Source: Sedimentisphaerales bacterium (lineage in GTDB: Bacteria > Planctomycetota > Phycisphaerae > Sedimentisphaerales > SM23-30). Taken from it: 64,000 nt of DNA. A model generated the notes under the pieces. The model was given only the letters and a program-made list of their open reading frames with translations, did no database searches and was not told where the DNA came from. The translations under genes and the position numbers were made by a program. The DNA lies in the NCBI GenBank assembly GCA_963663965.2, contig CAXXFK010000022.1:1-64000 (forward strand), in the 5' to 3' direction. Positions 1-64,000 of this stretch are shown here, piece by piece (the stretch's first letter is position 1; the number at the start of each line of letters is the position of its first letter).

Positions 1-1544
1 GTTTAGCGAGTTGCTGGGCGTGCCGTTTGTCGTGCAGATTGTGACGGCCAATGTCCCTCAGGAGTTTGTGGCCAGAGTGACCTCCAACTACGCCCATCAT
101 CATGGCTTGCTGGCGATCGACCGCGATGAAAATGCCATGACCGTGGCCACCTGCTATCCGTTGCAAAAACCCATCCGCTGGATAATGTTGCACGATAACC
201 CGGGATGGCGGTTCGGCCGGCCCTGGCCACACGAACAACCATCAACAGCGCGATTAATTCCGCTTACGAACAAAAGTTGACCATTCTGGAAGATGTGGCG
301 GATGTGGTGGATGCCACCAATGTCGAAAGGCTTGATTGGTGATGTTTCCTCGTCTGAAGACCTGCTGGACGTGGTCAACCGCCCCCCGGTCATTCGTCTG
401 GTCAATGATATCCTGTTCAAGGCCCTGCAGATGCGGGCGTCGGATGTCCATATCCATCCCTTTGAGCAGAAAGTTTTGATCCGTTATCGTATCGATGGCA
501 ATTCTTTATGATATGCTGACTTTGGATGCCCGTGTGTTGCCGGTGGTGGTCTCACGTGTGAAAGTCATGGCGGGTATGGATATCGCCGAACGGCGTATGC
601 CCCAGGATGGCCGTTGCAGTGTCCGGATCGGTCCGCGCGAAGTGGATTTGCGTGTCAGTACCGTACCAACCGCCTATGGCGAGCGGACCGTTTTGCGTCT
701 GCTCGATAAAAGTACCGGTGTCTACAGTCTTGATGCCCTGGGTATGGCGGCGTACGATCATGAACGGATTGACGATTTGATTACCCGCCCGCACGGCGTA
801 TTTTTTGTCACCGGTCCAACCGGTAGTGGCAAGTCCACCACGCTTTACAGCTTCCTCCGCCGGATCGATTCTTCCGAACGGAATGTGATCACGATCGAAG
901 ACCCGATCGAATACCACCTGGATGGCATCAGCCAGATTCAGGTTGCCTCGAAAAAGGGCATGACCTTTGTCACCGCCCTGCGTCATGTCTTGCGTCAGGA
1001 TCCCGATGTGATCATGGTGGGGGAGGTGCGAGATGAAGAAACCGCCCGCATGGCCATCCAGTCTTCATTAACCGGCCACATGGTGTTCAGTACCCTGCAT
1101 ACCAACGACGCGTCCGGCGCCATTACCCGTATGCTGGATCTGGGGGTCGAACCCTATCTGGTCGCTTCCTCGGTCATTGGCGTGCTGGCGCAGCGGTTGG
1201 TGCGACGTTTATGTCAACATTGCAAACAGCAGGTCCGCTCCGATTCGGATCAAGTTCAGGATCTGGGCCTGCCCTATTCGGGATTTGAAGTCGTGTATCA
1301 ACCGAAAGGCTGCGATAAATGCTTCCAGACCGGCTACAGCGGCCGAACCGGTATCTATGAATTAATGATCGTCAATGACGATGTCCGGGAATGTATCTAT
1401 CATCGCCGTTCAGCCGGCGCCATCAAAAAAGCCGCCCTCGAAACCGGGATGACCACATTAAGGATGGACGGCCTGCGTAAAGTGGAAGAAGGCGTTACCT
1501 CGCTGGAAGAAGTCCTTCGTGTCGCCCAAAATGATGATGTATAA
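1..1544 (+). CDS. gspE: Type II secretion ATPase GspE/PilB family; 5' partial, several frameshifts in the first ~500 nt
   Basis: Walker A GPTGSGKST, TIEDPIEY, LRQDPDVIMVGEVRD and Zn-site CQHC/CDKC in ORF 495-1544. N-terminal GspE sequence (RASDVHIHP...RYRIDG) continues in ORFs 11-280 and 293-511 in other frames. Confidence 0.92.
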
Positions 1545-1563
1545 GAGAACAATTGCATAACTT

Positions 1564-2781
1564 ATGCCAACCTACGAGTACATAGCCCTTGATGCCACTG
1601 GTAAAAAAAGCCGGGGCAGTGTTGCGGCCGAGTCTGCGGTAGCCGCGCGTAAACTGCTGCGCAACCGGCGGCTGCATGCCACCAAGCTGACCGCCGTTAG
1701 TGAAACGACACGTCAGGGCGGCAGTCTAACTGATTTTTTTGCCGGTAGTAGACGACGTGTACTGGTGTTAAATTTTACACGGCAGATTACGACGATGATC
1801 CAGGCCGAGGTCAAACTGACCGAAGCGCTTGAGGTCCTGATTAAACAATCCGAAAATCGCAAATTTACCCAGATCATGCAGAACCTGCGCGATCAACTGC
1901 TCAGTGGTGAAAACCTGGCCGATGGTCTCAAGGAATATCCGCTGTGGTTCGACCAGATTTATGTGTCGATGGTACGGGTTGGCGAAGCAACCGGTAACCT
2001 GGGCAAATCCCTGTCATTGCTGACCGATTACATTGCGCGCAAACACCGCCTCGAAACCAAAATCAAATCGGCCATGGTCTATCCGATTATTTTAATGACA
2101 GTATGCGTAGGTGCGACGTTGTTTTTGATGACCTACCTCATCCCCAAGCTGGCCAAGATCATCGCTGCTGCCGGCCGTGACTTGCCGACAATCACCAAAA
2201 TTGTACTGGGAATCAGCCATTTCCTGTTAAATTACTGGTGGGCATTGATAATTGGTATTTTTGCAGTAAGCGGGTTGTTTCACTGGTTGATCAATACCAA
2301 ACGTGGCCGGCATGTCTATGATCGGACAATGCTTAATCTTCCGGTTTTAGGAGGTTTACTTCGTCAAAGTATCGTGGCGCGGTTTGCCACGACTCTGGCC
2401 GCCCTGATCCGCAGCGGTATGCCGATTGCCGAAGGCTTACGGGTGGTGGAAGGAATTACCGGTAATTCGATTCTGGCCGGCGCCATCAATGCCTCGCGCG
2501 ATCGGATTATGAGCGGCTCCGATATCGCCACACCCTTGCTGGAAAGTAAGGTAGTCGATAATACCATTGCCCATATGATCTCCGTGGGCGAACGGTCCGG
2601 GGAATTGGAAGCGATGCTCCTGACCATTGCGGATAATCTGGAGGAAAGTAGCGACATCGTCGCCGAACGTATGGCGTCGGTGATGGAACCTTTGATTATC
2701 GTGATCATGGCCGCAATTGTTGGGACGATATTATATGCCGTTATTATGCCGATTTTACAAGTATCGAATATTGCAACTTAG
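1564..2781 (+). CDS. gspF: Type II secretion inner-membrane platform protein GspF/PilC
   Basis: MPTYEYIALD start, VGEATGNL and VGERSGEL repeats, three TM segments, follows gspE. Confidence 0.93.
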   Translation: MPTYEYIALDATGKKSRGSVAAESAVAARKLLRNRRLHATKLTAVSETTRQGGSLTDFFAGSRRRVLVLNFTRQITTMIQAEVKLTEALEVLIKQSENRKFTQIMQNLRDQLLSGENLADGLKEYPLWFDQIYVSMVRVGEATGNLGKSLSLLTDYIARKHRLETKIKSAMVYPIILMTVCVGATLFLMTYLIPKLAKIIAAAGRDLPTITKIVLGISHFLLNYWWALIIGIFAVSGLFHWLINTKRGRHVYDRTMLNLPVLGGLLRQSIVARFATTLAALIRSGMPIAEGLRVVEGITGNSILAGAINASRDRIMSGSDIATPLLESKVVDNTIAHMISVGERSGELEAMLLTIADNLEESSDIVAERMASVMEPLIIVIMAAIVGTILYAVIMPILQVSNIAT

Positions 2782-2813
2782 AGATAAAACCTTTTTTAAA
2801 GTGGAGTCTGAAC

Positions 2814-3275
2814 ATGAAGAAAACCAATAGAATCAAACGAAATCAGCAGGCATTTTCGCTGGTAGAACTGATGGTAGTTATTATCATCATTGGTTTATTG
2901 GCCGGTGTAGTAGGGAACGCCGTAATGAAAAATATTGGCATTGCCAAGCAGGGTACTGCCAAAACCCAAATTAAAATGTTTAAATCAGCTGTTAATGATT
3001 ATCGCATATCCACAGACCAGTATCCGCCTAATGATATGGGCTTGCTGGCCCTGATTGAGCAGCCCCCTGGAGTAGAAGGTTGGACCGGACCCTATCTTGA
3101 AGATCCGGTCATTCCTAAGGATCCCTGGGGTAACGATTATATATACTGGTTAACCGAAGAACCAGGCAAACCCTTTGTTATCTATAGTTTGGGCAAGGAT
3201 GGCCAGGAAGGTGGCGATGGAGAGAATAAAGATATTTATGATTATGAACTTCCTGAAGAAGAAGTCAGTACTTAA
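2814..3275 (+). CDS. gspG: Major pseudopilin GspG
   Basis: Class III signal A|FSLVELMVV; GspG motifs WTGPYLE, PKDPWGNDY, YSLGKDGQEGG. Confidence 0.93.
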   Translation: MKKTNRIKRNQQAFSLVELMVVIIIIGLLAGVVGNAVMKNIGIAKQGTAKTQIKMFKSAVNDYRISTDQYPPNDMGLLALIEQPPGVEGWTGPYLEDPVIPKDPWGNDYIYWLTEEPGKPFVIYSLGKDGQEGGDGENKDIYDYELPEEEVST

Positions 3276-3295
3276 TACTATGGAATACTGATTGC

Positions 3296-3943
3296 ATGGA
3301 CTGTTCGATTTATACAAAACCAGCATCGAATTCTGAAAAGAGGTGCCATTGCCCACGTTCACGCGTGGGCATCGTTGTTAGCAGGCGTTTGGGTGTTGTA
3401 CTTGTGGAACTAGTTGTCATATGTCTGATAATCAGTTTATTACTGGGTGTGGTGGCTATCGACCCCATCCGCCGCCTCGAACGCAATAAACTGGATCAGG
3501 ATGTCAACGATTTTTACCTGCTGTTACGCACCGTGGCGGAAAGTGCGATCATGAAACGGCAGATTTACGAAGTGGTCATCAATATGAGTGAGGGGACCTA
3601 TGTGGTCTATACCGCTCATAAACAGCCGCCGGAATCAACAGAGGGCGGCGCTGAAAGCAACGTTCGTAGCACGCCTGAAGATCTGGATGCCGAGCCGGTC
3701 TTACCCCCAGGTCAGTTAAAGCGCAATATCATTGCCCAGGCCGATTTCGATACCGGCTCCAACCGGATCGGCGGTGAGTTGATTCTGCGAGCCGATGGCC
3801 AGGGCTGGACCGAAAGCGTCCTGTTCCAGATTACTGACCTGAATGAAAGCTATCCACGATATATCCGTTGTGATCGCCAGACTGCCCAGGTTACGCTTTC
3901 CCGAAAAGAGCTAACTTTGCCTCAACCTCTTAAAAGATTATAA
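3296..3943 (+). CDS. Minor pseudopilin, GspH-like
   Basis: G|VVLVELVV prepilin-like motif plus hydrophobic helix; position after gspG. Confidence 0.7.
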   Translation: MDCSIYTKPASNSEKRCHCPRSRVGIVVSRRLGVVLVELVVICLIISLLLGVVAIDPIRRLERNKLDQDVNDFYLLLRTVAESAIMKRQIYEVVINMSEGTYVVYTAHKQPPESTEGGAESNVRSTPEDLDAEPVLPPGQLKRNIIAQADFDTGSNRIGGELILRADGQGWTESVLFQITDLNESYPRYIRCDRQTAQVTLSRKELTLPQPLKRL

Positions 3944-3968
3944 CTGATTAAAATTGTAATTTTGTTTA

Positions 3969-4565
3969 ATGAAATTATCGACGAAACAATTAACTTGCCC
4001 TTCTGCCTTCACCTTGATTGAGGTGGTGGCCAGTGTTACGGTACTGGTACTGATCCTCAGTGGCATTGTTGTGGGCTATAACCGGATGGTTACGCGAGTT
4101 TATGAACAATCATTGCGCGAACGGGCTCTGGCCGTTGCCCAGCGTCAGATCGAAATGATTATGGGCAGTGATCAGGAACCGGAAGGAACCGGCCTGTCCG
4201 GTCCGGATGAAATCGATCCCATCTTCAACTGGGAGATGGAATTAAAACGCGTTCCGGTTAATGAGGAAGAACAGCTGAATATTAAAAACTCGATCATACA
4301 GGCGACCGTCACGGTAAGCTGCAATCAGCCAACGGCCAGTCAACAGGAACCGGTTCGCATTCAGCGCTATTTCAGCAATCTCAAGCCCAGACCCGGCCAG
4401 CAATACGCGGTACCCATTCCCAGTCAATATGAAGAAGAGATGTGGTTTGTTGAATTACGCCAGCGACTGGGCCGCGATCCCACCCCTCAGGAAGTTCTGA
4501 CCGAGTTTCTCAAAAATATGGAAACTCCCGACGAGATCATGGAAGAACTGGAGGGTGATGGCTGA
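3969..4565 (+). CDS. Minor pseudopilin, GspI-like
   Basis: A|FTLIEVV N-methylation motif; operon position. Confidence 0.72.
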   Translation: MKLSTKQLTCPSAFTLIEVVASVTVLVLILSGIVVGYNRMVTRVYEQSLRERALAVAQRQIEMIMGSDQEPEGTGLSGPDEIDPIFNWEMELKRVPVNEEEQLNIKNSIIQATVTVSCNQPTASQQEPVRIQRYFSNLKPRPGQQYAVPIPSQYEEEMWFVELRQRLGRDPTPQEVLTEFLKNMETPDEIMEELEGDG

Positions 4566-5161
4566 TGAATCGTCCTCATCGACAAACGAGGTATAATCAT
4601 CCGCGGGCCATTTCTACCCTGGAAATGATTGTAACCCTGACAATAGCCGTTTTGGTCATTACCGCTGTGCTGGCGATTTATCGGAATACCGTCAGGAGCA
4701 GCGAAGACATGTCCCAAAATGCCGCCCGTCAGGCCGCCACCATGGCCTGTCTCGACCGGATGATGGATGATGTGATCAATGCTTCGTTTGCCCAACCCAG
4801 CGTGCGTGTTGCCGGATCCGGTGAGGGTAAGACCCATTTAATTATCCAGACTCTGCCCGGTTCGGTTGATACAGTACCAACCACCCAGGTGGAATGGGCT
4901 GCGGTTCCCGGCGACCTGGAAGATGAACTGGTTTTGTACCGGCGTGAATATATTGGCGATGATGCCAAAAATGCCCTGTATATCCCGGTCTGTGAACATC
5001 TGATGGCCTTTGACGCCGAACTATTCAATCCCGAAGGGTTGGATGACCCCAACGCCCCGCCTTCCATGCTCGATGTCCAGTTAACCGTCTTTCGGGATGA
5101 ACCGCCATCGCCCGACCGCGTGTTTACCGTTTTTCGAACTTTTTGTCTCAGGAGACGATAG
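4565..5161 (+). CDS. Minor pseudopilin, GspJ-like
   Basis: A|ISTLEMIV motif; TGATG coupling to upstream gene. Confidence 0.68.
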   Translation: MNRPHRQTRYNHPRAISTLEMIVTLTIAVLVITAVLAIYRNTVRSSEDMSQNAARQAATMACLDRMMDDVINASFAQPSVRVAGSGEGKTHLIIQTLPGSVDTVPTTQVEWAAVPGDLEDELVLYRREYIGDDAKNALYIPVCEHLMAFDAELFNPEGLDDPNAPPSMLDVQLTVFRDEPPSPDRVFTVFRTFCLRRR

Positions 5162-5206
5162 ACGCATAGCTCACCCGATGTGTAACGATCTGATTTAAAG
5201 AAAACC

Positions 5207-6649
5207 ATGTTAAACGTAATCTCCAAAAACCTGAAACCATCCAGAAACCGGCAAGGTTTCACCATGTTGTTAACCATCATGGTGTTGCTGGTTCTGATTA
5301 CCGTGGTGGTTACGTTCCAATTGGATATGTTCTTACGTATTCGCGCCAGCCGCTATCGCGAAGCCAAGGTCCAGTGTCAGTACGCGGCTGAATCCGGGTT
5401 GGTAATGGCCTTTAAAATGGTGGAACAGGCGCTGGAAGCTCAGCGTAAAGGTGACTTCAAAGCGATCTCATCCATCATGAAGAAACAGCAAGAAGCCGCG
5501 GCTGGCGGCCAGACTGCCTCAGAAGCGGATCAATCGGCTAAAGAGGGTGAGGAAACCAACGGCGAAAAATCCGAACTCGATAAAATGCTGGATGAACTGG
5601 CTGATCCCAATTCGGTTCAGGATCCCAATGAAGTGATAGATAACCTCGATAAAGCCGTGGATGAAACTGATCTGGAAACCATGGCGAAAGATCTGGAAGA
5701 AGACCCCATCTTCGATCCCGAGGCGTTTCTGGATCCCAATCGTCTGGCGGAGATGCTCGAAACCGGCGAACTGCTTGACATGGTACCCATTGACAGCCCA
5801 CTGGTTATTTCCAAAAAGGTGTTTGAGGTTGGTGATGCCAGTGTCGAAATTGAGGTATTCGACGAAAATGCCAAATTGCCGCTCCACTGGAATATCGATT
5901 CGCCCTATCTGAGCGGAGTGGAAAAAGATAAGGATCTGGTCGCAAAACTGGGCCGGATCTTACAGGTGGATAATAAAGTCACTGCCACGGCCCGCGATCT
6001 GATCGGAAAATACAGCCGGACCATTCCGGTAAAAGGAATTCGTAAAGTCATCTATCAGCGCCAGGGCGCCAGCCTGAACTTTCGGGGGCCCAACAATCTT
6101 TCCAATGCCCTGCAGAACCGGCCCATGGTCTGGGAACAGCAGCGCCTGCGCTTGTCGTACAGCAAGGCCCGCGAGATGGAAGATCAGCAGCGCGAGATGA
6201 TGGCCGCGTTAACCGCACGGGTCAATTACGAACTTGCCGAAGATGACCAGCTCGCCGATCTCCTCAATGTTCCGGTCGGATATCAACAGGGAGTATTCCT
6301 GGATTACATTGGCGCCTGGGGTCACGATAAAATAAATTTGAATACGGCTCCGGCCGAAGTGTTAGAGGCTGCGTTTGGTATCATGGGAGTCGATAGCCGG
6401 ATGGCTCAGGCCATTATCGACCGCCGTGATCAGAAGCCTTTTGCCAGTACCTACGAACTCAAACAGACCGACGGGATTAGTGACGCCGCCGTTAGCGGAT
6501 TAATCGCCTTGACCACTGTCCGTAGCGATACGTTTTCCATTCATATCAAAGCCATCCAGGGCCAGTGTGAATGTCGGTTATCGGCCGGTATTTATCGCGA
6601 TCGCCTGGGTAAAATCAAGACCATTGCCGTTTTTAAACCCAAAGGTTAA
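5207..6649 (+). CDS. gspK: Pseudopilin GspK with long acidic insertion
   Basis: G|FTMLL leader lacking Glu5, AAESG, DENAKL, KINLNTAPAEVL, AQAIIDRR...PF, TVRSDTF. Confidence 0.85.
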   Translation: MLNVISKNLKPSRNRQGFTMLLTIMVLLVLITVVVTFQLDMFLRIRASRYREAKVQCQYAAESGLVMAFKMVEQALEAQRKGDFKAISSIMKKQQEAAAGGQTASEADQSAKEGEETNGEKSELDKMLDELADPNSVQDPNEVIDNLDKAVDETDLETMAKDLEEDPIFDPEAFLDPNRLAEMLETGELLDMVPIDSPLVISKKVFEVGDASVEIEVFDENAKLPLHWNIDSPYLSGVEKDKDLVAKLGRILQVDNKVTATARDLIGKYSRTIPVKGIRKVIYQRQGASLNFRGPNNLSNALQNRPMVWEQQRLRLSYSKAREMEDQQREMMAALTARVNYELAEDDQLADLLNVPVGYQQGVFLDYIGAWGHDKINLNTAPAEVLEAAFGIMGVDSRMAQAIIDRRDQKPFASTYELKQTDGISDAAVSGLIALTTVRSDTFSIHIKAIQGQCECRLSAGIYRDRLGKIKTIAVFKPKG

Positions 6650-6728
6650 AGACAATCGATAAAAAGAATAGATTAAACCATGTATAATCAATTGAATCAT
6701 AGCATAAAAAACCAACAAGGAGCTTGTC

Positions 6729-8183
6729 GTGGCAAGTAATCGATGCCTCGGAATATACATTGCCCCCGGCCGTATCACGGCTGTGGCGGTCGATAAAAGC
6801 GGTAGCCAGTGGAACAGCGCCGGCGTTGTAACCGTATCAGACTCGGACCTGTCCGATGAGCGGCAGGGGGATATCACCTCTCTGATCGAGTTGCTGGCAG
6901 ATCGAGTCACGGGAAAATTCCCAAACGTCTCTCAGGTAGCCATCACCCTGGACAGCTCTTATTATCAAAGCCAGTCCTATATCAGTCAGTTCGACGATCT
7001 GCGTCAGATCCGCCAGACAATCCGTTTTGATATCGAAGAGGAGTTTGCCATCGATGCCGAAGGGGTTACGATTGCCTATCTCCCGGTCCCAACGGATAAG
7101 CCGGGTACGCGTCTGATGGTTTATACCGGTGATACCTTCAGACTGCTCGAATTATTCGGCAGTCTGGAAACCGCCGGTCTGGATGCCTTGGCCGCAGAAC
7201 CCGAAATCGAATCCTGGCGGCACTGGCTGGATCAAAACCGGGAAAAGGGCAATGAAACTTCTATCACCCTGGCCTGTTTAAACGATGGTATGTATATGAT
7301 CGTTCAGGACCAAACCGGTAATCCCGTGGTGATGAGGAGTTTCCCACTGCCGCGTCAGAGCGATTTTGTCGAAATGGCTGCTGCCGAAATACGCCGCAGT
7401 ATCATGACAATGGATGATATGCCCCGTCTGATCTATTATCATTCCACCGAACTGGACAATTCTGCCATGCAGGACCTGGCTGCCCGTTTATCCATGACAG
7501 CCAGGCCAGTTACCTCGCCGCCCATGAACGAAGTCTTCGCGCTGGGTGTCGGCATCGGTATGCTGGATAAACAAATCGCCGCTGATTTCCGTCAGGATAA
7601 CTTGCCCTCGCGCACGGCCCAGCGCAGCCAGAACCGGTCCATGTGGAGCGCGACGGCGGCCGTTTGTACCTTTCTGCTGGTCTGGATCGGAGTTGTCTTT
7701 TTCCATGGTCGCCAATACCAGTCATTTGCCCAAATGGCCGGTAAAGACATCGATACTGCCTGGCGCAAGTCGGTGCCCAATCAGGAAATACCCAAGAGAA
7801 ATATCGACAAAATCCTGGAAGGCGAATTAACCAAGCTCCGAAGGCAATTTCGTGGCCAGGAGGTTGAGTATATTTCGGATTCGGCCGGCCAGACTTTGAT
7901 GAATATGCTGCTATTCCTGAACCAGATTTCTGATGATATCGGATTGCAGATCGAAAAAGTAAGCGTCAATCCGGAAGGGGTCTACGCCTTTTCCGGCTCG
8001 ATTAAAGACCTGGCCGCTTTCGACCAGTTGCGTGAAACGTTGCGTACCTGCGGTATTCCGCTGGAAGTGGACCGGTCCAGTTTTGAACCACCCAGCGGGG
8101 CTACCCGATCTTTCAGCATGCCGTTACGATTAGTGACAACTACCCAGGTAGCGTCATCAGGTAAATCACCGGCGACAAAATAA
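6729..8183 (+). CDS. GspL/PilM-PilN-like assembly platform protein
   Basis: Actin-like N-terminus (LGIYIAPGRITAV; QTIRFDIEE), one TM, periplasmic C-terminus; follows gspK. Confidence 0.7.
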   Translation: MASNRCLGIYIAPGRITAVAVDKSGSQWNSAGVVTVSDSDLSDERQGDITSLIELLADRVTGKFPNVSQVAITLDSSYYQSQSYISQFDDLRQIRQTIRFDIEEEFAIDAEGVTIAYLPVPTDKPGTRLMVYTGDTFRLLELFGSLETAGLDALAAEPEIESWRHWLDQNREKGNETSITLACLNDGMYMIVQDQTGNPVVMRSFPLPRQSDFVEMAAAEIRRSIMTMDDMPRLIYYHSTELDNSAMQDLAARLSMTARPVTSPPMNEVFALGVGIGMLDKQIAADFRQDNLPSRTAQRSQNRSMWSATAAVCTFLLVWIGVVFFHGRQYQSFAQMAGKDIDTAWRKSVPNQEIPKRNIDKILEGELTKLRRQFRGQEVEYISDSAGQTLMNMLLFLNQISDDIGLQIEKVSVNPEGVYAFSGSIKDLAAFDQLRETLRTCGIPLEVDRSSFEPPSGATRSFSMPLRLVTTTQVASSGKSPATK

Positions 8184-8211
8184 CACGATAAAACCAGGAG
8201 TTACAAATAGT

Positions 8212-8733
8212 ATGGAAATTAATTCTGAAACATTCCGCAAATCGGAAACCTGGGCGATTCTGACCCCGATCATTTTACTTTTGATTGCCGTCACCATGAC
8301 CATGGGTATGGTCGATGCCCAAAAACAATCCGTCAATAATATCAGGCGTGCCGAAGGCATCGTAAAAGACGCGGCAGAAATTATCAAATTGCGTCAGCAG
8401 GCGGCCGCTCAGGGCCTCGCCGAACAGAAGGTCCGGCCCTTCGATACCGTTAATTCAGCATTGGAGGCCGCCACCGCCGCCGGCATCAGCGATACGAAAA
8501 TTTACCGCGGCTCCAGCCCCACAGCCAAACGCTTAAAAGATGGCTCCCTGCAATATCGCGAAACCTACAAAATCAATCATGTCATGATGTACCAGATCGC
8601 GTCCTTTATCGATTACGCCGAACGAAATTATGAGTCCCTGCGTTGCACCGATGTCAGTATCGTCCCATCGCCCGATCTCAAAAGCAAAGACTCCTGGGAT
8701 GCCAACATCAACTTCCTGTACATCAAAAAGTAA
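8212..8733 (+). CDS. GspM/PilO-like protein
   Basis: N-terminal TM, coiled segment and small domain; last gene of the operon. Confidence 0.55.
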   Translation: MEINSETFRKSETWAILTPIILLLIAVTMTMGMVDAQKQSVNNIRRAEGIVKDAAEIIKLRQQAAAQGLAEQKVRPFDTVNSALEAATAAGISDTKIYRGSSPTAKRLKDGSLQYRETYKINHVMMYQIASFIDYAERNYESLRCTDVSIVPSPDLKSKDSWDANINFLYIKK

Positions 8734-8744
8734 AAATGCCTGCC

Positions 8745-8779
8745 AAAAAAACAGGACGCCGGCCGGCGTCGGTTTTTTT
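8745..8779 (+). terminator. Intrinsic terminator after the T2SS operon
   Basis: GACGCC-GGCC-GGCGTC hairpin flanked by A7 and T7. Confidence 0.75.
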
Positions 8780-8855
8780 GCATCGGTTCCTGATAAATGT
8801 TGATTGATCATCAGGAACAGAGATGAATTGCCTGCGTGATGGAGTTTTATTGCTA

Positions 8856-9437
8856 ATGAATGTTCTAGTGCTTTCCTGCAGTCCGCGCCCGGGGGGCAAT
8901 AGCGATACGCTCGCTACCGAGATGATCCGGGGGATCGAGCAGGGGGGGGGGCGGGTTGAAAAGATTATGGCTGCGCGATTGCGTATCAAACCCTGTTCTC
9001 AGTGTGATCGCTGTATCCGTGAAGGGGTTTGTCAGGAAGGCGATGACATGGACAGCCTCTATCCTAAAATCATTGACTGCGATGCCCTGGTCCTGGCCGC
9101 TCCGATCTATTTTATGGCGCACAACGCCCAGGCAAAACTGATTATAGACCGGTGTCAACTCTTCTGGGCCGCTAAATATCAGTTGATGCGGCCGCTGATC
9201 CAGCCGGACCGACGGCGGTTGGGAGTGTTTCTCGCCACTGGCGCCACCCATGGCCCCAATGTGTTTGCCGGCGCCCGAGTGACCATGAAATGGCTGTTCG
9301 ATGCCCTTGATATGGAGTATTGGAATGACATACTGGTTGAAGGGGTAGATGAGAAAGGAGACATCCTCAATCAGCCCTGGGCTATCGAAAAAGCTAGAAA
9401 ACTGGGGCTTGAACTGGTGGAGTTTCTTAAAGTCTAA
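8856..9437 (+). CDS. Iron-sulfur flavoprotein / NADPH-dependent FMN reductase (flavodoxin family)
   Basis: SCSPRPGGNS FMN loop, CxxCxxC-x5-C motif, LAAPIYF; GGAG upstream of ATG at 8856. Confidence 0.85.
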   Translation: MNVLVLSCSPRPGGNSDTLATEMIRGIEQGGGRVEKIMAARLRIKPCSQCDRCIREGVCQEGDDMDSLYPKIIDCDALVLAAPIYFMAHNAQAKLIIDRCQLFWAAKYQLMRPLIQPDRRRLGVFLATGATHGPNVFAGARVTMKWLFDALDMEYWNDILVEGVDEKGDILNQPWAIEKARKLGLELVEFLKV

Positions 9438-9580
9438 TTGGATATAAGTCGTTGATATTAAAAAAGAAACAATCTTTTTGCTAAAAACATGGAAATTTTT
9501 TTCCAATTATCGGTTATAATTAATTTTTAGCGAAAAAAAAAATCCGGTCGGACCAATATAATATCAGAGGACTGGATTTA

Positions 9581-10129
9581 TTGATGAATCGTCAAGACGC
9601 GGAAAATCCGAATAACAGTTTAACCGAGCGGTATCTGGAATTGCTTATGTCCAGTGAGCGCCAGATTTATGCCTATTTATTGACCCTGGTACCTAATCAT
9701 AACGATGCAGACGATCTCCTGCAGGAAACGATCATGACCATGTGGCGTAAATTTGAAGAATACAACCCAGGCTACGATTTCGCCTCATGGGGAGTGGGTA
9801 TCGCCCGGAACAAATATTACGAATTTCGCCGCAAGAACCTGAAAATGAACATTGTCTTCAAGCAGGAACTGGTCGAATTGCTCGATATGGAAGCCGAACC
9901 GCTGGTCCGGCAGGCGGATACTCGAATTGAACACCTCAAAAAATGTGTCAATAAACTTGAAGATACTGACAAAGTCTTGTTAAACCTGAAATATAAACAG
10001 GGTTTGACTGTCAGGGAGATCTCCGGCCGGATTGGCAAGTCCATTCAGAGCATCTATCGGTCGATGGTCCGGATAACCGGTTTGTTAAATCGCTGTATTC
10101 GCCGTTCGCTGGCGGAGGAGGCGACATGA
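9581..10129 (+). CDS. ECF sigma-70 factor (planctomycete type)
   Basis: DADDLLQET, FASWGVGIARN region 2; region 4 HTH (LTVREISGRIGKS). Confidence 0.9.
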   Translation: MMNRQDAENPNNSLTERYLELLMSSERQIYAYLLTLVPNHNDADDLLQETIMTMWRKFEEYNPGYDFASWGVGIARNKYYEFRRKNLKMNIVFKQELVELLDMEAEPLVRQADTRIEHLKKCVNKLEDTDKVLLNLKYKQGLTVREISGRIGKSIQSIYRSMVRITGLLNRCIRRSLAEEAT

Positions 10130-11811
10130 CCGATTTCAACAATCAGATCACCCAGCGGTTGTACGATTTACTCAATCGGGCGCTCGATAATTCCATCGAG
10201 GAGACCGGAAAAGACGAACTGGAATCCCTGCTGTTGACTTATCCCCAGGCCCGGCGGATTTATATCGAATCCATGATTATCGATGCTGGATTCTATCGCA
10301 TGGGCGGTGTGCCTATCCAACTGGAGCATGACCAGGTCTATCCCGACATTGTTCATTCGGTTCCTCTCTATGAAACGGTAACTAAGGACCTGGATGAATC
10401 AGTCATCCGCCAGACCTTGATGTGTGCGGATAATAACGGTGAAACCTCTCTGACTATACCCGAGAAACCTTTACCCAGGCGTTTCGGACGTAATGACATC
10501 CTGCATACCCTGCCCAAAATTGCGGCTATCCTCCTGATCTGCCTGAGCGTGTTGGCTTTTGACCGGATGGTCACACGCTACGCCCAGCCGCCCGCCCGAC
10601 CCAAAGTGGCGGCGTTGATCGACCAGTACCAATCCACCTGGGACCCGGCCGGTCCCGATCTGGCCAACGGCGATCGTTTGGGCGGTGATCATTACTACCT
10701 GCTGCAGGGTTATGCCGAACTGTTATATGACAATGGCACCCGGGTTCTGCTGGAAGGACCGGCAGCGTTTTCCTGCACCTCACCTGAAAACTTGTTGCTC
10801 AATCACGGTAATGTCTATGTTCAGGTTTCCAAACAGGGCCTGGGCTTCACCGTAGATGCGCCCGATTTCAGGGTTTGCGATCTGGGTACTGAATTCGGGG
10901 TCAGTATCGGCAAAGATAACAGTCATCGTATTCAGTTGCATCAGGGCAAAGCCTCCCTGATTTCCATGGTCGAACAGAAAGAACGCCAGAGCGTGGTCTT
11001 GAACGACACCCAGGCCTTTCATGTCAATAGCCAGTCCGGTCAGATTGTCGAGACCGATTTCGACCGCAAAGCCTTTGTCCGCCGCATCGAATCCAGTAAA
11101 GGGCTCATCTGGCGTGGTGAAGACCTCAGCCTGGCTGATATCGTCGCTGGAGGCGATGGTCTGGGGACCGGCAAAATCGCCGAAGGGATCAATCCCGCTG
11201 ATGGATCGTTGGAATTCGTATGCCGCGGCGAGAATCTGTCTATCGAGCCGGCCTACCACCTGGTGGCGAATCTGCCTTACGTGGATGGTGTCTTTGTTCC
11301 CGATGGCGGCGAAGGCAATGTGACGATCAGTTCCCTGGGGCATCTGTTTTCCGATTGCCCCGATACCTCCGGAGAGATGTTCGATTCGATTCGTAACGGC
11401 GGCCAGATCTTACAGGGCGATTTATCCACGCTTCCCATGATGCTGGACTATCAACTGGTGGGCACTGAATCCAACCCAGCCCTTTATTTCCATCCCAACC
11501 TGGGAATTACCTTCGATCTGGATGCGATTCGCGCAGTCTGGTCCGGCTGGAACCTGGAAAGTTTTCAGACCTTGTGTGGGATATCCTCCAACTCCCCACA
11601 ATATTCGACTGCGGATATCTTTATCTTGATCGATGGCGATCTGCGTTTTGAAAAATTGAATTTGTCTTCCCGTTCGGAAATTCCTTTAATTAATGTTCCG
11701 ATAACCGATGAAGATCGTTTTTTGACTTTAATTTCAACTGAGGCGGATAATTTAATTACCTGTGACTGGGTTCTGTTTGTAAACCCGGTTCTTAAATTAA
11801 CCACTGAATAA
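10126..11811 (+). CDS. FecR-domain anti-sigma factor with C-terminal NPCBM/NEW2-like domain
   Basis: ATGA overlap with the sigma gene; one TM; LEGPAAF, GFTVDAP, DLGTEFGV; C-terminal DRFLTL...DWVLFVNPVL. Confidence 0.82.
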   Translation: MTDFNNQITQRLYDLLNRALDNSIEETGKDELESLLLTYPQARRIYIESMIIDAGFYRMGGVPIQLEHDQVYPDIVHSVPLYETVTKDLDESVIRQTLMCADNNGETSLTIPEKPLPRRFGRNDILHTLPKIAAILLICLSVLAFDRMVTRYAQPPARPKVAALIDQYQSTWDPAGPDLANGDRLGGDHYYLLQGYAELLYDNGTRVLLEGPAAFSCTSPENLLLNHGNVYVQVSKQGLGFTVDAPDFRVCDLGTEFGVSIGKDNSHRIQLHQGKASLISMVEQKERQSVVLNDTQAFHVNSQSGQIVETDFDRKAFVRRIESSKGLIWRGEDLSLADIVAGGDGLGTGKIAEGINPADGSLEFVCRGENLSIEPAYHLVANLPYVDGVFVPDGGEGNVTISSLGHLFSDCPDTSGEMFDSIRNGGQILQGDLSTLPMMLDYQLVGTESNPALYFHPNLGITFDLDAIRAVWSGWNLESFQTLCGISSNSPQYSTADIFILIDGDLRFEKLNLSSRSEIPLINVPITDEDRFLTLISTEADNLITCDWVLFVNPVLKLTTE

Positions 11812-12287
11812 TTAAATATTGCTTTTTATCGGTTAATACCGTTTACGATTGAAAATGCCCGCTGGGCCGTGAAAGAAGTCTTTTGCGAGTATTTACTTAT
11901 GTTGCGAGCGATCAGGGATTTTTATACTCTTTGGGTATAAACCAGGAATAAATTTATTCCGAAAGAGAAATAACCATTTTTTAGTTTGTTTGGGATTATT
12001 TGATAACGCGGAGGCTGGGAGTTTCGACCAGTTCTTGGAATAGGTTCGTATAGGTTAGTGTGAGTGAGGAAGTGTAAACATTTCCTTCAAACGGTACACA
12101 TGTTTATTGGTGTGGACAGGTGTTTCGGCCTGTTCGTGGCTTATATTTGATTGAGATATTATGAGTGAGGATATGAAAATATTTAATTATTACGATACCA
12201 GCTGACAGGTCTTGATTTCAATAATGTTAGTTCAATAGTGTGTTTAAGTTGTACGGAATTTTACTTTTTTTTATGGAGAAATGAAAA

Positions 12288-14384
12288 ATGAAGAAAACAA
12301 AAACAATGTTCATGTGGCTTGTCGCGGCGTTAATCGTTGTCCTGACCGGCCAGAGTTGGGCGGCCAACATGATTTCGCTCAACTTCAGCGAAAACTCCGG
12401 TAACCAGCGTTTCGTCGGTGGCGAGCTGATCGGTCCCTTGAAAACCGATAGCGCCAACTGGAATATGTCCGACGATTACGATAGTGGTGATCTGGGCAAC
12501 GGTTCGATAACCGACCTGATCGACGATACCGGCGCCAATACCGGTGTCAGTGTCACCTGGACCAGCAGTGGCGTATGGTATAACGAAGATGGTACCGGGG
12601 ATGATGAACACCGCATGGCCGTGGGATATCTCGATGACTGGTCAGAAATCAGCATTACCTTTTCTAATATTCCCTATACCTACTACCGGGTCTATTGTTT
12701 GCTGGGTTCCGACTGGGGCTCACCGGTAGGATTTGCCGACCAGCAGATTAACGGCACCTGGGTGATGGGTGGCGAGGCGGCGGATAATACTCAGCAGTTT
12801 AATGCCTCGATTACGGATAATAACGCCGCCAATGGTGAATGGTGGACCCCGATGGTCGCCGGCTCTTCAGTAATCGGTAATTACTGGGTACAGGAAGCGG
12901 ATGGACCATCATTAAACATTAAAGCACAGGTCCATCTGAATGGTCAGTCATTTCGTGGTACTGTCAACGCGGTGATTATCGAAGAAATTGATATCTACCA
13001 GGCGATGGAACCCGATCCTGCTATCGGCGAAGAAGTGACGATTGATAAAGTGCTTTCGTGGTCGCAACATCATGGTTCCGTTGGAACGGGTGTGACCTAT
13101 CAGGTCTATCTGGGCAGCGATCCCAATACCTGGGATGCCGCTCCGGTCAAAACCACCACCGCCGATCCGGCCGATTTCTTCTTCGATCCCGATCCCGACC
13201 TGGCCAAAGGTACCGCTTATATCTGGCGTGTCGATGCTCTGGAACCCAATGACGGCGCCCCGGTTCTCCATACCGGCGCTGTCTGGACCTTCACCACTCA
13301 GCCCGATACCGCCCGGGTCGAAACCGATCCGGCCAGTATGGTTATCCCCGCCGGTATCGATGCCCAGTTAACCGTTGCCACCCTCAACGCCACGATTTTC
13401 CAGTGGTACAAAGACGGGGCCGCGATTGATGACCAGACCGATACTAAATTCATTGGCGAAGACAGTGCGGCACTCACGATTGTCGATCCTCAGTTGGAAG
13501 ATGAAGGTTACTACCATTGCGTCGTCGATAACAGTCTGGGTATTCCCGATACCTCTGCGGATGCCCGCGTGCTGACCCGGCGCTTGATCGGCTGGTGGAA
13601 GCTCGATGGCAACCTGGAAGACTCCGTCGATTCAGCAATTGCCGGCGCGCCCGCTCACGATGGCGCCTCCGTTGATCCCAACTTCGTTGATGTCGGCAAA
13701 GACGGCGGCGCCCTCGATCTGCTCGGCGATGCCGACGGTCTGGTGACCATGCCCGGCACGGCCGATTATTTCAACTTCTATCCGTTGGGTTATACCGTCA
13801 GCGCCTGGGTTAAGGCCCCGGAAAAAACCTCTGGTTGGGGTGCCTATGTGGCCAAACAGACCAAAGTTGGCACCAATATCGGCTTTATCCTGACTCACAA
13901 TAGTGCCGGCCAGGCCGTCCATACCCTGCGCCAATCCTTTGGCGATCTCAACTCTAATACTGACATCGACGATGATGAATGGCATCTGGTAGTCGGTACT
14001 TATGACGCCACTACGCGCCAAGGCAAGGTCTACGTGGATGGTTTCAGCAGAAATGCCACCATTAATAATGGTATTCCCGGTACCAACACCGCTGATCTTC
14101 TGCTGGGCGCTGAAGTGCCCACTGGCAATGATCTGGTTGCCTTTATTGGCCAGTTGGACGATGTCCGGCTTTATACCTACCCGCTGGATCCGGTTACCAT
14201 TGCCAATCTGTATGTCGATTTCAATCCGGGCGAAGAAGTCTGTACCGAATATCCTGAATACGATATTGCCGGTCCGGACGGCGTTGGCGATGAATTCCGC
14301 GATTGTATCGTCAATATCTACGACCTGTTGCCCGCCATTGATGCCTGGCTGGAATGCAACATCGTGCCCACTTGCATCCAGTAA
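12288..14384 (+). CDS. Secreted protein with Ig-like and LamG (concanavalin A-like) domains and dockerin-like tail
   Basis: Signal peptide; Ig motif FQWYKDG...DEGYYHC; LamG DDEWHLVVGTYD and FIGQLDDVRLY; DCIVNIYDL...WLEC tail. Confidence 0.8.
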   Translation: MKKTKTMFMWLVAALIVVLTGQSWAANMISLNFSENSGNQRFVGGELIGPLKTDSANWNMSDDYDSGDLGNGSITDLIDDTGANTGVSVTWTSSGVWYNEDGTGDDEHRMAVGYLDDWSEISITFSNIPYTYYRVYCLLGSDWGSPVGFADQQINGTWVMGGEAADNTQQFNASITDNNAANGEWWTPMVAGSSVIGNYWVQEADGPSLNIKAQVHLNGQSFRGTVNAVIIEEIDIYQAMEPDPAIGEEVTIDKVLSWSQHHGSVGTGVTYQVYLGSDPNTWDAAPVKTTTADPADFFFDPDPDLAKGTAYIWRVDALEPNDGAPVLHTGAVWTFTTQPDTARVETDPASMVIPAGIDAQLTVATLNATIFQWYKDGAAIDDQTDTKFIGEDSAALTIVDPQLEDEGYYHCVVDNSLGIPDTSADARVLTRRLIGWWKLDGNLEDSVDSAIAGAPAHDGASVDPNFVDVGKDGGALDLLGDADGLVTMPGTADYFNFYPLGYTVSAWVKAPEKTSGWGAYVAKQTKVGTNIGFILTHNSAGQAVHTLRQSFGDLNSNTDIDDDEWHLVVGTYDATTRQGKVYVDGFSRNATINNGIPGTNTADLLLGAEVPTGNDLVAFIGQLDDVRLYTYPLDPVTIANLYVDFNPGEEVCTEYPEYDIAGPDGVGDEFRDCIVNIYDLLPAIDAWLECNIVPTCIQ

Positions 14385-14426
14385 ATCATAACCGCCTCTG
14401 AGCGGCTATGGACCCGATGTAATCAC

Positions 14427-14457
14427 AGAAGCCTGAGAGCAATCTCAGGCTTCTTTT
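14427..14457 (+). terminator. Intrinsic terminator
   Basis: AGAAGCCTGAGA-GCAA-TCTCAGGCTTCT followed by a T-run, between convergent genes. Confidence 0.8.
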
Positions 14458-14534
14458 CTGCGCGTGTATCATGGGCATCTTGCCCGTGATACCAGGTTCC
14501 ATGCCGCTTACCGCGGGATAAATAACTGGCAGGT

Positions 14535-16169
14535 CTACCGATCCGTTATCACCAGCACCCAATCGTTCCGGTCAAAGGTCTTAAAGGTCAGGTTTGGCTG
14601 CTTGATCTGTTCTTCGCCCAGCCATCCGCCCACTTTCGGATTATACCACCGTGCCTTGCACCCCGGCTTTAGCAGGTTCGTGTTTAAGATCACCTGGCCT
14701 CCCTCAGGCAGATAGACCACCGCCAGATCGCCCGTCCTGGATTTCGCCGCCGCGATAAACTGTGACTTGTTCTGCTTGCCCGGCTGTTCGACGAGCAATT
14801 CTGGCGCGGGTCTCAATTCCCACCAGTCGATCGATTTAAAGAGACGGTGCAGGTACATCATACTGAACGCTCCGGGCAAATCTTTCGCCTCATACCACGG
14901 CGCTCCCAGCCCCGAGCTCACATGATCCGCCGGCGCCTGTACCTTTTCGTGCCATCCCCAGATCCCCTGCCCGCCATAAGTCACCCCGGCGGTTGGTGAT
15001 ACCAGCAAACTCCAGTACGCCGCCCGCCTCACCGAGTGATCGTCATGGGCGCGTTTATTTTGATAACCGTTGTGGCCTTCATAATTCGGCTCGATATTGA
15101 TCACCGGCAGCATCGGATCCCCGTTCCAGTCCCTGCTGGGCGGCCCCTGGTTCAACCAGCCGAAAGTACCCTCGCTATCGCCATGCCCGCTCTGATACCC
15201 GATAAAACGATACCAGGGCTCGCCTCTGAACTCATCGCCGATCCAGCTCTGGCCGCGCGGATGCATGGTCGCCAGCCGCTGTTGATCGGCCCGAAACACT
15301 TTCCTGCCGATTCGCTTCCATTGTGCCGCGTTATCCCCCTCGAAATTGCCGTCGCCTCCCAGGAACCACAAAACCTGGTACGCGCCATACCTCGCGATCA
15401 TATACTCGGCCAGAATAACTTTCTGTTCTTCATCCAGGTAATAGCCCGGATTCCTGTCACCCTGGATTCCCCACAACAGAACCGGCGCCGCCAGCAGTCC
15501 CGCCTCGTTGATCGCCGCGACATACTGATCGAGCCGCTGAAAATAGGTCGGATTGATTTTGATCGTCTCTTTCCCCCAGAATGTAACATTGCCGTCCGCG
15601 TCATGTTCCGCCATCCGCCATTGGGTCATGACAAACTGGATGGCGGTAAACTCCTTCTTCACCCGGTCCTCGAGGAACACCTTCCAGTCCTGGTATTCGG
15701 CAAACAGCGGTCCGCACCATACCGTATCCGCCAGCCAGAAAAATGGGGTTCCATCGTCAAAGGAAAGATAGGTCCCCGACTCCGATACCTTCAGGTTACC
15801 ATGCCGATAAATGCCATTCTTCCCGCGGTAGGCCACACACTCGAATTCTCCGGTAACCCCGGCCAGACCCTGGTTGGTTTTGTCTGAACATTTTGTCGTA
15901 AATCGCCATTTTCCCACCTCATCAGGCGCAAACCGGACCTGCCACAACCTGCCGCCATTCCAGTAACCCTGCATCGTCCGTTCCTTCCCGCTCGGAGATT
16001 GAAACACAACCGAAAGCCTAACCTCCTGAACCGGATTCGCGTATTCGACCTCGCTGACAAAATCCCGCTCAAACACCATCCACCGCTGCACCTCGCCACC
16101 CGCATCGGCAAGTACGGCAAGTATAGTTATTATCATAAAATAAATTGGTGTCTTAATTGCCATGATCAA
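14535..16169 (-). CDS. DUF5060/DUF4038 apiosidase-like (GH140-related) glycoside hydrolase with C-terminal collagen-binding-like domain
   Basis: DGTPFFWLADTVW, WFLGGD, YQSGH, EPNYE, RRAAYWS, GVTYG, ARWYNP...DWVLVI. Confidence 0.8.
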   Translation of the reverse strand: MIMAIKTPIYFMIITILAVLADAGGEVQRWMVFERDFVSEVEYANPVQEVRLSVVFQSPSGKERTMQGYWNGGRLWQVRFAPDEVGKWRFTTKCSDKTNQGLAGVTGEFECVAYRGKNGIYRHGNLKVSESGTYLSFDDGTPFFWLADTVWCGPLFAEYQDWKVFLEDRVKKEFTAIQFVMTQWRMAEHDADGNVTFWGKETIKINPTYFQRLDQYVAAINEAGLLAAPVLLWGIQGDRNPGYYLDEEQKVILAEYMIARYGAYQVLWFLGGDGNFEGDNAAQWKRIGRKVFRADQQRLATMHPRGQSWIGDEFRGEPWYRFIGYQSGHGDSEGTFGWLNQGPPSRDWNGDPMLPVINIEPNYEGHNGYQNKRAHDDHSVRRAAYWSLLVSPTAGVTYGGQGIWGWHEKVQAPADHVSSGLGAPWYEAKDLPGAFSMMYLHRLFKSIDWWELRPAPELLVEQPGKQNKSQFIAAAKSRTGDLAVVYLPEGGQVILNTNLLKPGCKARWYNPKVGGWLGEEQIKQPNLTFKTFDRNDWVLVITDR

Positions 16170-16393
16170 ATCTCCATAACTATAGTGTTAGCTGTCCATA
16201 ATATTCATTAAATTGTAATTCGTTTTAATCTTTCTTTAAAAATTCCATCAAGCGCGTCTGATCGTATTGGAATGGCCTCGCAACCAATGCCCTTTAAAGA
16301 AAGTATGATAATCCACATTTACTGCTGAATCCGAATAGCCCAGCTTGAAAAGAACAAGAGAACATTGAGAGCTACCTCCATTCGCAACTATTC

Positions 16394-16784
16394 TTATTTA
16401 CTATCTAAACTTGAAGCCTTATTATTAAAGAGCAACTCTACTTTGCTATACCATGGCCAATTATAGTACATTTGCTTGTAACCAACGGTTATATAATAAT
16501 ATTGGTCTCCAATGTGTGAAACAGGAATTCTACATTGCGGTTCCATGTATGTAGTTTCAACATGGAATAAGCATATGGCAAAAAGAACCGTAATAATTAA
16601 TACTATCATACTTTTAGATTTGTTTTTACCAGCCAAATAGGATACCCAAAAACTAACGGTTACTAAGAGTAAGTTAAGTGATAACATGATAAAATTAGTC
16701 GCATTAAGAGTGAGTATGCTTTGATTATCATTTAACAAACGATTCCATAAAGCAATTATCCAATATAAAGTACCTAAACAAAAG
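16394..16784 (-). pseudogene. 5'-truncated membrane protein gene cut by IS66
   Basis: The frame of ORF 16394-16738 stays open upstream (FCLGTLYWIIALWNR) to the IS boundary at 16785; hydrophobic segments; low GC. Confidence 0.55.
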
Positions 16785-18248
16785 GTAACAATTCACACTT
16801 TTTTTTAAAAAAACAAGAAAAAGATTGCGCCCTGCACAACCATCTGTTATACCATAAGTTATGGATGACAAAGATATTGTTATAGCGCAGCTGCTCCAAG
16901 AGGTCGCTTCCTTACGCGAAGAAGTAAGGCAGCTCAAAGAAGAAATTGCTCGGCTCAAGAAAGATTCGAGCAATTCGTCCAAGCCGCCCTCGAGTGATAT
17001 TGTCAAACCCAAGAGGCCTTCCGCTAAGGCTAGTCGCAAAAAACGCAACCGGGGTGGCCAGCATGGGCATAAAAAGTTTTCGCGTCAACCGTTTGAAGAA
17101 GTTGACCACACATTTGAATACGAGTTGGCAGACAAAGACGCCGTGGGCCTTAAGCCTCTGGATGCCTGGTTTGTCATTCAACAAATCGGATTGCCGGAGA
17201 AAATGTACCAGGTGATTGAGCATCGAGCCAGAAAGTACCGAAACCCTGTGACAGGAAAGGTCCAGATCACCCCCTTGCCGAACGAGATTCGTAAAGGGGG
17301 ATTGCTGGGTGCGGACCTGACGGCGTTGGTGTCCTATTTGAAAGGCGCCTGCCATATGTCGTATAGCACCATTCAGGGTTTTTTCCAGCAGGTGATGAAG
17401 CTGGAGGTTTCTCGCGGCATGCTTGGCAAGGCGGTTCAGAAGGGATCGAGCGCCTTGGGCCGATCGTATGATGAACTGGCCGACCGATTGCCGAACGAAC
17501 CGCAGGTCAATATCGATGAGACAGGCCATCATGACAATGGCAAGCTGCACTGGACCTGGTGTTTTGATACCGGCGCCTACAGTTTGTTTAAGATTGATCC
17601 GTCGCGCGGCAGCGGCGTGCTGGAAACCATGCTTGGTAAAACCTTTGCCGGGATCATTGGGGCCGATTACTGGGGCGCCTATCGCAAGTATGCCCGGTTG
17701 TTTGGTGTTCGTGTTCAGTATTGCATGGCTCACTTGATTCGAGACGTTCGTTTTCTGGCCGAGCATCGCGTGCCCGCACTGTCTCGCTGGGGAACAAAAT
17801 TGCTGGCATGGCTCAAAAAACTGTTTGACACCCTGCATCGGCGGGACGCCTTGACGCCACCGGGCTGGTTGCGTTCGATGGCGCGCCTCAAAACCGGCTT
17901 TTTGAAGCAAATGCGAAGGCCGCCGAATCACAAACTGGCCCAGAAACTGGCCAAACGATTTAAGGGCAATGCTGCAACCGATTACTTCCGATTTTTGACG
18001 GAGCCGGCTGTCGAACCCACCAATAATGGCACGGAGCGCCAAATTCGCACCGTGGTGATTGACCGACGGATCACGCAAGGAACGCGCGGCCAGGCAGGCA
18101 TGCGCTGGTGCGAACGCATCTGGACAACAATAGCAACCTGCAAAAAACAGCGTCAGAATGTCCTTGATTTTATCCATGAATCGATTATTGCTCATTGGAG
18201 CAACATAAAATATCCATCGTTAATCTGTCAGAATGTGTGAACGGTTAC
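16785..18248 (+). mobile_element. IS66-family insertion sequence (single ORF, ISBst12-like), 1464 bp
   Basis: Terminal inverted repeats GTAACAATTCACAC (16785) and GTGTGAACGGTTAC (ends 18248) enclosing an IS66 transposase. Confidence 0.88.
16861..18240 (+). CDS. IS66 family transposase
   Basis: KDSSNSSKPPSSD leader, GGQHGH, IDETG, ADYWGAY, QYCMAHLIRD, EPTNNGTERQIR. Confidence 0.93.
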   Translation: MDDKDIVIAQLLQEVASLREEVRQLKEEIARLKKDSSNSSKPPSSDIVKPKRPSAKASRKKRNRGGQHGHKKFSRQPFEEVDHTFEYELADKDAVGLKPLDAWFVIQQIGLPEKMYQVIEHRARKYRNPVTGKVQITPLPNEIRKGGLLGADLTALVSYLKGACHMSYSTIQGFFQQVMKLEVSRGMLGKAVQKGSSALGRSYDELADRLPNEPQVNIDETGHHDNGKLHWTWCFDTGAYSLFKIDPSRGSGVLETMLGKTFAGIIGADYWGAYRKYARLFGVRVQYCMAHLIRDVRFLAEHRVPALSRWGTKLLAWLKKLFDTLHRRDALTPPGWLRSMARLKTGFLKQMRRPPNHKLAQKLAKRFKGNAATDYFRFLTEPAVEPTNNGTERQIRTVVIDRRITQGTRGQAGMRWCERIWTTIATCKKQRQNVLDFIHESIIAHWSNIKYPSLICQNV

Positions 18249-20270
18249 GCCCATTGTATATTTGATGCTCCTGATGGCGTCATTTTCGACTTGGAACCCT
18301 CCTATGATGGCAAAAAGCTCCTTATGAGTTATCGTGAAACGGAATACACCCCATTTCACCTTTGGGAAATTAATACCGATGGCAGTGGATTAAAACAATT
18401 GACCAGTGGCCCCTATCACGACTTTAATCCCACCTACTATCCCGATGGCCGCATTGTATTTTGCTCTTCTCGCTGTGAATCCTATGCCATGTGTCAGGAC
18501 TACCTGGCCTGCTCGCTCTATACCTGCAACGAAAACGGCAATAATATCCAACGTATTGACTTTACAACACTCTGTTCGAATGAACCCAGCATATTGCCGG
18601 ATGGACGCATCATATTTTCTCGCTGGGAATATCAGGATAAATCTATATATACCTGGCACGGGATTTGGACAATATTTCCCGATGGCCAAAATCTCAGACT
18701 TTATTATGGCAACACCTTTACCGTACCGAATGTCATGTATGGTCCCAAGCCAATACCCAACTCCAATAATATATTAATTACGATGGCCGCCCACCACTAC
18801 CCACCCATCGGCGATATCGCCATCATTGATCGTCAATTTGGCGCTGAAAACATCAAGGGGATCGAACAGGTCACACATAATACCCGCTATCTAATTAAAA
18901 CCGGGCACACCTGGCATGATTCGCATTGGAATGCTGGTGGAGATTTCTATCCACAGACATATACCGATCCCTGGCCTGTTGGTAATAATTCGTGCCTGGT
19001 TTCTTATGGCGGACCGACATCGACAAGCGATCATGATCAGTTTAAAATATGCCTGCTAAGTTATGCCGGTCACATCACCGAGATATACAGTTCAACGAAG
19101 AATTCATACTATTCTCCCGTAACACTGAATAGGCGCCCATCACCTCATATTATTCCGGACACACTCGAGAACCCAGAGGCCGATACCGGCACTTTTTATA
19201 TTCAGGATATCTACCAGGGACTTTTAGAGCAGGAAGTAGAACGCGGCGAAGTGACACACTTGAGAATTATGGAACAACTTCCCAAACCGGTAAACGGAAG
19301 CGGCCCCCGAATTCACGATCAATATCCTATCATTGGCTGGGGAACAAATTATGTAAAATATAATCATGGAACTGTGCCGGTTCAGACTAATGGATCGGCC
19401 TGTTTTAATGCGCCGGCAAATCGAGAGTTATACTTTATTGCTCTCAACAAAGAGGGTAAAGAAATTCGCCGCATGGGATCAGTGACCCAGATAAGAGGCA
19501 GCCAGTTTGTGTCTTGTACGGGATGTCATGATAATCGCGACATGACGCCATTTAATTCAATGATTCCAATGAAATCCGCCTTGAATAGTCCCGATCAGAT
19601 AACACCGCCGACTTGGGGAGCCGGACCGGTGGATTATGTTAGCCAGGTCCAACCGGTATTCGACCAATACTGTGTTCGCTGCCATAATGGACCGAAGCCC
19701 GACGGAGGCGTTAACTTATCGGGCGACCGAACGCGTTTTTTCAATATGTCCTATTCATATTTGATTCATAATGATCTGGTTGATTATTTCTATCTTGTCA
19801 CCGGACCCACCGGAGTATTTCCTGGGAAGAAAACAGGATCATATATCAGCGCTCTGAATAAATATCTGGAAGGTCGCCACGAGAACATCATTGTTGATGA
19901 ACAGGGCAGACGAGCCATTTATGCCTGGATAGACGCTAATATCCCCTACTATGCAACTTATTATTATTCCCGCCCGGGCACCTTAAGTGGTAGAGATACC
20001 TGGGCCGACGAAGCCCTTAAACCGCTCCCTTGGCTAAGGGATAGCATGCCGAGCATAATCCAGGGAGGGGAAAGATTGGAATTGGAGCTACAGGCGATTC
20101 TAACCGGCGTAGAAGGATTTGAGCGAAACTATAGTGCTATTAATCTTAGTCATCTGGAATGGAGTTTATGGCCAATATCCAAAAAACCAAACATTCCCAT
20201 CGCCCCCTTATCACCCAACAATGTAGAGTGGATGCCAAATGTGGATCAATGGGGAGAAGTTTTCAAGTAA
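18249..20270 (+). pseudogene. HzsA-like (hydrazine synthase alpha middle domain) beta-propeller/heme protein, 5' end removed by IS66
   Basis: WD40/PD40-like repeats (DFNPTYYPDGRIVF; DGRIIFSRWEY), ELYFIAL...RMGS, CTGCH and CVRCH; the predicted start at 18195 lies inside the IS. Confidence 0.75.
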
Positions 20271-20316
20271 TATGAGCCGTATACGATAGAAGGTCCATAA
20301 ACCAAGGCTTTAGATT

Positions 20317-21900
20317 CTATTCATCGATGACTATGAATTCCTGCGGCATCCTATCTTTCAACCAAGGTTGTTCTGCTAGTAACCATTGCTCCATCTGTTG
20401 ACGGACTGATTCATCGCACTCTTTTTTGAAATTCAATTCATTCTCTTGTGTCCATATCTTACGAATTTGCCATCTTTGCTGCTCCCGCTTCTTCGAGAAA
20501 ATGGCTAATTTTTTTATGGCTGCTAAATTCACCCTATCATTAATTAAGTTACCATCTTTATCTAAATATTTCTTTTGTACCTCTGATTCCACCAGATCCT
20601 CCAGTTCTTTATCATTCATATGCACCCAATCAGGAATAACCTGGATGCCGAAGTGGCCCCCTTTTTGTGAACGGTTTCTCATAACCTGGCTCAACAGCTT
20701 CGATTGAAAACGCCCATAAGTCTTATCATAATCGTGCCCCAAATATCGATAGCCCAGTTTATTGGTCCCCACTTCGACAGATAGAATCTTCTTGGTATGT
20801 GTTTTAGATTGACCGTCAATAAAATGACGCCTGCTTTCCTCTACCACATAGAACCATAAATTACTATAAACCGGGTACGGTCCCCCACTATCCTTAAGGG
20901 TCACATGTTTGATGTCCAAGTCGATAGAGCGTAAATCTATACCATAAATAGAACCATCCCCACTGTTTTTAGAGTTAATATTCTCTGTTGCAATTCCATT
21001 ATCCTTAAGAAAAAACTCGACTTCTGGCAGATAGCCTTCCGTAGGAGCAACCCAAACTGGTCGGTCAGTCAGGACAAATCCACTGTCTTGATTCAGGGCT
21101 TTTAGCGATACTGAATAACCGTCATCCCTGGGATGTACTTCTAAATAACACTCTGCCTCCCAAATAGCAGATTTTGGATGTAAAGGCTTTTTATTAGAAG
21201 AGATAGAATCCTCGTAATCAGCAATCAGTCGGGAGCGTAACGGCGTATTTCGAGGCACAGGCAAATCGCTAAAATCCCCCTTATAATAATTGGAATATAT
21301 AGGCCGATTATTGCTGCTGAATATATGGGTTTCATGTCGAATGGCATAGCGATTTAAGTAATCGCCATAGACGGATAACAAAATGTCGTGTTCTTGAGGC
21401 TCTGAAATATCATACCACCCACCGCTACCCTGTTCACTATGGTCAATGCCAGGAACGGGCTTTTTCAGCATATAATATATAAAAGGCTGCTCAGGAGAAA
21501 ATCCTATCCTATTGAGCTGGGATCTGTTAAAATAAAATCTTGATTTGTTAGATGTTTGCAAGTCGTAGTAGCCAGTTTTTCTGAACGATTGGATACGAAA
21601 CATATATCCTCTCGCCTTGTATTCAAAACAACCGTTTTCATCGGTTGACATTAATCCTTCCTTAATACCAAATTCGGGTGTCATAATTTTTGAAAGGAAA
21701 TAATAGTTATATGACCAGGGAACTACTACTCCTGACAAAGGTTCTTTTGTATCATAGTCTAAAATACATCCATAAAAGGTAAAATCGTAATTGGATGCCT
21801 CAATTTCCTGCAATAACGATGATGAGGCGCCCTTTTCCATCACCTGGCATCCAGCAGTCAATGCGAAGAACAAGTTAATAATAACTATGGCTCGATACAT
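20317..21900 (-). CDS. Hypothetical lipoprotein with carboxypeptidase-regulatory-like N-terminal domain
   Basis: Lipobox LTAG-C; FTFYGCILD...PLSGVVV...TDENGCF; low GC. Confidence 0.65.
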   Translation of the reverse strand: MYRAIVIINLFFALTAGCQVMEKGASSSLLQEIEASNYDFTFYGCILDYDTKEPLSGVVVPWSYNYYFLSKIMTPEFGIKEGLMSTDENGCFEYKARGYMFRIQSFRKTGYYDLQTSNKSRFYFNRSQLNRIGFSPEQPFIYYMLKKPVPGIDHSEQGSGGWYDISEPQEHDILLSVYGDYLNRYAIRHETHIFSSNNRPIYSNYYKGDFSDLPVPRNTPLRSRLIADYEDSISSNKKPLHPKSAIWEAECYLEVHPRDDGYSVSLKALNQDSGFVLTDRPVWVAPTEGYLPEVEFFLKDNGIATENINSKNSGDGSIYGIDLRSIDLDIKHVTLKDSGGPYPVYSNLWFYVVEESRRHFIDGQSKTHTKKILSVEVGTNKLGYRYLGHDYDKTYGRFQSKLLSQVMRNRSQKGGHFGIQVIPDWVHMNDKELEDLVESEVQKKYLDKDGNLINDRVNLAAIKKLAIFSKKREQQRWQIRKIWTQENELNFKKECDESVRQQMEQWLLAEQPWLKDRMPQEFIVIDE

Positions 21901-21919
21901 AATTAATTCCTATAAAAAT

Positions 21920-22270
21920 TTAGTTAGTAGGCACAACATCTAAATCACAATCATAAATCAAATTGCTCCAGTATGAATGCGTATCAATAATATCTGACTG
22001 GAATTGAAGCGAATGTCCAATTCCTCGATCGCCAAACTCATTAAACACTCTACCGGGCAAATTGGGCATTTCGATTAATCCCATGGGCATGTACCTGGAA
22101 GGGGCAATATGAGTAAATATATAAAAACGATCCTCAGGGAAGAAATAGGCAGTAGTAATCTCATTAACCCAGTCTTCTATATACTCACAAAATAAATCAT
22201 ACGAATAACTATCGATCCAAGTCCCGTGTTGCGGTTTAGTAGGCCCCTGAGTATAGATAGTATCTGGTCT
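21920..22270 (-). pseudogene. Start-less 116-codon open frame, probable orphan C-terminal gene fragment
   Basis: Hand translation RPDTIYTQGPT...DRFYIFTHIAPSRYMPMG...DIIDTHSYWSNLIYDCDLDVVPTN*; stop ~20 nt upstream of the lipoprotein start; not in the ORF track. Confidence 0.5.
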
Positions 22271-22442
22271 TTATAAATCACAGAGTATATTATTTTATTG
22301 ACAACTCCTGAAATCAACATAAATCTTTAAAAACAAACCCTTAAGATCAAGTCCGTCGAATTTTGCATCTAAGATAAACCAAAAAACAAATACACAAATT
22401 AACAATTAATAAGTTAGATAATATAATAATTATATATTTAAT

Positions 22443-22471
22443 TTGACTCAGACTGCAACTCAGTCTATAAT
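22443..22471 (+). promoter_or_regulatory. Near-consensus sigma70 promoter with inverted repeat in the spacer
   Basis: TTGACT-N17-TATAAT; AGACTG-N5-CAGTCT at 22450-22466; AT-rich upstream region. Confidence 0.75.
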
Positions 22472-22565
22472 ACCAAAGTCGCCTTAATAGCCCCAGACCA
22501 CTCGCCAACCCCCGGCGTGTCCCGCCCCAACCGGCCACGCCCGCAGACCCCCTCTGCGCATGGAC

Positions 22566-23353
22566 CGTGGCACCTTCAGCTTGTGGGGGCATGCATGGCC
22601 AGTGCTATCTGATGCAGACCAGAACCAACCAGCCAATTTATTTTGACTGTTAATAAGTTACGAATGAAATGGAAACCAACAAAAACAAAACAACCCAACA
22701 ACCCAGCCATAAAAGGCTTAAAAACGTAGCATGGGCTTCCAGCCCATGTGTATTGTTCTCCATAGATAATGGGCAACCCCCGGTTGCCCATGCCGCAGGT
22801 CCGCCGTAGCGGGTTGGTCTAACCAGCCATGAGCGCAGCGAATACCAACAAAAAACGAAACGTTGAGCACAGCGAAATCCCGATCTATCGGGAAACCCAA
22901 TGCCAAAAAAATGATCATAACAATATCAATATCAAGCACTTATATCGATATGGGTGCCACCTTCAAGCGCAGCTTGTGGGTGGATTCGTCGCTTTGTGAA
23001 CTCCAATGTGAACTGAGCTTATCAACAATAAAAACAACATCCGCCTCAAGGCGGATTCAAATAATATCTCGAAGAGATCAAATGTAAATAGCCCCCCAAT
23101 TCATTGGGGGGGATAGACGAACCAACGTTTAAAAAATTAAACCCACGCCTCGTAGAGGCGTACCGCCAGGATATCTCGCATAAGAGATAGATAAAACAAC
23201 ATGAGCGCAGCGAATACCGAAACGAAACGAACCCAATATGAAAAAATATCACTCTAACCCCAACATAAAAATGAACTTAACCAAAATAATTTCATCCGCC
23301 AAATGGCGGATACCACAATTTTGCATTTTAAATTCTAAATTTTAAATTTCTAA
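22566..23353. repeat. Cluster of heterogeneous REP-like palindromes and short repeats
   Basis: GTAGCATGGGC-TTCCA-GCCCATG (22726), ATGGGCAACC-CCC-GGTTGCCCAT (22769), TCCCGAT-CT-ATCGGGA (22878), ATCCGCC-N4-GGCGGAT (23039, 23294), CCCCCCAAT-TC-ATTGGGGGG (23092), CATGAGCGCAGCGAATACC twice (22828, 23200), heptamer run 23319-23353. Confidence 0.75.
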
Positions 23354-23368
23354 ACAGGAGGTACTACC

Positions 23369-24208
23369 ATGTCATCGTCACTAAGAAGACTCAGAGCCAA
23401 CCGTCGCAACGCCCAGAAATCCACCGGCCCCAAAACCCCCGAAGGCAAGGCCATCTCATCGAAAAACGCCATCAAGCACGGCCTCAGCGGCCAGGACCCT
23501 GCCCATCTCATCGTTCCCGGCGAATCCGAACTCACCTACCTCGAATTCCGCGCCGCGTTGCTGCAAGACCTCAAACCCACCACCTATCTCCAGCGCCACA
23601 TCGCCGACCAGATCGTCTCGGCCGCCTGGCGACTCGAACGACTCGGCCGCATCGAAGCCGAAATGGTCGACGCCCGCGTCTACCAACTCCGGCTCACCAA
23701 CGAAGAAATCCGCAAAGATACCGTCATCGACCAGCCCTTCGCCCATTCGAGTATCTATCTCCCACGTCACAACGAGGTCGGCGCCGCCTTCACCCTCGAA
23801 ACCCCCGCCTTCAACTGCCTGGCCCGCTACGAAACCCACCTCAACCGAATCTTCCAGTCCAAACTTAAACTCCTGCAACAGTTGCAATTACAACAAAAAC
23901 CAAACGAACCCAACGCCTACCCCCCGGAGTACCCATTTCCTGAATTACCCCGCGTCCACATTCCCGACCCGCCAAAAATCCCCACACACCCCAGCGAAGC
24001 CAAATTAGCCCCCGAATACATCAAAGACCGACTCCCCGAATTGATGAAAGACCACAGCGTAACTGACGACCAGGTATTCAGTTACGCCTGCAACCGCTAC
24101 GAGGCCCTCACCGATTTCGCTAACCAGAACGGCGAAGAAGCCCTCCACGCCCTCGGCATCCCCACCAAACCCCCAGCCGACATCCCCATCCAGGAGGAAA
24201 AGAAATAA
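23369..24208 (+). CDS. Hypothetical protein with N-terminal ANRRNAQKSTGPKTPEGK...NAIKHGL motif (HGGxSTG-like)
   Basis: AGGAGG RBS; motif plus AAWRLERL...EA and LARYETHLNR helices; extremely C-rich codon usage. Confidence 0.8.
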   Translation: MSSSLRRLRANRRNAQKSTGPKTPEGKAISSKNAIKHGLSGQDPAHLIVPGESELTYLEFRAALLQDLKPTTYLQRHIADQIVSAAWRLERLGRIEAEMVDARVYQLRLTNEEIRKDTVIDQPFAHSSIYLPRHNEVGAAFTLETPAFNCLARYETHLNRIFQSKLKLLQQLQLQQKPNEPNAYPPEYPFPELPRVHIPDPPKIPTHPSEAKLAPEYIKDRLPELMKDHSVTDDQVFSYACNRYEALTDFANQNGEEALHALGIPTKPPADIPIQEEKK

Positions 24209-24432
24209 GGGTATCCCAAAATACTATAACCTGAATAAATACCCATGGATTGATCCCATAGTTCAAACCATCCAGATGATCTGCGCACCTGCCTGCAAGT
24301 ACCACTCTAAGCTGAACAGGTTTCGAGTATAAGTTTTTACCCGTAAAAGACTTATTTCACGGCTATGCGGGCATGATCAATCGTTAATAGGTTATAGAAA
24401 ATCGTCTTGAAGTTTGTCGGTATGCTACTATT

Positions 24433-26116
24433 ATGGGGGATGTGATTTTAAATCTGATTAAGCTATTGAATGGAGCTATGGGTATGCATGGTAAATGGAA
24501 TTTTGTGCCGATTGTCTGGATGATTGTGGCGGTGATGTTTTTGGGCGGGGCGTTGGCGATGGGGCAGGTTCAGGATGGGATGATGGCGGGGTACCTGCTG
24601 GTGCCGCAGGAGCGGGTGGCGGAGAGTTATAACGCGGGATTTTCGATGTATGTGGCGGCGTGGCCGCTGTTGCGGGAGTATCCGGGGGACCGGTTTCAGA
24701 CGGGATTGTTCGGGACGTGGATGCACGCGTGGTATGATGATCCGAAGCCGGAGGGGAAGTTGTATTCGGATATTGAGGGTGGTTTAGGTTGGTGGCGCGA
24801 TACGCGGTTTGCCACGGAGACGCCGAAGTTTATTATGGGCGGGGTGGCGTTGAATTTCTGTGAATGGGCGAACGGGCCGGGGGCCGGCAAGGGGCGGGAC
24901 TGGGACCAGCCGCGGGGTAAATATGGGGTGGCCCAGTTGAGTCCGTGGGTGTTGTGGCCGCCGGATGGCTTGAATCTGAAACAGGGGACCTGTGGGCAGT
25001 TGTTTGGTTATGGTTATTTGCCGCTGCCGCTGACCGAGCCGAAAGTCCGGACCGCCGGGAAGGCGGTTCCGACGGGGAATCAGTGCTGGACGTTGTTTTT
25101 GAATACGGCCAATTTTAAGGGGCCAGTGGCGTTTTTTACGCCTTATTTCTGGTCCGGGCCGTCGGTGAATGATCCGGCACTGGCGGGGCTGTTTTTGGAT
25201 ACGCGGCCGGCGAATCCGAACCGGGCGTTGCAGATGGAAACCCAGTATGTGCCGGGCAGGCAGTCGTTGGACGCGAAAGGGCAGACCTACGCGCGGATCG
25301 CGCCGGTTTCGTTTCCGCGCAGTGACGCGGGGGTTTCGCCGCTTATCCACCGGGTGACTTCATATAACAAAACGGCGCTGTGGGATAAGGTGGCGGCGTG
25401 GTTTGAGGGTGGACCGGAGGCGGATGGCCGGATCGATCCGGCAGGCGCGGCGGTGCATACGTTTCCGGGGCGGGGGGGGAGCGACCTGGAAGATTTATAC
25501 GAATGATGTTCCCAATGAGCAGCGGCGGCCGGTGGACTGGAAGGCGTTTGCCAGTCCAACGGCTATCGATGAGGTCACTTATGGGTACCAGTGGGATGAA
25601 CGGCTGGTGATGAGAAATGATTCAGGAGATGGGTCTTTGTTTACGCTGCCGGAATTTTACCGTCTAGTTAGTGAAGAGCAGCGGTGGATCGGGGTGAAGG
25701 AAGATGAAGTTCCGGCTGAAACCGGGTTAGGTAAGGTACGTTTTGCGCGACCGGCGGCGAAAGCCTCCGAGGCTTATGTGACCCCGGAGGAGGCGGATAG
25801 CTGTTGGAAAAAGCCCGGGCCGGTGGCGGGGCCATTTATGGCGTATCCGGGGGATGGGAGTGTGGTGACGTATTACTGGTACCGGTTTGCCGATCAGCCG
25901 GCGTTATTGAATGCGGATTTGAGTGAGCAGGAGCGGGAACGGTTGCAGGAGCGGGTCGAGAAAATCCATCGAAACTGGAAGAAGGATCGGACGTATCTGA
26001 CGCCGCCGTCGATGGGAAAGTTGGCAGAGATTGATCCGGCGTTGATTGTGACGCCGCCGAGTGGGATGGAGATTGGCTATGTGCCAATTGTGACCCGGCA
26101 GGGGATGAAAGAATAA
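24433..26116 (+). CDS. Exported hypothetical protein, split by a frameshift at G8 (25472-25479)
   Basis: ORFs 24433-25506 and 25403-26116 join at the G-run; signal peptide-like N-terminus; Trp/Gly-rich. Confidence 0.6.
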
Positions 26117-26174
26117 GCTGATTAATGCCCCTAACCGTTTGTCAGGTACTCTTAGCTCTCTTTGCCGTTATGTT

Positions 26175-26209
26175 AAAAAAACGCTCGTCTGGTGTTGGAC
26201 GAGCGTTTT
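26175..26209. terminator. Bidirectional intrinsic terminator
   Basis: A7-CGCTCGTC...GACGAGCG-T4 between convergent genes. Confidence 0.78.
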
Positions 26210-26232
26210 GGGGTTTATGGGTTGCAAAAGAT

Positions 26233-27588
26233 TTATTTGCCGATGGCTTTCATCATAACTTTGAAGACATCGGTATTGTCAACGTAGCTGCCGGAGTAGC
26301 CCCAGGAGCGGGCGGCGGCAACGTCGGTACCACGGGTGAGCCAGAGGAACTCTTCGCAATGTGGGGCCGCGAGCGTAAAGAGGGACCAGAGCGTTGGTGT
26401 GGCCGGTACTATAATGTTTGGCGGCAGGGACCTGGCCTTTGCCTTGGGTTCTGGGCAGGTCGAAGGGGGTCTGGCTGCGCTTGCCGGCCTGGGTGCCCCA
26501 TACTTTGCCGCATTCGTGGTCGGAGGTGACGATGATGAGGGTGTCCTCGAGTTTATTGTTTTCGGTGAGCCAGTCGATAACGGCCTGTACGGCGTGATTA
26601 AAGTCCTGTTGTTCTTCGACGGGCGCGGGGCAGTTTGTTTGTCATGATTAGCCCAGTCAACGGCGCCGCCTTCGATCATGAGATAGAATCCGTCGGGATC
26701 CTGGCCAAGGATATTGAGGGCAGCGCGAGACATCACTGACAGGTTGGGTACTTTACCGTTGGGAGCGTCACTGGAGCGCTTTTGCTGAAGGGGTGCTGCC
26801 GACGCGGGCGATGCCCAGATAACGTTTCAGTGGGGGATTGGAGGTTTGCGCCAGTTTGTTCAAAGTCAGCCTTGTCTTCAATGAAGGTCCAGGGCTCTTT
26901 TTCACCCTTGCGAATGCTTTCTAATAATGGCAAGTCAATGTATTTGTCTTTGGGTTCTTGGAGTTGCTGGCCGTCGTCATCATAGTCGGGATAGCCCGCT
27001 CCGAAGATGACATCCAAGCCACTGTCGAGAATCATTTCGCTGGCAATTTCGGTATATTTGTTGCGGGATTGATTGTGGGACCAGACCCCGGCGGGGGTGG
27101 CGTGACAGAAAGGGACAGTAGTCACAACGCCTGTGCTCTTGCCCATGCCATCGACAATCTGGGCGAAAGTTTGCAGTTTAGCGCCATCCGGTTTCACACC
27201 GAGCATGCCATTTTTAGTTTTCTGACCGGTGTTCAAAGCTGTGGCCGCCGCGGATGAGTCTGTGGGTTTTTTTATTGCTGTAATCAAAATCAGCCCAGAA
27301 AGTGTCGGGATCATAGCTTCCACCATCGGACCAGGTAGTACAAGACATGCGAATCGGGAAGGTGTCATAGGGTTGGTGGCCGAGTTCGCCAAATTCGTAA
27401 TAGCTGGCACAATCGAAGGTATTAAAACCGGCACCGTCAGTGATCATTAAAATGACGTTCCTGGCCTCTTTGGCAAGCCCAGTTGCCTGCATCGAGACCA
27501 GGGTAATTAGAACCAGACATAGGGTACGGTATGCCTTGGTATAGACTCTGTTTATGGGGTAATATCTGGTAATTTCTTTTTTCGTCAT
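26233..27588 (-). pseudogene. phoA: Alkaline phosphatase with multiple frameshifts (possibly sequencing errors)
   Basis: NVILMITDGAG, TDSSAAATAL, VTTVPFCHATPA, GFYLMIEGGAVDWANH, VDNTDVF distributed over ORFs 27214-27588, 26733-27434 and 26233-26736. Confidence 0.8.
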
Positions 27589-27704
27589 AGCTTATGAGTT
27601 CCTCAAAAAGGTTGGCCAAAGATTCTCTTTTGTTAAGAATGATATATATTTATATGAATTATATAAAACTTGCAATGCTTTTTGGGTTAAAATCTGGTTT
27701 AAAT

Positions 27705-27736
27705 AAAAAAACCGTTTCGGAGAACACCGAAACGGT
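27705..27736 (-). terminator. Intrinsic terminator
   Basis: ACCGTTTCGG-N6-CCGAAACGGT with A7 on the left (T-tail on the minus strand). Confidence 0.75.
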
Positions 27737-27800
27737 TGATTTTATTGCATGGGAATCATTGCCCTCCAGTCAGGTAAAGAGGGCCGGAAAAGCTATCGGA

Positions 27801-29583
27801 CTATTTTTGATTAACTTTCTGCATTTGCATCTGCATCATGGCAATGCCGCCCATCAACTCCTGCAGATGCTGTTTGGGGATGATGATATCCATCATGGAA
27901 CGGCGGCCCATAGTGCGGCTGCCCATGGTAATGCAGGAGGAAGAGGGAATGGTGGGAACAGGCTGATCGCCGCGGAGTTCATGTGGGATGAAATTCATGA
28001 TCATGTTCATACCTTGAACCAGGTTTAGCGAGACAACGCCATCATAAGGTCTTCGGGCGGGAAGCGATTGTGCGACTTTTTCGAAACCGCCGGCAGGAGC
28101 TTCACCACTTTTAACCTGATCAATCAATTTGCAAACGGCGGCTTTGTTGTCTTGGGCCATGACCGAGATATATTTATTGTCTACCATTGCCCAGCAGAAA
28201 CTTAAGCCATCGCCGTACATTTTCTGGATCATCTGACCTTCGGGACTGTCGGTACTGGCTTTGATGGCGAAATTGCCTTCTGAGACCTTGACACCTTTAT
28301 AGGTGTAGGCGTTATCGTTGATGTTGAAGGTCATATCGATGCCCAGGTTTTTGTAGAAATCGTTCAAAAACCCTTCCTTCATAAATTCAACATATTCTTT
28401 CATCATCTGATCATAGTTGCTTGCGTCTTTGATTTCGACGATGGAAGTAAAGCCGAACGGGGGCGTTGCTGTTGATTCGGTGTAGAAACTCATGGCCATG
28501 TGACTGCCCATCATATCGGCCCAGCGGTTGGTCATATCCTTGAGCTTCTGAATGGAATTATCATCAGATGAGTTGATCATGACCGAGAGGACATCCCAAT
28601 AGGCCTGATAGAACTTTTTCAGACTGTCCGTATTCCATTTGCCGGCAACATTGAAGATTGCGTTGTTAGAGATATAGCCGGCGTATTGCAGGGCATCCTG
28701 GGGTTGTTCGACCGCTTTCATCATCTCGGCTAAATCCGTGCCGGGAACAGGGGTGATGGAGAAAGTCATATCGAGTTGGTCCGGTTTGGGATTGGCTGAG
28801 AGGGTGATAAATTGGACTTCGTTGAAGAATTTGTCGAAACCCGCGGAATACATAGCCATGACCGGGCCGATATTCACCATTTGGGGTTGATTCGCCTGGG
28901 CTTGCTGCTGTTCGGTCATGGTTTTAATCTGGTCGAACTGGGCCTTGAGAACGGGGCCGAAAATCCGGCCTACTGTGTTCATGTTGCTGTAAATCCAGAT
29001 AGGCTGACGCAGGGCCGCTTGCGCGCCGCGGTTACCGTAAGCGGTGGCAATCGATCGGGAGCTTTTATCCGATAGTATCTTAACGGTATTCAGTAACCGG
29101 TCATACTGATTGGTATCAGCAATGAGAAGATAGTTATCGATTTTTTTTGGCAATTGAAATTGTCTTGGCCGCATCGTTCTGGTCGGCGATTTTGAAAATG
29201 CCGTTATTATCCGGCTTGTTCCACTGTGGAGAACCCGGTCCATCGTTTGATGCCAGTATCAGGAACGGATTTTTCTTGGGTGGGGTATCCTGCAGTGGGG
29301 TATAGAAAATGACGATCTGCTCAGGCAGTGATTCCGGCTGGCCGAGTACGGACTTTAATTGGGCTGTAGCTTGATCTTTGAAAGGCCAGGGCAGAACACC
29401 GTTGAAATAGGTGGCCGCTTTATCGATGGTTCCGGAGACATCGTTGATAACAACACATAAAACGGTGTCTTCAGGTATCATGTTCAAAACATTGGTTTGA
29501 TTTTGCCCTTTTGCTGTGCTTCCCAATACAGCAGACAGCAGCAAAAGGCAAGATAGTGCGGTAAAACATTTTATTCGAGTCAT
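27801..29583 (-). CDS. Exported hypothetical protein (DUF3352-like), frameshifted at T8 (29141-29148)
   Basis: Signal peptide and LNMIPEDT in ORF 29134-29583, continuing in ORF 27801-29243; GGAG RBS. Confidence 0.55.
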
Positions 29584-29926
29584 TGTTAGCTCCTTTAAAA
29601 ATAAGTAGTTAGATTAATTCTAGAAACAAGTGGCTTTCACAATTGATTTTTGAGAGAAATATTGAACGCTGGCCAAGCATTTATTAATATTAGTGTATTA
29701 CTCATATAATACACTATACGCGTTTTTTCCAAAAAGGCAAATAATATTTTAAATATTCTTCCACAATTTATTTATTAGACGTGGTGATACCCGAATTCTA
29801 TCAAAAAAATCATACTTGATCTGTAAAATGTCAAGAAAAGGGTTATTGTCTGGGGAACAAATTCATTAATAAAATGGATTATTATCCGTATATTCCATTT
29901 TTGATATAATGCCGCATAAACCTGGA

Positions 29927-31330
29927 TCAATGGTCTGTCACGGCCTTCTTCTTTTTGCGAATTTTTTTGATCGTGTCGATGCTGATGTTGTGGTTTTTGA
30001 AATTAATAATCTCATCAGCCGTAAATCGTTCGTAATCGGGATCGGTCAGTGCCAGAATAAATTCAACAGAGACCCCATATCGATCGAGTTTTTTGAGGTC
30101 ATTCAATGAGAAGTTGTAGCCGGCCTGACGGAGGGGGACTACGTAGTCGGGTTTGATGCCATAACGGTCCAGTTCGATTAAGTCGTCGAGGGAATAATCG
30201 CAGCCGGCTTCTTTAAACTGCCGGGCGTTATCGGGTTTGATACCATAACGATCGGCCTTGATCATCGTGTCGATATCGAAGTCGTAGCCGGCGTGACGGA
30301 AGGCGATGAAACCTTCCGGCTTGAGGCCGTAGCGGTCAACTTCGATCAGTTCATCCAGATTGAAATCGTAACCGGCGCTTTTGAATTTCAGGGCGTCGCC
30401 GGGGGAAATGCCGTAACGATCGGCCTTAATCATGGTATCGATGTCGAAATCATAACCGGCGTCCCGAAAGGCGACAAATTCACTGGCTTTTAAGCCATAC
30501 CGATTCACATTGATCAGTTCATCGACATTAAACGCATAGCCGGCGGTTTTGTAAGAACCGGCGAATGCCGGGCTGATGCCATAACGGTTCAGTTTGATGA
30601 TATCATTAACAGGCAGGCGATAATCATGGTTATTCAGATCAGTGATGTATTGTGGTGAGATGCCATACCGGGCCAGATGGAGAATATTATTCAGGTTGAA
30701 ACGTTCATCCTCCAGGGCATTTTTGATGTCGCGGGCATAGTCCAGCGACAAGTCTCGCGACCAGATCTCGATAGCCTCCTGAGCCGTTGGTGTTTTATCC
30801 AGCAGTGCGGCCAGCGATTTCAGGAATCCGGTATCGGGATGGAACGTAAATGAGCCGGATATATCCTCTTGTGAGTTCCCGTGCAAGGTGAGGGCGCCGG
30901 AGGCTCTCTGGATAACCATTTCCAAGGGATATCCAGACTGATCCAGTTGTCTTTGGGGCAGTTCGGCATTATTTATCCAGAGGTGATAGGTTGTTTTCTG
31001 GTCCGGCTGGATGGACTGGATTTCCATGACCAGATTGATTCCCTGGGAGATATAATGAGATTGATAGAAGGCCTTCCAGGAACCCTGGTACGAATCGGCG
31101 GCGGGGGCCAGCCAGTCGAAGGGATCGAATTGCAGGGTAATTTCCTGTCTTTGCTGGTTGCGATGGCCGGCATTCCAGGGAGTGAACCATTTGACGCGGA
31201 CGTCATCGCTGCAACCAATGATCAGGCCGGCCGTTATAATCCCGATACCCAATATAACCGTTATAATCGAATGATGGCGTACCCAATTGATCCATGAACC
31301 TTTATTTTTCATATCCTGGCTCCCAATCAT
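29927..31330 (-). CDS. Putative lipoprotein with ~9 tandem 28-aa helical repeats
   Basis: LIIG-C lipobox-like; repeat AGYxFxxDxxIxxxRYG(I/L)xP. Confidence 0.75.
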   Translation of the reverse strand: MIGSQDMKNKGSWINWVRHHSIITVILGIGIITAGLIIGCSDDVRVKWFTPWNAGHRNQQRQEITLQFDPFDWLAPAADSYQGSWKAFYQSHYISQGINLVMEIQSIQPDQKTTYHLWINNAELPQRQLDQSGYPLEMVIQRASGALTLHGNSQEDISGSFTFHPDTGFLKSLAALLDKTPTAQEAIEIWSRDLSLDYARDIKNALEDERFNLNNILHLARYGISPQYITDLNNHDYRLPVNDIIKLNRYGISPAFAGSYKTAGYAFNVDELINVNRYGLKASEFVAFRDAGYDFDIDTMIKADRYGISPGDALKFKSAGYDFNLDELIEVDRYGLKPEGFIAFRHAGYDFDIDTMIKADRYGIKPDNARQFKEAGCDYSLDDLIELDRYGIKPDYVVPLRQAGYNFSLNDLKKLDRYGVSVEFILALTDPDYERFTADEIINFKNHNISIDTIKKIRKKKKAVTDH

Positions 31331-31552
31331 AAGTTTTATTATTCTTTCATCTGACTATAGTGACTATTTTGTTGGTGTTCAATTAAAAACTGCCGCGAGC
31401 TATTCAGACTGCCGCAAAGAGAAAGAGAGAGGGTTGACGATTAACTGCTTTTCTGGTAAAATGATAAGGAAAGTGTGGAGAAAAACATGCCTGTTTATTT
31501 CAAGATGAAATTTAATCCGAAATATCCCCTGTATTCATTCAAAGGTTATTGC

Positions 31553-34500
31553 ATGGTCAAACTGCCGGTGTATTTGATCGTTTTGTTTACCAGTTTAGGA
31601 TTGATCGTTCATGAAGGTTACGGTCGAGTAACCGGAGAGACTTTTGAGATGTGGGGTCGTCAATCCCTGGCTCGCATTGAGTCGGATTTTGGCATCTCGA
31701 ATAATCTGTATTCCGAATCCATTGGCAGCGGACCGGCGTTTTTGTGGCCGGCCGGTATTCAGTTGCGGGGGCTGGTAGCCGCTTCCAAGGTTGACAGTTC
31801 CTATTTGAGTCAAGCACAAAATAACGCTAACTCGATCTATTCGCGTTATCGCTGTTATCAAAACGGGCGATGGGGATATAACGCCTCGATTGACAGTTGC
31901 GGCGACCGCTATTACGATGACAACGCCTGGATCGCGCTGGGATTTATGGAATTGTATTCAGTGAATCAGAACGAGACCTATCTGAATCGGGCGCGTGAGA
32001 TCATATCCTTTTGTATGAGCGGTGAAAACGGACCGGGGGATAATCCTACCGGTGGGATTCGCTGGCATGAATCGTGGACGGAAGGTTGGAGCCTGTGCGC
32101 GACTGCGCCGACAGCGTTGTCCAATTTGCTGATCTATCAGGTCACCGGCATTCAGCAGTATCTTACTGACGGGCAACGGCTTTATCTGTGGATCAAGTCG
32201 CAGGGATTTAAGGTGGGGATCGGGCATCGCGGTTATGAAAACGCGATTACCGCACTGGCCGCGATTGCTTTATATGAGATCACTGGAAATACGGTTTATC
32301 GTGAGGACGCTCAATGGCTGGGACACGCCATGGAGAGTCTTTATGTCAACTGGTCGAATCATTCGCTGCATGAAACGGCCCAGTGGGGCGGGCATGATAT
32401 GACCGACGCTTATGTCGATCTGTACGAGATGGATGGCGATCCGCGCTGGCTGGATATCGCGGCGGGATATCTGATTTATCTGCATGATTATTGCAAAGAC
32501 AGTAACGGGCGTTACGCGGAGAACTGGGATGATACCTCGGGCGGCGATAATTACAGGAAACTGCTCTATCAGGCGCCGGTTGCCTGCGCTTATTTCGAGA
32601 TGGCCCGTACGCCGAGCGGCAGGACGCCGGATTATCCGGTTACGTTTTACCGGGACTGTAATTATACTGTCTGGCCCGCCTGGTGGTCGGGGCTGGAAGC
32701 GGGCTACTATACGACCAGTGATCTGAATTTTTTCAGTATTCCCAATAAGGATATATCGGCGCTGAAAGTCGCGCCGGGATTTGTGGTTAAGCTTTACAGT
32801 TCGGATAATTTTGGCGGATCGCTGCTGACGCGCACCAGCGATGACAGTTGCCTGGTCAATGAAGGCTGGAATGACCGGGTGAGTTCAGTGATCATTCTGC
32901 AATATGGCGCAGCCCATCCGGAACCCGGCAACGGTGAAACCCAGGTCGAACCGGATCCGGTTTTGTCCTGGCAGGCGCCTGTCGATATTGCCAATCCGAG
33001 GTATTCGGTTTACCTGGGAACATCCAAGAATCAGCTGGCGCTGGTGGCTGCGAATCTGACGGAACCGAGTTTGGATACCAGCGGATTGAACCTGGCCGAT
33101 GGGACCACCTATTACTGGTATGTTTATACGGCTTCGGGCTACGCCAGCGCAGTCTGGTCTTTTACCACCCATCTGGCGCCGGAACTGGCGTTAGGCTGGG
33201 ATTTTGATAATCTGATCGATTACCCGCAAGACTATGAAGCGTCGATCCGGAACGTTCAGGTTGCCGCGTCAAGTTATGAGGTATCCGGTCGCAGTCCGGA
33301 GCGCGCGGTCAATGGTATCGGGTTGTATGTGGATCCTTATCAGCCTGATGTCAATGGCGCAGGTCTCAAGCATACCAATGATGCCGATCATATGTGGATC
33401 TGTGATCCGGATCAGACCGGGCCGGTCTGGATCCAGTTTGAATTCGATAAGAGTTATCCACTGGGCACCATGCTGGTGTGGAATCACAACGTTGGCTCGC
33501 CTTATACCAGTGAGTTGAATCGCGGTATGCGGGATGTTACGGTACGATTTTCGTTAAACGGCAGTACCTGGAGAACCCTGGGCAATTATACGATTCCCAA
33601 GGGAACGGGACTGGCGGATATGACGCCCAGTATCGCGATCCCGTTTGGGGGGTACTGGGCCCGTTATGTCAGGATCGAAGCGGCGGATGCCCAGACAAAT
33701 CCCACGAGTAACTGGGGCGCTGCGCGGAATTTCCATGCCCTTTCCGAGGTGCGTTTCGGGATTTACGAAACGACGGATGTGGTTCATGTGGTACCGGATA
33801 TTTCTGGGAACGGGAATGTGGGGATTGCCTATGGCACGCCGGAATTTGTGGCCGGGATCAATGGCGGACACTGTGTTAAAATCGAATCGGAGACTTATGA
33901 TGGATTTGGCGATGCCATTAATGCCCGGATAGACAATCCGGACAGCTTGCCACTGGGCAGTGATGATACCTGGACGATGAATTTTTATCTATATCTGTCT
34001 GCCAATCCATCTTCGCCGACCCTGTTTACCGGATTTGGCGGTTCGGATACGGGAACGGGCCGATATGTCGGCCGCTTCAATGGTATTCATTTCTGGGGCG
34101 GGCACAATATTGATGTAGCCTCAACTCATCAGTATCGATATGGTGACGGTGACTGGCAAATGGTGACCGCCAGTTTTGATGGTATGGGTTTGAAACTCTA
34201 TCATGATGGAGTTCTGGTTGCGCAGGGCCCGGCGAACCTGTTAAGCGCAAGTGAGTTTGTGACGATTGGCGGATTGAATCCGTGGAACCATCGGATGAAC
34301 GGCATGGTAGATGATTTCTCGATCTATAACCGCGTATTAACTGACAACGAGATTGCCGCCCTGGCGGAAGCATTACCTTCGAGAAGCGATCTGGACTGGA
34401 GCGGAGCGGTTGATACGGGTGATCTGGCCAGTCTGATTGAGACGTGGCTGATAGAAAATGATTGTGACCAGCCAACTGATCTGAACGGGGATTGTGATAT

Positions 34501-34558
34501 CGATCTGAGCGATTATGGTGTGATGGCCAGCGAATGGCTGAAACAAACCACAAAATGA
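31553..34558 (+). CDS. Secreted GH76 glycoside hydrolase with beta/gamma-crystallin, discoidin (F5/8C-like), LamG and dockerin-like domains
   Basis: RYYDDNAWIAL GH76 motif; crystallin DISALKVAPG...WNDRVSS; WIQFEFDKSYPL; LamG GMVDDFSIYNR; DLNGDCDIDLSD tail. Confidence 0.82.
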   Translation: MVKLPVYLIVLFTSLGLIVHEGYGRVTGETFEMWGRQSLARIESDFGISNNLYSESIGSGPAFLWPAGIQLRGLVAASKVDSSYLSQAQNNANSIYSRYRCYQNGRWGYNASIDSCGDRYYDDNAWIALGFMELYSVNQNETYLNRAREIISFCMSGENGPGDNPTGGIRWHESWTEGWSLCATAPTALSNLLIYQVTGIQQYLTDGQRLYLWIKSQGFKVGIGHRGYENAITALAAIALYEITGNTVYREDAQWLGHAMESLYVNWSNHSLHETAQWGGHDMTDAYVDLYEMDGDPRWLDIAAGYLIYLHDYCKDSNGRYAENWDDTSGGDNYRKLLYQAPVACAYFEMARTPSGRTPDYPVTFYRDCNYTVWPAWWSGLEAGYYTTSDLNFFSIPNKDISALKVAPGFVVKLYSSDNFGGSLLTRTSDDSCLVNEGWNDRVSSVIILQYGAAHPEPGNGETQVEPDPVLSWQAPVDIANPRYSVYLGTSKNQLALVAANLTEPSLDTSGLNLADGTTYYWYVYTASGYASAVWSFTTHLAPELALGWDFDNLIDYPQDYEASIRNVQVAASSYEVSGRSPERAVNGIGLYVDPYQPDVNGAGLKHTNDADHMWICDPDQTGPVWIQFEFDKSYPLGTMLVWNHNVGSPYTSELNRGMRDVTVRFSLNGSTWRTLGNYTIPKGTGLADMTPSIAIPFGGYWARYVRIEAADAQTNPTSNWGAARNFHALSEVRFGIYETTDVVHVVPDISGNGNVGIAYGTPEFVAGINGGHCVKIESETYDGFGDAINARIDNPDSLPLGSDDTWTMNFYLYLSANPSSPTLFTGFGGSDTGTGRYVGRFNGIHFWGGHNIDVASTHQYRYGDGDWQMVTASFDGMGLKLYHDGVLVAQGPANLLSASEFVTIGGLNPWNHRMNGMVDDFSIYNRVLTDNEIAALAEALPSRSDLDWSGAVDTGDLASLIETWLIENDCDQPTDLNGDCDIDLSDYGVMASEWLKQTTK

Positions 34559-34735
34559 TGACTAACTGGATTTTGTTGACCTTAAATGCGTGAGAGATTT
34601 GAAAAATTATCCTTGCTTAGCTTACTTATCCGTATAATTAACTATAGAGAGCTGTCCGAAAGCTCGAAAAAGATAATATGGCCCTGTAAACCCGGGCCAA
34701 TATTTCATGTAAGCACTTAATCCATAGGAGTTTCT

Positions 34736-37700
34736 GTGAAAAGAATTCCCAATGTCAAAGACGTTTTGCGGGTGATTTTTACGGCGATCATATTGAGTGG
34801 AATTTCTGGTAATCTCCCGGCTCAGAAATCGGAACTCAAGATCCCGGAAATAACGCTGGAAAAACTGGATGGTGAAGCCATCAAGTTGGGCGGGCCAGAA
34901 GGTCGAAGCCGGTTACTGGTCTTTGTTAAAAGTTATTGTGACCAATGCATGCAGTTGTTGCCCCGGATTAAGGAGATTGGGGATTATTTTCCGGCTAATG
35001 ATCTGGAAATAGTCATTGTGGCCGCGGGTGAGACCAGGGAACGGGCGGCGGTCCTGGGGGAATTGGTTCCTAGAGAATGGATTTATGCCGATCCATCGGG
35101 TATTGCTTCAACACGTTATCGGGTCAGGCGGGTGCCCCAGGCTTATTTTATCAGTCAAATGGGACGGTTCCGGCCGGTGCAGGCGCTGGATGTGGAAACG
35201 ATCTGGGGGATGCTGGCGGGCGATGAACCGGCCGGAGCGAAAGTCGATCCGGCGTTTTTAAAGAATTTTGCCGCTGAAAAGGACTATCAAAACCGGATGC
35301 GGCGTTTGATAATCGATCTGGATGACTCAGTTGGGAGTTTGAATAAACGGCAAAGCCAATCGGAGCGGGTGCGGATCCGTCGGGATCAATTGCAAAAATT
35401 CGCGAACCGGGCGGACGCGCATATTATCCATAATTATGGCCGGATAAAAAACCGTATTGTGGTTGAGATTGATGAAAACCGGCTGGACCAATTGAAGCAG
35501 ATGCCAGGATTCCGGACCATGAAGGAGGATATTCCGGTTCATGCCCTGCTGGAAGATACCGTTTACCAAATTCATGCCAATTATGCCTGGAGTAACGCGA
35601 TCACGGGTGAAGGAATACTGGTGGCGGTGGTAGATACCGGAATCGATTATAATCATCCGGATTTACGGAACAAGGTAGTGATGCAATATGATGCGACTAC
35701 CGGCGGGGATGACGCGATGGATGATAACGGGCATGGCACCCATGTGGCGGGTATTATCGCCTCGCAGGGGATACCCTATCGGGGCGTGAGTTACGATGTG
35801 GCTTTAATGGGAGTGAAGGTGCTGGATTATGGCGGAGCGGGTTATGCCTCGGATGTGATCCTGGGTATCGAATGGGCCGTGGCGAACGGGGCGGATGTGA
35901 TCAATTTGAGCCTGGGAGAGGGATTGTATGCCAATACCTGTGACGCGACCGAGATGGCCCAGGTGGTCAACGCGGCGGTGGACGCGGGAGTAGTGGTGAT
36001 CTGCGCGTCGGGCAATGATGGGAATCCGAGTCAGATTGTATCGCCGGCGTGCGCTTCGAAGGCGATTGCCGTAGGATCGGTGGATAAGATGGATGGAGTC
36101 GCTTCCTATTCCGATGGCGGATTGGAACTGGATCTGGTGGCGCCGGGTGGAGACGCGTTTGGCGGGAGTAATTTTCCGGAGATTGTTGCACCGTTCAGTA
36201 CAATGGTGGCAGAGGATCCGTACCTGTGTCTGTACCTGGTTCAGGATCAGTGTTATGATGACTATTTTACCGTGGACAATAATCGATATATTCGGGCAGT
36301 AGGAACTTCAATGGCGGCTCCGCATGTCGCGGGCGCGGCGGCATTGCTGCTGGAGGCGAATCCGGATTTAACGCCGGCGCAGGTGAAGGAGGCGTTGGAA
36401 TCGAGCGCGGATGACCTGGGACAGGCGGGTTGGGATCCAATCTATGGCTGGGGCCGGATCAATCTGGAAAAGGCGCTGGATAATCTGCCGGCGGGACAGG
36501 CAGAACTGACAGTGCGATTGACAGAGCCGAATTCAGCGACTCCGGTGACGGTCAATGATCTGTTCCAGATGAAGGCGGAGATTGAGTGCCGGGGCGGGGA
36601 TGGCTGCGGCGATGTGATCGCGGTGGCAGAATATGAGAATCCGACTACGGGGGTATTTGAAACAATCGGGCCATTGACAACATTATCAACAGGCGATGCC
36701 AATCCGGTGAACCTGGGTTCGTTGAGCGGGATAACCAGCGATGTGGTTGCGCCGCTATTGTTCGATGCGCAAACTGCTTATGATCCCTCAGAAAGTCTGT
36801 ATCTCAAGACGCTCAATCCTGATGTCGCCCAGATGGGTTCCTTGCAACTGCCGCAGTATAAGACAGGTGATCTGGAACCGGATGACGCACTGGGCGCTAT
36901 CGGAGAGGATGTAGAGAAATTGTACGCATTCGATCTGCCGGATGGGGTCATCAGCAAATTCAGTGTCAGGATGGAACATTATATGGTGATCCAGTTCGAT
37001 GGCGCGTACAACGGCTGGTACGTTTATACTTCAGATATGAACGGCACTGAGCAGTATCTGCTGGGGGATTGTATCGTGCCGGAAGGCGGCGGCGGTCTGG
37101 AGCAGCCACCGGATTGCTGGTGGGTGAGCGAGGATCCGGCGGTATTGGCGAGTCTGAACGCCGGCGGAATGAATTATATACTCATCCGTTCGCATGATGT
37201 GGGCAGTGATGACTGGCTGACGTTTAATGACATTGAGGTGATTGTGGATTATGAACCGGATCCGACCAGGGATGAGATTAAACGGTATGTTGCCGTGTTC
37301 GATCTGAGCGGGGTGGATCCGAATTATGCCATTTCAGCGGCCCGCTTAGATTTGAATATCGAGACGGGAAGCGGTGGCGCGGTTGGCGAGGTGTATCTGG
37401 TGAACAATGGCCTGGAATTATCGGATAGCGCGGAGGCGCTGCATGATCCGGGGAGCGCTTACTATTCGAGTCTGAATAATCCGATCAAGACCTTTACCGC
37501 GGGTACCAGCGGGCCGTTTAAATTGAATTTAAAGACGGCTATAGAGGAAGCCCTGACCACGGGCCAGATGCGTGTGGCATTTCAATGGCGGGAAGAGGGG
37601 GATAATGCCCTGTTTAACCTGTACGGTTCCAACAGTGAATTCGCGCCGCGGCTGGTGATATCTCAACTGGTCCCGCAGGAACAGGCGACCAGTCTGGCAG

Positions 37701-40204
37701 TTATCGGATTGCAGGAAGTATCCCCGGCAAGCGGCGGACAAACACAACCCCCGATTTACGATACGGCGGTAACCCGCCGGGTGACCACCGATCAATATTC
37801 CAAGCAGGACTACCCATCCAGTGTGGCGGTGGGGGCCCCCTTTATCATGGAATATAATACCGGCGACCTGGAACCGGAAAACGCGATGGGCGCGATTGGC
37901 GAAGATGTCGAAAAGGTATACGATTTTGAACTTCCGGCGGGGACTTTGAGCGAGATCCGGGTACGCATGAAGCATTACCTGGTATTGCATACCAGCAGTA
38001 TCGAGTCGGGCTGGTATGTCTATGTCAGCGATACCGCCGGCAGTGAACGCTATCTGATTGATGACTGTATTCCAATTGAGGGAGGCGGTGGAGAGGCGCC
38101 GCCGCCGGATTGCTGGTTTATTTTAAACGATCCGGCCGGGTTGGCCCTGTTTAATCCGGGTGAGACCAATTATATCAAGCTGTTATCGCATGATGTCGGA
38201 CCGGATGACTGGTTGACTTTTGACGCGATCGAGTTGATTGCCATTTATGAGGTGGATAGTGAACAGGATGATGTGAACCGGTATTATGTGCAGTTTGATC
38301 TGTCGGGCATCCCGGCGGACGCCCAGATCGATTCGGCGCGTCTGAACCTGTTTGTGACCGATCCGGGTATGGGCGCTGAGGGTGAAGTGCATATCGTGAA
38401 TCATCAATATTCACCGGAAACGGGTGCTTATACGATCTTTAACGCTGAGGATGCCAGTTATACCAGTCTGATGAATCCATATAAGACCTTTGCCGTGGAT
38501 TCGACGGGTCTTTACCCAATCAGTGTCAAGCCGGCATTGGAAGACGCGCTGGAAAACGCGACGGGGACTATCGCGTTTTTAGTGACGGAAAAACAGGAAA
38601 ACGCGTTGTTCCTACTGGATGGTTCGGCGGGTGGGAATCCCCCGTCGCTGGATGTCTATTTGAAGAGCGGCGTGACGGGAGCCAGCGCCCAGTGGGGCGT
38701 TCTGGCGGGCGAAGAAGGGCGGTATCCGATCCGGGTACGAGCGACGGGGACGACCGGCGTGACCGGAGAATCCGATGTGATTACCGTCAATGTTGTGAAT
38801 CCATGGATTCCGTATATCAATAGTATCGAATGCCGTCATAGCGGTCAGTGGCAGGATTGCGCTAACCTAGGATATGGGGATGTGGTGGAAGCGATTCGAG
38901 TGGAAGCGGGCGATTTACAGGAAATCCCGCAGGTGACCGTTTCGTTGAAGAATCTCGATATGGACTGTCCGGTTGAAATGCCGGATTGCGGCGTGAAACT
39001 GCAAGGTGAAGGGATTCATGATAATGGGCAATTTGTTTTAAATGGCCCGGCAACGCTGGATGGTTCGGGTCAGTGGCAGATTACCGCCCGGGCGGAAGAC
39101 AGTAATGGCAATGTCAAAGAAAAGAAACTGCTCTGGACCATTCCCTGGGGTCGTCTGGAAAGTACGCTGGTGGATCCGAACAGTCTGTTCAATATCAGCA
39201 AGGGCACCAGCCGGATACTGCGGACGATAGTCCATTGTCTGGATGGTGATTGTCCGGATATTCAGACCCGGGCCATTCTGAATGACGCGATCACGTTGAG
39301 TTATGATGATGGCAGCGAAGAGGATTATGGCACAATCGGCGCGACGGAAGGGTATCTGGCGGTTAAGTTTACCCCAACGGTTTACCCGGCTTATCTGAAC
39401 GCGGTCAGGATTTACGTTTATGATGAGACGGCGTATCCATTTTATCTGCATGTCTGGGATGATAATGGGGGCGGAGGAGACCCTGGTACCCAGATGATGT
39501 CGCCCCTGTTCGTGCAACCGGTGGTCTCCAGCGCTCTTACGGTGGGCTGGTATGAGGTGGATCTGACGGGTAAGGATCTTGTCATTAACAATGGGAGTTT
39601 TTATGTTGGATTCAGTCATATCAGTAATTCCCAGTTGAACGCGGTTGGATTCGATACCAACGGGCCGCGCTATACCCGGAGTTGGGGATATCTGGATTAC
39701 TTTGGCGGGATCTGGTTTAATTTGAATGATTATTGCAGTTTTTCGCCGGAATATTGCGGAAATCTGATGATCCGGGCGATCCTGGGGAATTCCAATGGGT
39801 ATTCCGGAATTTTGCCGGAGAGCGCCGGAGAAGCGCCATATTATACCCGGGACTCTGCTGTGGGTAGTCGAATCGATTTGAATGCCGGTGATACCGCGGC
39901 CATTGATATCGATTTACACGCGGTTGGATACGGAAGTATCCCGGACCGCCTGACGGTATTGCATAATACTGCTTACAGTCTGGGGAAGAGTGCGGCGGTT
40001 GCCGTGCAGTTGCTTTCGCCTGTCAGTGATTATGATGCGGCCAATCTGGATGCCTATGGCGCGATTAATCTGGATGATATCCAGTATCTGGGGCAGCAGT
40101 GGCTTGGGGAAGGCAGTTCGCTGAACTGCGATATCAATCTGGACCAGAAGGTTGATATTCTCGATCTGACGGAACTGATTGAATGGTGGCTGGCGGCTGA
40201 TTAG
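34736..40204 (+). CDS. Large secreted S8 subtilase with N-terminal thioredoxin-like domain, internal duplication and dockerin-like tail
   Basis: Catalytic triad VDTG / HGTHVAG / GTSMAAPHV; CDQC in TlpA-like N-terminus; DINLDQKVDILDL tail. Confidence 0.88.
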   Translation: MKRIPNVKDVLRVIFTAIILSGISGNLPAQKSELKIPEITLEKLDGEAIKLGGPEGRSRLLVFVKSYCDQCMQLLPRIKEIGDYFPANDLEIVIVAAGETRERAAVLGELVPREWIYADPSGIASTRYRVRRVPQAYFISQMGRFRPVQALDVETIWGMLAGDEPAGAKVDPAFLKNFAAEKDYQNRMRRLIIDLDDSVGSLNKRQSQSERVRIRRDQLQKFANRADAHIIHNYGRIKNRIVVEIDENRLDQLKQMPGFRTMKEDIPVHALLEDTVYQIHANYAWSNAITGEGILVAVVDTGIDYNHPDLRNKVVMQYDATTGGDDAMDDNGHGTHVAGIIASQGIPYRGVSYDVALMGVKVLDYGGAGYASDVILGIEWAVANGADVINLSLGEGLYANTCDATEMAQVVNAAVDAGVVVICASGNDGNPSQIVSPACASKAIAVGSVDKMDGVASYSDGGLELDLVAPGGDAFGGSNFPEIVAPFSTMVAEDPYLCLYLVQDQCYDDYFTVDNNRYIRAVGTSMAAPHVAGAAALLLEANPDLTPAQVKEALESSADDLGQAGWDPIYGWGRINLEKALDNLPAGQAELTVRLTEPNSATPVTVNDLFQMKAEIECRGGDGCGDVIAVAEYENPTTGVFETIGPLTTLSTGDANPVNLGSLSGITSDVVAPLLFDAQTAYDPSESLYLKTLNPDVAQMGSLQLPQYKTGDLEPDDALGAIGEDVEKLYAFDLPDGVISKFSVRMEHYMVIQFDGAYNGWYVYTSDMNGTEQYLLGDCIVPEGGGGLEQPPDCWWVSEDPAVLASLNAGGMNYILIRSHDVGSDDWLTFNDIEVIVDYEPDPTRDEIKRYVAVFDLSGVDPNYAISAARLDLNIETGSGGAVGEVYLVNNGLELSDSAEALHDPGSAYYSSLNNPIKTFTAGTSGPFKLNLKTAIEEALTTGQMRVAFQWREEGDNALFNLYGSNSEFAPRLVISQLVPQEQATSLAVIGLQEVSPASGGQTQPPIYDTAVTRRVTTDQYSKQDYPSSVAVGAPFIMEYNTGDLEPENAMGAIGEDVEKVYDFELPAGTLSEIRVRMKHYLVLHTSSIESGWYVYVSDTAGSERYLIDDCIPIEGGGGEAPPPDCWFILNDPAGLALFNPGETNYIKLLSHDVGPDDWLTFDAIELIAIYEVDSEQDDVNRYYVQFDLSGIPADAQIDSARLNLFVTDPGMGAEGEVHIVNHQYSPETGAYTIFNAEDASYTSLMNPYKTFAVDSTGLYPISVKPALEDALENATGTIAFLVTEKQENALFLLDGSAGGNPPSLDVYLKSGVTGASAQWGVLAGEEGRYPIRVRATGTTGVTGESDVITVNVVNPWIPYINSIECRHSGQWQDCANLGYGDVVEAIRVEAGDLQEIPQVTVSLKNLDMDCPVEMPDCGVKLQGEGIHDNGQFVLNGPATLDGSGQWQITARAEDSNGNVKEKKLLWTIPWGRLESTLVDPNSLFNISKGTSRILRTIVHCLDGDCPDIQTRAILNDAITLSYDDGSEEDYGTIGATEGYLAVKFTPTVYPAYLNAVRIYVYDETAYPFYLHVWDDNGGGGDPGTQMMSPLFVQPVVSSALTVGWYEVDLTGKDLVINNGSFYVGFSHISNSQLNAVGFDTNGPRYTRSWGYLDYFGGIWFNLNDYCSFSPEYCGNLMIRAILGNSNGYSGILPESAGEAPYYTRDSAVGSRIDLNAGDTAAIDIDLHAVGYGSIPDRLTVLHNTAYSLGKSAAVAVQLLSPVSDYDAANLDAYGAINLDDIQYLGQQWLGEGSSLNCDINLDQKVDILDLTELIEWWLAAD

Positions 40205-40229
40205 ATCATAACAATTAAAAATAACTGAC

Positions 40230-40276
40230 AAAACGATAGTTTGCTGTCGATCTGCGATGGGAATTATCGTTTTTTT
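40230..40276 (+). terminator. Probable intrinsic terminator
   Basis: AAAACGATAG...TTATCGTTTTTTT imperfect stem. Confidence 0.5.
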
Positions 40277-40430
40277 AACCTGGTCAATTGATCGGTTTAT
40301 TAAAGAACTCCTTCGACACCCATTATTGGGTCGTCCGGTTTAAAAGGTTGTAATTTGAAATTTAATTGTTATAGTCACATGCACGGTACGACTGCAAGAG
40401 AGTGATAGATAAAAGCTGAACTCATTAGTT

Positions 40431-42143
40431 ATGACCGAAAAATCATCTAATAATATAGCAGGAAAGATAATCTCCTCTTTATTTGGAATATTTTTCCTTG
40501 GTATGTCGATCCAGTTTGCCCTGTCGATTATCGGGGAGGTCAGGCAGGAGTACCAAACCCGTTTCTGGACAGAGACACCCTGCCGGATTATTCAATCGGA
40601 AGTAGCCAAAGAACAGAATCGTTCCAAGCCCTATTGCGCAGCAATCACCTATCGTTACGACTATCAGGGGGAGACTTATGACAGCGATCAGCTGGAATTA
40701 AAACCGGAGTATTCTGGTGATTATCAGAAAGCGCAGGCCCTGATCGATCGATATCCTGTTGACAGTGTGGCAGTCTGTTACGTTAATCCAGTCGATCCGG
40801 CACAGGCGATCTTACAGCACGGTTCTTTGAACGCAATCTGGGCGCTATTGTTTGTGACACCGTTTGTCCTGATTGGCGGGGCTCTGGTCCTTCTGCCCTG
40901 GTGGAGCAAGACCGGGCAAGCCGGGAAGCAGAAATCGGTGGCTCCCCAATCATTGACCCATCAGGTCCGACGTGGGGGGAGCGGCTGTTTAATCTGGTTT
41001 TTTGGACTTTTTTTACTGTCCGGTCTTGGTATTTTGTATGGCATGTTTGTTGTGCCCTGGCTGAATTATCGCGATTCATTAAACTGGACAGCATGTCCCT
41101 GTGTGATCGAATCATCGCAGGTCATCTCCCATTATGATGGCGATGGGACAACTTACAGTATCGATATTTTATATCGATATACTTTTAACGGTATCGAGCA
41201 TAAGAGCAACCGGTACGACTTCTTTTCGGGGACAACCAGCGGACGCCGCAAATATCAGGCGATGGTCAACCGCTATCCGGCTGGTAGCGAGGGCCGCTGT
41301 TATGTCGATCCGGATGATCCATCGCAAGCGGTACTGGAACGGGAATGGCTGCGTGACAAAATATTTTTATTGATACCGATGGTATTTGTTATTGCGGGAC
41401 TGGCAGGGATTTATTTTGTTTTACGATCCCGGGGTTCCAGGAATAAATCGCGCATGAAGACGGGTACGGGATCCTATGGGACTGCCGATCAAAATCTCTG
41501 GCAGGATTATCAAAACATTGGAACCATCACGCTGAATTCGTATCAATCCCGTTTAAAAGACCTGGTATTGCGACTGGTTTTTGCATTATTCTGGAATGGC
41601 ATCGTATCGATCTTTGTTGTCCATGTTGTCGGTGGGCATATGAAAGGGCGGCCGGAGTGGTTTTTAACGTTGTTTCTGATTCCTTTTGTTCTTATCGGAT
41701 TATTTTTATTATTCTGGTTATTTCATGGATTTCTTGCTGTATTCAATACTGCCATCCAATTAAGTCTATATCCGGCTCCTATACGACTTGGGGCGCAAGC
41801 TGAACTGAGGTGGGAGATTACTCATGTCTCCTATCGACTGAAGCGCTTGATCATCCGTCTGGAAGGCCGTGAGGAAGTTACGGTTCAAGAGGGGAGCGGC
41901 AAGCGGCGCCGGGCCCAAATCAATCGAAGTAAGTTTTACGATGAGATATTATTTGAGCAAGCGTGTGATGCTGCTCCGATTGGCAGCGGTCAGGCAGTAC
42001 TGGCCATCCCGGCGGATCTGATGCATACTTTTAAATGTGGTAACAACCGGATTGTCTGGGAATTGCATGTTGAAGGCTTGGTGGATAAATGGCCGGATAT
42101 TCATGATAAATATCTCATTACCATTTTACCGATTTCTGAGTGA
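40431..42143 (+). CDS. Membrane protein with two DUF3592-like domains
   Basis: Two copies of W..TPC.I..S.V...Y.Y...G..Y.S...YP.G...CYV.P.DP.QA.L; multiple TMs; LFWNGIV. Confidence 0.75.
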   Translation: MTEKSSNNIAGKIISSLFGIFFLGMSIQFALSIIGEVRQEYQTRFWTETPCRIIQSEVAKEQNRSKPYCAAITYRYDYQGETYDSDQLELKPEYSGDYQKAQALIDRYPVDSVAVCYVNPVDPAQAILQHGSLNAIWALLFVTPFVLIGGALVLLPWWSKTGQAGKQKSVAPQSLTHQVRRGGSGCLIWFFGLFLLSGLGILYGMFVVPWLNYRDSLNWTACPCVIESSQVISHYDGDGTTYSIDILYRYTFNGIEHKSNRYDFFSGTTSGRRKYQAMVNRYPAGSEGRCYVDPDDPSQAVLEREWLRDKIFLLIPMVFVIAGLAGIYFVLRSRGSRNKSRMKTGTGSYGTADQNLWQDYQNIGTITLNSYQSRLKDLVLRLVFALFWNGIVSIFVVHVVGGHMKGRPEWFLTLFLIPFVLIGLFLLFWLFHGFLAVFNTAIQLSLYPAPIRLGAQAELRWEITHVSYRLKRLIIRLEGREEVTVQEGSGKRRRAQINRSKFYDEILFEQACDAAPIGSGQAVLAIPADLMHTFKCGNNRIVWELHVEGLVDKWPDIHDKYLITILPISE

Positions 42144-42517
42144 ACACCATGAACTTAATGACACTGACACTATACGATACTGAGAATCAACCAGCGCCGG
42201 GAGGGGCATTAAAAGGAGTTGCCGAATGGGAACTTGATGCGGAACCGGACCAACTGACTCTGGCGTTGATTTATTTTGTGGAGAGCCGGGCCGATGAAAG
42301 CCCGGTGTTGGTGGACAGCCACGAATGGGAAACGCCGGGTAGACAAGGCCGGCAAGAATTTACGTTTCAGCTGCCTCAATCACCCTATAGTTTTAAAGGA
42401 AAACTGATGACTTTAAAGTGGGCAGTGGAACTGACCACTGCTGAGTCGAATCTGTTTGAGCGTTGCGAATTTGTCTTAACTCCCACTGGCCAGGAAATTC
42501 AGTTGTCTAAGGTTTGA
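42140..42517 (+). CDS. Small arrestin/SpoOM-like beta-sandwich hypothetical protein
   Basis: FTFQLPQSPYSFKGKLMTLKW; overlaps the upstream stop. Confidence 0.55.
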   Translation: MNTMNLMTLTLYDTENQPAPGGALKGVAEWELDAEPDQLTLALIYFVESRADESPVLVDSHEWETPGRQGRQEFTFQLPQSPYSFKGKLMTLKWAVELTTAESNLFERCEFVLTPTGQEIQLSKV

Positions 42518-42555
42518 TTAACGATAAGGCCAATACAATAAGAAAGGAGACTGAT

Positions 42556-43386
42556 ATGTCGCATCCATTATCTTTGATTTTAGGTGTTCTGTTCTTTCCG
42601 GTCACTCTGTTCGGCAGTTGGGTCGTGGTGCATCCCCAGGAGGAAAAACTTGTATTGATCTGGGGACATCTGTGGAAAGTCATTAAGACGCCCAGTTTGA
42701 GTTTTATTAATCTGTTTGGACGGCGGATCATCGCGATCAGCACCAAACAACAAGCGATCGAGTTGCATAAGACGACCGTGGCTGACGCGAACGCCAATCC
42801 GATTATTGTGGCAGGGATCTGTACCTTTCGAGTGGTCGATTCGGTTAAGGCGGCGTTGGAGGTAGAGGATTATCATCTGTTTGTCCGGTCCCAGGCGGTG
42901 GCAGTATTGAAACAGGTGGCGTCGAAATATCCCTATGAATCGCCCGATGGCCACAGTTTGAAAGATGAGGCGGTGAAGATCAGCCAGGAAATGGTGGGGA
43001 TTCTGAGCAAGAAGGTCGCATCGGCCGGGGTGGAAATTATTTCCTATGAACTGTCGGATTTGTCGTACGCGCCAGAAATTGCCCAGGCGATGCTGGTGCG
43101 TCAGCAGGCCCAGGCGCTGGTGGGGGCGCGGAAGATTATTGTGGAAGGCGCGGTAGAAATTGTCAAAGAGGCCATGTCGCATTTGAAGCAGAGTCATATT
43201 CAGATCGATCCATTACATCAGTCGAAGGTGGTGGGGAATCTGTTGGCGATCATCTGTGGCGAGGCCAAAGTGCAACCGACATATGAAATTCAGGATTATG
43301 ATTCGGAAGATCAGGGCGCCCAGATGCATAAGATGAATGAACATCTGGCGGAGATTCGCAAAATCCTCAAGGAGCAGAAAGGCTAG
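42556..43386 (+). CDS. SPFH/band 7 domain protein
   Basis: DANANPIIVAG, LSYAPEIAQAMLVRQQAQA; AAGGAG RBS before ATG at 42556. Confidence 0.88.
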   Translation: MSHPLSLILGVLFFPVTLFGSWVVVHPQEEKLVLIWGHLWKVIKTPSLSFINLFGRRIIAISTKQQAIELHKTTVADANANPIIVAGICTFRVVDSVKAALEVEDYHLFVRSQAVAVLKQVASKYPYESPDGHSLKDEAVKISQEMVGILSKKVASAGVEIISYELSDLSYAPEIAQAMLVRQQAQALVGARKIIVEGAVEIVKEAMSHLKQSHIQIDPLHQSKVVGNLLAIICGEAKVQPTYEIQDYDSEDQGAQMHKMNEHLAEIRKILKEQKG

Positions 43387-43389
43387 CCA

Positions 43390-45081
43390 TCAGTTGGCGG
43401 CCGCCAGTTGATATTCGGTCAGGATGTTATCCATATCCGGTTGAAGGAAGACCTCGGCCAGTTCCGGATCGAACTGGGTGCCGCTGAACCGCCTGATTTC
43501 AGCCAGCGCCATATCCAGCGGCATGGCATTGCGATAGTGGCGGTTGGAGATCATGGCGTCGAAGGAATCGGCCAGCATGACAATGCGGCCGGACAGCGGG
43601 ATTTCAGTACCACGCAAACCGCGCGGGTATCCTCTGCCATCGTAACGCTCGTGATGACTCAGAACGGTTTCCCTGACTTCGGCCATCTGTTTGATTTCTT
43701 TGAGGATATTGAATCCAATCTGGGGATGCTTTTTGATTTGTTCGTATTCATCATCGGTGAGACGGCCCGGTTTGCACAAGACGGCTTCACTGACACCGAT
43801 TTTACCGACATCATGCAGTAAACCGGCCAGATAAATGGTGTCGATCTGCTGAGGTGACAGGCCGATTCGTTCGGCGATGCTGCGGGAAATCAGGGCGACA
43901 CGCTGAGAATGGCCGCAGGTATAGGGGTCTTTGGCGTCGATGCTGTTGGTCAGAGCTCCCAGCGAGCCCAGCAGCAGTTCCTGCATGTCGTCGTATAAGC
44001 TGCGGTTTTCCAGAAAGACGGCCAGTTCGACCGCGACGAGATCCAGCAGTTTGACATCGATGCTGTTGAAATCCGGACGGGTCTGTTTATTCACGGCAAC
44101 CAGAAAACCGAATACCTTTCGGTCAAGCTGGATGGGCATGAGGATCACGTTTTTGATGGGATCCGGCCAGCGATGCTGCATTGGGCTGTCTACGCTGCCG
44201 TCAATTAAATAGGGCTTGTTGTTTTCAATCAATTCGAGTGCCCGATCCCAAAGATAGCGGAACTGGGATTCGCTGAAGGAAATCTGTCGACAGGACGTCA
44301 CGGAGGGCAACAAGTCGCCAAAATCATCCGGACTAATTTTTCGACCGGAATTGTTTTGTCTGTTCCAGAACAGGAGCATATCATTGCATTCGAGCACTTC
44401 GCTTAACTGGCTGACCAGTTGATCAAAGTACCGATTCAGGTCCTGAGTCAGGCGCATATTATCCGTCATTTTATGCAAGAGGGCCAGCTCTTCGTAGCAT
44501 TGCACCAGGGATTGACTCAGGGCTTCAATTTCGCCATTCTGGCGGGACAGATCCATCGAGCGGCCAATCAGGTGCTGGATGATCACCGAGACCAAACTGG
44601 CAGTGCGTTCGGATGAGAATGTCTGTCCCAGGGTATTGCGGAAAAAGAGTTCACTATCGACCCCGAAACGATCGCAGGTTCGCTGAAAGGCTTCGGTTTT
44701 TTTCTGAGCCAGGCTATTGAGACAGACAAACAGGCAGGCGGACCGCCGGAAATCTTCATGAACGGGCAGCATCATAAACTGGCCCTGTCGAGGGCAGGCG
44801 CCCAGAAAAATTTTACCCTGATCGTTTAAATCCTCGATCATCCCGCCCTGTTCAATCCATTCCTGTACTCCTTCTTCGCTGGATAGTTTTTTCATCAGTT
44901 GAGTGTTGCGGGAAGGGCAATTTTCACAGAGGCCTTCGCCGGCGCATTCGTTGAGGGAATACGGTTTTCCGATGTTGTCAATCAATATCGCCGGCAGGTG
45001 CAAACCGTTTAGCAGGCGGATAATCTCGCGGCAAGCTGCAATACTGAAATGGCGGGTATTCTGTAAAACTGAAAGTTGCAT
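43390..45081 (-). CDS. GAF plus HD-GYP phosphodiesterase (c-di-GMP turnover)
   Basis: DAKDPYTCGHSQRV, LLHDVGK, HHERYDGRGYPRGL, SGTQFDP. Confidence 0.9.
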   Translation of the reverse strand: MQLSVLQNTRHFSIAACREIIRLLNGLHLPAILIDNIGKPYSLNECAGEGLCENCPSRNTQLMKKLSSEEGVQEWIEQGGMIEDLNDQGKIFLGACPRQGQFMMLPVHEDFRRSACLFVCLNSLAQKKTEAFQRTCDRFGVDSELFFRNTLGQTFSSERTASLVSVIIQHLIGRSMDLSRQNGEIEALSQSLVQCYEELALLHKMTDNMRLTQDLNRYFDQLVSQLSEVLECNDMLLFWNRQNNSGRKISPDDFGDLLPSVTSCRQISFSESQFRYLWDRALELIENNKPYLIDGSVDSPMQHRWPDPIKNVILMPIQLDRKVFGFLVAVNKQTRPDFNSIDVKLLDLVAVELAVFLENRSLYDDMQELLLGSLGALTNSIDAKDPYTCGHSQRVALISRSIAERIGLSPQQIDTIYLAGLLHDVGKIGVSEAVLCKPGRLTDDEYEQIKKHPQIGFNILKEIKQMAEVRETVLSHHERYDGRGYPRGLRGTEIPLSGRIVMLADSFDAMISNRHYRNAMPLDMALAEIRRFSGTQFDPELAEVFLQPDMDNILTEYQLAAAN

Positions 45082-45144
45082 GGTGACAGAATGGTATGGC
45101 GATCAATCGATGCTGAGTGCTGATCCGGATAATCCGGTCAGCAT

Positions 45145-45519
45145 TCACGCCGTTACCAGGATTTCCTCCACGATATGTAATAATTCACGCGGGCCGAACG
45201 GTTTATTAATGCAAACCCGCACTCCGATTTCGTTCATTTCATTTTCGTCCAGAGAAAAGCCTCTGGCGGTCAGCATGACTGCTGGAATATGGCGAGTTGA
45301 CGGCAGTTGTTTCAGGCGCCGGCAAAGTTCCAGGCCGGACAGGAATGGCATCTGGTAATCGGTAATGACCAAATCGGGCAGCTCAAACTGGGCGCGCTCC
45401 AGCGCTTCTTTGCCATTGCGAGCGGTGAGTACATCATAGCCGGCATTACGGAATTTGAGAGAAATGACATGCAGGATATGAATTTCATCATCCACTACCA
45501 AAATTTTTGCTTTTGCCAT
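45145..45519 (-). CDS. Single-domain response regulator
   Basis: ILVVDDE, DLVITDYQMP, MLTA, KPF. Confidence 0.92.
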   Translation of the reverse strand: MAKAKILVVDDEIHILHVISLKFRNAGYDVLTARNGKEALERAQFELPDLVITDYQMPFLSGLELCRRLKQLPSTRHIPAVMLTARGFSLDENEMNEIGVRVCINKPFGPRELLHIVEEILVTA

Positions 45520-45549
45520 CGGGTGGCTCCTGATATTAGATGTTCGAGC

Positions 45550-47049
45550 TTAATGGAGTGTCTGCCGGCAGTATTCCTCACACAGTGAGTCGGGCAGCAG
45601 TTCGGGATCATTCATACGCGGCAATCTGACGGTAAAGCAACTACCCTGTCCCGGTTTACTATGCAGGGTGATCGCGCCATGATGGACTGTTTCGACAACC
45701 TGGCGCACCAGATTGAGGCCCAGACCGGTGCCGCTGGCCAGTTGCGCATGGGCCGGAACTCGATAAAACTTTTCAAAAATGCGTTCATGGTCTTCGGGGG
45801 TGATGCCATAACCCTGATCTTCGATCTCCATGACAGTCCATTCTTCTTCATGCCGGGCCCGCAGAGAGATCCGGGATCGTTCGGGGGAGTATTTAACAGC
45901 ATTGCCGATCAGGTTGGCGAATACCTGAAACATCATATCCCGATCGGCAAACAGGATCATTTCCGGTTCATCCATTGACGTATCGAGGGCGATCTGTTTG
46001 TCCTGTAATTGCGGGTTCATCATAAATATAACATCGTCAAACAAGGCGGCGATATTAAGCGGCTGTTTATTTTCGCGCCAGCGTCCGGCTTCAATTTTGG
46101 AGAGATTCAGGATATTATCGATCATTCGATTCAGGCGTAGAGACTGATCCTGAATGATATCGCAGAACGACCGGGCTGTCTGGGGCGAACCGGCTTCGTT
46201 ATCGGCCAGCATTTCGGCATAAGCGCGGATACTGGCCAGCGGTGTTTTCAATTCGTGGGAAACGGAGTTGATAATGTCATCTTTCATACGTGACATTTCC
46301 CGTTCAGCCGTTATATCATGAATAATTACTACTACTCCTACAGGCCTCTCATTGTCATTCAGCACACAGGAAGCCATGACCTTAAGGATGATTTCGCGTC
46401 CAGTTATCGGATGTGTCCGCACCAGTTGTTCGGTGCGGTTGCTGGAGCGTTCACTCTGAACCCGATAGATCAGAGCCAACAGTTCCCGGTCATTGACGGC
46501 CAGATCGATCGGCTCGCGGTAATTGAATTCCTGACTGAAGTCAAAGATGTCCTCGGCAGCGGGATTGGCCAGCAGTAATTCATTGTTGGGATCCACGACG
46601 ATGACTGCTTCGGAGATGCTGTAAAAAATCGCTTCAGCCTGGCGTTTTTCCGCTTCGGCGACATCGACCCGGATATTCAGTTCACGGAGCCAGTCCTGTT
46701 CCTGTTGCGTTTGAAAACGGATGCCGGTCAGGTAACGATTCAGCGCACTGCTGAGCCGCATCAGTTCCTCGTTTTCATCGATCATAATCATACCGATTTG
46801 CCGATCCCGATCCAGGCGGTCAATCTGACGGGTGATACTGCGAATCGCACAGAGGTGATTGTGGCAGATGCTGACGACAATCAACAGGGCGATGAATGAC
46901 GCCGCCGCCGCCGTGGTCAACGCCAGCCAGAGCGGAAACGCGTCGTGTAACCAGGCATGCAGGAGAAAACCGGCACAACCGGTTCCTGAAGCGACCAATA
47001 CAATCGTTCCTAATAGTATGGTTAGCTTATTGATCGACATTGCCATCAT
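45550..47049 (-). CDS. Membrane PAS sensor histidine kinase
   Basis: Two TMs, PAS, SHELKTPL, NLIGNAVKYS, DQGYGI, GTGLGL. Confidence 0.92.
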   Translation of the reverse strand: MMAMSINKLTILLGTIVLVASGTGCAGFLLHAWLHDAFPLWLALTTAAAASFIALLIVVSICHNHLCAIRSITRQIDRLDRDRQIGMIMIDENEELMRLSSALNRYLTGIRFQTQQEQDWLRELNIRVDVAEAEKRQAEAIFYSISEAVIVVDPNNELLLANPAAEDIFDFSQEFNYREPIDLAVNDRELLALIYRVQSERSSNRTEQLVRTHPITGREIILKVMASCVLNDNERPVGVVVIIHDITAEREMSRMKDDIINSVSHELKTPLASIRAYAEMLADNEAGSPQTARSFCDIIQDQSLRLNRMIDNILNLSKIEAGRWRENKQPLNIAALFDDVIFMMNPQLQDKQIALDTSMDEPEMILFADRDMMFQVFANLIGNAVKYSPERSRISLRARHEEEWTVMEIEDQGYGITPEDHERIFEKFYRVPAHAQLASGTGLGLNLVRQVVETVHHGAITLHSKPGQGSCFTVRLPRMNDPELLPDSLCEEYCRQTLH

Positions 47050-47090
47050 CTATTCCATACCGCCACGACCTGACAGTATTGAATTTCCGG

Positions 47091-48317
47091 TTAATAATTG
47101 TTGGGTAGCGATCCGGCCGTTTCCACCTTTTCGATTTGCTGTGACAGTCGCAGGGCAATCGGATTAGCAGGATCGATTTCCAGCGCCTGAGCGAGCGCCG
47201 CTCGCGCTTCGACCACCGAGCCCTGGCTTAATTTCAATCGGCAAATCATGGTATAGACCAGGGGATCCCGGGGAGCCAGGCTTCTGGCCTTAATCAGGTC
47301 GTTTTGAGCGCTCTGACCGGCCCCGATCATGATATTGACATAGGCGCTGAGGACGTATGTTTCGGGATCGGTGTCATTCAGTTGAAGCGCCCGTTCGATC
47401 CAGATGCGGCTGCGACTCCAGTCTTTGAGGCCGGTAGCGGTCTGGGCCAGCCGCTTATAGATGGCCGCGTCGTTCGGACGGTGGTCTCTGACCCGTTCGA
47501 ACTGGCGCTGGGCCAGGCGGTATCGTTCCAGCAGCAGATAACATTCCCCCATAGCCAGATGCCGGGCAATCAACGCGTCGGTATCAGCAGAATCAGAGGT
47601 CTCGAGTTTTTCGAAGTAGTTGAGAGCAATCTGGGGTTTGCCGTTTTTTAAGGATATATACGCGCACGCTTCGATCAATTCCGGATCATCCGGTTGCAGC
47701 AGCAATGCCTTGCGGTACATATTTTCGGCGCGTTCATTCATTTCGAGGCTGGCCAAAACCTGAGCCGCGACGTAGAATAGACGTGTATCCTGGCGTCCCT
47801 GTTCCAGGGGGCGGTTGAGAATGTCCAGCGCTTCGCCAAGCCGGTTGCCGGCGGCCAGGGTCTGGGCCAGGGCAATGGTATAGGGGAGATAATCGGGTTC
47901 GAGCTCGGCGGCTTTGCGATAGCTGTCGATGGCCCGATCATTTTCTCCCGAACGCTCGTTGAAAATTCCCCGGACGTAGTAATTTTCCGGGTCGTTTGGA
48001 TTGAGGTGTTGCGCCAGACTCAAATTGGAAGCGGCGTCATCCACCTGTCCCAGTTCCAGTTGAACCCGTGCCATGATCAGCCAGGCGGGTCCATAATTTT
48101 TATCCAATCCAGTCGCTTCCTGAGCGCTGAGCAGCGCTTTCTGGAACTGGCCGTTTTCGTACTGTTGACGGGCCAGGTCGACGGCCAGTTTGACGCGGGT
48201 TTGATTCCAACGCGCGAGGGCGGCATTTTTATTTTTCTGATGCTGAGAATCGCATCCGCATAAAAATACCGCCCAGGCGATACATCCAATGGTTATCCAG
48301 AGCGACTTGCCTCTCAT
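47091..48317 (-). CDS. TPR-repeat lipoprotein (possible pilotin-like)
   Basis: FLCG-C lipobox; multiple TPRs; directly downstream of the secretin. Confidence 0.82.
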   Translation of the reverse strand: MRGKSLWITIGCIAWAVFLCGCDSQHQKNKNAALARWNQTRVKLAVDLARQQYENGQFQKALLSAQEATGLDKNYGPAWLIMARVQLELGQVDDAASNLSLAQHLNPNDPENYYVRGIFNERSGENDRAIDSYRKAAELEPDYLPYTIALAQTLAAGNRLGEALDILNRPLEQGRQDTRLFYVAAQVLASLEMNERAENMYRKALLLQPDDPELIEACAYISLKNGKPQIALNYFEKLETSDSADTDALIARHLAMGECYLLLERYRLAQRQFERVRDHRPNDAAIYKRLAQTATGLKDWSRSRIWIERALQLNDTDPETYVLSAYVNIMIGAGQSAQNDLIKARSLAPRDPLVYTMICRLKLSQGSVVEARAALAQALEIDPANPIALRLSQQIEKVETAGSLPNNY

Positions 48318-48347
48318 AGGCGCCGATTCCTTTTGTTAGAGATTAGT

Positions 48348-50225
48348 TTATTCCTGTTGAATGACATTTTGCATGAAGTAATGCATGTTGCCCATGTTGG
48401 CGACATAGATCTGGCGAACGCGTAATTCATCGCGCAGCAGGCGCGCTTCCATAATAGCAGGATTGATCGAGACGGCCATATCCGCATGCCACTTCGCAGA
48501 ATTAATTTTACCATTGTCTTTGCTGATCATGGCCTGATTGTAATGAGCGGCCGCCAGTCTTTCGCGACTGTGCCATTGCATATTCTCACGGATACCCGTT
48601 ACCAGACTATGGGCGTTGTTCAGCACGTTTTCGCCTTCGGCGTAATCGATTTCTTCTTTGATGATATGGGGGGTGATCAGGAAGATGACTTCCTCTTTGG
48701 TATTTTCATCGACGGTACTGCGGAAGAGCGAGCCGATCAAAGGCAGATTACCCGCCACTGGAATCTGTGAGCGGCCCAGGTTGGTGTTTTCACGGAACAA
48801 TCCACCAATAACGATGGTATTGCCATCTTTCACCAGAATATTCGTGTCAACCTGAGTGGTGGTTTTTTCCGGGAGCGCAAACGAGCCTTTAACGACTACA
48901 GAACCGGAACTATCTTCAGGATGCAATTCCATTCGAATATAACCATCATCCATGATAAAGGGGACAAAGCGAAGAATAGTACCGGTTTTGAGCATTTGTA
49001 CGCTCTGGGTGGTTGTGGTGGTGGAGGTCTCCGTGGTAATATAACCTTCGTCGCGACCAACGCGGACTTCAGCCGGTTGACGGTTGAGAGTCAGCACTTT
49101 GGGATTGCCCAGGGTGACTGCATCGTTGGTCGTTTCAATGGCGCGGATAAACATACCGATATTATTTTTAACAATACCGATATTGAGACCGGTATCGCTG
49201 ACATTGCCACGGAAGGCGGTGCCGCCGCTGAAGGTTGTGCCATTTAAGGCCGTCGCGTCAGAAGGCACCCCATTCACAAAACCATTTACCCCCTGGAAAT
49301 CAACGCCGCCCAGAACATCGAAATCGACGCCCAATTCATCTTTATCCGACAAAGTGACAACCAGAATGGTTGCCTCCACCAGAATCTGCGCGGGCCGACG
49401 ATCCAGTTCTTTTAAAGCGATCTCAACTTTTTCCAGGTATTCGGGATAATCCACGACAATCATGCAATTATTGCCGGCCCAGTTATCGCCGGTTTTTTCG
49501 GTGTCTTCGAATTTCGGCGTCGAGACAATGGCGCCGTTGGCGCTCAGTAATTTCGCGATCATTTTTTCGGCATCGACCGTTGAGATATAATTCAGACGAA
49601 AGACCCTGGTTTCGGTTTTGCGTTCGGCTTCTTTGATGATTTGGTATTCTTTATCGGTGTAGACATAGATAAACCCATCCTTTTTCTCATACGCATAACC
49701 GTTCGGCGGTAGTACGGCATCGAGTATCTGCTCGCAGGTAACATCAAACAAATTAACTGAAATCTGACCGGCCACTTGCCGTGTCGGGATAATATTGATA
49801 TTGCAGGTAACGCTTAAAAACCGGATGAAATCGACGACATCACCCTTGAAAACGACCGAAGGGAGGGTTCCGTCGGCTTGCATCGGCGCTACTTCCAGAA
49901 TGGACTCGGTTTTTTCGGCCGGATTGGTGGCCATCGCATCCTGATTCTCTTCGGCAGCGATCTCGACAGTGGTATCCTGGGCATCCGCCGAGGCGTCCTG
50001 AGTGGCAGGAGGATAGACGTTATTCGTTTCGGGATTATCGGCCAGTTCTTTCTGGACGGCCGATAAAACTTCTTCACGCATTTCAGAAGCATCATCCCCG
50101 GACATGTCAAAGGCCTGGCTGAGAATATTTTGAACTGTCGAGGAATCACCGGATTCGCCGAGCACGGGAATCGCACTGATTGCCAGAGTCGTTAACACTA
50201 TCCAAAACAATTTGTTGTTGCGCAT
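48348..50225 (-). CDS. Secretin (GspD/PilQ family)
   Basis: LDRRPAQILVEATI, NPKVLTLNRQPA, VKDGNTIVIGGL, IPVAGNLPLIGSLF, FLITPHII. Confidence 0.9.
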   Translation of the reverse strand: MRNNKLFWIVLTTLAISAIPVLGESGDSSTVQNILSQAFDMSGDDASEMREEVLSAVQKELADNPETNNVYPPATQDASADAQDTTVEIAAEENQDAMATNPAEKTESILEVAPMQADGTLPSVVFKGDVVDFIRFLSVTCNINIIPTRQVAGQISVNLFDVTCEQILDAVLPPNGYAYEKKDGFIYVYTDKEYQIIKEAERKTETRVFRLNYISTVDAEKMIAKLLSANGAIVSTPKFEDTEKTGDNWAGNNCMIVVDYPEYLEKVEIALKELDRRPAQILVEATILVVTLSDKDELGVDFDVLGGVDFQGVNGFVNGVPSDATALNGTTFSGGTAFRGNVSDTGLNIGIVKNNIGMFIRAIETTNDAVTLGNPKVLTLNRQPAEVRVGRDEGYITTETSTTTTTQSVQMLKTGTILRFVPFIMDDGYIRMELHPEDSSGSVVVKGSFALPEKTTTQVDTNILVKDGNTIVIGGLFRENTNLGRSQIPVAGNLPLIGSLFRSTVDENTKEEVIFLITPHIIKEEIDYAEGENVLNNAHSLVTGIRENMQWHSRERLAAAHYNQAMISKDNGKINSAKWHADMAVSINPAIMEARLLRDELRVRQIYVANMGNMHYFMQNVIQQE

Positions 50226-50497
50226 TTCTATTCTCCTGAAATACTGCTGAGTTAGAGACTTCGATAATACTGAGAAGTCCTCTCACATCGTTTGTATCGT
50301 CTTTTCTACACTAACAATTCATGATTAATACTCATCGGGTATCGATGATTCGGATTGCTTGCAAGCTAACTTTTTAGAATTAATATACTTATCTTATCGC
50401 GCGGCTGACAAAATCAGCCATTCAACGGTATTATCCGGTATTATTTTCAATTAATTATCGCCGCTATAATCGTCAAAACCGTTACAAAAGACACTGG

Positions 50498-51076
50498 TCA
50501 GGGATTGACGACCACATTGCCTGTCACCGGTTCAACCTGAATCCGGGCGGTTTCACTACCGTTACGAAGCACAATGGCGCCACTTACCAGTGGGGTATTA
50601 TCGATAATCGGACCGGCATAAGGTGCGCCCAGATAATCAAACCAAAGAACGGGACTGTCATCAAAACCGGCGCTATCAATAGTGATATTGGTGAAATGGG
50701 GATGGTTGTTAAAATCAATAGAAAAGAGGTGGCTGCTCGACCACTCAGCCACCTTATTAATCGGGTCGTTAACGATCGAGCCGTCAGCGTCCCGCATTTC
50801 AAACTTTTCGGTTACCTGGTCGACGACGATCTGGTAAGGTGTCTGCATCGTAATGGCAGCCGTCTGGGCATATCGAATCGTGGCTGCCATTTGCTCGGTT
50901 ACTTCCAGCACTCTCAGTCCGCCGGCATGGGAGAACATTGGCACCACTAATAATCCGACGATTCCGACAATGATCATCACCATCATTAATTCGATAATCG
51001 TAAAACCAGCGAGATTGCGATTCAAATCATATCGAACGGGTTTTCTAAGCAGGACAGGCATTCCCTGGGTATTCAT
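50498..51076 (-). CDS. GspH/FimT-like minor pilin
   Basis: G|FTIIELMM, IRYAQTAAI, FDYLGAP, VEPVTGNV; GAGG RBS before Met at 51076. Confidence 0.8.
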   Translation of the reverse strand: MNTQGMPVLLRKPVRYDLNRNLAGFTIIELMMVMIIVGIVGLLVVPMFSHAGGLRVLEVTEQMAATIRYAQTAAITMQTPYQIVVDQVTEKFEMRDADGSIVNDPINKVAEWSSSHLFSIDFNNHPHFTNITIDSAGFDDSPVLWFDYLGAPYAGPIIDNTPLVSGAIVLRNGSETARIQVEPVTGNVVVNP

Positions 51077-51138
51077 TTGGCTAACCTCATAAAATTTCAA
51101 TCAAAGAATAGATATCTGATCCAGGTTCCAAAGGCTGG

Positions 51139-51456
51139 TCAATTTTGAGGAGTGGCCGAGGGTTTGGTTTTGGCAGGGGGAGTTTTTTTATCAACCGGCG
51201 GCAGGACCTGAACCCGGACATCTCCAGAAACCAGCAATTTCTGGATGGCGGCAACGGATTGATTCATATCATGGATGGCATCCAGAATCTGATTGAGTTG
51301 CTGGCCGGAATCGGGAATGGCGGCCTGGGCCCGGGGTTGTTCGAAGGGGGATTCAGTCCAGAGGGCTATCGTAATGAAGGAAAGCAGGATAGCGATTACC
51401 GTTAACAGGACACGGGTATAATTATCAATTGTTGCGGTCATGGCGTGAGTCCTCAT
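51139..51456 (-). CDS. Small single-TM hypothetical protein
   Basis: DNYTRVLLTVIAILL helix, AQAAIPDSG, coiled segment. Confidence 0.65.
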   Translation of the reverse strand: MRTHAMTATIDNYTRVLLTVIAILLSFITIALWTESPFEQPRAQAAIPDSGQQLNQILDAIHDMNQSVAAIQKLLVSGDVRVQVLPPVDKKTPPAKTKPSATPQN

Positions 51457-51668
51457 TTAGAGATTATGCATTCATTCAGCTTTGCCATTATTAATCTATT
51501 ATCGCCTATCGGAGGATGTCAGTTCACCAGAGAATTGCAGGACTCCGGTATCCGGGGCAGGAAATCCGGCCTGAGTTTGCCGGCATCGGGGTGTTTATGA
51601 ATGGATTATGTGAAAAGTGATCATAAGCGCCATAGCAATACGAGGCTTTTGACACGGAATATTCAAAA

Positions 51669-52166
51669 TTAAAATTCGAAATAATCGGTTCCCTGGGTAT
51701 CTGAACCAATCGAATCGGAACAGATAATATTGTCAGCCGGGATATAGATCCAGCCAAAGTTATCGGTCGCAGCGTCAGGAATGACATCGACCACCAGAAC
51801 GGTATCTTTGCTGTTAATGGGATTTTTTGGCATGCGAGAGAGATAGGGGCCATAGCAGAATTCGAGGGTTTTGGCATTGTTGGTTTGCCCCAGTTGATTG
51901 GAATAATTTGTCAACTGAGAGACAAAGAGATCGGCGTCCAGGTTACCGCCATTATCGACCCCCGGCGAGCTATCCAGATGCTGGGCCCGGAATATACCAA
52001 TTTGAGTCCGTAAAATTCTGAGATTTTCTTTGAGCATATTATCACGCGATTCCTGAGACGCAGTTGAAACCTGAGGCAGGACGATTGCAGCCAGGATACC
52101 TAAGATAACGACAACTATCATTAATTCAACCAGTGTAAATCCAACCATACGCCGATGTTTCATCAT
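51669..52166 (-). CDS. Type IV pilin/pseudopilin, paralog of the upstream pilin
   Basis: G|FTLVELMIVVVILGILAAIVLPQ, LRTQIGIFRAQH, YGPYLSRMPKNP. Confidence 0.85.
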   Translation of the reverse strand: MMKHRRMVGFTLVELMIVVVILGILAAIVLPQVSTASQESRDNMLKENLRILRTQIGIFRAQHLDSSPGVDNGGNLDADLFVSQLTNYSNQLGQTNNAKTLEFCYGPYLSRMPKNPINSKDTVLVVDVIPDAATDNFGWIYIPADNIICSDSIGSDTQGTDYFEF

Positions 52167-52265
52167 CGATGCAACCCGTCCCTTCGATTGTAACCGGCCT
52201 TGGGAGCCAGTATTAAAGTAATGATGTTTTTTAATTTTAATCTGCATGCTAACTTGTTTCGTGTT

Positions 52266-52297
52266 AAAAGGCGGCAGCATCCAGGGATGCTGCCGCC
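52266..52297 (-). terminator. Strong hairpin terminator between the two pilins
   Basis: GGCGGCAGCATCC/GGATGCTGCCGCC 13-bp inverted repeat followed by T4 on the minus strand. Confidence 0.75.
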
Positions 52298-52340
52298 ATA
52301 GCTATTTAGACCAGCTAAGCTCAAATTATGTAACTTAGGA

Positions 52341-52817
52341 TTAGTAATCGATATGGTCGGCAGTGCCATTGCCATCCAGGTCGGTGGCATCATCAGGAGC
52401 AATCTGGCCGGTATTGGTATCAAACACCCATTGGGCCGTGCCGGCGCCGGCATTGGCTATATCGTCAAAGCGAACAGCAGGTAAACCGGGAGAAAAAGGA
52501 TTGCTTGGGAACTTGTTGAAATAGGGGCCGTAGCCATTAGCATCTGCAGCATGGGCTTCATCGGTTTTGGTCGTCATGCGAGTAACGAAACCGGCGGCAT
52601 CCGTACCGACATCCGGATATTCATCCAGGTGTTGGACCTTGTACAATTCCAGTTGCGAACGTAGCGTTTGTAAACTGCTTGTCAAAGATGAATCACGCGC
52701 TTCATTGGAAGCATCGGTAAACTGCGGGATAATGATTGCCGCCAGAATACCCAGAATGATCACAACGATCAAAATTTCAACCAATGTAAAACCTTTTTTG
52801 CTGATACGATTTCTCAT
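52341..52817 (-). CDS. Type IV pilin/pseudopilin, probable major subunit
   Basis: KKG|FTLVEILIVVIILGILAAIIIPQF, LRSQLELYKVQH, YGPYFNKFPSNP; GGAGG RBS. Confidence 0.88.
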   Translation of the reverse strand: MRNRISKKGFTLVEILIVVIILGILAAIIIPQFTDASNEARDSSLTSSLQTLRSQLELYKVQHLDEYPDVGTDAAGFVTRMTTKTDEAHAADANGYGPYFNKFPSNPFSPGLPAVRFDDIANAGAGTAQWVFDTNTGQIAPDDATDLDGNGTADHIDY

Positions 52818-54112
52818 TTCGTAAACCTCCGGCGGCTGAGCCGCCAAAATTGCCTAATTTTGTTGTAAAACCTTCTACTAAATTTTCAATACTTTCTGCC
52901 CAATCACTTTATTGGGTGGGGAGCTTATAACTGATTGTGCTTGCCGGCCATCGAATACGTTTGATTATTTTGTGAAGTAATTTCATGTTCTATTCCATTT
53001 CAAAGTGACATTGTGTTATTTAAAATATTCACAACCCAACTCTAAAATTCAAAAATCAACCAGGCAAAAAATACTTTCCTATTTTTCCAGTTTTTTCTAT
53101 ATTCTCAAGAGCGGCAGGTTTACCTGATTGAAATAACCGGATTAGTTTAACAGGGATTGGATGATGATTGGCTGCAGCGAATAAAAAACAAGCGAATTAT
53201 CGGTATAAGTGTCTGTAAAAAAATGGGTAATGTGGATTTGTCGATTGGATAGCCGATGGTTTTCAGAGCGCGTTATTAAGCATGGAGGCGTTGAGAAGGA
53301 GACATAGATTAAAAATTTCGCAGAAATACAGGAAACCGAATATTGAGGCATATTTTCAGGTTTAATACATTTAAGCCTTTAAGAGGTACAAAGTTATTTG
53401 AAAGTATTGAGATAATATGGAATAAAATTCTTATTATACCATCGGGTAAAGAAATATCCGGTTGCTTGCAAGCTAAGATTCTGCTTATAAAAGATTTATT
53501 TCACAACCAAGCAGGTATAATCAATAGTTAATGATATAAAAGGGCAGTAAACCTTTGCAGGCAAAATTGGAGAGATGATAAGTAAGGAGTTTTTTGATAT
53601 TGAGTGAAGAGTTAAAGAAAAATAATTATCAGTGACAAAATTGAATATGGGCTAACATTAATATCTATACTATTTTAGCCATACAATACAAAAATGGGCG
53701 AGGGTAATTTATCCGCCCAGATACCGATTGATTCAGTTAAAACTGAATTAATCTTGTTATTAAGTTTTTATAAATCGCGTATTAAGCGATCAATTCACGT
53801 AGTAAGCAATAGCTTGATGGTAGAAAGTAACCAGTCACATTATCCAAAATTAAACGAGAAATTGTGAGATTTTCGAGAAATCGGCCAAGTCCGTTATTAA
53901 TACTATTTGGTGAGATCAGGGATATAATATAATAGCCGTATGATTCATAACCGATTAATTTTTCAAGAAATACGGGATTGAAGCTGAACTGAAGATACGC
54001 AATTTGGCTAGAAAAAAATTAAATATGGCGTTTTGTCTGATGGGACAGTGATATATAATTTAATATCAGGTCATTAGAATTTGATGAATATCTAAACAGG
54101 AGAACAAAACTT

Positions 54113-55030
54113 ATGAAACAGCATTTCACAAAAAAGGCATTTACCTTGATAGAACTGCTGGTGGTGGTTTCAATTATTGCATTACTGGTAGCGATATTAA
54201 TGCCGGCCCTTGGTAAAGCGCGAGAACAGGCCAGACGTACGGTTTGTTCGATGAATGTCAAGGCTATTGGCATGGGCCATATCATGTATGCCAATGATGA
54301 TGAAAAAGGGATATTACCATTAAAGACAGGAGTACCAGGTTCAGCCGGCGGCTGGCTCTGGGACATCAGTTATGCCACTACTGATTATATTATCAAAAAG
54401 TCTGGTGGAGACCGTGATACCTTCTATTGTCCTTCAGAGCTTGGAAAACTGGATGATATAATTCCCTGGCGATACTCAGAGGCATGGAACAACAGGGCTA
54501 ATGTGGAACAGTATTTTGCCGCAAATCCTCAGGAGCCTACCGCTATAGACAGGAATACCTATTACCGGGTAGGCGGTTACGTTATTCTGGTGGACTGGCA
54601 ATATCCAAGTGCAAGTAAGCCTCCAGTCAGATGGAAAGACAGCGCGTGGGAACCAGAGACAAGCTGGGTGCATTGGTGGAATCCGACTACGGGTGCTTTG
54701 AATCCTGGTTATTTTAAGCTGGCGAGAAAGAGTACCGAGAAACGCAGTGCGGAAAAAGAACTCATCGCAGACGCTACGTTGTGTACGGCGCCTGTGCCAA
54801 CTACTCGTGAACAGAATTTTACTAAAGTGGAAGGTGGCTTATATAGTGCTTTTGGCAGATATGATCGTACCAATCATTTGAATGGCGACAAGCCTTCTGG
54901 CGGTAATATTGGTTTTCTGGATGGCCACGTTGAATGGCGTAATTTTGGAACAGGTAATACAAGTGATTTTACTGATGGCAGTAATAAGATGCTGGCTCGC
55001 TGGAGATATGGTCCCTGCTTCTGGTGGTAA
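54113..55030 (+). CDS. Planctomycete prepilin-type (DUF1559/H-X9-DG-like) protein
   Basis: [40 protein letters not shown]...[12 protein letters not shown]. Confidence 0.88.
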
Positions 55031-55055
55031 ACTGTTAATGTGAATTAAGAATTCA

Positions 55056-55086
55056 AAGGCGAAATTATATTGATTTCGCCTTTTTT
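55056..55086 (+). terminator. Intrinsic terminator
   Basis: AAAGGCGAAAT...ATTTCGCCTTTTTT. Confidence 0.8.
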
Positions 55087-55219
55087 AATTGGTTATTTGG
55101 GAATACATTTTTGCTATTTATACCAGAAGTTACATTTGTGGAATATTAATGAATATTCCAGTTTATTGTTGATATGCCGATTGGTGTGCCCACATAGTAA
55201 AAATTCTGTTTGAATGATG

Positions 55220-55248
55220 TTGACAGGTCCGGGAGTAATCGCTACACT
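55220..55248 (+). promoter_or_regulatory. sigma70 promoter upstream of dnaA
   Basis: TTGACA-N17-TACACT. Confidence 0.65.
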
Positions 55249-55519
55249 TTAGGCACGATCCTGGTTTGGATCGTAATGACGGTTAGTATTTGTACTTATC
55301 GAAGTGCAAATATTTATTTTTTAAAAGTGAAATTCAAGCTTACGCTATAGATACATCGCCGGCATGGAATGCCGGTATAAGTGACACCAATCGGGATGGA
55401 TCCCAGTTAGAGAGGCTCTGTCTGATGAGGCGTGAAATAGGCTTATCAGACAGGATGGCAAACACATCATTGAGAGACCTGTAGAGACATAGCATCAGCG
55501 GTTTTGCTGTGAAAGGGAT

Positions 55520-56863
55520 ATGCGATTGGCAGATGTACTTACCGATATCTGGGACAAAACATTGCGTTTATTTCAGCAAACGCATAGCGAATTCTGGCGA
55601 AACTGGTTTGAGCATCTGGAGCCGATGGGTTTGGAAAACGGCACATTTCGGATCGGGGTACCGGATCGTCACTGGTTACAGTATTTGCGCCAGAATTGCC
55701 GGACAGGTTTTCAAGAGGCTGCCCAGCGAATTACCGGTTATCTGGTGGGCATTGAATATGTCCTTACTGATGAAGAGTCTAATGTTCAGGAAGCCTGTGA
55801 CGCTCCGCGTTTTGATCAGGACATGATCTATTTCAACCCGGATTATACCTTCAATAATTTTGTGGTGGGGTCCTGTAACCGGCTGGCTCATGCCGCCAGT
55901 ATCGCCGTGAGTGAAAATCCGGGTGTGGTGTATAATCCACTGTTTATCCATGGTTCGGTTGGATTGGGCAAGACCCATCTGATGCAGGCGACCTGTCAAA
56001 CCCTGATGCGAACCGGCGGGCATAGTCAGATTCTGTATATGACCTGCGAAACGTTTGTTAACGATTTCATTCGAGCGGTTGAACAAGGGAAATTATACGA
56101 CTTCCGCTATAAATATCGCTGTGTTGACGCACTGGTGATCGATGATGTGCAGTTTTTGTCTGAGCGGGAAAGCTCCCAGGAGGAGTTTTTTCATACGTTT
56201 AACAGCCTGTATCAGGCACGAAAACAGATCATTTTATCGGCGGATTGTTCGCCGGCGGAAATTCCCAAGCTGGAAAACCGGCTGGTCAGTCGATTTAACC
56301 AGGGATTGGTAACCCGAATCGACAAGCCCAGTTTCGAAACGCGTATGGCGATATTATATAAAAAGGCGGCCTTGCGCGGCATTGAACCGCCTGATGATGT
56401 GATCAATTTTATCGCTCGAAAAATTGATAATAATACCAGGGAGCTGGAAGGCGCATTAACCAAAGTGTATGGACTGGCTATGCTGGAAGGAGGCGCTATT
56501 ACGCTCGAACTGGCGCGTCAGGCGCTGGGGGAAGAGCCGGTGGCGGCTGCCAGTCAGGTGACGATATCGCAGATTATCGACACGGTGACGGATCGTTTTA
56601 ATGTTCGTCTCAGTGACTTGCAAGGGAAGCGAAGGAGCCGCAGCATCGCGTTTCCAAGACAGATCTGCATGTTTCTGGCGCGTGATCTGACCCGTTTGAG
56701 TCTGGAAGAGATTGGCGGTCATTTTGGCGGGCGGGACCATACGACCGTTTTACACGCGTATCGGAACATCGATAATTTGTGTGATAATGACGTGCAGGTC
56801 CGGCATATGGTGAATGATCTGGTGGGGAATCTGACCCGAAACGGGCAGAAGCTTGGATTGTAA
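55520..56863 (+). CDS. dnaA: Chromosomal replication initiator DnaA
   Basis: YTFNNFVVG, YNPLFIHGSVGLGKTHL, IDDVQFL, QEEFFHTFN, RELEGAL, FGGRDHTTVLHA. Confidence 0.97.
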   Translation: MRLADVLTDIWDKTLRLFQQTHSEFWRNWFEHLEPMGLENGTFRIGVPDRHWLQYLRQNCRTGFQEAAQRITGYLVGIEYVLTDEESNVQEACDAPRFDQDMIYFNPDYTFNNFVVGSCNRLAHAASIAVSENPGVVYNPLFIHGSVGLGKTHLMQATCQTLMRTGGHSQILYMTCETFVNDFIRAVEQGKLYDFRYKYRCVDALVIDDVQFLSERESSQEEFFHTFNSLYQARKQIILSADCSPAEIPKLENRLVSRFNQGLVTRIDKPSFETRMAILYKKAALRGIEPPDDVINFIARKIDNNTRELEGALTKVYGLAMLEGGAITLELARQALGEEPVAAASQVTISQIIDTVTDRFNVRLSDLQGKRRSRSIAFPRQICMFLARDLTRLSLEEIGGHFGGRDHTTVLHAYRNIDNLCDNDVQVRHMVNDLVGNLTRNGQKLGL

Positions 56864-57052
56864 GGGACTATAGCCGGTGAAAATCCGGCAACTCACGGAT
56901 TTGTGAGAGCGGGGTCGCAATAAATCTGAATTTCAGTACGTTGTTATTAAGCAAACTGCAGGAATATCATTGCGATCCGGTTTTCAGGTCGTAGATGATC
57001 CTGTTGGTGATACTGAGAATATGATAAGGCGCAAATCCAAAGAGGGCCAGCT

Positions 57053-58366
57053 ATGATTAAACCCAGTCGACGCAAATTTCTGGTAAAGGCAATTGCCAGT
57101 TCAGTTGTTCCCTATGTCATTCCGGGTATTGTTCGGGCAGATCAGAAGGATAGTTTTGCCCCATCCAATCGTCTGGCCATGGGAGTCATTGGCGTCGGTG
57201 ATCAGGGTGTCAGAAATTTGAGGAATTTTCTGGGACAGCGTGATGTCCAGGTTGTGGCCGTGTGCGATGTGAATCGTGAACGGCGGGACCGGGCCTGTCA
57301 GTTAATTAATCAGTCGAATGGAAATCAGGATTGTCAGACGTATCAGGATTTTCGCGAATTGCTGGCCAGGCGCGATATTGATATCCTATTGAGCGCGACT
57401 GGGGATCGATGGCACACACTGGTGGCCATGCACGCCGCCAAGGCAGGCAAGGATATTTACAGCGAAAAACCGGTATCCATGACCATTGCAGAAGGGCGCG
57501 CGCTGGCTGATACGATTGCACGTTATGGCCGGATATTTCAATGCGGAACCCATCGACGCAGTATGCAGCCATTTGCCTTTGCCGTTCATGCGGCGCGTGC
57601 CGGTAAAATAGGAAGATTAAAGACCTTGCGGTGTTATACCAATGCGATTCAGCCCAGTCAGAATCTCAGGCCCCAGGCGGTTCCTGAGGGATTGGATTTT
57701 GATATGTGGCTGGGGCCGGTCATGGAAACACCTTACGATCCCTGGTTGATTGGCGTGGGCTGGCGCTTCAGTTACCGTTTTTCAGGCGGCTCGCTGACCG
57801 ATTGGGGGTCTCATACTGTCGACTTGTGCCAGTGGGCGCATAATAGCGACCTGAGCGGTCCCAGAGAATTTGAAGGGTGGGCTGAGTTTCCTAAGGACGG
57901 CTTCTGGGATACGCCCATGCGATATCGGGTGACAGCAACCTATGATGATGGGGTTCAGATTGTTTGTCATGACCGTAAAACCCGCGAGCACTGGCCGATT
58001 GAAGATGGGCAACTGGCGGTGAAATTTGAAGGCGAAGAAGGCTGGGTGTATGCTGACGATAGCGGCTTAGTTCTGGCTGAGCCGGCTTCGTTGATACGTG
58101 ACCGATCCTTTCAGCGGGGCGCCTGGTTCCATGATATCAACTGGCAGGGTCATCATCGAGATTTCATAGACAGCGCCAAAACACGTCAGCCTACGATCGC
58201 TCCGGCAGAAACCGCTCATCGTTCGATGACCATCTGTCACGTTGCCAATTTATGTCTGCAATTGGATCGGAAGCTGATTTGGAATCCCGAAACCGAATCG
58301 TTTGAGAACGATTTACAAGCCACCCGCTCAATAAATCGTGCCATGCGGAGCCCCTGGCGGCTATAA
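57053..58366 (+). CDS. Tat-exported Gfo/Idh/MocA oxidoreductase
   Basis: SRRKFL twin-arginine motif, GVIGVGDQG, DIYSEKP, DWGSHTVD. Confidence 0.9.
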   Translation: MIKPSRRKFLVKAIASSVVPYVIPGIVRADQKDSFAPSNRLAMGVIGVGDQGVRNLRNFLGQRDVQVVAVCDVNRERRDRACQLINQSNGNQDCQTYQDFRELLARRDIDILLSATGDRWHTLVAMHAAKAGKDIYSEKPVSMTIAEGRALADTIARYGRIFQCGTHRRSMQPFAFAVHAARAGKIGRLKTLRCYTNAIQPSQNLRPQAVPEGLDFDMWLGPVMETPYDPWLIGVGWRFSYRFSGGSLTDWGSHTVDLCQWAHNSDLSGPREFEGWAEFPKDGFWDTPMRYRVTATYDDGVQIVCHDRKTREHWPIEDGQLAVKFEGEEGWVYADDSGLVLAEPASLIRDRSFQRGAWFHDINWQGHHRDFIDSAKTRQPTIAPAETAHRSMTICHVANLCLQLDRKLIWNPETESFENDLQATRSINRAMRSPWRL

Positions 58367-58386
58367 CAATTGCCTGATCCAGGATT

Positions 58387-59112
58387 CTAGCTGGTTCGAT
58401 TAACTGCCCGGCGAATTTTATTGAGTTCGTTGATGATTTTGAGTGATTCATGAGCCGGCTTTACACGGCTATCGGGGTCGCAGGTCCAGTCGATGACAAA
58501 TTCTTTGATGGTATACCCACATTTGAGGGCTCGCAAGATCACTTCGATATCGATCATGAAGCCATCGGTAATACAGGCTCCATAAATCTCCCGGGCGATC
58601 TGGCCTCGATAGATTTTGAAGCCGCATTGAGTGTCCGTAAGTTGAGAGGGGATTCCCATGGCTTTATGCACAAAGGATCGAAACAGTTCAGAACAGACCC
58701 GACGGTAGAACGATTGCTGGCGAGCAATTCGCTTGCGATCGATTTTTCGAGAGCCATGTGCGATATCACACTGGCCGGATTGTATCATTTCGATACCGCA
58801 GAGTATTTCTTCGTATGGGACACACATGCCACTGTCGGCAAAAGCGGCAAACTGTCCTGTCGTTTGTGAAAATCCCTGTCGCAAGGCAAAACCTTTGCCA
58901 TGATGACCCCGGTCGGTGGCAATAATGACTGGATTTGCCGTCTGAGTCGCCGTTTGGCGGGCGATATCGACCGTATTGTCCGAACTGCCGTCATCAGCGA
59001 TAATGATTTCGCCTTCGATAGCCTGGTAACTCAGAAACCTGTCCGCAGACTCTATGTCTCTGGCGATTTTATTCGCTTCATTATAGGCGGGTATGACGAT
59101 ACTGAGATCCAT
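58387..59112 (-). CDS. GT2 glycosyltransferase (polyprenyl-phosphate glucose synthase-like)
   Basis: LSIVIPAYNE, DDGSSD, GKGFA, DTQCGFK, DIEV. Confidence 0.88.
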   Translation of the reverse strand: MDLSIVIPAYNEANKIARDIESADRFLSYQAIEGEIIIADDGSSDNTVDIARQTATQTANPVIIATDRGHHGKGFALRQGFSQTTGQFAAFADSGMCVPYEEILCGIEMIQSGQCDIAHGSRKIDRKRIARQQSFYRRVCSELFRSFVHKAMGIPSQLTDTQCGFKIYRGQIAREIYGACITDGFMIDIEVILRALKCGYTIKEFVIDWTCDPDSRVKPAHESLKIINELNKIRRAVNRTS

Positions 59113-59244
59113 GGATTAAAAGGAATTATATATGACTCTGACTAGATGCCGAAAGGAAAAAATAAAGGTGTTGGGGATATGGAATCATTTTAAATAGTAA
59201 AACAGCATCTTGAACAGAGCATCAATATGAAATATGAGATCATT

Positions 59245-60372
59245 CTAATCGAGTGATGCGGCTTCCACTTCGATTTCAAAGAGCAGGTCATCCCGGCAGA
59301 CAATATTGGGCGTAACTACAACAGGTAATGACGTCACGTTATTGTTACGTCGCCAATTTTCGAAGGCCTTGGCATCATCCGCACGTCTCAAGTAGGCGAT
59401 TCCCTGAATCACATTGTTCCAATTCATATTGCGGGATTGCAGGATAGCCAGTACCACACGCATGGTCAGGTCGATTTGAGCATCGATATCATTTAAGTGG
59501 ACACTTTCACCGCCGGGCGCTATGCTGGCAGTGCCGGAAACGGATATTCGTCTGATGGATGGATATCGAATTTCAATCGCACGACTGAAGGAGCTGCCAT
59601 ACTGGGGAGCGGGGCATTGTAATGGGGAATTCAGGGCCTTAATAGCGATTTGATTATCGATCGGATCAATAGCCAGACAACTCAGCAGCAGTTCACTGTT
59701 ATGAGGATTACGACCTCCGATACCGGTGCTGGCCGGAACCAGTTTGTCGAAGACACCTTGCCGGCGATAATAATCGGTGCGGACTTGATTGAAGTCATCA
59801 TACCAGCTTAGAATATCGTTGTTGTAAAACCAGGTTCGGACCACATTTAGATAGGTCATCCCTGCTTGTTGCAGCGATTGCTGAACAGTATGGAACACTT
59901 CTTGGGTTTGCTCCGGGCGCGAGCGGTCAGTTTGACCGGCAACCAACTGGCCCAGTTTGCAGATGCGACCAGCCGGTGTGTCGAAATAGTTACCAATGAT
60001 TCGATTGTTAGCCAATATCGGATGCAGTATTACATTCGATACGGCCCAGAGATTAACGCCAAATAATTCCTGGTGATCGTCCAGATGAGTCTGAATCCAA
60101 CTGACTGGAAAGGTGACAGGATTCCAGGTGTTCTGGATCGTTTGATAGCCATTGACAGGTTGTTCATCCGGGCCAAATACTTCCAGAGAGACGATATTGG
60201 CTTTCAACGCTTTTACTGCTGCCCGGGCAGCATTGATAATTGAAGCGAAGGAGATATCCTGATCAGGGACCACCGTGATATAATGTTCCTGCCAATCGCC
60301 ATGATTCAGGGTTTTGGTATAAACCCGATTGGGGGCAGTACTCAATTCTTCTGTTTGCGCAGAGTCGTTCAT
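59245..60372 (-). CDS. Rid-superfamily protein, FkbO/Hyg5 chorismatase-like
   Basis: VVRTWFY, PASTGIG, QCPAPQYGSSFSRA, SGTASI, VCRDDLLFEIE. Confidence 0.7.
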   Translation of the reverse strand: MNDSAQTEELSTAPNRVYTKTLNHGDWQEHYITVVPDQDISFASIINAARAAVKALKANIVSLEVFGPDEQPVNGYQTIQNTWNPVTFPVSWIQTHLDDHQELFGVNLWAVSNVILHPILANNRIIGNYFDTPAGRICKLGQLVAGQTDRSRPEQTQEVFHTVQQSLQQAGMTYLNVVRTWFYNNDILSWYDDFNQVRTDYYRRQGVFDKLVPASTGIGGRNPHNSELLLSCLAIDPIDNQIAIKALNSPLQCPAPQYGSSFSRAIEIRYPSIRRISVSGTASIAPGGESVHLNDIDAQIDLTMRVVLAILQSRNMNWNNVIQGIAYLRRADDAKAFENWRRNNNVTSLPVVVTPNIVCRDDLLFEIEVEAASLD

Positions 60373-60395
60373 ATCTGAATCCTTAGAATGTCAGG

Positions 60396-62240
60396 TTAAA
60401 GGGACAGGAGCCAGGCGACCAGATCCTGAATTTCCGAATCGGTGAGTTGTTGGGTCCGACCATGTTTGTCATCCGGGTTGAATTTCGTAAAGATATCGGC
60501 TACCGTGGCAGCGCGACCATCATGTAGATAGGGAGCCGTACGCCATAATTCAATCAGAGTTGGGGTGTCAAATGGTTTATTGATTTCACGATATCGTCCG
60601 GTACCGACATCGAACGATTTTAGATTAGTATACAGCTCTCCGCTATGACAAACGGCGCAATTGGTTTTTTCAAAGATGAGTTTGCCCCGTTGCGCGGCGG
60701 GAGTGAGTTGGCCGTCTACCAGATAAGGAGAGGGCATCGGCTGCAATGATTTGAGATAGGCGTCAATCGCCTGGGCATCTTCGTCGGGACGAACGGCAAA
60801 CTGGATATGCCGAATGCCTGCTCGGACGGCAGTTTCGGCGTCGGAACGTACCCCCAGCGACATGGCCGGTGGCGTCTGGTGTGCCAATAACATGGTCCGG
60901 GTATTTTTGGGATTGCCCAGACCATCATTCATTAAATCCCAGTTGAGAGCATCAACCCGGCCATTGTCAGGGTGACAACTGGCACAGCTTTGCCATTTTT
61001 GGAAACATAGTGACGCATCGTTAAAGAATATTTCGCCCTGGCGAACCAGAGATATCTGATCCAAATTTTCGGACAGAGGCCAGGAGGTGGCGCGGGGATG
61101 ACTTGAGTCCAATGGAACCGTACCAATCGAATCGGAGAAATATTCTGATACGTATGCCGTGTTTCTGATGATAGAAACGCCACGGGGGCCCAGACCCTTG
61201 AGTTTGATTCTGGTTTTAATGTCCACTAGAAATGACAAATCGTTCATGACGTAATCGGCAGAACTGGTAACACTGGTGACCCGTTCACCCCGGGCGGCTT
61301 TATCGAGCCTTTCGTGTAATCCGGCCCGGTCAATCAAGCATAGTTCGTGATTTCCGGAAATTGCAATCACAATAGTTTTATTATCGGGGGAAAGGGCGAT
61401 TCCCCAAGGATTGGCTGCTCCCAGATCCACATCGTCCAGAAGGACACTGTTAATCCATTTCGCATTTTTCAGGTCGATGATACTCATGGCATTGGTATTC
61501 ATCCAACCGCGGTCCAACTGAGTTGTGGGTAACTGATATCTGGATATCAGATGTGTCACATAGGCGTATTGATTATCGGCAGTTATCGTTAAACCCGTGA
61601 GTGCTTGAGAACCGTTGGGTAAAGTGATGTTTTTAATGATCGAGAAATCGTCTGGTTTAAGGATGGAAACGGTTGCGGCAGTGTAGTCGCCATCCGCCGC
61701 ACCGGAAGGCAGGAAATTGTTGACCAGTAAATATTGCCCGTCGGGTGACAGGGCAAGAGCGCATGGCTGGCGGAGTACGGTAGTGGCATATTTTTCTTTG
61801 CCTGTTTCGATGTCAAAAGCAGATACCTTATCCGCATAGCGATTGCAGACAAAAATCGTGTCGTCTAATGAATTTAGCGTCAAAACCGTGGGATAATGCC
61901 CGCAGGGGAAACGACGGATAACGGATAAATTCTGTGCATCAATAACAGCAATCTGACCTTTGGGTCCGGATTCTGAAGCAAACAAACGCGTACCATCTTT
62001 GCTCAGGCACAAGCCCGCAACGGGTTGTTCCAGCGAAACAGATTTGTTGATTTTATTTTGATTGATATCAAAGAGGGCGACTTGTCTACCGGTGTTTAAA
62101 GCAACATAGAGATTAAGATTGTCTGGCGACTTTATGATCTCCAGGGGGGATAGATACTCTCCTTGAGCTATTTGACCTGTTAGCAGGAAAGCTAACAAGA
62201 GTAAGACAAATTTAAAACCCCTGGCTCTCTCATGCAACAT
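60396..62240 (-). CDS. Exported YVTN beta-propeller fused to diheme cytochrome c peroxidase-like domain
   Basis: Propeller repeats (ALSPDG, GIALSPD); CASCH and CAVCH; TPTLIELWRTAPYLHDG. Confidence 0.85.
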   Translation of the reverse strand: MLHERARGFKFVLLLLAFLLTGQIAQGEYLSPLEIIKSPDNLNLYVALNTGRQVALFDINQNKINKSVSLEQPVAGLCLSKDGTRLFASESGPKGQIAVIDAQNLSVIRRFPCGHYPTVLTLNSLDDTIFVCNRYADKVSAFDIETGKEKYATTVLRQPCALALSPDGQYLLVNNFLPSGAADGDYTAATVSILKPDDFSIIKNITLPNGSQALTGLTITADNQYAYVTHLISRYQLPTTQLDRGWMNTNAMSIIDLKNAKWINSVLLDDVDLGAANPWGIALSPDNKTIVIAISGNHELCLIDRAGLHERLDKAARGERVTSVTSSADYVMNDLSFLVDIKTRIKLKGLGPRGVSIIRNTAYVSEYFSDSIGTVPLDSSHPRATSWPLSENLDQISLVRQGEIFFNDASLCFQKWQSCASCHPDNGRVDALNWDLMNDGLGNPKNTRTMLLAHQTPPAMSLGVRSDAETAVRAGIRHIQFAVRPDEDAQAIDAYLKSLQPMPSPYLVDGQLTPAAQRGKLIFEKTNCAVCHSGELYTNLKSFDVGTGRYREINKPFDTPTLIELWRTAPYLHDGRAATVADIFTKFNPDDKHGRTQQLTDSEIQDLVAWLLSL

Positions 62241-62575
62241 GTATTGATCCTTTCAGATATTCTGAATAAAACAAATACCAAATTCCATAAAGTTCTTATA
62301 ATACAACAGACTTCACATCTGGTTAATGGGCCAAAGATGCCCAGATAGCTAAATTAAACTGAAAGCATACTCCGGGATTCAATTACCACGATTTCACCGG
62401 TCAATGGTATAGATCAGATCCACAGGGTATCTTTCTTATAACTATACATGAAAACAAGCCTTACAGGCCTGAAATGGTTATGAATATAACACGCTATAGA
62501 GGTGAATCTATTGCATGTGAAATAAAAATAGTTTGCCGGGTCTTTGTTGGGCAGTCCAGATATGCGATAAAAATA

Positions 62576-62603
62576 AAAACCCGCTAACATAGAGGCGGGT
62601 TTT
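62576..62603 (-). terminator. Intrinsic terminator after aroF
   Basis: AAAACCCGC...GCGGGTTTT. Confidence 0.7.
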
Positions 62604-62627
62604 GATACTTCAATCGATGTCTCAATT

Positions 62628-63632
62628 TTAATCCCGGTGTTGTAATAGTTTTGTCGCCCGGGTCATGAGATTTTCGAACATAGGGAGCATGAGCGCCTGG
62701 GCGCCATCACATTTTGCTTTTTCAGGACAAGAGTGCACTTCAACAATCATTCCATCCGCACCTGCGGCAAGTCCTGCCAGGGCAAGATGGATCACCAGAT
62801 CGCGATGACCGGCGGCATGGGATGGATCGACGATCACGGGCAGGTGAGTATTGCGTTTAGCCAAGGCAATTGCTCCGACATCAAGGGTATAACGCATTTC
62901 GGTTTCGAATCCCTGGCTACCGCGTTCACAAAGAACAACATTTTGGTTTCCCCCACTGAGGATGTATTCAGCGCTCATGAGCCAGTCTTTTACAGAGTTG
63001 GCAGGTCCACGTTTGAGTAAGACCGGTTTTCGGGTTTTCCCGATTTCACTTAGCAGGACAAAATTTTGCATATTGCGAGCGCCGATTTGGAGCATATCCG
63101 CGTATTGGCAGACAAGATCGACATTACGAGGATCGGTAATTTCGGTAACGACGGGAAGGTTAAATTCATCAGAACAATCTCGAAGAATTTTCAACCCATC
63201 TTCACCGAGGCCTTGAAAGCTATAGGGACTGGTACGGGGTTTAAAGGCACCTCCCCGCAACATATTGGCGCCGGCCTTTTTTACTGCCTGGGCAATATCG
63301 AAGCATTGTTCGCGACTTTCCACGGCGCAGGGTCCGGCAATATAGCCGAAATTCCCTGAACCAATAGAAACATGTTTAATTTGAACAATAGAGTTGGTTG
63401 GATTGAAGTCGCGACTGGCCAGTTTATACGGGCGCATAATCGGCATGACCTTTTCGACACCATCAATGCTCGATAATAAATCCTGCAAGTTAACATTTTC
63501 TTCGCCCATGGCACCAATGATAGTGCGGAATTCTCCCTGGGAGACGTGAGTGCGAAAACCCAGTTGTTCGATCCGTTCGCAAACATGATCAATAGTAGCC
63601 TGGGAGGAGCCGGATTTCATTACTACTAACAT
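62628..63632 (-). CDS. aroF: DAHP synthase, type I-beta with N-terminal regulatory domain
   Basis: IAGPCAVES, RGGAFKPRTSPYSFQGLG, QIGARNMQN, LCERG, VDPSHAAG. Confidence 0.95.
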   Translation of the reverse strand: MLVVMKSGSSQATIDHVCERIEQLGFRTHVSQGEFRTIIGAMGEENVNLQDLLSSIDGVEKVMPIMRPYKLASRDFNPTNSIVQIKHVSIGSGNFGYIAGPCAVESREQCFDIAQAVKKAGANMLRGGAFKPRTSPYSFQGLGEDGLKILRDCSDEFNLPVVTEITDPRNVDLVCQYADMLQIGARNMQNFVLLSEIGKTRKPVLLKRGPANSVKDWLMSAEYILSGGNQNVVLCERGSQGFETEMRYTLDVGAIALAKRNTHLPVIVDPSHAAGHRDLVIHLALAGLAAGADGMIVEVHSCPEKAKCDGAQALMLPMFENLMTRATKLLQHRD

Positions 63633-63681
63633 GGAATAATATCCTTTGTAAAATTATGGCAGATAAAGGTGAGAATAGAAT

Positions 63682-64000
63682 TTAAAGCACTTCTGACGCA
63701 ATGGGATAGCTACCTAAAACAGTGAGCTGAGTGCAGTGGGTACGGGCGTCTTCGATCGCTTTCTGCACGTGTTTATCCGTTTTATGCCCTAAGGCATCCG
63801 CAAAGAAATGATATTCCTGCTGACGTTTGCGGCTGGGACGGCTTTCGATATTAGTCAGATTGACATCGTACCATTGGAAAATTTTTAGTACGTCGACTAA
63901 TGCGCCGGCTTTGTCTTTGGTGCTGAAGACCATAGAGGTTTTGTCTTTGCCGGTTGGGCGGGCGGATTCGCGGCCAATAACAAAAAATCGAGTTACGTTA
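63682..64000 (-). CDS. pheA: Prephenate dehydratase, C-terminal ACT domain (partial; runs off the window)
   Basis: NVTRFFVIG upstream of DKTS, VNLTNIESRPS, LGSYP. Confidence 0.9.
   Translation of the reverse strand, partial: NVTRFFVIGRESARPTGKDKTSMVFSTKDKAGALVDVLKIFQWYDVNLTNIESRPSRKRQQEYHFFADALGHKTDKHVQKAIEDARTHCTQLTVLGSYPIASEVL

Follow-up and report, generated by a model that had tools for sequence, protein, structure and literature searches.

Along a contig of a Sedimentisphaerales bacterium, the top strand changes abruptly from C-rich to G-rich at about 24 kb, with the polarity expected of a bidirectional replication origin. The locus therefore raises the question of whether DNA replication starts here or whether the switch has a local cause. 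The DNA analysed, referred to as the window, comprises the first 64,000 nucleotides of a contig of 101.6 kb (C22). The flip is probably a local composite, located at the edge of one copy of a repeated cassette beside a rearranged patch, and not a replication origin.

Strand composition around 24 kb and the replication origin

The sharp switch is confirmed. Eight hand counts of 60-nt lines, on which the earlier note relied, were all exact on recount (for example, G11/C28 at 24121-24180 and G31/C9 at 24541-24600). In 1-kb windows, the GC skew is -0.339 at 23001-24000, followed by +0.203 at 24001-25000 and +0.275 at 25001-26000, and the AT skew at 23001-24000 is +0.292. Two adjacent genes on the + strand occupy opposite extremes of third-position (GC3) skew, with -0.65 at 23369-24208 and +0.65 and +0.63 in the two frames that follow (24433-25506 and 25403-26116). 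Genome-wide, only 28 of 4373 long ORFs reach +0.6 or more and 76 reach -0.6 or less; the opposition of the two neighbours is therefore well beyond chance. The claim that the bias persists further out is only partly sustained. The counted lines are exact, but the bias extends only weakly and unevenly to the left: GC3 skews are -0.14 to +0.04 in the genes at 0.5-8.2 kb, and one counted line (13141-13200) falls within a 2.2-kb inverted copy, 98.9% identical, of DNA from another contig. A two-state segmentation of the genome called no flip anywhere in the window's contig.

Two features of the window bear directly on the origin question.

1..1544, + strand: 3' part of a gspE-like gene (MshEN domain, 2-274; T2SSE ATPase, 495-1544)
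55520..56863, + strand: dnaA (Bac_DnaA and Bac_DnaA_C), 31 kb right of the flip, with positive skew on both sides

The window's contig joins contig C32 through a split gspD-gspE secretion operon. The rest of the gspE-like gene lies at the start of C32, preceded there by a secretin gene. An overlap of 183 bp at 97.8% identity connects the two contigs and is the sole end-to-end overlap among the 42 contigs of the assembly; the join is based on this overlap and on operon logic, with no spanning reads behind it. Along the resulting 273-kb scaffold (C32 reverse-complemented, then C22), cumulative G-C rises from 0 to 12,446 over 172 kb, stands at 12,224 at 10-20 kb of the window and continues to 17,510. 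The dip at the flip thus amounts to approximately 220 G-C units (10-24 kb) within a rise of approximately 17,500, of which approximately 12,400 accrue before the window and 5,100 after it. Between -60 and -40 kb the scaffold has a GC3 skew of +0.23 to +0.39; the value drops to about 0 between -30 and +10 kb, reaches -0.19 in the 10-20 kb interval and recovers to +0.17 to +0.39 beyond 24 kb.

In the Grigoriev method, as outlined in 10.1101/808410, oriC is located by the minimum of the cumulative GC skew. Judged in this way, the flip resembles a bacterial oriC in several respects, and forks leaving approximately 24.3 kb in both directions, 31 kb from dnaA, would account for them. The polarity is correct (C-rich left, G-rich right), dnaA is near, an AT-rich stretch lies at 22.29-22.47 kb, and the cumulative skew computed over the contig taken alone is lowest at 22-24 kb (2-kb bin), as the earlier note anticipated. 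However, this minimum is lost once the neighbouring contig is added. A global minimum flanked by long arms of opposite sign is expected of an oriC, whereas the left arm here is positive over 172 kb, and over the window's initial 10 kb the GC3 skew is just about -0.05. The absence of a TTATCCACA cluster, already remarked in the earlier note, holds: assuming an E. coli-type DnaA box, 21.9-24.4 kb contains a single one-mismatch box (at 23019), the genome-wide background being 0.32 per kb. Under the same assumption, the top cluster of the genome lies elsewhere (C27:54.3-54.8 kb, five boxes in 600 bp). The AT-rich stretch falls within the cassette's 5' module, which is conserved in 9 of 9 aligned copies, and minus-to-plus switches number 19 in this genome.

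The conserved dnaA/dnaN linkage of an oriC is likewise not seen, with dnaA 31 kb off, in a comparison with three genomes (G004, G012 and G006) that are related at the family level only; G004 is a complete genome of the same family. When 46 window proteins were compared by tblastn with 120-140 kb around dnaA in these genomes, dnaA was matched in all three, along with six scattered weak matches (27-47% identity). No shared gene order was found, and the dnaA neighbourhood of these relatives is without any other window gene. In G004, a stretch of 140 kb with uniform positive skew surrounds the orthologous dnaA. A coarse skew map of that genome (20 samples of 20 kb) was noisy and tied neither dnaA paralogue to an origin. 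The site at approximately 24 kb is not supported as the place where chromosome replication starts; the origin reading of the flip is already largely refuted and is considered extremely unlikely. For origin finding, the locus provides a worked example of a convincing skew minimum on one contig that vanishes after the neighbouring contig is added. In draft genomes, a repeated cassette whose strands are intrinsically biased can mimic or sharpen minima of this kind.

A repeated A+C-rich cassette and its orientation

The DNA immediately left of the flip is one copy of a repeated unit with the following elements.

22265..24288, + strand: one copy, approximately 2.0 kb, of a multi-copy cassette (blastn of 20-27 kb against the genome; end alignments)
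22263..22284, + strand: 5' terminal palindrome TCTGGTCTTTATAA / TTATAAATCACAGA (inverted repeat I4), the left edge of the cassette
22443..22471, + strand: predicted sigma-70-type promoter, TTGACT-17-TATAAT, 11 of 12 matches
22480..23355, + strand: A+C-rich leader with a modular hairpin array, upstream of the 279-aa gene
22729-22749, 22769-22791, 23039-23056, 23092-23112, 23142-23162 and 23293-23312, + strand: leader hairpins
23369..24208, + strand: 279-aa gene of the 'STGPKT' family, with a Shine-Dalgarno AGGAGG at 23356-23361
24243..24288, + strand: 3' end module, a hairpin (24243-24261) followed by conserved CTGCGCAC (24281-24288)

The homology of other copies begins at 22265-22279 and stops at 24208-24292. 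Left of the 5' palindrome, the flanks diverge in all nine aligned 5' modules, and beyond CTGCGCAC the 26 aligned 3' ends lose all similarity. All nine aligned 5' modules conserve the predicted -10 region together with its surroundings (AACTCRGTCTATAAT). Conservation of the leader hairpins extends across the 26 copies. One stem is found in two versions with mutually compensating changes, and the final hairpin combines a fixed stem with variable loops. No Rfam family reached its gathering score, with two chance-level matches at E 0.16 and 0.93. Every copy has an intrinsically A+C-rich sense strand, with an element skew of -0.21 to -0.32 in 26 of 26; for the window's copy, the base counts over 22265-24290 are A 658, C 628, G 352 and T 388. 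The 11-mer AACGAACCCAA is present at 23226 in the leader and again at 23903 inside the reading frame.

The gene at 23369-24208 had been described as an orphan, which is wrong. The genome contains it in 26 full-length copies, of which the remaining 25 show 93-96% amino acid identity, and alignments that include the gene show 85-93% nucleotide identity between copies. At least 961 database homologues occur in several phyla, all of them hypothetical. The protein belongs to no Pfam or NCBIfam family, a PDB profile search gave one match at E=0.31, and the ESM Atlas returned hypothetical clusters only. Its AF2 model is all-helical (pLDDT 78), and a Foldseek search of the PDB with this model gave nothing at E<=0.001 (best E=1.4). 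The 26-copy gene is under purifying selection. The signature 9-mer CGAACCCAA was found at only 3 of 34 loci near homologues in other genomes, which does not confirm this exact motif as a constant companion of the family.

The earlier note had also tied promoter, hairpin array and gene to a replication start. The two halves of that proposal separate: the elements do form one undescribed unit, and the replication start is unsupported by the 273-kb scaffold skew and the lack of a DnaA-box cluster. For the biology, the cassette may be worth more than the flip, as a predicted consensus promoter and conserved hairpins appear always to be packaged with the gene. Copy number and dispersed, unrelated flanks alone suggest that the unit may be mobile. 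Against ready mobility, the protein is no recognisable transposase (no Pfam family, all-helical model), and against recent activity of the IS type, the copies are approximately 10% apart in DNA with the protein conserved.

The cassettes are, unexpectedly, oriented with the regional skew, from which alone replication direction is deduced here. The near-upstream flank has negative skew in 19 of 25 copies and positive skew in none. The 11-mer AACGAACCCAA occurs 142 times in the genome against approximately 4 expected, and lies on the regional C-rich strand at 103 of 121 scorable sites. The prediction that homologs sit at skew flips is borne out within this genome, where paralogous copies are enriched at switches of origin polarity: downstream minus upstream skew exceeds +0.05 in 14 copies and falls below -0.05 in one (Wilcoxon p=0.0004). 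In other genomes the flank asymmetry is not significant (13 vs 8, p=0.20; 26 loci with both flanks measurable). Flanks that are C-rich upstream and G-rich downstream occur at 10 copies of this genome, and the reverse pattern at none; downstream skew exceeds +0.03 in 10 copies, compared with 11% of 210 control genes. In nine copies the downstream skew is below -0.03, and about half of the copies are without a switch.

A motif locus lies within 5 kb of 7 of 19 minus-to-plus flips vs 1 of 16 plus-to-minus flips, a suggestive split by polarity. Over all 35 switches of the two-state segmentation, 8 have a motif locus within 5 kb (random mean 4.3, maximum 13), which is not significant. Gene orientation was rejected as the source of the flank asymmetry because upstream coding sequence on the same strand amounts to 127 kb and that on the opposite strand to 162 kb, and because GC3 skew is independent of gene strand. 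A G-rich 'halo' downstream of cassettes was also rejected, the first downstream gene of other copies being mostly C-rich.

The reversed-skew patch and competing explanations

The DNA on either side of the cassette contains the following features.

12267..14460, + strand: recent inverted duplicate, 98.9% identical to C36:29359-27167, with C-rich third positions
14535..21900: reversed-skew genes of the patch, interrupted by an insertion sequence
14535-16169, - strand: apiosidase-like gene, GC3 skew -0.27
16775..18248, + strand: IS66-family insertion sequence with seven other copies at 98.9-99.7% identity
18195-20270, + strand: gene for an HZS-alpha/PD40 protein, GC3 skew -0.22
20317-21900, - strand: gene without an assigned family, GC3 skew -0.12
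24433..26116, + strand: single-copy neighbour gene in two overlapping frames

The genes at 12.3-21.9 kb, the insertion sequence excepted, have reversed skews of -0.12 to -0.32. The right edge of this patch is sharp, and the left edge fades through a near-zero zone of approximately 40 kb. The GC3 skew of the inverted duplicate is -0.32 in the window and +0.33 at its home locus on C36 (surroundings +0.2 to +0.5); its C-rich third positions are inherited. No inverted-repeat pair of at least 20 nt flanks the patch within 1-27 kb. To the right, the two frames of the neighbour are probably one gene of approximately 560 aa with a frameshift; short-read contigs cover the frame junction with no indel, and the gene matches no Pfam or NCBIfam family.

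These data suggest that the flip would be the right edge of a small patch of reversed composition. The patch is clear at approximately 12-24 kb, fades to weak or neutral values over about 40 kb to its left, and is enclosed by no less than 273 kb of chromosome with a G-rich top strand. Three stacked causes probably make the edge so sharp: the 2-kb copy of an A+C-rich cassette with 26 members (GC3 skew -0.65); a leading-strand neighbour gene that is among the most G3-rich of this genome (+0.65); and, leftward, a mosaic of approximately 12 kb with the 98.9% inverted duplicate, an active insertion sequence and three genes of reversed third-position skew. We infer that a rearrangement, perhaps through head-on breakage, turned the patch and cassette round, with a breakpoint at the 3' hairpin end of the cassette, and that cassettes may behave like replication-oriented mobile DNA. 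The gradual left edge is not predicted by one simple inversion, and the lack of a flanking repeat pair gives no support for homologous recombination between inverted repeats.

An origin of the 10-24 kb patch outside this genome, with its composition set elsewhere and the cassette merely at its edge, is unlikely. Its mosaic content (an IS66-family element with eight near-identical copies, an inverted paralogous segment), its uneven GC (0.37-0.57 per kb) and its genes without families would fit. However, one segment was copied from the same genome, the cassette and insertion sequence families are native to many contigs, and the coincidence of cassette 3' ends with switches genome-wide would be left unexplained. 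An assembly error, either the flipping of a segment bounded by repeats or the fusion of two loci within the cassette, is very unlikely, even though the assembly has 42 contigs and an estimated contamination of 5.4%, six cassette copies lie less than 10 kb from a contig end, frameshifts occur near contig ends, and repeat-bounded flips are given in 10.1101/808410 as a known origin of skew inflections. The k-mer contigs of run X1 bridge flank and cassette at both ends (20500-22327 and 24145-25496); this is the only public run with the stretch and may be the source sample. For habitat or structure, the run provides no independent support. The patch lacks a flanking inverted repeat pair, and the copies differ by approximately 10% and are therefore resolvable. 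A chimeric join inside the cassette would create no sign change because nearly all copies share the same orientation relative to skew.

It is quite unlikely that the cassettes are secondary starts of DNA synthesis or sites of recurrent single-strand exposure, for example through transcript-primed or break-induced synthesis leaving the cassette, that imprint origin-like switches over tens of kb. The one-sided flank pattern (10 copies against 0) and a unit bearing a consensus promoter and conserved hairpins agree with such activity, and at several copies the reversed arm fades with distance and has no sharp end (-0.22, -0.29, -0.21, -0.10, -0.04 and on to +0.05 at C33:44811; similarly at C19:35381), as does the window's own left side. 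Against it, about half of the copies, including the nine with negative downstream skew, are without a switch, some of the reversed arm in the window demonstrably came with the inverted duplicate, and no consistent halo exists, the first gene downstream of other copies being usually C-rich. Cassette RNA would be C/A-rich, and such RNA does not favour stable R-loops; the cassette encodes no replication protein by Pfam or NCBIfam.

The local composite remains the preferred reading. A broader proposal, possible though doubtful, is that A+C-rich STGPKT cassettes are a new class of replication-coupled mobile unit, with an undescribed helical protein of wide distribution and a hairpin-array leader, whose 3' ends are polar hot spots of strand-polarity switching. 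Head-on forks might break at the strongly promoted unit and provoke inversions that make it co-directional, or the cassette itself might seed local DNA synthesis. In both cases, strand skew across a 7-Mb genome would be shaped by a dispersed gene cassette. Should the association with switches be causal, this would be a natural system for head-on transcription units or single-strand mobile DNA driving inversions. Inversion landscapes are reportedly the subject of 10.1101/092056.

Comparison with known mobile elements and rearrangements

The cassette resembles IS200/IS605 elements and their non-autonomous relatives (REP/BIME, and REPINs mobilised by RAYT Y1 transposases) in its many dispersed copies, in hairpins at or near both ends (22263-22284; 24243-24261, then CTGCGCAC) and in a strong orientation bias to replication-linked strand asymmetry (19/25 and 103/121). 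Lagging-strand targeting and orientation bias are described for IS200/IS605 in PMC5027513 and PMC3971601. The genome has 18 Y1_Tnp-like matches, and such proteins could act in trans on the cassette. In contrast to these elements, its own gene encodes no Y1/HUH enzyme (no Pfam or NCBIfam match, all-helical model), and the unit, 2 kb long, carries a promoter of its own and an extended modular leader. It also differs from young IS copies in its approximately 10% DNA divergence with a conserved protein; the flanks differ among copies.

Skew inflections within one replichore are attributed in 10.1101/808410 to misassembly at repeats or recent rearrangement. The patch is similar to inflections from inversions or repeat-bounded misassemblies in being a short reversed block within a long uniform replichore, with a repeat at its edge. 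It differs in having no bounding inverted repeat pair and in its one gradual edge. Moreover, a simple repeat-mediated inversion predicts no preference of polarity, whereas the cassettes prefer one polarity of switch.

Third-position skew and the reality of the switch

The assembly comprises 7.24 Mb in 42 contigs, with whole-contig skews between -0.145 and +0.174; contig C22, whose first 64 kb are the window, is 101.6 kb long. In uniform contigs, the sign of the GC skew at third codon positions (GC3 skew) is independent of gene strand (+0.19/+0.25 in plus contigs and -0.25/-0.15 in minus contigs), and a separate coding-strand effect is carried by codon positions 1 and 2. This makes GC3 skew usable as a record of replication-linked history.

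The base counts of the earlier note were exact in 8/8 of its 60-nt lines. In 1-kb windows of the top strand, a GC skew of -0.339 and an AT skew of +0.292 at 23-24 kb are followed by GC skews of +0.203 and then +0.275 across 24-26 kb. The two adjoining plus-strand genes at the flip are mirror images in GC3 skew, with -0.65 for the gene at 23369-24208 and +0.65 and +0.63 for the ORFs at 24433-25506 and 25403-26116. Genome-wide, +0.6 is reached by only 28 of 4373 long ORFs and -0.6 by 76; because such extremes are rare, the flip claimed at ~24.2-24.4 kb is real and far outside chance. GC3 skew is positive in every window gene right of 24.4 kb, ranges from -0.12 to -0.32 in the genes at 12.3-21.9 kb (the IS excepted), and lies between -0.14 and +0.04 in the secretion-system operon at 0.5-8.2 kb.

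The STGPKT cassette and a probable composite edge

The gene at 23369-24208 had been called an orphan, which does not hold, as 26 full-length copies of its 279-aa protein are encoded in the genome, the other 25 with 93-96% identity, together with two fragments. Homology between copies extends from ~22265 to ~24288, with unrelated flanks beyond both points. Cassette alignments that take in the gene have 85-93% nucleotide identity, so the higher identity of the protein indicates purifying selection. The sense strand is C-rich in every copy, with an element skew of -0.21 to -0.32.

Anatomy of the STGPKT cassette (window coordinates)
22263-22284: 5´ palindrome at the left edge
22443-22471: predicted promoter (TTGACT-17-TATAAT) within an AT-rich module, kept in 9/9 aligned 5´ modules
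Upstream of the Shine-Dalgarno site: A+C-rich leader built of modular hairpins; the stem of one hairpin comes in two mutually compensated versions
23369-24208 (+): 279-aa gene, preceded by a strong Shine-Dalgarno site
3´ end: hairpin, with the conserved CTGCGCAC after it

Read on the antisense strand, four hairpins of the leader at 22729-23312 each precede a T-run (five scan rows, two of which overlap at one hairpin), and the same region holds 12 terminator-like sites compared with 3.5 expected. From their sequence, the antisense hairpins are predicted intrinsic terminators for transcription that enters the cassette from downstream.

Database homologues at E<=0.001 number 961, all of them unnamed or hypothetical only and none with a Pfam domain. 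Searches of the window protein in Pfam and NCBIfam returned no family, and the leader has no match in Rfam. AlphaFold models the protein as all-helical (pLDDT 78), a fold without a match in the PDB; ESM Atlas neighbours are hypothetical clusters alone. As far as Pfam, NCBIfam, Rfam, PDB and ESM Atlas show, the cassette family is undescribed; the literature covered was that on skew, IS orientation, REPINs and head-on inversions.

The sharpness of the flip is the coincidence of three causes: the composition of the cassette, the neighbour gene and a mosaic patch of reversed skew at ~12-24 kb. The neighbour gene (24433-26116) is single-copy and frameshifted, the frameshift being upheld by independent contigs, and falls within the G3-rich tail, which is typical of leading-strand genes. 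A G-rich halo of the cassette was rejected as the source of its composition, since most genes that follow other copies are C-rich.

Components of the patch
12267-14460: inverted copy of DNA from contig C36, 98.9% identity
16775-18248: IS66-family element, one of eight near-identical copies

The C36-derived segment has a GC3 skew of +0.33 at home, fitting its surroundings, and -0.32 in the window. Three further patch genes also exhibit reversed skew. A misassembly that flipped this block would likewise produce a skew switch; it is unlikely, since no inverted-repeat pair was found flanking the patch and short-read contigs span both cassette junctions.

At 26233-27434 (-), an alkaline-phosphatase gene is split in two ORFs, and independent contigs differ here by a 1-nt deletion at 27267; the split reflects either a broken gene or homopolymer errors in the assembly. 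Contig C32 likewise begins with a secretin gene spread over several frames.

The flip and the chromosomal origin

The polarity of the flip had been read as origin-like, and the 22-24 kb bin is indeed the cumulative skew minimum of C22 taken alone. Bases 1-183 of C22 align with bases 1-180 of C32 in reverse orientation (97.8% identity), and no other two of the 42 contigs overlap end to end. At this junction C32 carries a secretin gene and then the first part of a gspE-like gene, whose frame runs into the window (MshEN domain at 2-274, ATPase at 495-1544) and is followed by gspF and gspG. Secretion operons usually have the order gspD-E-F-G. The join is supported because the split genes fit this order. 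The joined contigs form a 273-kb scaffold, along which cumulative G-C starts at 0, reaches 12,446 over the 172 kb left of the window, drops to 12,224 at 10-20 kb and then climbs to 17,510. The contig "minimum" is thus a dip of ~220 within a long G-rich replichore.

A single near-consensus DnaA box occurs at the flip site; the genome background is 0.32 per kb.

DnaA-related loci of the genome
C27:54290-54840: densest DnaA-box cluster, 5 boxes with <=1 mismatch in 600 bp, AT-rich
Window 55520-56863 and C17:22871-23839: two dnaA paralogues, 43% identity

Immediately downstream of the C27 cluster is a gene assigned as DnaE-like (DNA polymerase III alpha) on its N-terminal sequence alone; no skew switch was found at the cluster. 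Nearly all of 20 relatives searched carry two dnaA paralogues. The window dnaA has an orthologue in the complete genome G004 that lies within 140 kb of uniformly positive skew; synteny with the window in relatives was not found beyond dnaA itself. Scaffold skew, DnaA-box count and the setting of dnaA in G004 speak against the origin reading, and the site is very probably not the chromosomal origin. The record of another complete relative, G019, begins at the second dnaA paralogue, not the window-type dnaA.

Secretion-system genes occur at two places on opposite strands of the window: a gspE/F/G/K-like set at 1-8733 (+), which continues the secretin gene of the neighbouring contig, and a second secretin with three pseudopilin-like genes at 48348-52847 (-). 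A 1.27-kb AT-rich spacer (52848-54112; GC 0.33 over 53-54 kb) lies between divergently oriented pseudopilin-type genes, 1.4 kb ahead of the gene preceding dnaA, and contains just one near-consensus DnaA box (53840).

Cassette orientation and switch polarity

Flanks were scored on the sense strand of each copy. Of 25 copies, 19 have a C-rich and 0 a G-rich upstream 25 kb; for the downstream 25 kb the counts are 13 C-rich and 9 G-rich, and the far-downstream flank is G-rich in 12/19 copies. A G-rich downstream flank was observed for ten cassette copies, compared with 11% of 210 control genes picked for a C-rich upstream flank. Gene orientation was ruled out as the source of this pattern by a gene-strand check of the flanks. 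The suggestion that homologues sit at skew switches is borne out within the genome, where downstream minus upstream skew exceeds +0.05 in 14 copies and falls below -0.05 in 1 (21 copies with both flanks; Wilcoxon p=0.0004), but not in other genomes, where the asymmetry is not significant (26 loci with both 10-kb flanks, p=0.20).

A second A+C-rich cassette family of 14 copies, one at C22:69127-69912 (-) outside the window and 13 on other contigs, exhibits a like trend (6 vs 1, p=0.04). Both families contain the 11-mer AACGAACCCAA, which occurs 142 times compared with ~4 expected and lies on the regional C-rich strand at 103/121 scorable sites. A motif locus is found within 5 kb of 7/19 minus-to-plus switches and of 1/16 plus-to-minus switches.

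The second family encodes a 261-aa ORF with a low-complexity P/N/T/Q/H tail, shares the hairpin module at window 22858-22901 and the 11-mer with the STGPKT cassette, and has its sense strand on the regional C-rich strand in 12/13 scorable copies. Reversed blocks at C1:204-254 kb and C20:58-163 kb have two members of a seven-member Y1-transposase-like subfamily (347-434-aa open frames, HUH-like NHYHLIL) within 1.2 kb of plus-to-minus switches (C1:252092-253069 and C20:~164013), and an A+C-rich cassette <=4 kb from the other end.

Transcription of a cassette in its preferred orientation would run head-on into the fork. Breakage at the cassette's 3´ end may then lead to inversions, which would leave the cassette bordering a reversed block, as in the window, and would account for the enrichment of one switch polarity only. 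The patch's gradual left edge and its lack of bounding repeats call for caution over this mechanism and keep alive a bolder alternative, in which cassettes seed local DNA synthesis. The explanation by a composite edge plus rearrangement, taken as a whole, is moderately probable.

The genome contains 18 Y1-transposase-like matches. Two papers describe IS200/IS605-type single-strand transposons as inserting into the lagging-strand template, which gives them an orientation bias (PMC5027513; PMC3971601). The cassettes have an orientation bias of this kind.
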